This document shows positions 1 through 41,530 of a stretch of 41,530 nucleotides of DNA, piece after piece. This stretch comes from Atractiella rhizophila (lineage: Eukaryota). The notes under the pieces were generated by a model. It ran no database searches, was not told the origin of the DNA, and saw only the letters and a program-made list of their open reading frames with translations. The stretch covers positions 186,001 to 227,530 of the forward strand of contig MU271186.1 of assembly GCA_021432655.1 (NCBI GenBank), given 5' to 3'. A program made the translations under genes and the position numbers. How positions within the stretch are numbered: position 1 is the first letter of the stretch; every line of letters begins with the position of its first letter.

Positions 1-1266
1 ATATGCTCCTTAGGTGTAGAGAGCGAAAGAAGTGACATGAGTTCAGGCGGAAGTTCCTCCTCCGCGTCTTCCACCTCCTTGCCCTTGCCCTGGTCATCAC
101 GTACGTCGAACGCCCCTTGTTTCGAGGGCGGAAAAGCCTGGTATTCCTGAACGACAAATTTTTCCTTCTCATCCTCCTCCCCAACCGTAGACGAAACAGG
201 GACAGCATCGAACAACTTTGGCCGCTTCCTGTCTCGTTCCGACACCTCAAACTTATTCGTCGGTGGCTTCTTCCGCGTCTTCGCCTTCTTCTTCTCCGTC
301 GCATTTTCATCAACATCCATATCCACAGTCCCTGGTCCCCGCTCGTCTTCAAAGTTTGCACCTTGGACCCGCTCCGAGTTCACGCGCGCTAGACGAGACG
401 CGGCGGTCTTGGGACGAGCGTTTGAGGATGAGGTTTTGGAGGAAGAGAAGGGGAGAGAAGGCTGTTTCTCTTTCTCTTTTTCTTTAGATTGTGGTTGTGG
501 CAAGGTTGGTCGAGAGGGTGGTTCCGGAGGTAGGAAGTCGACCGAACTCGACGATGACGCAACGGGTTGCGATGAAGGAAAGATGGAGTGGGTAGAGCGC
601 TTCGACTTGACGGGGGACTGTGCACCGATGATGTCGAAAAGAGCTACGAACTTGCGAGCATCCTTCTTCGCTGGCGAGGGCTGAAGAACCTCATCTTCGT
701 CTTCCACCTCTTCTACCACTGGGGGCTGCGACTGTCGCTGCTCCCGCTTGAGAGGTTGGGGGGCGGAAAAAGGGTCAGAGGTCGCGGTGTCGTCTGCTGA
801 GGGGTCGTTCGCCTTTGAAAGAAAGGTGGAGCCCCATTTGCGATGCAGAGGAGAGGGACGAGCAGCACCAGTGAGCCAGGACTGTGCTTTTTTTCGCGGC
901 GTCTCCTCCACAAATTTGGGTCCGCCATCCTTTGCTTTCCCTTTCCCATTGGTATCGAATAGAGACCCACTGGTTTGGCCATTATGTCCATTTGGACGAA
1001 GCTCCCCGTTCACCTTCCTCTCCCCTTTGTTGCCTTTGGACTGAGAAACCTTGGATGATGGAGCTTTCCGGAGGGTCTGGTATCTTTTGTACATGTCGGC
1101 TGATGTAATCGTCAGTCATATTCAACCTGTCGAATAGAACCAGCTTACAGATAGACGGGTTGGCTTTGATATCATCCTTTGTTGGAGGATGGCCATGAGT
1201 GGAAGTGAAATCTCGTTCATATCTCTTCAGCTCAGCTCGCAGTTCTTCCACGCCTTTCTTCGACAT
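1..1266 (-). CDS. SLD2: DNA replication regulator Sld2/Drc1-like protein (3' end runs off the window start)
   Basis: N-terminus MSKKGVEELRAELKRYERDFTSTHGHPPTKDDIKANPSI-S-DMYKRYQTLRK, after removing a GT..AG intron at 1148-1100, matches the Sld2/RecQ4 N-terminal pattern (LK.WE..F...HG..P.K.DIK..P.I...YK.Y..L). The downstream low-complexity exon carries CDK-type sites (TPRK, SPAK, SPVK). Confidence 0.8.
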
Positions 1267-1339
1267 AGCTCAAAGTCGCCTGGAAGTGTTATAGACCAAC
1301 AGATACTGCTTGATGAGACTGAGAGCCGCTGAGGTCGAT

Positions 1340-1345
1340 ACGCGT
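1340..1345. promoter_or_regulatory. MCB-like (MluI cell-cycle box) element ACGCGT upstream of the SLD2-like gene
   Basis: Exact ACGCGT about 75 nt upstream of the SLD2 ATG. A 6-mer can occur by chance. Confidence 0.35.
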
Positions 1346-2322
1346 TTGTGGACTCAAAGTCATGTGACGGGCACGTCTAACCTTCTTGCTTGAAGTGATC
1401 AAGTGATAACTGAATCTGATGTGATTAGTCGTGAGAGGGAAGACAGGAGATTATGGGCTTTGTTGTGGGTTGAAAGCTAAAGGCCTGCTGATACTGTCAA
1501 TCACGGTAACTTCTGGTGAGTCCGTCCTGCTGTCTCGGTTTGCCAACATCAAGGTCTTCGCGCGAATTCGTTCAATTCCAATTCGTTTCAGTAAACGTGA
1601 GCTCAACAGGTGTAACCTCTTGTCTAAACTGTCTCTTGATTGTGCCATTGCTGCATTCGATATCTATTGTTGACCCTTTCGACTGTCACAGTCGCATCAT
1701 CTAGGAGGCTTGAGCCGTTCTATTGCGGCAGCACCTCTGCACCATGCTTTCACTTACAGTAGCTGTCTTACTTTGAATGAATGACTCTCGTTAGTGTTTC
1801 TGTCTATTTCGGATTTATGAGAAGGCTATAGATTTTTCAACCCTTTTTACGGACAAATCCATCAAGTACTGATGAAGGCAGTAACACGTATGGTATGGTG
1901 TTAATGTGTAGACGGCTCAGACAGTTCAGACAGACCCTGTTGGATCGATAATCTTCCTGTAAGAGGTAAATATGCGGTCAAATGTTGGACCATTAATTGA
2001 CTCCGCTCTTACGATAGGTGATATCTCCTTACTTAAACACGACACCGTGGTTTCCCACAAGTCGTGTCTACTGTAAGGTCCGAGTACCAGCTGATCTTCG
2101 TTGTCAGTATCAAATACTGAACGTGCAGAGCCTTCAGCTGAAGAGGTGTATTTACCGGAGCCCGATGTGCGGGCAAGGCTAACCAGAGTGCAAGGTGTAT
2201 TTTAATCCCTGCACTGGGCCTCTTATCAGTCAACCTACCAACGTCTCCTCTCCTCTCCTCTCTAACATCTCTTTGCACACAGTACTTTGGCCGCCAACTC
2301 CCTGACACCGTGAACCGTCGAC

Positions 2323-5014
2323 ATGGCCACCCCAGTCAGGAGGAGCATTTCTCCCAACTCTTCTAGTGAACAACTCCCTAGTTATTCTGATTCCAGCAAT
2401 GATTCGAGGGAGAGCGAGACATCGAACTCTTCCGCAACTACGAGTCCCAGTGCTACACAGACAAGCCAAGTCATCCTACCTCCATCCTTCCGGATCGGAA
2501 AGTATGAGGTAGCTCCTGTGGTCGATGTGGACCAGCTTCGCGCACATTTGAGGTTACTAGGCGCCTTCTACAAACTTCGAGAAGAGAAAGTCAAAGGGAC
2601 CGAAGTCATCGATAGCATTGACGTGTTTCCCTCTTTCGATCCCGTTGCTGCAGCCACTTTGATGGAAGGACTCGATAAAGGCTTCACCCGCGTCCCTCCT
2701 GAGGTGACCTGGGGGATTTACCTCTCTCAAGCTGTGGGACGATTCGAGCTATGGTACCACAAAGTTGTCTGCGACCCTGATGGAACATTGGGGAATAAGA
2801 GACTACCCCCATTGGACGTTCTCATGGTCTGGCATGCATACCTTCTAAATCCGAAAGCATATTTTGAAGATTCACTTCTTCGGTGGGAGAAGCTCGCTGA
2901 ACTTAAGGGTATTGATGTGAAACAAATCGTCCGTCATTCTGATTCGTCGAAATTTGCTGAGAGTTTCTAGGCACAATTCATAGATGAGGATACCTCCAAT
3001 TATGACCCATTTTCAGAGGCAACATCAACCTGGACTGCACTGACCGGTGAACCCTTTGAAGCTACCGTAAGCCATAGTTTTTCGCATCCCAATCCAAATA
3101 ACTGGTTCACCAGATACCCAAACCATCCGACGCCCATACCTTTATCTGCCCCAACTGCGCTGTAACCCAATCGACACCGTATTGCAACTCCCAACAAACC
3201 GGCTGGGCCCAATCTTTCTCATTTTCATGCTCCTGTGGGATCATTGTGAAGAAGGAGAAGTTCGGCATGCTCATCCTCAGCAAGACCATATCGGAATATC
3301 TGAAGTTTAACGAAAGGCGAACTTCAGTCCCGAAGGGCGGCGTCCGGCCGACTATACCTGCTTCTGCTTGCATAGCCAATTCCCTCATCGGAACAGATGG
3401 CATGCCCGATACCGCCAAGGCAGAGAAGGTCAATGATCGGTGGATGAGGTACTTTGTGAAGGGGTTCGATTCCAGGCTCCCGCCGAAGGACATAATTGCT
3501 GGGCAAGTGATACGTTGGAGCATGACGAATGTGGAGAAACTGTTCAACGCATCCATCCTGGGTTCCGCCTCTTCTCGACTCCCTACGCCCAAGCCCGTTT
3601 TCAGAGTGTTGAATGCCTACCGCCAACCTTTCGCTTCGATCGACCTTGCAGCTGCTGTAAGTTTCTATTTAGAACATTAGGCCATTTATAATCCTTCGAT
3701 GTTAATGCCCCTTTTGGTTTCAAGGTCAATCGTCAATTTAGCTTTGTTAAGCAATGCGTCGAGCAATTACAATGGACAAAACCGCACCGATTCGACCATG
3801 ATGCGTCTATCCTGTTAAGATCGGTAGCCCGCTATTCTGCCTTCTTGGACTTGATGCAGAGCTCTCCTGCCTCATTCTGTGTTCCAACTCTGGACATCGA
3901 TCTATCCTGGCACAGTCATCAGTTGCGTGATCAAGACTATCGAGAGCAGACTTTGAAGTACGTCGGACTGGTTCCTAATCATGGTATGCTTTCTCCTACC
4001 TTAATCAAGCGTGGCTGATGGGCTGGTTGCGCTACCTAGATGATAAAGTGGATGAGAATACTCTGTCCACCTCTTTCGACGTCACAGCTCGAGCGTGGAA
4101 GGAGAGGTTTGGAGTTCCTTATTCCACATGCGGATGTATGGTGCGTACTCTCCTCCATTCTTTCTTTTTCGCACAAAAATTAACTAAATTGACGCAGCTC
4201 CCTGAAGATTCGCTCAGCTCCAAGCTCAAAAATAAGCTGAGGCGCTCTAAATCCGTCAACGCCGCAGATTCCTCTTCAGCGGATAACCTAATCCACTCAT
4301 CCAACATCGAGGAATCCACGAGCACGCACCCGTCCGACCACAACTCGATTCGGCTCGTCAACCATCCGAAAAGCGACCTCGCGCGGGCAAATCGGGAGAG
4401 AATGAGACAGAAGCAGATTGCGAAGGAGGAGAAGGCTATCAGGGAGGGGAAGGCGGACGAATGGGCTAGAGGGAGGAAGGAGGCGAGAGAGAGGAACCAT
4501 CGCAACGCTTTTTATGCGGATAATTATCCAGCTGGAGGAGCGTATTGGGGAGTCAATTACATGCCACTTGGAATCGGGTTTGGATATGGTTATGGACTGG
4601 CTGGTGCGTGTTCTTCCCACTCCTATGAAGGGTCAGGAGATGGTAATTATTTTCGCATCTCGACGTTGTGAATCCAGGTTGTGGAGGTGTCGCTGAAGGA
4701 TGGGGAGGAAACTCAACAGGTGCTTGTGCTGCTGGATCGGGGGCGAACTGCGGGGCTGGTGGAGCAGGGGGTTGTGGTGTGTCATTTTGACCTTTCTTGA
4801 TGGGTTATACATTGGTGCCGAGTCTAACTGGATACCATACCAGGTGCTGGTGGATCTGCCTGCGGTGGAGCAGTCGGCGCTTGCGCTGGAGGGGCAGCAG
4901 GTTCTTGTGGCGGCAGTGGTGGAGGATGCGGAGGAGGAGGATGTGGCGGCGGTTCGTTATTCTCGAATGGGCATATAACAAAAGAACTGATCTGTAGACA
5001 CAGGTGGAAATTGA
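2323..5014 (+). CDS. Glycine-rich domain-containing protein (DUF1399/GRDP family), multi-exon
   Basis: Two DUF1399-type motifs: LPPLDVLMVWHAYLLNP (exon 1) and RYSAFLDLMQ...FCVPTLDIDLSWHSHQL (~3830-3925), followed by W...FGVPY..CGC. The C-terminal tail is Gly/Cys/Ala-rich (GACAAGSGANCGAGG...GGCGGGGCGG). Introns include 2929-2970 and 4141-4197. Inferred stop TGA at 5012-5014. Confidence 0.85.
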
Positions 5015-5833
5015 GTGCTGTAAAGCCCGCCACTTGGTACAACATCTCCATTTATGATCTTCTCAGCTTCCCGTTCTAAACCTTTCTTATCCTTTATCCC
5101 TGTCAAGACCGAATACAAACGCTCAGAGATAACGCCGTCCCAATTTCATTCGCCTCCAAAGCTTATTACACATAACTAGTATATATCGAGAAGACAAGTA
5201 ACGATGAAGATGCCGAACTATAGCAAGCTGAGTAACCTGGCCTCGTTCTAAAGGAGAAACGGGAAGGTGGAAAAGGTCTAGCACAAATAGTAAGAGCAGA
5301 CGGATTCAAGTCAGATTGCTCAGCAATTAGTACAAGCGAAGGAGAAGTCGAGAGTGACATCTGTGACGACCAACATCACATCAACGGCAAGCAAGCTCGC
5401 CACGTGGTCGAACTCGAATTGCGCGCCAGCCTTGGAGGAAGAATTAAGAAGCCGGAAATGACTTTAAAATGAACCAGGAGAACGCGGAGCGGTACTTACA
5501 GAGAGGACACACTTTTGCTGGTCTCCGCCTCTGATTGAGAGTTCAGCGCTCAGCCCCGACTCGCTTAGTTTGCAAGTCCGCCGTCGGAGGAAGAATCTGT
5601 GGAGAATTCCATTTATTCACGATCACAAGATCAACCTAGTTGACAAGATCGAGGAGCGCAAAGAGCACGAGGAGCACGAAGAGCACGACAATAACACTAC
5701 ACTTGGACCGCTACATGACCGCGCATTCCTCCAGTGGATCTCCTTGTCCTTACACTGATAAAGGAGACTTCTGTCTCATGTTCACCTTCTCGCATCGACT
5801 GCACTTCTCCCTTTCCCCTCGTCCATTTCTACG

Positions 5834-8800
5834 ATGCCAACAGGATCTTATCCTGAAGCGGGTAATGCGTCACCCCCGTCTTCTCCTCAATCCGTCGCAG
5901 AAGAGGATGTCGAGGATTACACACGACTGTCTCCTACAATCAACGCCGTTACGACTGCCGATGATAATGCAGAGCTATCGTCACTACAACGGACATTCGC
6001 TGACCTTATGCTCGTGGAACGTGGCCTGCCGGACACTTTGTCTGGACCAAGTTCTGGCACTTGGCTCATCGGAGCAGAAAGCGGAAGGCAGGTGATCAAA
6101 CCCGAAGACATACCTTTACCACCGTCTCCGACAACATCATCATCTGAAAATACACCTGTATGGCTATCATCATCCGAAAATACACCTGCATGGCTATCTC
6201 CAACAGCTTCAGATGACGAATCCGACTCAAACGCAGGAACTTGGGCTTTCAGTTCTGGCATTCCACCCAGCTCAAACTTCTCAGCACCTCGACTACCCCT
6301 TGTAGGCGGACTAGGTCTTCGAGCGACGCGACGGACGCAGGGCCTAGCAGATGATCGATGGTCAACGTATCTCAGCAAGGGTATCAAGTTTTCCGTGCTT
6401 CCTGATCTTACGAAGCAGGCTGTTTTCTCTGGAAATTTGATTCGGTGCAGGATTAATTTGGACCCTCAACTCGCGGTCAGTAACTATAAGAAGATGGAGG
6501 CTATATTTTCTGGCGTTAGCACCGTTGAGGGAGAGCCGTGTGTTGTTTCCTTGTTCTTTGAAACACACAACGAATTTCTTTAACAACAGGTCAGAAGCTC
6601 ACACATTTTTCCAGCATGTAACATCGATCATTCCAAAGGACGATAATGTGGCCATGGAAGGAATGCCATATAGGGAATGGAGCTTTCATTTCGTGGTGCC
6701 TCATCACCTGAACTGTGCTTGCTCGGAAGCCAGAGTTCCCATCCCACCGACATATCCTGGCCGAGTCGATATCAAATATTCGATAAGGCTGAAAGGGCAG
6801 AGAAAAGAACAGTTCGCCATTCATGACCAGATATCGGTACCTGTTGAGGTGCGACAAGGGTATCAAAACCGTACCATCCTGCCACGACTGGTAGAGAATG
6901 TTGAAATAGATGGTGTGTGGAAGTTCGTGAGGTCAGGTGACCAGAGCACTAGCTTGAGCTTTTTGACCCTAGCAGAGGGACAGATTACACCTATTACAGT
7001 TGCTGAGGTGAGAATTTCCTAGGCTGCCTTGCCCGTTGCATATTTAAGTTGATGAGCTGCAATGCAGATCGCTTACCATGTTATCAAACGCAATTCTTTC
7101 CTCAGGACGCGGAACATATTCGTGAACTACTATTTCTCGTTACAACACAGCGGACGCTCTTCTTTTCCGAACGATACGCTCAGTTCGCTCATGGAGAGGC
7201 TTCAAATCTCATTGTCACCGCGGATACTGTTGAAGAAGGCAAGGGGTAATGGTGATCGTACACTCCCCCTCCCCTTGGCTTATACGATGCCGCTCAAGGT
7301 CAAGAAGGTCGGCGTGAGGATTCTTGATAGAGGCGTAAACACGACGTGGAGGTTTGAGGGGTGGATTCAGATGTCAGAGGACGAACATATGACTTGGAAT
7401 AGCTGTCATGCTGAACTGCAGGTATGCTGTCCCTATGATGTCTTGTTAACTCGATCAACCGTACTCGAAATAGGTGGTCCTGTCAGCAAAGCTGTCTCAT
7501 CCCGCCCTCTCTTCCGATATTAGGATTGAGATTCCCTTTGACCAGTCTTCTGCGATCGAAGTGGATATCGACGACCTTTCACTTACTCCCCTACCACATG
7601 ATCGATCCTCATATACTTCCCTTGTTACATCAACCGGCAACGCTCCATCTACGTCTCCTACCCAGCGTGCACCCAACACCTTTCCCGTTGATCACATGTA
7701 TGATGGCACGACAGCACAAGCTTTGCCGGCTGTTCTCCGTGGCAATTCCCTTGCTGCATCAACCAAAATTGATCATCCTCTCGTTCTCCGACACATCTCC
7801 TCATTTCAGTCATACCAATGCTGTCACCTCAGCTCAGGCACATGCTTTGAATTGAGCGATGACGTGTTACATGAACTGTTTGGGAATCGCCTGCTTCCGA
7901 GTCAAGTGGCATCCATCCCCAACTTCAGCTCTACTTCCATGCAGCCTGCAAGCGTCCCTAAGGCGGCCGAAATTCTGGAACCTGCAACATTTTATAACAA
8001 TCCACGTGTTCGCAACGGGGGTGTTGCTGACCATATTGCTCGTGAATCCCTCATCCGTCAGTATGTACGACCACCCCAGCATAATCCGTTGTCGAAGACC
8101 TCAAGTGGTTTTTGGTCTCCTTCAATACCGACTGTCTTGACTCGCGGTCATCAAGCTTTTTATCCCCGTTACGCCTTTCCGGAAAACACAAGCGTTGAGC
8201 CAGTGATTCCTAATTTCTCGTCCGACTCTTCCGCTTCCAAAGGAAGGGACCATTCCTCATCGACAATTCCAATGCCGGTTTCGAGCAACACCACCGTTAC
8301 GAACTTGTTAGCGATGCCATATGCGACAACGGTACAACCAGTTGTTGCTCCTCCGTGCCCATCTTCCAGCGATTCATCTTCCACAAAAAACGAGACTGCT
8401 GCCCTACCGTTGAGATTGATCAAGGTGTCGCCAAGAGGCAGAATCCTTTACATATACCCCATGGAGAACGACCTAATCTGCTTTTGGGATCACCAGAAGC
8501 TGAGAGTCGAGAGCAGGTTGCCTACTTTTCCTTCTGAACAGTTTCGAGATATGAAGACGAATAGGATGCGAAATAAATGGACCGAGCTGAAGTTCGATAA
8601 GGAAACATACGTGGAAGTTCGATTGGGTAAGGACATTGTCAATCCGTGGACTGGGAACGGTCAGGGTGAGGTCTCTTTGCAGGGAAAAGTCCATCTCTGA
8701 ATTCCTCTGAACAGAATGGTTCAAAGGACAGCTTCTTTACTTTGGTATGCCCTTTCCTCCCACTTGCCTACGACAAACTGAGGATACGTGGAAAGGAAAC

Positions 8801-9324
8801 TGTCAAAATCCGTCTTTCAAATTCTTTTCTGAACAGTTCACGACGGACGATCCAGCGAACCCGCCAGTTCTGCACGGCGAGCCTTTCGTGCGTCCCATCA
8901 AAGCGAAGCAAGTTTTCTTCCTCTGCTCATACTTAGCTTGAACATGATCACCGAGAGCAGGAAACATCTCGTTTCTGGAAAGTGCCGTGCCCATGCTGGA
9001 CAAGAGAGCTTGATCCAGTTATGTCGCTTCCAGCTGGAAGCGACCAGTGGGAAGGCGGACCTGCAAGACGTGAGTATTCATCCTAGGTTTAATATCAAAA
9101 GACTATGTCTGAGACGGTCAACAGCGTCAGGCGGCGAGGCAAGACAAAGAGAAAGCACCAGAAACAGGAGATCTGGAGCCTCTTGCATCGACTTCACTCT
9201 AATTTACCGCAGGCTGATGCCCTGCACTTCGTTGGTGACCATAACGGACATTAGTTCATTCCGAAGACTTCAAAGACAGAGACAGTTCTTCAAATTTGTT
9301 TGCAGCAGGATAAGGACAATGTAG
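5834..9324 (+). CDS. Arrestin-fold-like protein with a long Ser/Pro/Thr-rich linker and an uncharacterised C-terminal domain (multi-exon; 3' exons uncertain)
   Basis: ORFs 5834-6583, 6525-7022, 7062-7523 and 7474-8700 join in frame through GT..AG introns (6538-6589, ~7008-7067, ~7422-7473). The segment AVFSGNLIRCRINL...WSFHFVVP...PIPPTYPGRVDIKYSIRLKGQRK..FAIHDQISVPV resembles the arrestin N-domain pattern (F.F.lP...LPPS....I.Y.l.v...R). The start codon and the exons after 8665 are tentative. Confidence 0.55.
6136..6198 (+). repeat. 30-bp tandem duplication inside the CDS (SSSENTPVWL / SSSENTPAWL)
   Basis: atcatcatctgaaaatacacctgtatggct followed by atcatcatccgaaaatacacctgcatggct (2 mismatches). 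Confidence 0.9.
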
Positions 9325-10208
9325 TACCCTCTTCGGCGTTGTGCCTTTGTGTGTTAACTAAGCCTGTAATATATACGTAGTAGCCCACATTGTAATTACT
9401 TACCTCCATCGTCAGGTTCTCCGAAGGCTCGCTCCTTCAGCAGTTCCTTCGACGTTGTCGTCTGCTTCCTCTCTCACCTCCATGCATGTGCTACTCTTCG
9501 AACCATCTAGACATATAGCTAAATTTCGGGGTCTGAGAGTCGCTGGAAATGACTCCCCCACTTGTTGATTGCAACCATGGTGGTCTAGTGAAGTTGCAAG
9601 TGCCAAACTTCGCCAAAGGTCAAGCTGACTGCCTCCTCTAAGTTACATGCTTAGAAATCACAAATTATTGTATGCTCCCGGACTATCAACAGGTTGAGGT
9701 TCAGGCCTGTCTAGACCGGATCCCCCTTTGCGTCAAGCCCAGAAGAGGGATCTTCGCACACGAGCGAGGGCGGTGGTAGCATTCTCATTGGAGTCACCAG
9801 GCGATGGCGAATTGCGTTGCAGACGGTGACCAGTTATGGGACGCTTGGAGGACGTGATGGACTCTCTATGTTGTTGGACTCGACAAATCAAGTTTTGACG
9901 AAGAATGGGTGCGAGGTGCGGTTACTCTGCTGTTTGAAATCAGTGACATGCCCAGTAAAAAAGATGATTCAAAAGACAGCTCCAGTGCTAATACTTCGGC
10001 TTCACTTTATTCTACATCTCTTGTTAACTAATGAAAATTGTCAGTTAGGCGGTGATATAGAACTCATAACATGCGCTCTATAAGCAACATTCTTAATTTT
10101 ACGACTTAACTTCGGCATGCAGACAGCCGCTCGGGATGCTCCGTAGCCGCTTCAACTCCGCACTCCGACACAGCACCACGAAGAGAAGAAAAGAAGAGAA
10201 GAAGAAGG

Positions 10209-12628
10209 ATGGAGATCCTGCGCGCACACACCTCCACCCTGGATGCCGTGCGCTCTCGGCAGTCTACGCGGCGGGACCTGCTCTCACACCACTTCCGCGC
10301 CGACACCGTCGACCTCCTCTTCCCTGGCCCCACGCCGTCCCCCACGCCCTCGCCCTCGCCCTCTCGCTCACCCTCGCCTTCTTCCAACAGGCAGTCTAAC
10401 AGGGAGCGCTCGCTGTCACGGGATGATGGAGATGTGGAGGAGAAGATGGACGGCGTGGAGGAGGGTGGGGAGAGGGAGAGGGAGAGGGAGAAGGGAGGAA
10501 GCGCGGAGGAGCGGAAGAAGAGGAAGAAGGAGGCGTGGGGAGACATCTATGTTGAGGCTGAGGATTCGATACGGAACAACTACTCTTTGCACCACGTCAA
10601 CACCGGCGTGCGTCCACAGAACTTTGTATCCAACACCTCCCTCGCCACCCGCTTCTCAGAGTGCGTCATCCTTTCTTCTTGTGCTTGCTTCATGTTCATG
10701 TTTAATTGTGATCGAGCAAAGGTATCCGAAGCTGCAACACCTCCTTACGACCAAACATGCCCTCGTCTCCCAGCACGCCCATCCGCCAACCTACCTCTCC
10801 CTCCCCCCGCTCACCGCCGACCTGCAGGCACTGCACACCGCCATCCTCTCCCTATCGTCCAAGTTCGACTCCATACTCATCACCCCTCCGCTGCACATGA
10901 CCGCCGAACAGCTCGCACTCCTCCCGATCGGACAACTCGCGGGCGCGCCGAGTTTCGTTTGGATATGGGTTGGGGATGGGAGCAGAGGGAATGGGATTGG
11001 GTTGGAGAAGGGACGGGAGGTGTTGCTCAAGTGGGGTTACAGGTATTTCTCTCTACTTTTTATAAATGAAAATGACATGTTGACGGATTCATGTCGATGA
11101 GGATAGGAGGTGCGAAGACATCGTATGGCTTAAACCCTCCTCCAATAAAGATGGCAAGGAGAATAAGGACGGCAAGGAAGAAGGAACGACGACTCTCTTC
11201 ACCCATTCCAAAGAACACTGTCTCATGGGAATCCGCGGCACCGTCCGTCGTTCCACCGACTCTTGGATCGCACACTGCAACATCGACACCGACGTCATCG
11301 TCTGGTCCCCTCCATCTTCACCTGAGGGAGCAGAAGAAGGAGGACCGCAGAAGCCGCCGGAGATGTACACGCTCATCGAGAACTTTTGCAACGGCCTCAG
11401 ACGACTCGACCTCTTCGGTTCCACCCACACGTTACGTCCAGGATGGCTAACGGTGGGCGAAACCATCGATCCGTCCTCCCCTCCGTTCCAACAGGCCACA
11501 CGAAGGCTCAAAGAAGAATCCGCACCCGTCGCCACAGGCGGAGCAGGAAACGGAAACGGAAACGGCAGCGGATGGACGCCCATCCCGTACCGAAAAGAAG
11601 AGTACGACTCCCACTTCGCCCCGCCCCGCGGACACACCCTCCCCCAAACCCCCGAAATCGAGTCCCTCCGCCCCCGCAGCCCCGTCAGCTCTTCCCATCG
11701 CGACTCGCAGGCCTCACAGCTGGGCATGGGCGGTGGACTCGCCCCCAAAGGCTTGGGAAGGGGACGGGGTGCGCCGGTGGGCTTGAATATGATGCCGGGC
11801 GGAGCGCCGATGAGGAGGGGTATACAGAATGCCGCGGGTCAGGGCGGTCAGGCTGGGATGGGGATGGGCGTTGGAGGTGCGATGGGAGGCATCGGGGGCG
11901 CGATGGGTGGCGGTGCACAGAGTAGACCGCCCGGTCAGGTACCCAAACCGATGTCTGGGGGTGTGATGCTTGGAGCCGCGAGGAAGACCGGACCGCCTCA
12001 GCAGGCCCAGACCCAGACTCAACAGGGGATGGGAGGCGGTGGAGGGATGGTGGGGAATAATATGGGTGGGGGTGGCATGGGTGGCATGGGTGGAGGCGGA
12101 ATGGGTGGTGGAGGGATGAGTGGAGGTGGGATGGGGATGGGGAATATGGGAAACATGGGAAACATGGGCAATATGGGCAATATGGGGGGTATGGGGAATA
12201 ACATGGGGAGTATGGGTAACATGGGGAACATGGGGAATATGGGCGGAATGGGTATGGGAGGGATGGGAAACATGGGAATGGTAATTCTTCTCCTTTTCTC
12301 GTCCACATTTGATATTGACATTTTATGTGAACAGATGGGGATGCCCGACCTCTCCATGATGTCGACAGGAATGTCCATGCCTCCTATGACGTCCGCTACC
12401 AGCATGGGGGGTATGGGTGGGATGGGTGCCATGAGTGGCATGGGAGGGATGGGGTCCATGGGGTCCATGGGTGGCATGGGAGGATTCGATATGAGTTCGA
12501 TGATGGGATTCAATCCTATGATGAATATGGGAGGGATGGGCAATATGGGAATGGGCGGAATGGGGATGGGTGGAAACATGGGAGGAATGGGAGGAAGCGG
12601 TTACAACAACTTTAACGGTTCTTCGTGA
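10209..12628 (+). CDS. METTL14: mRNA m6A methyltransferase non-catalytic subunit (MT-A70 family, METTL14/Kar4-like)
   Basis: Spliced product (introns 10661-10721, 11043-11106, 12281-12334) contains RNNYSLHHVNTGVRPQNF, RFSEYPKL, KFDSILITPPL (degenerate DPPW site), SFVWIWVG, GREVLLKWGYRRCEDIVWLK, KEHCLMGIRGTVRRSTDSWIAHCNIDTDVI, KPPEMYTLIENFCNGLRRLDLFG and RPGWLTVG, all hallmark METTL14 blocks. Confidence 0.93.
11850..12610 (+). repeat. Coding low-complexity repeats (GGM/GNM/GM) in the METTL14 C-terminal tail
   Basis: Runs such as MGGGGMGGMGGGG and (MGN)n are encoded by imperfect 9-bp repeats (atgggnaay). Confidence 0.85.
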
Positions 12629-12715
12629 AGTCTCCTTCTGCCATCATACATACATCGTATCTGTACAACAGGACGTGCATTTTTTTACATTGTAACGGTG
12701 ACTGCGAGAGTCTAT

Positions 12716-15700
12716 TCACATCTGTCTTCCGACCCTCTTCCCTCGCCCCTTCTTCACCGTGCTCTCGCTCGCCTTCGTCTTTGCTCTGGTCAGAGTCGAA
12801 GTAGAAGACGCACTCCGAACCTGAGGCTGGGATTCGAAAAAGTTGTTGAGGGTACCCTGCACGGCTGGTCGAGCGTTCATCCGTTTCATCAGAGGAAGCA
12901 GGATCTCATCTGATTTCGGTCGTCCCCATCCGAGGTGCTCTGTGAGATAACTGTCCTCGTCATTTCAGTTAGTATACGGGAGGTAAGAAACGGACACGTA
13001 TACGCACCTCCGTATGCCATCTAGATCGGGAAAGCCCCATGTGAAGGATTCGGGGGACGTGTCTGTTGTAGGGTTGAGATAGGCATCCGCCTATCGCAGG
13101 GGATGTAATAAGGAGGTGTAGAAGCGGAAAGGAAAAGGAGAGACGCACGACTTCGGAGTTTGGCCAGTTATCATCAAGGTAGAGGGATTCGCTCTTCAGT
13201 CGCTTCTACTCCGTGTCATCAGGGGAGAACAAGGAAGAAGAGACGACGAACGAAGCGTTTCTTAAACTTTGAGTCTGTATCCTCCTCCGTGTCCCTGCCC
13301 GTCTGCACCTTCGTCCACCATCTCCTAAAGTCCACTACCCCGTGCTCTCCTTCAAATTCCTTCAGAAGCTCCATCCCCATCACCGGCCCTATGCCCTTGA
13401 TCCCTTCCGTATAATCGCTTCCCAAAAAGTAGGCAAGTCGAATCAAAGCTCCCCTATCCAGAGCAAGGTCACGCTCGGCATCGGCGAGGAGGTACATTTC
13501 GACGTATTTCGCCTGGTTGAACATGTTTTTATACACCTTCGAACCTCCGAATAAGAAGACGTCGGAATCATCAGTGATAATTCCATCCACCAATCCGCCC
13601 ATATAAAGTTGAGCGCACTGTGCCTCCGCTTCCATTGGTGCGACGACATATGGCAACCCAAATAATCGCAGCAGCTCCTGAATTTCGGAATTCATCTGCA
13701 GTGTTATCTCGTCCTGGTCTCGACGATCGAGATTCCGTTGGGCTGTGAGCGCAGAAACCTCCGCTTCAGCTTCTGCGCGCATCTCGTCGAGATTTCGACT
13801 CCGTAGTTGCGAGTAGAAGTCTCCCATTGAAGCTTGTTCAGCTGTCAGTTGAGCGGCAGCGGATTCTTCGTCTGGATCAATGTCTGATGGTGGTTGTTCT
13901 TCCTCCTCCTCCTCTTCGACTTGGGCTGGTGGAGCCACAGGCACGTCATCCATCATGACCGAGGAAACTGAGCCCTCACGCTCTGCGATCCCAACGGACT
14001 CCTCCACTACAACAGAAGCAAAATTCTCTTCATCTGGATCTGCGAGGTCTACGATATCTGTCTCCAGCTCTTCCTCGTCAGAGCGGCGCGGCATTGAGCC
14101 CCTCACGACGCTAGATGAAGGGGGTAGTTCTGCAGCGATCTGAGCCAGAAGCGACCAGTCTGGATCAGCATTTACTGTGAATCCAATCGGCTCGACGTCT
14201 ATTTCCTCTTCTTCGGCCGCTTTCTTCAAAGCCTCAAGTTGTGGATGCCCTGCACTGGGAAGCAACGCAGCAATAGCGTCATCGAAAGTCTGCGTTCTGC
14301 TGGCAGATGCAACTGTGGAGGATCCTGATTCTCGTGGCGCCGAGAGAGGTAATGGCGCAGAAGGGGGTTGTGGAAGGAGAGTCGGCTTTGAAGTGGGAGT
14401 TTCCGCCGGAGTAGCTGTTCCCGAGCGCATTTTCTGCCTGCCTAGATTCTGCATCTGCTGCAGGAGCGACTGCGAGCTTGATTTCGCTCCTCCCATGGCA
14501 GAAGGAAGTAGATAAGAAGGAGGACGCGGCGGGAATGTTCCACGTGAGGTAGATGCAACAGGTTCAAGCTTGGACTCCACACGCTCCACGGGTAGAGCAG
14601 TTGTAGTTGGAGCTGGAGTTGACCGTGCGGAAGCAGCTGGGCGAGGAGTTTGAGAACGAGAAGCAAAGATTGCTCGCGTCGCACTGCTTGCGAATGACAT
14701 TCCTAGCTCAGGTGGCATTGTGTCATTATGTGTGGATATCTTGTTTTCTGGTGAAGCTAGGGGTGCTTCTGGAGCTTGACCCTGTTCTTGTTCAAGATGT
14801 TCTAACTCTTTTATCGTCATCGCCATCTCCGTGCTTCCACATTGTGAGTATCGTCAACGGATGGTAGGAAAGTAGCTCACTCATCCTCGTCTGAATCATT
14901 AAGAAAGAGCGATTTGTCGGTTCTTGGGTTGGCGGCATTGGGTTTCGGTGCATTGCTTTGCGGGGGAGGCGCGTATCGCTGACGAATAGCTTCTGCCGTC
15001 CGTGCTTTGCGAGCTGCCTTGTCGGGAGAGCGAGGAGGAATGACTGGACTAAATTTTGCCCTGTCAGTTCCTTGTAAGTTGTCAAAGGGACAGCGCACGC
15101 TTTCTCGACGACTACTTCCTCGAACTCGATCTCGTCGTCCGAGTCAGACCCGTCAGTTGGGTCGTCGTCATCATCAATATGAATGAGTTCCTTGTCTTTC
15201 TTCAATGAAGCCGATTTATCTTGTACGCCCAGGACCCATCCACCGCCTTTTGATGCGTCACTCTTAATGAGCACATATTCCTTATTCTTCTGCGCAGCGA
15301 TTCGGACTGGAATGCTCAGATGCGAGTTCTCAATGTTATCTGTAATATTGAGAATCTGCTGAGTAAGCTCATTCCTCTGTTTCAGGTTGTCAATTTGCGC
15401 TCTTGAAAAGTCTAATGGAGTCGCAGATTGCTTCATGAATTCCACCCGCTTATGATTGACTTGTCTCGATTTTATACGAAGGTCGCCGACAATTTCGTAC
15501 TTCACCTCCACTGGGAGGTTTGCGAATACCTCGGAATCGAGGTCAAAATCCTCTGGACGAAGCTCCTCAATAAAATCGCGAAGTTCCGCTTCTGTGGCGA
15601 GTCGCGGATCGTCTTCATCGACGTTCTGATGCAACGACGTTGATCCAGCATCCGGCTTTGGAAGCTCGTACTCGTCGCGATGAACGTATTTCTTCTTCTT

Positions 15701-16417
15701 GGGCGGAGTGGTGGTCGCGCTTTCGCCTTCTGGCTTCCGTTTCCGTGACGGCCGCACTTCGCCCAAATCGTCGAGATATACATCATCTTCATCGACCCAA
15801 TCTCCTGTTTCAGCTTGGAGTTTCTGCCTGCGCTACGGTATCAGCAAAAACAGGGTTTATGAATGGGATAGGATACAAACCTTTGGACATGCTTAACAGC
15901 AGCCTCTCGAAGTTGAGCAGCAAGAAGCTTTTCTGCCGTCTTCGTGAGGCTCTCAGCGGCACCTCTCTTACGAGATTTTCTACCAGCCTGCATTGAACAA
16001 TCAATTGACTTCACATAGACCGAGGAAAATGCGGACGATTGTCTTTTTCTTCAGTACCGGAGCACCGCCGTCAAACACAAAGACTGGTTTGATGCCATGA
16101 TACAAAAGCTTGCAAATACGCTATGAAAATAGAAACAATGAACGAGGTCAATGCAGATTATGACAATGGGGAACAACGACTAACTCGGAGAAATCCTAAA
16201 ATGTGCGCGTTGGTCAAAGCGCGTCCAGAACTTTTGTCCCTCATCGCGGATTGAAACTGATAGAGCCATATTGAAGAATCGATGGCTAGCTTCTTATTCC
16301 CTAACGTTTCGACGTTTATGGGTCGCGCGACCGGGGAAAGCACTTGCCAGAGCCCTTTTGACGATCCATTTCAGCGTTGCAACTTTTATGAGATTTGGAC
16401 TCACCTTTGACACCCAT
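12716..16417 (-). CDS. RAD2: DNA excision-repair endonuclease Rad2/XPG (ERCC5), multi-exon
   Basis: [42 protein letters not shown]...[40 protein letters not shown]...[16 protein letters not shown]3[24 protein letters not shown] at 16417 with the first intron ending at 16355. Stop TGA at 12718-12716. Confidence 0.95.
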
Positions 16418-16585
16418 TTGTGTCCACAAGCACTCTTACTCGAACCTCTGTGGGTACGATGCAAAGCGAGTCAAAGCGTCAGGTGACTTGGCGTGCTTGT
16501 TTCAGGACGGATTAACGGAACCGTGAGAAAGCCATTCATAAAAACACATTGCTCCATTCCAAGGCAAGTTCGAACGGATACCATT

Positions 16586-18712
16586 ATGGCGGAGGCGGCT
16601 TCAACCTCTGGTAAGTGTCTGCTATGGGCACGTGGGAAATGTGTAGTAATTTCGCGTTGTACGTAGGCGCCCAGAATGGGCAGGGACACCAGAACGGGTC
16701 GACATTGAAGGGGCAAAGCACGTATCATGGCCCGACAGACGCGAACTGGGAGGTCGCAGTTCGTATTTCTCTCGATAATAACGCGCACTGCTGCTCATAA
16801 ATTGTGCTATTCGCTTAGTACATCTATGCTTTCCTCCACAAGTTCACCACTATGACCACTCTTTCAGATGCTCCCAACGATCCCCTCCCCGTCATTGCAA
16901 CGCCGATGGAATTCGAAGCTGCAATCGATGACTTTCGATCCACTCAAGAACCGAATGCCATTCTTGAGACCGTCATGGCGAAATTATGCGACCTTGGCCG
17001 TACTCACAACGATCGACCAGGAGCACCGAAGGAATGGCAGAAGTGGCTGGAGGAATGGGTGGCACGGAAGTTGAAAGAGGAGGAGACGAAGGAAGGAAAG
17101 GGTCCGTACGCGTTGAGTTGGGGAACGAGAAAGGGGAAGGTCTGCGACGCGAATGCCAAGTGGACAAGTCATGGGAATAAGTTGAAGGATGCTGGCAGTT
17201 TTTGGAACCTTAAATGGGACGACTGTGTGAGGATTTTCGTTTTCTCTGCAGGAATCGGGCGGAGGCTGAGTGAACGATAATTTTCTCTCTGTCCGTAGAT
17301 CCATTTGATGCGATTGCTTGTCGATTGGGGACTTTCAATGAACCCAGACATCAAGAATACGATTGCAGAATGCTATAATTTAGGTATGCTCTATGATGTT
17401 TCCACGTATTCATTCTAACCGTGTAAGTTGTAGGTCCACAGAAGGCAACTAGAAGGGATATCACTAGGAATCGACTTGTCGTTGATCGATTGGGGACTGA
17501 CAAGGACCGTAGGGTTTACATACAAGTTGATGGTGCGTGCCCCTCCATGTTGTTTTCAATTATCCGTCACCAGTGGTTGCGAGGCGGTGTTGAATTTAAA
17601 TGCCGCGTAATCCAATTGAACTCTAAAACTGACGCTTCATTTAGATTCGCCACGTGTTTACATGATCCAAAACCCGTACAAGCGCTTTTCAGCGTTCCAT
17701 CCAGTTTCCTCTACTCAGGTTGAATTCGAAAGTTTCATACCAACTCTTACCCATTCCCACGACAAAGAATTGAAGGCCGTTCTCGAATATCGAGTTCGCT
17801 CCCGAATTCAAGAAGGAGAAGCAAAGCGGACAGACCTTGCTGAAAAGCGGGAGAAATTCGAGAGGAAAGAGGAGAAACGGAAGAGAGAGGAGCAGGCGAT
17901 TGCCAATCTTCCAAAACGACAGACACGCCAACGACAGACGAAGGAAGATCCAGCTTACGCGTCACCAGCTGCAGTTGATAATTTCCTTAAAGAGGAAGAG
18001 GCAGCAGCAAAAGGGCGAGGTCGAAAACGGAAGAGGGACGAATCCACGACTGGCCTGTCTGAACTTGACGAAGATTCCTTTATCGATGATCGAGAAATCG
18101 ATGAGCTGGAGGAAGAGAATGAAGAATTCCAAAAGCCAATAAAGAAGAAACGCAGATCCTCGCGCCAGGCCAATGAAATTAAACGGGAAACACGAGCTTC
18201 GAAGGCCTTGCCGGAATGGAAAGGTGAACGGCGGTCGTCGAGGTGAACTCTTTGTTTATTCGTTTGCGCAAGCTGAATTTTTTTATGGAAAGGCTGCATA
18301 AAGCTGAGCAGACTGCTGAAATTCCCATCGAGGATCGAGAGCGAATACCAGAAGCTATGAGGTCCACAAATACAGTATGCTCATCAGTATTCGTTTTATT
18401 TTTTTTCTGATTAGTGAACAACAGGTGTATGAGATTTGGACGAAAGGGAGAAAAGTGAGCTCAATCTCGAACGTCCAAGCCCCAGCAATGTCTTCTATTT
18501 CTTCCCTGGCGGAATCAGGTCCGATCCCTGATGCGCCAGAGAGCGCTCGTGATCGTAGACTGAAGCTGCGGCCCAAGTCCAATGGCCATGCGGACACCAA
18601 TGGACACGGTGACCACGAAAAGTCGTACGAAGTGCCTTCAATCGCGGATCAATCCACACCGAGCAAGACCTCGAGCTTTTCCATGGACTTGGATAACACC
18701 TCGGAAGTCTAA
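16586..18712 (+). CDS. DDT/WHIM-motif chromatin protein (ISWI-complex accessory-like), multi-exon
   Basis: DDT-like NWEVA-YIYAFLHKF, WHIM1-like FWNLKWDDC-IHLMRLLVDW, WHIM2/WSD-like LGTDKDRRVY (GxD motif), then a charged coiled coil and NLS-like KKKRR. ATG at 16586 is followed by a GTAAGT donor. Confidence 0.6.
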
Positions 18713-19300
18713 TCGTCCAACACCGTTGATTTCCACGTTTTGTGTCTTTTTCCACGTCAATCTTCCCTGATTCGAATCTTTTCGCCTTCCATGTACGTCA
18801 TTCCGTTTTACGGGTTTGTTCACCATAATCAGTCGCATTTTCCGTCGAGTCCTCTACTTTGCTCTTTGAATACAGCTTGGATATGAATTTCTGCGAAATT
18901 TTGCAGGCTTCACTTTTTTCCCCTTTCTGCGTTTTGGATGTAGCGCCGCGTTTACATAATGAGTTGTAGCAGCGTTTGTTGAATGTATAGCTTCTTGGTA
19001 TTGGGAACTTGCAGAGGAGAAGATCAATGTCTAATTCACGTTACATATGCATATGAACGAAAGGAAGGTGGATATACAAACATCTCAGGGCGCGAATCAT
19101 GGTAAGCTGAACACTTGGAACGAAGGAACAAAACGCACACAACAAAGCACGCCAGATGCAAGATACTATGTAGAGAGAAAGAGATCGCAGACTCGAAGAA
19201 CAGTGGGAAAACAAGTAGATACCTCTTGGACGAATTACCATAAGGATTAGGGAAATTTGCGTACTGTAGGGGTATCCAGGAAAGAGGGATGATTGTTCGT

Positions 19301-21449
19301 CTATCTCCACCTTGCTAATTGTTTCGCATCCCCTCCAGTCCCACTCCGAGGTCTCACGCTCTGATTAAGAGGTCCTTTCGCCGCCGTCGACTGTTTGAGC
19401 ACTGGCAAGCCGGTTCCAGCAGGACTATTCACACTCTTCCGCCTAGGTGGAGGGATTCGTGACGTTGTGCTGCTGGACAGAGACAGCCCAGAAGAGGTCA
19501 GATCCTCCAATCCGATCGGTGAAGTCGCGCCGCTCAACGAGGATCTCTTGCTGGCCTCGCTCGCCGTGCTGACCATTGAGGTGCGCTTCGAGAGTGTGTT
19601 CGCCGGTGGAATCACGTCCGTCAACTCTGAGGGCGTGGGCGAGCGAGTCGTAGGCGCACCTGGAGTAGTGGGACGAGAGGTGGCGGAGATGGTGGCTGGG
19701 GTGGAGGAGAGACGAGAATGGGAACGACGGGCGAGCTTGCCTCCTGGAGTCGCTGTTGCGGATGGAGCAGCGAAGGACTGGTGAAGAGAAGAACGACGAG
19801 GGTTTGACGAGAGTGATGTCGGTTCTGTGATAGGCGATGATTTCCCGGATAGAGAGGTTGATGCAGTGGCGGTGGATTTAGACGAATCGCTGGCATGTCG
19901 GGAGGTGACGGACTGACGGCCCGCGACAGAGGAGCCGAATATGTCCTTCTTGCTGTTTGTGCGCACCAAGCCTGCCCCTGAAGTCCTTGGGACAGGTATT
20001 CCAGCTCGTGGAAGCGCACGACGGGAGTCTAGACGAGCTGTCATGGTCTTCATCTTTTCCGTCTGTCCTCCCACACTCTGTTCAGCATCCCGATACCGAA
20101 AGGACTAAATCAGGGACAGGAATGGACGAACCATAGTCTTCATCTCCTTCAACACGCTCTCCGCCCTCTGTTCTTTGGCGCTTTTCGGAATACCAGTGAG
20201 ATTCCTCGCTCCAACAGATCTCGGCAGTGCTGTAGAAGCAGTAAGAGACGGTGCGTTCGACATTGTTGCCTTCATGGAGATGGACGGCGAGGGGATCCTT
20301 GACGGGGAAACGGGGAGGCGGGACATATTCGAGGGAATCCTTCTCGTCGGGGACGGGGATGGCGCAATGTTAGGTGGAGGATGGATCTCTTTTGTCCCAG
20401 CAGCGGAGGCAATCCGCTTGCGAGGCGTCGACTCGTCTTTATCGCTGAAGAGATCATCGGAGCTCGCCGAGAGAGTGCTCAATCTGTGAGATTGGGTTGG
20501 GGATCCAATACGGGAAGTGGTGAGTGGACGAGATTTCGGTGCTGTTCCATTGGCGAATGATGTGGGCGAACTCGCACGGATGGTACGTGAGAGCCGGATC
20601 TGAGCTTCTTGTTCTTGTGATACGGTTCGTAGACGCGCAATCTCCTCGTGCAGATTTGACATATCCTTCTTGATTGAGTCGTTCTCCTCCTTGTATCCTC
20701 GGAATATAGCCAGTTCTTCTAATGTATCTCGCAATTCGTCCTTCACGCGCTGAATCTCTTCCTCTAACTGAGCTTTATTGATCAGCTCGTCTTCCAACAA
20801 AGTCGCTCGCTCAATTGCACGATCGTGGCGCTGTTCAAGATCTTGTAAGGTCGTCTCCATGGCCCTGTTTATCGAATCAACCAACCGTACACCGACGTAG
20901 CAAGAAGTAGGCAACAGCAGAGACGTACCTCTCGGATTTCTCCAACTCGTCGTTATCATTCTCCATGTCCCTCAGTCTGTCCTTCAACTGCTGTTGGCTA
21001 GCTCTAAGCGTCTCGACCTCACGCTGCATTTTGGTCATACTGCTCGAATTCTCGCGAACGGCATTTTGATATTTTCCCTACACCACGCAATCACCAGCAC
21101 GGACCATCAATACCATTGCCCTTCGCCTCCCATTGCGGTAGGGAAAGAAAGTGGCGCACCTTCCAATCCTCCACATCCGCCCCCAACCTTTCCACCTTCG
21201 CCTTCAACTCCTTCTCCCTCACCTCAGTGCTCGCCAGCTCCCTCTCCAGCTCATACTCCAGCTCCTTGCTGCTCGACTGAAAGTCCTCTAAGGCGGAACG
21301 AGTATCTTCTAAGGTTGCAGATAGCGATTGGGAGAGAGAACGGTAGTGCGCCAACTCGTCTTCCAGGCTTCCGAACACCCTGAATGCATAACTCATTAAC
21401 CAAATCGTTTTGAGCTTAGAAATAGTGCGTACTGCGTTTCGTCCTCCAT
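19301..21449 (-). CDS. NUDE: Nuclear distribution protein NudE/Nde1 (dynein regulator), multi-exon
   Basis: SLEDELAHYR...LEDFQSSSKELEYELERELA...EDWK-GKYQ, LRDMENDNDELEKSER and LQDLEQRHDRAIERATLLEDEL...QRVKDELRD match the NudE coiled coil. A Ser/Pro/Arg-rich tail follows. ATG at 21449. Confidence 0.9.
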
Positions 21450-21914
21450 CTTGTCGCGTTTGAAAGCTAAAGGTCCCTTAGAAGACACTATGTCGTTGCG
21501 TCGAAGGAGCGTTGATACCCAAACGTCCTAATCCTCGTTATCGTGCCAGTTCGCGCGCACCATAGCAGAAGAACTCACGGGCAGCTATATGCGATTAGTT
21601 TGGTGCGGCTAGGCGTAGATATTGGAGGACTGAAACGTCCTTCGTCGTGTTGTGTGGTTGGTTCTAGTTCCTGACCACGAATCACGTGGGTTCACTCATG
21701 CCTTGATGTTTGAGCATGAGCATGCTGGCCTGTTAGCTATTCAGTTAGCTGTTGACCGATTAACATTCACGGTACCTTATGGCTATGGTTACTTTCAGTG
21801 CATTCACTGTCAATTGAGGGATGCACTTTTGAGCTATGGCTGCTTGTTGCATTGCTTGCCGGGCCTTGTCCTATGCATTACACACTAATTTATACGAAAC
21901 CAATTTTCTTTCAG

Positions 21915-22258
21915 AGATTAGACCTAACTAGACGTATGAATCTGAATATTACATATGAGTTTGTAATATCACGTCTATCGTGAACGAAGGTCACATAGTC
22001 TTTTTAGACAGCGATGAGATGATGATAATGCACAGACATTTCCATTGCTCAAAATACCAGTACTTTCCAGGCGTGCAGTACATGCATGACGGCCCATGTT
22101 GGGTATGGAACGAGTTAAACTTGAAACATCCCTTCTATGTGAACATTGATGATGCCCAAGAGGCTTACTTCCTCAATTTGTCAGTGCATTCCATGCCACG
22201 CTTGTCTCCACTGACAGCGTCTTGTACTGGGTTTGCTAATCTACCCTTGTATTTTCAG
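21915..22258 (+). pseudogene. Possible degenerate exon of an unknown gene
   Basis: TTTCAG acceptor at 21914 and GTCAGT donor at 22180 bracket a protein-like frame IRPN*TYESEYYI*VCNITSIVNEGHIVFLDSDE...DAQEAYFLN with in-frame TAG (21929) and TGA (21956). No family was recognised. Confidence 0.3.
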
Positions 22259-22611
22259 TACAGGTATCACCACTATCGAGCCAAAATACCCTTGCCCGGA
22301 CACTTGCCCACCTTCACCGTTTTTATCTCGCCGATCGAGTCGAATTTGATAGCACTATCGGTTCCTTCGTGCGAGTTTGTTTACGAACGCACACCTTGCT
22401 CGCTCCGTCGTCTCGGAATACAAAGCTTGATCTCCTCCTCGCACCTTGCATTTTCCACCGACCGAAATTTATCCAAGCTGAGCAACATGCTCCTCTAAAG
22501 CATTGTTCGCATCCTGCTACATGATGGGAATATATGGAGATCTGTTTAAAGGGAGGACGAATTGCTCGAGCTTACACCTCGCGATAACAGCAGTCAACCA
22601 AGTTACGGGAA

Positions 22612-24692
22612 ATGAAGGCTCCACACACTCATACCGTCGTTCTCACGCTTCCAGCATGGGGTGAGCTCCTCCGCGCCATCTCCCTGCATGCGCAATAAAC
22701 TGACCGTTGAGTATGCAGGGCATCTCCGTCCACTCTTCACCATCATCTCCACTGTCATCCGTCGTTACCCAGGACACGTCTTCTCCATCGTCATCGAACC
22801 TCACGTGCTCCCCATGGCAAAAGCTGAATTCGAGCAACACGAGAACGACCTCAAGGCTACAGGCGAGGGGGTTTCAATCGCCGACTCTATTCGTTTCGTC
22901 GTTGTTGGAAAGCCCAAAGTGAAAGAAGACTTCTCCGATGCTTTCGTCCTCATCTGCAAAGCTGCAATGTACGAAACCGTCGAACAGCTCTTGCCCGCCC
23001 TACAGGAGGGAAAACCGTTCACAGACGTGCAAGGAACGGTACATTATGCTGAGGAGACGAGTGGGGAGAAGTGGCCCATCCCCACAGTCATTTGGGAGGA
23101 CTTCGCTATTGGTGCCATCTCAACGAGGCTGAGAAGAGAAGGGAAGCATAATATGAAGTGTCTTGACTGGGTTTCTTTCCCGTTTTATGCGTGGTGCAAG
23201 TATGTGTTTCCTTGAAAGAGCAAGACATGGGGGGCTGATGATGTATCATTGAAGTATGACTTTCGGAGCTGAAGACGGAGGGATGGCCCATATCCCGGGT
23301 GAAGCGAAAGCAATCCTTGACGATCCTGAGAGACGAGGACAGCGTTCTCTCGTCGACATAACAGACGAGGTCCGTCCTTTTGACCTTCACCAAGGCCTGA
23401 TCGGTGCTGACTGTTCTATGTTATGCCTGTCATAGCTTATCAGGGAGAATCCACGCTTCAGTGATGGTTTACACAAGTTTCCAGGCTTCCCGATCCGATA
23501 TCAATATGAACAAAACCCTCACCACATGTTTGAAACCCGCAACATCGCAGCCAATTTCGAAGGCATGTTGGAGCTCGATCGCGATAGTGACGGGTTGATT
23601 GTGCATTCTGTTGAGGGATTTGTGAGTGTCACTCCTGTGGGTTGAAAATGCGTGATTTCGGGTGCATAGGAACCGCCAGAACTTCTTCGAGTTGCAAGGG
23701 AAAATTACGGCACCAAGGCCATCTTCCTCGTCGGCGCTCAGCAGTCCACAGCCGTCTGGGATGGCACTTGGATAAAACAGAGTCGAGCATCTCCCCAAGG
23801 CGCTTCCGATTTTGCTTTCCTTGACGAGATGCAGTCGAAGTTTGGCGCACGCTCCGTCGTGATTGTCAGTTTCGGCTCCTTATTCTGGCCGTAAGCAGGC
23901 ATCTGTTCCCTTCGCGTTAGATAACTCATCCTTCGAAGGGTTAAACATCCCGAGCTCGTAGAGGATATCATCCAGACTCTACTCGACTTCGAACCACAAA
24001 TTCCGTTCATCTTTGTATCTGCTTCGCCTAATGCAAACCTCTCGCCAGATTTAGTGAAAAAGGCAGAGGAATCTGGAAGAGCAAGATTCAGCCCATGGGT
24101 GGACCAACAAGCGGTGCTCCAACATTCAGTTCGTACCCAGTCATAAATAGGAACTTGAACTGAAGAGTGATACCCAGGCAGTATCTACTGTCATCTATCA
24201 CGGTGGAATGAACTCGACAATCGAGACTATAATCAATGGCTTACCCACGATCATTCTTCCTTATGGAGCCGATCGTCAGTTTCGCCTATTCTTGCCCATT
24301 TGGTTCTAACCAGAAAGGCAGAACCGATGACTGCTATTCATCTAGAGCAACACCTCAACTGCGCTATTGAGCTGCTTCAATTCCGTACTGACGCTCGCAA
24401 CACGGTTGCGTATCGAAATGGAGGAGTGAAGATTCATGGAACATCTGAAGCTAGGAGATCAGAGCTCAAAGATGCGTTGTACCGGTTAACACAGACCAAA
24501 GAAGGAGAGGAAAAGAGAGAAAACGCGAAGAAAGTTTCCCAGATTTGGAGAGATGCAAGGGTCGAAGGAGGCTCGGCTTGGAAAGAGTTCCAAAAGTTGG
24601 ACAAGTGGATGAGGGGTGTTGAGGAAATTAAAGGATTCAAGCTAAATGGCGTCAACGGGCACTTCAATGGGGTTGATAATTCTAGCAATTGA
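22612..24692 (+). CDS. UDP-glycosyltransferase (GT1 family), copy 1
   Basis: MKAPHTHTVVLTLPAWGHLRPL (catalytic His), VIWEDF (partner Asp), VVIVSFGS, and a PSPG-like box WVDQQAVLQHS-AVSTVIYHGGMNSTIETIINGLPTIILPYGADQ. Seven introns spliced in frame. Confidence 0.92.
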
Positions 24693-24752
24693 AGCGCCAA
24701 TGCTGAATCTGTAGTCTAACATTCACTTTCAGTATCATTGTACCAGAGATAT

Positions 24753-26672
24753 TCACATGGTGGCGGTGACCGCTTCTTTAGTTATCATCCATCTATCAAG
24801 CTCTCTAAACTGTTTCCACGCGCTACCATTCTCTTTGATGCTGTTTCTCCACGTTGTCCCTAACTGCCCCACATTTTTCCTCTTCTTGTCGGCCTCATCC
24901 CCTGCCCTCATCCGTTGCAGCACATCCTTCAGCTCCTTCCTACGCGCCTCGCTTGTTCCCTCGATTTTGGTTCCACCATTCCGATATGCTAAACCCTTCT
25001 CCAACGCTTCCCCTGTGCGGAATTGCAACAATTCGATTCCTACATCGAAGTACTCTTCTGAGCTAAGAATTATCGCATTCGTTCCTTGATCTCCGTGGAA
25101 AGGCATTAAAATCATGGGCATTTCGAAGATTAGCGCTTCAGTGGATGAGTTCATGCCACCATGTGTAAGGAAAAGGCCAAGCCCTGGGTGCTGGAAAATG
25201 AGAGTTTGTGGAACCCATGGCAGAAAGAGACACTGAGGTGAAGTTTTGATACGTTCGGCGAGGGCAGAAGACAAGTTTGCCAGCGGCGACGAGAGAGCAA
25301 AGAGGAAGGGAATCGGCGGCTGCATGTTCAGCAATGTCTCAACGATGTCTTCCACGATCTCCGGATGACGAGCCCTGGTGAAAGTCAGCTAAAAGCCCTA
25401 TGGTCCAAATTGACAACGTACGGCCAGAAAAACGATCCAAAACTAATGTACAACACGCTCCTTGCTCCGAACTCCTCCTCGCATTTATCCAAAAATTTGA
25501 ACACAGCCGTGTCTCCGTCTTTTGTAGCCAGAGGTCTCGCGAGTGTTCCAGCAGCTTTCGAATCGCCAGCAGTCCAAACGGTTGGGGGTTGTTGAGCACC
25601 AACAAGGAAAAGAGGGCGAATGCCGTTCTTTCCCAAGATTTGTTGGCCTGCCATGAGGGCTTCGGGTGGTTCCTTCCACAAGGAATCAATGACAATCAGT
25701 GGCGACGGAGAAGAAGACTTACGTATTCTTCAATAGTTTGAAAGATAATACCGTCAACGTCATTGTTCAATTCAAGAAGGCGTGAAAATATCTTGTCGAC
25801 ATCCTTCGGCACTTCAGGCTCCTGCGGGGTTGCTTCCCATTCATATACGATTGGTAGCCCAGGAGTATTGATAAGGCGATCAGGCTGCCTCCTGGGATCG
25901 TGAAAAGCGAACTATAAGAAAGTTTAGGCGTGCGAACGAAACTAAAAGAAGCGCACATATGCTGCAATTTCGTCTATTGACCGTCCCCGTCTCTCTTCCG
26001 GGTTTTCAAAAGTAGTTTTGGCGTCTTCGATGATGTTGCCCTGCCCTCCAAACTCTGCCGGAGCCACGGTCCTGATTCAAAAGAACCATCAGTCAAAGTT
26101 ACGACATGGTCGCGGCCCTACCTCAGCCAGGCATGCAGCGGCGTGCCAATCCATTCCAAAATCGGTAAATGGTGTTTGCCTTCGGCTCTCAATCTTGTTG
26201 ACGCTGCGCCACCAAACATGTCCTCCCAAATACAGCATGGTTGGGGGAATGTTTTGAGATCGTGAACGACTCCAAGCGCGTCCGCCACTTCTCCCTTCTC
26301 GCCAAAAGCAGCTAGCAGCCTCTCGAGGGTAGTGTAGAGATCAGCCTGAGATTTGAGAAAGAAGTTTTCAATGGCAGATGGATTGGCATTTGGTTCACCA
26401 ACAGCGATAAAATCGATCGCGCAGGAGAGATTCTGGGAACTCAACTCCTGCTCAAGTTTCGGTACTAATTCACCTTGGGCCAAGAAGGTGACATGGTATC
26501 CGAACAAGTTTGCAACTGTCGCAGCGAGATTGAGAAGTGGCCGTGCATGACCCTAACAAGTTTGCAGGCTCTGTTAACGTCTCAAAGGGATATGCGCATG
26601 AATGCTTACCCAGCTAGGAGTGCAAACGACAATGATCCCTCTCCGATTCAGGCTGGACATATTGATAGGCAT
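24753..26672 (-). CDS. UDP-glycosyltransferase (GT1 family), copy 2
   Basis: IIVVCTPSW-GHARPLL, CIWEDM, VLYISFGSFFWP, and a PSPG-like box WVPQTLIFQHPGLGLFLTHGGMNSSTEALIFEMPMILMPFHGDQ. Start is ATG 26672 (or 26660). Confidence 0.92.
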
Positions 26673-27030
26673 AGGCACAACTAGTATTCAGCGTACGTCT
26701 CTCGCTTTGTTCATATACTTCCCATCTTTTTACAAACCGAGATACTCCCCACGCCTTCTACTACATCCTTGCTGAAGATGTTCGCGCAGAAGAAAGGCTA
26801 ATTTCGGTTAAAGATCTCGAGGGAAGCGACCACCGATAGAGGAGGCGGCGGAGGATGCACTTCGCAAACCTTGGATATTTACAAGGGAGCTCCCCACGGG
26901 GAAGAGTGAAGATCCGCACTGTAGTCGGGCAATCCCCTAATAAGCGCTTGATTCTCAGAAGGAGCGACTGCGATGGATTTCATCTGCCTGTAACTCAGCC
27001 GCACTCCGCCAAGCATTCAGCTGTCCAAAC

Positions 27031-29107
27031 ATGGGACCTCCAGACTCCGTTCCCAAAACAGGCCCGCATATTCTATGTACTACCATTCCACTCTGGGCAA
27101 GTTCTCCCTTTGATTGCTCTCTCAATATTGAGCAGATAATGATGAAGTAATAAAGGGACACTGCCGCTGTCTCATCGCTTTCAGCTGTAGTCTTCTCCTC
27201 CGTTTCCCTGACTACACCATCAGCATTATTCTCTCACCCTTCCTTCTCGATCAGGCGAATCGTGAAATCGCCAAGTGGACTCTCTCTCCTACCCAATGCA
27301 AATCACTCCGCCTCATCGCAGCAAATGCATCTGATCCACCAGAACCGGGAGTACCTCTCAATCTCCTTTCCGCTGCGCAAAGAGATCTTGGAAGCACGCT
27401 TCGCCGTGTTCTGCACTCAGTAGAGAAAGAAACCGCCTTTGAAGATGTAAATGGAGTGAAACACGACTTCGGAATCGCTGTGAGAAAGCCTTGCGTCATT
27501 TTCGAGGATTGCATGGGAGGAGCTTGGGGGATACGATTGAAAGAGGAAGGACTGCACATCCTCAAAGTTGTTGATTTCATTAGCACCAGCCTCTATGGAT
27601 GGACCCAGTATGTGGTCTGCTCCCCAGCGATTTCCTCAGAATGAAAGCTATACAGGACGCCAGCGGGACCAGAAGACGGAGGAATGGGCAACGTCCCTGC
27701 CGATGCCCAGGCTTTGGTCTCGACTTCATCTAATCCTTCTGAGCAAGACTTGATCGGAATAATGGACACTGTTCGCTCTCTTTGTCTGCCTAATCGATTG
27801 ACGAGACGGTTTGTAGATGATGCGAAATAATCCACGCTTCAAAGATGGCATGCATCGATACGCAGGATTTCCAGATCGATATGAATTCGAACAAGCTCCA
27901 CAAGCGATTTTAGAGAGCCGGATAGTAGCTGAGGCGCTCCCCGAAATGCTCAGACTGAGCAATGAGAGTGACGCCTTGATCATTCACAGCATTGAAGAGT
28001 TCGTAAGTCGGACCAGTCTCACAGAGTATGCGGAGGCAGTTCATATGTTGAACAGGAGCCTCCTGCGGCGCTCAAGGCAGGGTTGCGCATCCATGGAAAG
28101 GAAGGGAAGAAACCGCTCTTCCTTGTTGGTCCTCAGCTGGCGCCGTCTACCTGGAACTCACTGCCAGAGCATGTCACGGACATTCCACCTGCCGTTACTC
28201 ACATTGGAGTGAACGATCAACAGGACGCAGAGCCAGATTTTAACATCGAATACCTGGACGATATGCAGGCGAAATATGGAAAGCGAAGCGTGGTATACGT
28301 GAGCTTTGGCTCCATAGTTTGGCCGTGTGTGTTTGTCATGTCCCAATATGTACTTTTAATGACGAGGGGATGCAGGATCACAACGCCTGAAATCGTGCGT
28401 ACTATCGTCACGACATTGCTATCGCTAGATCCTCCCACACCTTTCCTTTTCGCGACTGCTTCGCCAGCTGCCTCCGTAGATCCGGAGCTGCAGAAAATGG
28501 CAGAGAAGTCAGGAAAGGGAAGATTTAGCAAATGGGTCGATCAAACGAGAGTATTAAGACACGAGGTGCGCAACTTGTTATCTTCCGCAAAATCATACAT
28601 AATCAAGAATGAGCAAAGGCTATCGGTGCGTTCCTGACGCACGGCGGCCTCAACGGAGTCATGGAAACGATGCTTTGTGGGATTCCGATGATCGTACTTC
28701 CTTTTGGAGGAGACCGTCAGTCATTTGGTCCTAGGCATCCTCATCGAATTGATCACCTATACACAGAGCCCCTGACTGCTCTCCATCTGTCCTTGAACCT
28801 CAAAGTGGGAATCGAGCTTCTACAGTTCCGCACTGGTCCCCAAAACACAATCGCCTTTCGTCCAGATCTCGTAACGGGGACAGAGCACACGACAATCGAC
28901 CAAAGTGACGAGAGCAGAGCACAAGAATTGAAAAATGCTCTGAAGCTAATTCTGCAAGGAGAAGAAGGGAGGAAAATGAGAACAACAGTGGAAGGATGGG
29001 GAAAGGTTTTCTTCGACAGCGCCAGGGAAAATGGATCGGCTTGGAGAATGATTGGAAAGTTGGACGGATGGTTGAAAGATCAAGACAAAATCTTAAATGT
29101 ACTTTAG
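27031..29107 (+). CDS. UDP-glycosyltransferase (GT1 family), copy 3
   Basis: MGPPDSVPKTGPHILCTTIPLW-GHCRCLI (via a GC-AG intron at 27097-27155), VIFEDC, VVYVSFGS, and a PSPG-like box WVDQTRVLRHE-AIGAFLTHGGLNGVMETMLCGIPMIVLPFGGDQ. Confidence 0.9.
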
Positions 29108-29246
29108 ATTCAGGCAAAAGCCAATTGATAATGGAGCAATTTTACCACTTCACATAAAGAGCTTACAATACATCCACGTCTCCCCAGTCATCCTACACCT
29201 ATCCTGAGCTTGCCACCGCCTCCTATTCAACGATGCACCAAATTCT

Positions 29247-30296
29247 TCACTTTGATCCAATTATGCTGTTCAGTGGCGAGGCTCGATGATGTTTCGATGT
29301 TTCGGCAGGGGAGGCCATAAACTCTAATTCCCTATCATTCAAGCTCCATCCTTCCACCCCTTCCCTGATCTTCGATACGTCAACAATCCCGCTATTTGTC
29401 CTGGACATGGTTGGCGTTTCATTCTTTCTTGGAGTATTCGACCCCGAACCCGTCGCTCACCTTGAAAGAGACGCTTTCGATTTCGGTGTTAAAGTACCAG
29501 CAGCTGAAGCTGTGCCAAAGCAAAACAAGTTAATCTCAAAGGCTCCCCTTCCTCAGACGCGAGAGCCACCCAGTCTTCTTCCTTCAAATCGACAAGAGAG
29601 GGAGTCGGACAAGACCCCGCTAGTGTTTGGAAACAACGGACATCTTCGTCCCGCTCCTAACGGAGAGGATACGAGCGTCTGGGCTAGGGTCTTCAAATGC
29701 AGCATGGTGGACAGAGGAAACAAGTGATGGAATGGTACGATGGATGGAAGAGACGTTGAAGCCAGGTTTAATCGTGCTCGCAAAGGAGGATCCACAGGCA
29801 TAAACATGGGAAGAGACCTGAAACATAGCTGGTGGTAGCGGTGGGAATGGAACCTCGGCAGGCTTTTCTGAAGCAATATGAACGGCAGAGGCCGGAGATG
29901 CTGCCGGAAGAGTGTCGATGTTCACTTTCTTCTTCGAAGCAAGCATCTTCTGTTGAAGTTTCGACAGCTTCTTCCCACCAACAGGACTTGCATCCACCAT
30001 CGTACCTTGTGTTTCTGCTACTTTGCTCGCTTGATTACCCGAAGTAGCGGTGGTAGCCTTCCGTCTGGAAATGGAGAGAGCTTGTAATGCAGAGATTGGC
30101 TGATCGTCTTCCATTGCTTCGTGATCGTCGTCTTGAAGGAAGAGAAGCCTGAACCTTGCGCATTCAAGCTCAGAAGGGAAACACAAACTTTTTTAGTCGA
30201 TTTATCTCTCCTCTTCCTCTCTTTTTGCAATGCCCAGTCCGTCGTACGTTCCACATGGAAGTATGAGTCCCACATACCTAGTTCCAGTTGGTTCTT
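29247..30296 (-). pseudogene. HBS1/SKI7-like locus lacking the GTPase domain (functional Ski7-like gene or partial, decaying duplicate)
   Basis: HBS1_N-like helix LGMWDSYFHVERTTDWAL, then ISALQALSISRRK, KLSKLQQKMLASKKK, ACGSSFASTI and AFEDPSPDARILSVRSGTK (similar to the Ski7/HBS1L-short F..PSPDD.V motif), ending at the stop at 29620. A further Ser/Thr-rich exon starts at 29509 and ends at 29247 with no GHVDAGKS P-loop. No convincing start or acidic N-terminus was found. Confidence 0.55.
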
Positions 30297-30909
30297 CTAC
30301 TTCCAAGTACATTTCGAGCAATTAGCAGCGGAGCTAACCGGAGTAAGACACCACGAGGAACCGGAGATTGATGAGTAATTTGCAGTCGTTTGCAGCCTTA
30401 ACATTTGACAATGTTGAGGCTGTTGAGGCCTTCGAAGAGTTGGGGAGAAATGACAAGACGATGGATATTTGAACAGTGTTGCAATTGCCAAAGCAGTAAC
30501 GTCGTGGCATGATTGGTGGGATCTTGGTGCGTTGCGTTTGTCAGCTTCGACTTGCTCGTCAGGCCATCAGGCATCATAAATGCTCAATCTCCCAGGGTCT
30601 ACACCACACATTTACCGAGTAGTATAACGCAGAGGCGTCAGAAAGTGAGGCTCATTCCTCCGTATCGGGTGGAACGAATATGAAAACAAGAAAATGAGCC
30701 TGAAAGTGATCTATGGCAAACATGCTTCTTGTTTATAAGAGATAATCCCCTCTCCCTGGATTTCCTCTAACGCCGCTTCATTATTCGTTGGTGTGGACTT
30801 CTCTCTTCCTTCTTTCTTTCTTTGCGGCTTCTGCTTGTTCAAACTGAAGAAGAGATGACCTTTCCACGCAAAGTTCGTTCCGAGTCGGTTATGGCTATCT
30901 CGCTGCCTA

Positions 30910-30942
30910 TACTTACCAATAGGTGTACTTACTAATAGGTGT
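30910..30942. repeat. 16-bp tandem duplication
   Basis: tacttaccaataggtg / tacttactaataggtg (1 mismatch). Confidence 0.85.
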
Positions 30943-31416
30943 TTGAATGCTTCGTGCTTGTGCTTGTACCTATCTATTCTTACTCTGTTTCCCACAATAG
31001 TTGAGCACCTGTGCAGTCCAACTGCCTTTGCAATCGGCGCTGGAAACACTTTTCAAACACGTTCTCAGGTACTCCCTCCCAAACTTCGACTACAGTGAGT
31101 TTCCGCGCCGGATCTTCCATCCTCGCTTCTCAACTCTACACGCCCCTCCCTATGGCCGCTTTCAATGGTCAATACCCCCACACCACCGAATCACTGTCCA
31201 TGCAAATTTGGATTAGCTTACGGTGACGGAGAACACGCAGATGAAGATCTGGAGAAGGACGTCGAGGTACGGAGGGGATGGCGAAATTAGGGTTACAAGA
31301 CGAACAGCAACGTCTTTCTTTACTCAATGGGGAATTTTTCCTCAAATTATCCAGAGATAGGTAAAAGCATAACGGCATGTTATAAGGTATGATTGGGGAA
31401 CGGCATCCGATGGAAC

Positions 31417-33658
31417 ATGATGGCCTCTACTGTGACCATGATGTTTCAGTGGGAGAAGCTGGGTGCAGTGGTCTGTATCTCCTTATCTCTAAATGTGCGT
31501 GAACATTCTATACGGCTCCCGTCTCTGCAAGGTAATAGCTGACGCAGTTGTGCTATGGCAGTACATCTACCTCTCATATCCATATTATCGTGCAATTATT
31601 GTCCTATGGCCGACACTATCCCACTATCTGTCAGTCTTAACTGGTCATGCTTTTCCCAATCTCCCACAACTTGCTTCCTTCTGGCTCTCGTATGCACTTT
31701 ATTTGTGCTTGGTTTTCACGGCAGTGTTCCTCTATCGACTTTCGCCCCTTCATCCACTCGCCCCTTTCCCAGGACCAAAGCTGGCGAAACTCAACATGTG
31801 GTGGTACCTTCCTCAGGCTGTCAAAGGGACAGAGAGATGGGACATGAAAGAGCTGCACGAAAAGTACGGTGATTTTGTCAGGATTGGTACGCTTCTATGT
31901 CTTTATCGGTGATCAATATCTGAGAGAGATGCAATAGGCCCCAACCACCTCTGCATACGGAGTGTGGACGCTTTAAAGGAGGTCTATTCGTACAGAGCTA
32001 ATGTGAAAAGGAGCAATTGGTACGTCCAGGTTTCTTATCACATAATAGCCCCTTGCCAAGGATGAAAGTAGGTACGATGCTCTCGACGATCCCAAGCATC
32101 CCGGAGTCAAGAGTAAGTTCGATTACTTCTTGATTCCCGTTCTGTTCCTTGTCATAACACTTCTCAGGTCTCATGGGTATGCGCGAGAAGGGACCACATT
32201 CTGAAAGGAGGAGGATGTGGGAACCTTTGCTAGGGATCGAAGGGTGCGCTTCTTTCAACATATTTCCAGATATCTGACAAAATTCGAAATAAAAAGTCTC
32301 GCGCGTTTTCGACCCATAATGAGAGCAAAACTCTCTGAGCTCGTACATCATCTGGAACGCTTATCTGAAGATGGACCCATTTGCTTGTCTGACTGGTTTA
32401 GTTTCTTTCAGGTATGTCTTCTTTCCATGTTCAACATTGTGAGGAGAGAGATAAATCGTCTCTTAGGTCGACGTCATGGGGTTTGTCCTTGTACCACCCT
32501 AACTTTCATTCGCTTTGACTAATTTCGATAGCGAACTCACGTTCTCCGGAGGTTTCACCCTCATGCGTGACGGGGAAGACAAGAATGGCTACCTACGAGA
32601 CATAGGTCTGCTCATGCGACTCGTCAAAGCACTAGGACACATGCAATTCCTCCTCCCGTTATTCTCTCTGCTTCCCCAGTCACTGATCCAACCCGGGCTG
32701 CGATGGAAGGCTGAAGAGCTGGTGAAAAAGAGGACGAACAGGAATGCTGAATCATTCAAGGATCTTTATTACTTTCTAGTGGGTTCCTTCTCCTTGACGC
32801 TCCTGGTCATTTGATGTGTGAATGGCCAGCTAGACGAGGAGAACGAAGGAAATAAACAGCGGAAGAACATTGACGAATACTCTTTGTACAATGACGCTGC
32901 TTTAGCAATAATTGCTGGTTTGCCAAAGTTCCATGCACATTGAAATACTAATGTAGTTATGCAGGAGGAGAAACAACTGCGATCACCTTGACATACCTCT
33001 TCTACGCGCTCCTTCAGTCCGGCTGGCTCAGCAAACTGCAGGCTGAAATTGATTCCGCATTTCCAGACAAGGAGATTGACGACATTTCTTTGCAAAACCT
33101 TCGTCTGTCTTATTCTGTCAGAGTCTCGTATATTTAACAACATTACAGGTTCCCTTCCTCTCCTCACAGCTGTGATCAACGAATCGCAGCGATTAAATCC
33201 CACAGTTAGCTCCGGCCTGCCACGAGAGATTGTCGATACTCCGCTACTGATCGATGGACGGTTTATACCCGTTGGAACCACTGTTTGCGTTCCATTCTAT
33301 GCAGTCGCGAGAGATGAGCGATACTTCTATCACCCTGACGAATTTCGACCTCAGAGGTGGTTGCCCTCGCGTCCTGAGAAGGAAACCTTTGAAGCGAAAG
33401 CCTCCGTGCCCTTCAGCTCCGGTGAGTTATCCATTCATGTGATCATTCACAGGTGAGAAATATTCTGTAGGTGCCTATTCTTGTATCGGGAAGAGTCTTG
33501 CGATGGAGGAGCTCCGCACTGTGTTGGTGGTCTTGCTCAAACACTTTGAGTTCAACCTTTCAGATGACTTCAACGAGGACAAGTTTCTGAGCAGCAGCAG
33601 GGACTTTTTGGCTATGACCAATCCTCCATTGGAAGTATACGTTAAGAAGAGACATTAA
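31417..33658 (+). CDS. Cytochrome P450 monooxygenase (CYP5035/CYP53-clan-like), 12 exons
   Basis: YRLSPLHPLAPFPGPKLAKL, LHEKYGDFVRIGPNHL, I-helix AIIAGGETTA, ExxR (INESQRL), EFRPQRW and heme motif PFSSGAYSCIGKSLA. Eleven GT..AG introns spliced in frame. Stop TAA at 33656-33658. The family assignment is by motif resemblance only. Confidence 0.93.
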
Positions 33659-34265
33659 GGATTTTTTTGAATCTTGAAATGCTATGTAATTATCAATTTT
33701 TGTGCCGTTTCACCCTAAGTTGTGCGAACAAGGAAACAGAATAAGGTTCCGACGCCGAAGAGAAAAACAAATTCCCTCCGCCCTTTGTTACAACAGGTAA
33801 TCCTATTGTATCACAGATGTGCGGAAATAGATCTATCATCCAATTTTTGTGGATAAATTCCCACGTTGACATAGACTTTGGCCCTAATCGCATGGAGAAT
33901 GCTGAAAATCGATAATCAAAGCCCATACCCGAATGGAATCCCGAATGCATGGCTATTAGCAGCACCGTCATTTCAAAAGAATAAGGAAACACTGTCACCG
34001 CGTCTAACTCACGGTCTCCAGGGACCGACGTAGGATTTGCGAGGAAAGACTGTTAGAAGTTAATCGTGCGTGATATGCAGAAAGCAGTCACAGCAGCTGC
34101 TTTGCGCATTAGGAAAATTTTTCCTTTTAACCGGCTCGTCCCTTGACTTATCAGCGTAGCACAGGGCTGTAATGCCTAAGAATCATAGTAGATAAAAGCG
34201 AGCTTGCATCCTCTACCGAAAGATTCAGCGCACAACACTTCTGTGAACATCTCTGACAGCTCAAT

Positions 34266-35389
34266 ATGTCCACCATATTAAGTAGTCTCTGGCATGGGGC
34301 GAAAGTTTTGTACTATCTGTCATATTCTGACATCAAAACCGTAACACTTCCTGTGCTCGCATTTTCACTCTCCATTGTTCCCTGGTCCGGTTTCATCAGG
34401 ACATTCTTGACAGCTTTCTGGCTTCAAAGCTTGATAGCAGAATGGTGTTTCTCAAATCAAAGTTCCGGTGCGTTAAATCCCAACTGCATGTGCCTGATTC
34501 CAAACTATGTCACAGCAAATGCGTTGGCTGAAGACATCAACAACAAGCCTTATCGACCCATACCGAGCGGGATGATGACCTTAAAAACAGCTCGAAGGAT
34601 TCGATGGTTCATGCCTTTTTTCAACATCATTCAGTCCGCCATTCTCGGAAGCAGAACTACGGTCTACGCTACGATTTCGCTAAGCATCATTCTTTGGATT
34701 CATAACGACCTTGAAGTGAGCAGAAAGTTTTATGCAAAAAATTTTCTTGCTGGCGCTTGCTTTCCTGCGCTTGAAATCGGTTGCATGACTGTAGCCAGTA
34801 CGTTTTCATCAATCTATGATGGTTCGTCCTGACGCATGCGATGACGAAAGCGGCAGGTCAGGCTCTCAATTTCCACCAGATCGTCTCCGTCGTATTCTCC
34901 AGTTCGTCCATTCAGTCTGTCTTGAATCAAACTGAGAATACAACATGGTGCAGCGCTAGTCAACATGCTGACGATGCACGCTCAAGATTTTCCCGACGTC
35001 GTCGGTGACGCAGCGGCAGGACGAAAGACGTTCCCTCTGGTCACACCTTGGGGAGCACGCTTCTTTCTCGTTACTGTCCTCTGTCTTTCTACCGTTGGAT
35101 CCATCTTCATCTCTGCGGTGCACCCAGCCTTGATATGGCTTCAGATTGCCTTCCTTATTGTTACTTGTGGAAGGTACCTCCTCATAAGGAACCAACCTAA
35201 GAGAGAGATGATTTCTTATTGGATATATGATGTGCGTTGATTATTCCACATGTTCACAGCCAGAATTGACGCGAATGGTAATAGTTCTGGCTCGCCTTTT
35301 GCCATGCTTGTCTCTCGAAGTTGAATCCAGCCGTGGTACCAATCACCACTCAAGGATTTGTCCAGGCTGTCCAAGCGCACTGGATATAA
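34266..35389 (+). CDS. UbiA-family membrane prenyltransferase / putative intramembrane terpene cyclase
   Basis: Multiple hydrophobic helices. Motif 1 is SNQSSANALAEDINNKPYRPIPSG (after intron 34468-34515), followed by IHND...KN. Motif 2 is TMHAQDFPDVVGDAAAGRKTFPL. Stop TAA at 35387-35389. Confidence 0.88.
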
Positions 35390-35982
35390 ATCTTTGGCTT
35401 TTTCATTGTGTTACGAGAAAAGGAAACTTCAATTTGTAAAGTGGTAACCCTAGACAAACATGTACATTAATTTCTGCGGATGAAGTTGGACTGCAATTAC
35501 TGGTTACAAAGGAGCTCCGTAGATACTATGAAAGTATTAGATTGTGGCACATGTTTTTGAATCTGTCGGAACGGTAAAACATCCGCAATCTCAGATAACG
35601 CTTCAAACTCCAAGTGCCTGTGAAGCAATCTAACGGCGCCGAACGAGAATCAAGAATGGATATTGGAGCAGAGTCAACTCACCAGGAAGTACTTGCAGAA
35701 CCATCGGAAAGGCCGACTGAATTTTAGCCACATTACAACCAATGTACTCCCGCCATCTAAGTCTCCTCCTGAGTCTTATGTCTTATCGCCATCATCGAAG
35801 AGAAGCTGGAAAAATCAACAATCGTGGGATGTCTGGTCTGCGTCTGCACGGTCGGAAGAAGAGCTTGGGTAAAGGGCTTCGTCATGAGTCTGACTCATAC
35901 CACCTGAGAGTGGGTGCATGAGAGCACCGTGAGCAACTCGCCTCACTGCTTGCGCTGAGCAGACGCAGGATCGACTAGAAGG

Positions 35983-36553
35983 ATGTCAGACCTAGTCGCC
36001 GTTGGTGGTGGGCTGAAGTTTAAAGGGGACGCTGGGTACGCCTTCCCATTTCCTACCACTTTGCTCGCTTTCCCCATTGACTTTGGTATTACAGGAAGAA
36101 GAAAAAGAAGAAGTCGAAAATTCATCAAGAGGCATTATCAAAGGACGATCCTACAGCTGGTAGCAGTTCCCAGGCTTCTTCGTCCAAAGCAAAAGAGGAG
36201 ACAGGATCTGGAGGGGAGCAAGTTGAACCGCATCAGTTTGTACGGATTGGGAAAACCAAGGCGGAGGAGCATTTTGATGAGACTAGGCGGAAGCGGGTGC
36301 GTTTACTTTGTTCTACTTATGAATGGCTATTGGGCAAGTGTGCTCACGAGGCTGCCTTTGGCTCTAGTTGGAGAAGAAGATGAAGAAACAGGCGACGAAG
36401 TCACACAAAGACAGAGTAGCCGAATTTAACGAGAAGTTGGGTAATTTGAGCGAGCATTATGATATTCCTAGGGTGCGTCCTACTCCTGCTCCCTTGCTTC
36501 CTCGTTGTCCGTGAATGCTAAATCTAGGCTCGGAATAGGTTGGACCTGGCTAA
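35983..36553 (+). CDS. FAM32A: FAM32A / DUF1754 spliceosome-associated small protein
   Basis: GGGLKFKGDAG-KKKKKK, KTKAEEHFDETRRKR and [29 protein letters not shown] match the conserved FAM32A blocks. Three introns. Confidence 0.9.
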
Positions 36554-37320
36554 TCCCGTCTTCGCTATGCCATACATTCTCTCGTTCGTGTTTGATGCTT
36601 CAATCGTTCATTTTCAATCCTAATCAACTTTTGCTTCAGCGAGGTTTCCATCAGAATGTCCTCTCACCGACATTGAACACTTACCCAAGCCATCAACTCA
36701 ATTTTATCTGTTCGTTCTAGCAGGTGTTATTCCTTACACTTATGGACTTGTTAAAGCTATCATCTACAGCTGCGATTTGTTCCAGTTCATTTGGAGGGAA
36801 GCATTACCATAATTGCTCGTCGCCAAGGGGACGTAAACTCCAAGCGAAAAGCGATCCAGTCCATGAGCGTATACAAGGAACCCACCAGCCTGGTACAAGG
36901 AAATTTCAATATGCATTGCTATAAGATACTCCCTAGCTCCTCCACAGAGGATGAATCACAATTGATAGGATGGAAAGACGGACAAGTCCATCTAGTGTAC
37001 AAAAAATCCGGCTTCGGATCACTGAGAAGAATCCAACGTCAAAATCAGTCCCAAAAGTGCGAATGAAGCTGTCAAGACTGATGAGGTGATGATACATCGA
37101 GTACGACTCCTATATTGAAATGATTCTGTCGACGCAGCAGCATGAGGTAAGTAAGTTAAGAAAGAAGTTGCTTGTGGACTAATGGAAGCAGTGGTGAAAG
37201 AACGATTGTGAAAGACCCATGCACTCATGAAAGGACGAATCCTAGAAATATGAGTCGGACCAGCCGCCCACCCTCTTCTTTACGCCGCAGTCCCGCCATT
37301 TTGTGGTTACAGACGGGAGC

Positions 37321-38529
37321 CTAGCAAGTGATTCCGTCAATCATAGAGAATCTATTCCTCCTCCCACTCATCAGCGTATTGACCATCCGCTTCGCCGCAA
37401 CCCTTCTCCCTCCGGTCTCCTCACTGGGGCTCTTCAACTCAGCCTCCGCAACCTTTGGGCTCTTCTTCAACGGTCCCTCCTCATCCAAGAGCTGACTTCC
37501 GCTCGAGCTCCTCTCCCTCGTCCTTCTCTTCAGGAACTCGGTCATCCTCTTCTCTCTCAGCCCCGCTCCCGGCGTAGGAGGCACCTCATCCATCTTCCCG
37601 GAAATGGATATGGTGGGCTGAGCCTGAACCGGGCTGGGTTTCTTCTCAGACGATTTTGTGGAGCTCAGATGCGCCGCAATTTGGTCCAAGGAGGGAAGGG
37701 AGGAGAGCGAGCCGCCACCAGTCTGTAGAGATCCCGTGCGTTTGTGTGCTCGCTTAATATTCGTTGGCTCCGGCTCTCGCTGAGGTTTAAGGTTATGGAC
37801 CAGCTGCTGTTGTGCCTTTTTGATGTGTTGTGGCTTCTCGACAGGGGGTAGGCTGTTGATCAACTGAGCCATGATCATATTCTGCTCAACGAGGTAGTTG
37901 TATAGGGGATTGTGGGAGAAGTTTGGCATCGATGGATGTGGCGACACCGCAGAAGTGAAAGCGGTGGGAGAGGTGAGAGAGGAGAAGTTGAATACAGGTG
38001 GAGAGGACGGAGGGGACGCAGGACTAAAAGGATCGGAGAGGGGATGGATATTCAGCGATTGTGTGTGACGATGACCACGGGGTTGAGCTGCTTCGTCCCT
38101 CAGCCAGATGCCCTTGATGGGAAATGAAATGAAATGAAAGGAGGACGAACGATGTGGAACTCCATCCTTCACACGCAAAGAACCAGCGGCCGCAGCCTTG
38201 GCCAGATCGATCCTGCCTCCACCATTGGCGAGAGCTTTTCTCCTCTCCAACTTATCCAGAACCTTGCTCTCAAAGATATTATCCCTCCTCTTCTCCTGCC
38301 TCTCCCTAATTGCGCCAATATTCAACACCGTCTCTTCTGTCCCTTCCATAGCAGGGAAAGTCGCATATTGCGCTCCGTCTTCCTCCTCGTCCTCAGACTC
38401 GCATTGCTCAACAATCACACTGTCTAATATCTGCGTCGGCTTCCTCAAAACAGTAATCCTCGGAGTAGCTCTGGGACGACGAGGGAGCTGGAATGTGGTC
38501 CGAGTGGCGGGTGCTGAGAGAGCGGGCAT
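37321..38529 (-). CDS. Hypothetical low-complexity (Ser/Pro/charged) protein
   Basis: 402-codon ORF with a probable in-frame 63-nt intron (38150-38088, GTTCGT..CAG). Short motifs LPSLDQIAAHL and FLKRRT. No domain recognised. Confidence 0.7.
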   Translation of the reverse strand: MPALSAPATRTTFQLPRRPRATPRITVLRKPTQILDSVIVEQCESEDEEEDGAQYATFPAMEGTEETVLNIGAIRERQEKRRDNIFESKVLDKLERRKALANGGGRIDLAKAAAAGSLRVKDGVPHRSSSFHFISFPIKGIWLRDEAAQPRGHRHTQSLNIHPLSDPFSPASPPSSPPVFNFSSLTSPTAFTSAVSPHPSMPNFSHNPLYNYLVEQNMIMAQLINSLPPVEKPQHIKKAQQQLVHNLKPQREPEPTNIKRAHKRTGSLQTGGGSLSSLPSLDQIAAHLSSTKSSEKKPSPVQAQPTISISGKMDEVPPTPGAGLREKRMTEFLKRRTRERSSSGSQLLDEEGPLKKSPKVAEAELKSPSEETGGRRVAAKRMVNTLMSGRRNRFSMIDGITC

Positions 38530-39183
38530 CCTTGTTGAGTTCTTGGCGTAAAAGAAACAGACAACCAGTGTCTAATTAGCTCAAAGTGAAAGTCTAACAC
38601 CAACACCAAACACCGTTCCAAAGTGCTCAAAGAAAATAAGAGCAAGACGCACGATGGGATAAGAGCCAAAGAGGAAGCTTGTGCAATTCGCAGATGACTA
38701 GATCGAGCCTACACTAAGCTTGCAAATACACTTGCTCTATTCGAAGCTGATAATCCAGAGTTGAGCGGTATGGAGCTGAGATTCTTCGAAGGTGAAAGAA
38801 GGAATGCTCTGGATCACCGTTGTTCCGCCCAAGTTGAAATTAGTGAGTCACATCCAGAACAACGAAGTCAGAATTGCCAAGTGCATCAGGAAGGCTAGGT
38901 AGTGCTCAGTACCCGTATTATGGTATTATGGAGTGCACAATTGGTACAGAAACTAGGTGGGTCGGTTCTGCAGCTTGAGAAGCCATGAGAAAGCTTTCTA
39001 TCTGTGATTATTGTGACTTTGCTGTTTTTGGTCTTCTTCTTTGACCACTCATTTGCTATCAAGACGACTGTGAATGTGGCATCGATTTTGTATGACTTCT
39101 GTTCTACAAGCGCGAGAAGGAAGGAAGCGACTGACAAGCTTTCAGATCACGTGATTTACCGTCCTTCTTCAATATACAGTAAA

Positions 39184-40558
39184 TCAGTCGTTTATGAGTA
39201 TAGAAATATTCCTTTTCTCTCTCAAGGAGCTCCGAAACTGTCTGATACTATCCCAATTTCCAACCATATCCACAACATCAAACCATCCACTTTGAAGCGA
39301 AGGAAATGTGTCCTTGTTTTCAAACAGCCTGGAAACGTTTTCGAGTAACATTTCTTTTCCAGGTGGAGTGACATCCCAAGCTGGGTGCCCGATGAGATAG
39401 AATTGTCGAAGGTTCTGGAAGCTGGCAGCAAGGAGCTCGAGCTCGACGAAACAGTACGAAACATTGCGGATGACGAGCCGTTCAAGTGTTGTCGAGCATG
39501 AAGATGCGTGCACGATCCTCAATACATCCTGAGCTACTGCTTGGTTGTTCCGTGTCCTTGTCAGCCTCTCCTCCTGGTCGTTCAGTGGGAACTCGATGAA
39601 AAGATTCGTCAGCGATGCGCCGAGCTGCGGTATGACCTCTTCCAGAACGGGGATATTGTTGTATATTTGCCTGAGAGTCAAAGATTGCAGTCTCTCTCCC
39701 CGACCCACAAGTTTTCGGATCTGGGTAGGGGATGGAAACCCTGGATCCTCGATCGTTAGTCCCCGAATAGACCAATCGAGGTTTGTCTCCACGCCGTCAG
39801 ATGCTTCGACGGCCAACGGCGGGTCAGTTGACGCTATGAAAGGGGGTGGAGGCTCTTCTGCGTTAAAGAAGCTACTGCAAATCTGTAATTCCCGCATTGA
39901 AGGCAAGGAAGTGGCAATGACGGCGAGGTCTTCAATAGTCCATCGATTCGGAGCGGGGCCTTCTTCCCCATAGGCAGGGAGTTCGTCATTCATACTTTCC
40001 AATACACCTCTCGCTATCCTAATAAGTTCGAGATTCTTTAGCTCTTTCATGGCGTTCAAAACTCGAGATTTGTCGTCCTTGACGATGATGGGGAGGTCGA
40101 GGAATCTGAGAGACTTGCAAGCAGATATGATCCTGAACCCGTACTCCGATACGCTTTCTGATGAACCTCCAGCCTGGTTCTTGAGGATCATGCACCAGTT
40201 TCCCAGACGATCTAGGTTCTTGACACAGTTACCGAGTCCTGGGTTCCCTTCCAGGGCTTCGAGTAGGATCATTGCTTTCCTTCGGCCGTTGAAGATCAGG
40301 ATGGGGTCTGGAGTGTTGTACAATGCTCGCTGTGCCGACGCCGTCCATCTGCGAGTAACGAGTGCGAAGGAGCGCAGGGACGCAATCGGGGGTGGCTCAT
40401 AATGCGTTCTCGAGCGATTGGCGGAGGCGAGGAAGTAGAGGATGATATCTAACGCTTCCTCAGACAGGAATAAAGCTGGACAACGAGGACCTATAGTCTC
40501 TGTCAGATTCCAAGCAGCTTGAAGGCGATGTTGGCATATTACTGTTCCTAGTTTGCAT
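39184..40558 (-). CDS. F-box-like / leucine-rich-repeat (RNI-like) protein
   Basis: The frame extends upstream of the 379-aa ORF to give LFLSEEALDIILYFL...LRSFALVTRRWTASAQRALY (F-box-like), followed by LxxLxL repeats (LRFLDL, LKNLELIRI, LQSLTL, LTNLFI, LERLVI, LRQFYL). The start at 40558 requires one short intron. Confidence 0.7.
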
Positions 40559-40633
40559 CTTGAGACAAGCAGTTAGCTTTCTGTGCCGTTGTCATGATCG
40601 TAGTCTATGTCCGCGTCCGTACGCTTCACCTCT

Positions 40634-40641
40634 TGACGTCA
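40634..40641. promoter_or_regulatory. CRE/ATF-type palindrome TGACGTCA in a short divergent promoter
   Basis: Exact TGACGTCA between the inferred ATGs at 40558 (-) and 40676 (+). Confidence 0.35.
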
Positions 40642-40675
40642 TAACACTTGTTGAGATCAACCACCAGCGGTTAAG

Positions 40676-41530
40676 ATGCTTCAGGGCACTTGTAGAGGAG
40701 CTTGCCTATGCGGTAAGGTAACTTACACTATCCCAATACCTTCCACCAACGAAAAGATTGAAGCCTGGTCATGTCTGTGCGACTACTGCCGCGTTTCATC
40801 TGGGACATTCTTCCAGACTTTCCTTGCCGTCCTCCGACCCGAGTTGAAGGTCACCTCACATCCTGAACTCGTCACGGAGATCTCTCTCATGCCAGGGAGG
40901 ACGAGGTCGTTCTGCTCCGTTTGTAGCACGCCTTTGTTTTGGAGCAGAGAAGGTAGCGAGTGGATTCAAGCCACCGTAGCAACGTTGGACAAGGAGGACG
41001 TCGTGCGCTATGTGAGGTCGCTAGATTACATCTGCAACGCCGGTGCAACCTGTGATGGGCTTGGTGGGATGGTCGATCTTACTCGCTGGCAGCTCAAGGA
41101 GGGCCAGCAGATCACAGCTGGGAATAAAGGTCCAGCCATGGATCTGAGCGAAGCCAAAAAGAAAGACGGAAGGGAAATACTTCCTTCTCTCCCTGAAGAG
41201 ATTATGGGCGCTTGCGCTTGCGAAAACGTTCAATATCACGTCAAAACACCTACCGAGGCAGCTCTGAAGGCTTTGGTGGACGATAAACAGACAGGATGGA
41301 CCGAAGAGAAGTGGAGAGAACGCTGCGGAATTGAGAAGGATGCGCAGAGAGGATGGAAGTATCGCGCGTCTTCGTGTCACTGTGACAGCTGTATGTTTCT
41401 TCTTGCTTCTAAGGAATAGTAATAACATGGGTAGAAAGGTGTTCGATGGACGGGTTCGACGGCAGGAGTTTGTATGGCGACTATTCCTCTACCTTTCTTC
41501 AACCTTACGGTCGCTTCCCAACCATCCCCC
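40676..41530 (+). CDS. Tandem GFA/CENP-V (Mss4-like) zinc-binding protein, 3' truncated
   Basis: Domain 1: GACLCG...CLCDYCR...RSFCSVCSTPLFW. Domain 2: GACACENVQY...SCHCDSC-RR, across an intron at ~41391-41434. Continues past the window end. Confidence 0.85.

Follow-up and report, generated by a model that had tools for sequence, protein, structure and literature searches.

The eri cluster of Hericium erinaceus, which yields the cyathane xyloside erinacine, combines the UbiA cyclase EriG with the P450s EriA, EriC and EriI and the UGT EriJ, which glycosylates a P450-made hydroxyl, according to the accessible portions of the published accounts (PMC8463280, PMC11969743). Besides its three P450s and one UGT, the cluster is described there as holding a GGPP synthase, oxidoreductases and an ABC transporter, and its product is a diterpene. 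The minimal bra cluster of Annulohypoxylon truncatum makes a sesquiterpene glycoside (brasilane glycoside) with a terpene cyclase, a P450 and a glycosyltransferase, the last being a single N-acetylglucosamine transferase, and its linkage is reported to be kept across many ascomycetes (PMC8403587). In the tps1 cluster of Antrodia cinnamomea, the UbiA-type bisabolene synthase Tps1A, a membrane enzyme with a QDxxDxxxD motif, lies beside the P450 Tps1H, which oxidises the scaffold; the product is capped by a methyltransferase, and the accessible text of that report mentions no UGT (PMC9835599). The Pb_BisA (Penicillium brasilianum)/BibS sub-group consists of ascomycete enzymes, Pb_BisA having been assigned by phylogeny and expression in a paper whose main text has no mention of "glycos" (PMC11745945).

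The locus described here lies in a window of 41,530 nucleotides, the whole stretch that was analysed, on contig MU271186.1 of Atractiella rhizophila (GCA_021432655.1), where five genes occupy positions 22612 to 35389. The source fungus is a root endophyte or symbiont of the Pucciniomycotina. Like eri, this is a basidiomycete locus in which a UbiA-type enzyme, a P450 and UGTs stand together, a likeness by gene content and not by sequence kinship to EriG or EriJ; it differs in having one P450 and three UGTs, in lacking a GGPP synthase and a transporter, and in belonging to another subphylum. The three UGTs also set it apart from bra, whose cyclase is a soluble class I enzyme. With eri and bra as direct precedents, the cluster architecture is not new. 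The term "non-canonical" in the original prediction accordingly suits the enzyme class and does not suit the layout, a UbiA cyclase, P450 and UGT having been published together for the erinacine cluster. What is new is the lineage, the five-member private UbiA family, and the presence of three UGTs without a GGPP synthase.

Gene models and flanks

Once spliced, all five genes (three UGTs, P450 and UbiA) are intact, stop-free ORFs, and the features of the locus are as follows.

22612..24692, plus strand: UGT1, GT1-type UDP-glycosyltransferase, 569 aa, 8 exons, stop-free spliced model
24753..26660, minus strand: UGT2, GT1-type UDP-glycosyltransferase, 552 aa, 6 exons, spliced model, PF00201 E 3.8e-12
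27031..29107, plus strand: UGT3, GT1-type UDP-glycosyltransferase, 571 aa, 8 exons, PF00201 E 1.3e-8
29297..30356 (borders approximate), minus strand: insertion with a truncated HBS1 copy, 94% identity to C97 and C807, one allele only
31420..33658, plus strand: cytochrome P450, about 553-555 aa, 12 exons, PF00067 E 3.5e-24
34266..35389, plus strand: putative terpene synthase (UbiA-fold membrane enzyme with the fungal NQ..ED / QDxxDxxxD signature), 305 aa, 5 exons

These models, together with Pfam matches and motif residues, bear out the five genes that had been predicted, including a UbiA gene with terpene-cyclase-type motifs, and Pfam matches on single exons confirm the flanking genes as NudE (left, NUDE_C) and FAM32A (right). 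The P450 and UbiA genes are, as predicted, adjacent and co-oriented, with 607 bp between them, while UGT1 and UGT2 are convergent and UGT2 and UGT3 diverge across 370 bp. From the end of UGT3 to the start of the P450 gene is 2.3 kb, a distance that shrinks to about 1.2 kb in the allele lacking the HBS1 insertion. The interval between NudE and FAM32A showed neither a transporter nor a transcription factor, again as predicted, and no prenyl-diphosphate synthase was seen in it.

The block had also been described as interrupted by an unrelated HBS1/SKI7 fragment, and this part of the prediction needs correction. The sequence at 29335-30274 is 94% identical to copies on contigs C97 and C807, the C97 gene comprising HBS1_N and a GTPase domain; relative to its parent it carries four small indels, and the insertion is missing from the second allele (C241). 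A stand-alone Ski7-like gene was rejected, given the missing start, the missing GTPase part, the indels and the absence from the other allele. RNA contigs leave the copy at 29335 and 30271. In basidiomycetes, the accessible literature describes one alternatively spliced gene for HBS1/Ski7 (PMC3597508). The HBS1 copy is truncated and allele-specific, lies outside the pathway and is no gene of the block.

The P450-UbiA pair and the neighbouring UGTs

The observed basis for any reading of the locus consists of intact genes, motifs, a predicted fold, transcription and co-duplication of a gene pair. We regard the UbiA and P450 genes as likely to form a terpene module, and tentatively favour, as the best explanation, a two-gene terpene module beside a separate UGT array. 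In this arrangement the upstream P450 would oxidise the UbiA product, and the three UGTs would represent an old array of small-molecule glycosyltransferases beside the module and not dedicated to it.

The P450, which may resemble CYP5035-type enzymes, has intact AGGETT (I-helix Thr), ESQR (ExxR), PQRW (PERF-like) and FxxGxYxCIG (heme-Cys) motifs, and the public model P0162 agrees with our gene model except in the first intron, which is uncertain. A second P450-UbiA pair was found on contig C208 in the same order, with about 570 bp between the genes. Its UbiA gene, open only with a weak GC-AG intron, is sister to the one described here (96/89 in a tree of 27 rows). Two close paralogues of the P450 were found, and the one on C208 is the nearer (63% vs 54%). 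Synonymous sites between the two pairs are saturated in both genes (pS 0.81; dN 0.37 and 0.28), and their promoters share no conserved block. Both pairs go back to a single event and so do not count as independent evidence. Among non-redundant metagenome loci of at least 5 kb carrying distant UbiA relatives (23-45% identity), 5 of 26 had a P450, against 0.5-1.4 expected under assumed densities. The P450-UbiA pair is thereby the best-supported unit of the locus, apparently long kept together and anciently co-duplicated.

The UGTs are mutually 36-39% identical (UGT1 against UGT2 and UGT3 37-39%, E about 1e-134), which indicates that the array is old, and a recent tandem duplication was rejected on the same figure. 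Pfam UDPGT (PF00201) was found on exons of UGT2 and UGT3, and four UGT1 exons tested singly gave no Pfam match. All three proteins carry WGH (His18 in UGT1) and W..Q..H.G.N..E..DQ, which in UGT1 forms a 44-residue box ending in DQ; we take the WGH His to be the N-terminal catalytic His and the box to be PSPG-like, as in UGTs. The first intron of UGT3 is GC-AG, and its second allele is intact and 96.8% identical (dN 0.015, dS 0.10). That the other allele has lost UGT2 was considered and rejected, since the 5' half of the gene is present there, reversed but not complemented, next to an N gap.

The main alternative is a terpenoid-glycoside cluster, in which at least one UGT, most plausibly the locus-private UGT1 or UGT3, would glycosylate a P450-installed hydroxyl or carboxyl, as EriJ does. 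UGT1 and UGT3 group together (100/100) and have no close paralogue elsewhere, and a uniform model, with inputs that were hand-set and chosen after the fact, gives a chance of about 0.6% that a UGT place falls 5 kb or less from a pair; both points favour this alternative, as do the short distance from UGT3 to the P450 and the eri (PMC8463280, PMC11969743) and bra (PMC8403587) precedents as far as those accounts are accessible. Against it, no UGT occurs beside the sister pair (C208 1-38000), where the link between P450 and UbiA is kept. The metagenome loci likewise gave 0 of 26 with such a UGT (tblastn with three UGT queries, which distant UGTs may escape). The array is old, and its family appears to work unclustered elsewhere in the genome: UGT2 is nearest to dispersed paralogues on C370 (67%), C134 (59%) and C398 (56%), and no terpene or P450 gene was among the Pfam matches at the dispersed UGT loci C370, C134, C83 and C398b. 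A single P450 would, moreover, offer few acceptor groups for three transferases.

Transcription was assessed from assembled contigs of four runs at depth 2-6, which report presence and not level. Spliced contigs were found for four of the five genes: UGT1 (introns 24129-24177 and 24275-24321, runs X1 and X4), UGT3 (intron 28716-28766, X1 and X3), P450 (X3) and UbiA (introns 34468-34515 and 34798-34850, X1 and X3). UGT2 has contig cover with no splice joint among the matches listed. Run X3 gives contig cover on all five genes, in keeping with a glycoside cluster; UbiA is covered only in X1 and X3, and P450 has no cover in X1, gaps that are uninformative because cover of the flanking NudE gene is equally patchy. 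Shared promoter words among the five genes amount to one 7-mer (null mean 0.58; as high in 36% of 300 draws), and this lack of any word above chance speaks against a cluster. The UGTs are linked to the P450-UbiA pair by proximity only, and may or may not be members of its pathway. The terpenoid-glycoside pathway of the original prediction is supported for the UbiA/P450 partnership (motifs, fold, the C208 pair, the metagenome loci). As a five-gene pathway it is possible, and we lean against it; the glycoside cluster with one or more participating UGTs we likewise hold to be possible and somewhat doubtful.

The UbiA-fold enzyme

The UbiA model is 98% identical to the public allele protein P0001. 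PF01040 matches the gene, below the curated Pfam cut-off when taken exon by exon. The predicted structure of P0001 is all-helical (pLDDT 93.8), and its best folds are DGGGP synthase and archaeal UbiA, the top Foldseek matches (6m31/7bpu and archaeal UbiA) having a TM of about 0.6. The motif residues are N64-Q65..E73-D74, H130 and Q189-D190xxD193xxxD197. Motif II (Q189-D190-F-P-D193-V-V-G-D197) is the QDxxDxxxD described as a mark of UbiA-type terpene synthases in the accessible text on Tps1A (PMC9835599). Motif I reads NQ......ED, with an N-to-D span of 10 from N64 to D74. The strict NxxxG/AxxxD of the Tps1A/Fma-TC type (span 8) is absent, and since it occurs in only 10 of 157 UbiA relatives it is not a mark of the wider group. 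A span of 10 is common to 54 of the 157, and both this span (N95-D105 in Pb_BisA) and QDxxDxxxD are reported for the Pb_BisA/BibS sub-group (PMC11745945), a match that by itself does not demonstrate kinship.

Under the two-gene reading, the enzyme would bind a prenyl diphosphate, most likely FPP, via Mg2+ on D74 and D190/D193/D197, and would remove the diphosphate to give a sesquiterpene hydrocarbon or alcohol. No GGPP/polyprenyl synthase (PF00348) occurs in the block and the genome matches lie only on C18, C64/C849 and C4/C816, all other contigs; this speaks for FPP rather than a supply of GGPP dedicated to the block.

That the enzyme is instead a prenyltransferase or an acyclic terpene alcohol synthase, with the P450 and perhaps the UGTs tailoring its product, appears distinctly unlikely. 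Such a role would fit the fact that the best solved folds are prenyltransferases and that His130 stands where Tps1A, with its NxxxG/AxxxD, has the essential Tyr155 (PMC9835599, accessible text), a correspondence drawn from spacing to motif II (60 residues before its first Asp, as Y155-D215) and not from alignment to Tps1A. It would also fit an identity of at most 35% to non-Atractiella relatives, 10 of 150 of which, looked up by name, include none named for a tested function. On the other side, the first motif NDxxDxxxD of COQ2/MenA-type UbiA prenyltransferases is absent, with NQ..ED in its place beside the QDxxDxxxD of the synthases; every NCBIfam prenyltransferase profile scores far below cut-off; and the block has no supplier of an aromatic acceptor. 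His is, furthermore, a natural residue at this place, occurring in 28 of 157 relatives (Tyr in 120) and in the models of all five intact Atractiella UbiA groups, whose mutual identity is about 44-59%. The nine top relatives with names, as well as P0003, all come from Agaricomycetes, and the Atractiella clade joins two Agaricomycetes at 97/94 on a long branch in a tree with 21 chosen outside rows; horizontal transfer from Agaricomycetes is not claimed.

A gathering of five unrelated specialised-metabolism genes at a variable chromosome spot is very unlikely. In its favour, the spot is open to insertions, as the HBS1 copy shows, no P450 lies close to the three other intact UbiA groups, and a uniform model gives a 4-6% chance of a P450 lying 3 kb or less from any of the five UbiA loci. 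Against it, both copies of the pair have kept their adjacency and their reading frames while synonymous divergence reached saturation, and P450s recur beside UbiA relatives of other fungi at the metagenome frequency given above.

Meaning for Atractiella and the UbiA family

No literature on UbiA terpene enzymes of Pucciniomycotina was found, and none of the Atractiella rhizophila literature found is chemical by title or abstract start. The locus offers a candidate pathway that is small and open to testing, from a group of fungi whose chemistry is sparsely documented, and the five intact His-type UbiA groups constitute a natural experiment on the Tyr/His residue. If the UGTs are uninvolved, the locus is an ordinary pair of terpene synthase and P450. 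If a UGT acts on the product, the erinacine/brasilane logic would extend to a new subphylum and to a root symbiont. It is unlikely, yet conceivable, that the fungus has evolved a His-type family of UbiA terpene synthases of its own and that the three divergent UGTs at this locus modify the P450-oxidised sesquiterpene one after another, giving a di- or tri-glycosylated, surfactant-like terpenoid; if true, Pucciniomycotina would thereby have, in the literature searched, both their first described terpenoid-glycoside pathway and their first described UbiA cyclase.

Gene models, transcripts and a one-allele insertion

The original prediction had read from the sequence a UbiA-fold membrane enzyme, a P450 and three GT1-type UDP-glycosyltransferases (UGT1-3) in one block of the window (G000:C7:186001-227530; assembly of 51.5 Mb in 1998 contigs) of the root-associated Atractiella rhizophila. 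This observation was confirmed by spliced models in which all five genes have stop-free frames, with introns of 45-66 bases, and by a Pfam scan of 34 frames that placed UDPGT, p450 and UbiA in the block and NUDE_C and FAM32A on its flanks. The five genes are as follows (window coordinates).

22612-24692, + strand: UGT1, spliced model, 569 aa
26660-24753, - strand: UGT2, spliced model, 552 aa
27031-29107, + strand: UGT3, spliced model, 571 aa
31420-33658, + strand: P450, 555 aa in the present model, 553 in the public model, which differs at the first intron
34266-35389, + strand: UbiA, spliced model, 305 aa

The P450 includes a micro-exon of 14 bases (32467-32480), retained in its paralogues on contigs C208 and C47. 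Elsewhere in the window lie an MT-A70 methyltransferase gene with a long low-complexity tail rich in Gly/Met (10110-12628) and a GFA-domain gene (PF04828; 40655-41530) with which, where the contig ends, a second GFA-like repeat seems to begin.

Transcription was examined in contigs of four public runs (X1-X4) from three studies, one run being recorded as RNA and three presumed so. Predicted introns were spliced out for UbiA (X1, X3), UGT1 (X1, X4), UGT3 (X1, X3) and P450 (X3), and UGT2 had contig cover, with no splice joint among those displayed. These contigs demonstrate that transcripts exist, not their level or timing.

A second copy of the region, 94-98% identical to the window, lies on contig C241, and we read it as the other allele. 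The HBS1/SKI7 fragment said to interrupt the block proved to be a truncated HBS1 copy (29335-30274) that matches C97 and C807 at 94% identity, begins within the gene, ends short of the GTPase part and carries four small indels, the complete gene with its N-terminal and GTPase domains being on C97. It is missing from C241, where the alignment skips from 29296 to about 30450. The copy was thus inserted recently, into one allele only, and does not speak against a cluster. The insertion spans roughly 29297-30356 and possibly reflects gene-fragment capture by a mobile element; after the HBS1 copy comes a 58-base piece (30295-30352) that recurs on C187 and also opens a 5-kb repeat found twice on C46. 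A 59-base micro-inversion (30397-30455) also separates the two alleles.

The UbiA-fold enzyme and its predicted chemistry

The structure modelled for the protein of the other allele, from an alignment of 79 rows (pLDDT 93.8), gave DGGGP synthase and archaeal UbiA as best fold matches. The enzyme lacks the prenyltransferase motif NDxxDxxxD and has N64-Q..E73-D74 and Q189-D190xxD193xxxD197. UbiA-type terpene synthases are reported to be marked by NxxxG/AxxxD and QDxxDxxxD, and Tps1A to need D100, D215, D218, D222 and Y155 (PMC9835599), while Pb_BisA has a longer motif I, N95 to D105 (PMC11745945). Motif II is present in the window enzyme, whereas its motif I matches only the longer Pb_BisA form, and where spacing places the Tyr of Tps1A it has His130, 60 residues ahead of motif II (Tyr in 120 and His in 28 of 157 aligned relatives). 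It would therefore most plausibly work like a UbiA-type terpene synthase, but we leave it outside the Tps1A sub-group.

A full search gave 894 representatives at E <= 0.001; among the 150 listed, the best relatives outside Atractiella are 33-35% identical. Nine of ten relatives looked up carry names, all Agaricomycetes, and no tested function was found among these nine. The literature places A. rhizophila in Pucciniomycotina, Atractiellomycetes; our search, whose coverage lacked most subscription journals, found no report joining UbiA, terpene and Pucciniomycotina.

Most likely, the UbiA enzyme would take FPP through Mg2+-assisted diphosphate loss and carbocation cyclisation to a sesquiterpene, which the P450 would convert to an alcohol or acid. 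FPP is favoured as substrate because no polyprenyl synthase was found in the block, whereas the eri cluster has its own GGPP synthase.

The duplicated P450-UbiA pair

The fourth UbiA exon matches ten places in the assembly, and the intact-looking genes fall into five groups: window/C241; C208; C194; C67/C939; and C25/C68/C560. A further fragment (L016, G000:C2:1501-11500, at 5055-7331) is 98% identical to C25 and adjoins Helitron and Pif1 helicase frames. In a tree of 27 rows, which included 21 selected outside rows, the six modelled Atractiella rows form one clade (100/100), with the window gene sister to C208 (96/89).

The C208 UbiA likewise has a P450 immediately upstream, in the same orientation. 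The window P450 is 63% identical to this P450 vs 54% to that on C47; no further close paralogue was found, and the 30 kb fetched for C47 contain no UbiA. Synonymous sites between the pairs are saturated in both genes and both frames are open, that of C208 UbiA requiring one weak GC-AG intron. It follows that the pair was duplicated as one block in the distant past and held together twice. This co-duplication and retention is the best evidence in our analysis for functional coupling of P450 and UbiA.

Upstream of the C208 pair are two transporter genes that resemble TRI12 weakly, below the cut-off (E 2e-3, 2e-4), and a weak GT8 match lies about 2 kb downstream (L008/L009/L106, G000:C208:8001-38000); of the two pairs, this one may thus belong to the more complete cluster. 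A nearby WD40 gene, which we take to be LIS1/NudF-like, recalls the NudE gene flanking the window pair, probably by coincidence.

For the other three intact groups, 10-25 kb were inspected and neither a P450 nor a UGT was found. Metagenomes yielded 79 loci of distant UbiA relatives in 51 clusters; of the 26 with at least 5 kb, five carry a P450, against 0.5-1.4 expected at an assumed density of one per 250-700 kb, and none a UGT of the window type.

The neighbouring glycosyltransferases

Comparable layouts have been described: the Hericium eri cluster with the UbiA-type synthase EriG, three P450s and EriJ, which adds xylose to a hydroxyl installed by a P450 (PMC8463280, PMC11969743); the bra cluster, whose cyclase, P450 and glycosyltransferase give sesquiterpene glycosides (PMC8403587); tps1, where a UbiA bisabolene synthase is paired with a P450 (PMC9835599); and one more cyclase and P450 example (PMC12434612). 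The layout of the window locus is thus already known from eri, bra and tps1. It shares a UbiA-type enzyme and P450 with tps1, and would work similarly to eri and bra if its product were glycosylated; it has no GGPP synthase and so does not count as an eri cluster.

That one or more of the neighbouring UGTs glycosylate the product is possible, though we lean against it. The WGH histidine occurs in all three UGTs, as does a box of 44 residues that ends in DQ, but they share just 36-39% identity. UGT1 and UGT3 group together, with no close paralogue elsewhere in the assembly, and the relatives of UGT2 are five dispersed genes, of which one is frameshifted. At four dispersed loci the neighbours encode proteases, a mannosidase, a sugar transporter or a ribosomal protein, with no terpene gene or P450 among 93 frames (one C208 flank included). 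No UGT was found in C208 1-38000, and no promoter word was common to the genes above chance. In favour of a link, UGT3 ends 2.3 kb before the P450 in the window, a distance that falls to about 1.2 kb on C241. With ten UGT places in 51 Mb, a uniform model gives about a 0.6% chance of one within 5 kb of any of the three pair copies, a figure that is after the fact and leaves out other tailoring families equally likely to draw notice. C208 may have lost a UGT link, or the window pair may have landed beside an existing array. That all three UGTs act in turn is improbable.

Several irregularities touch the UGT genes. A paralogue on L023 (G000:C312; 4250-6110) has five frameshifts and is sister to an intact C370 gene. 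C241:53555-54749 (L006 5555-6749) corresponds to window 25768-26963, the UGT2 5' half, reversed without complementing (99.2% identical read backwards), and adjoins a 1.7-kb N gap; it is an assembly artefact that would make gene callers miss UGT2 in C241. C241:56465-67968 holds two versions of window 21148-23971 (UGT1 5' part and upstream), 94.6% identical to each other with 25 N between, so that there are three versions in all, window included; this may be mis-scaffolding or real duplication.

Class I terpene synthase matches also lie 7-9 kb from P450 matches at C239:15769-23441 and C136:14148-23553, which are candidates for further terpene clusters in this genome. Overall, the terpenoid-glycoside pathway first proposed stands in part: for the UGTs the evidence of membership is proximity, and the predicted terpene module of UbiA and P450 is likely.
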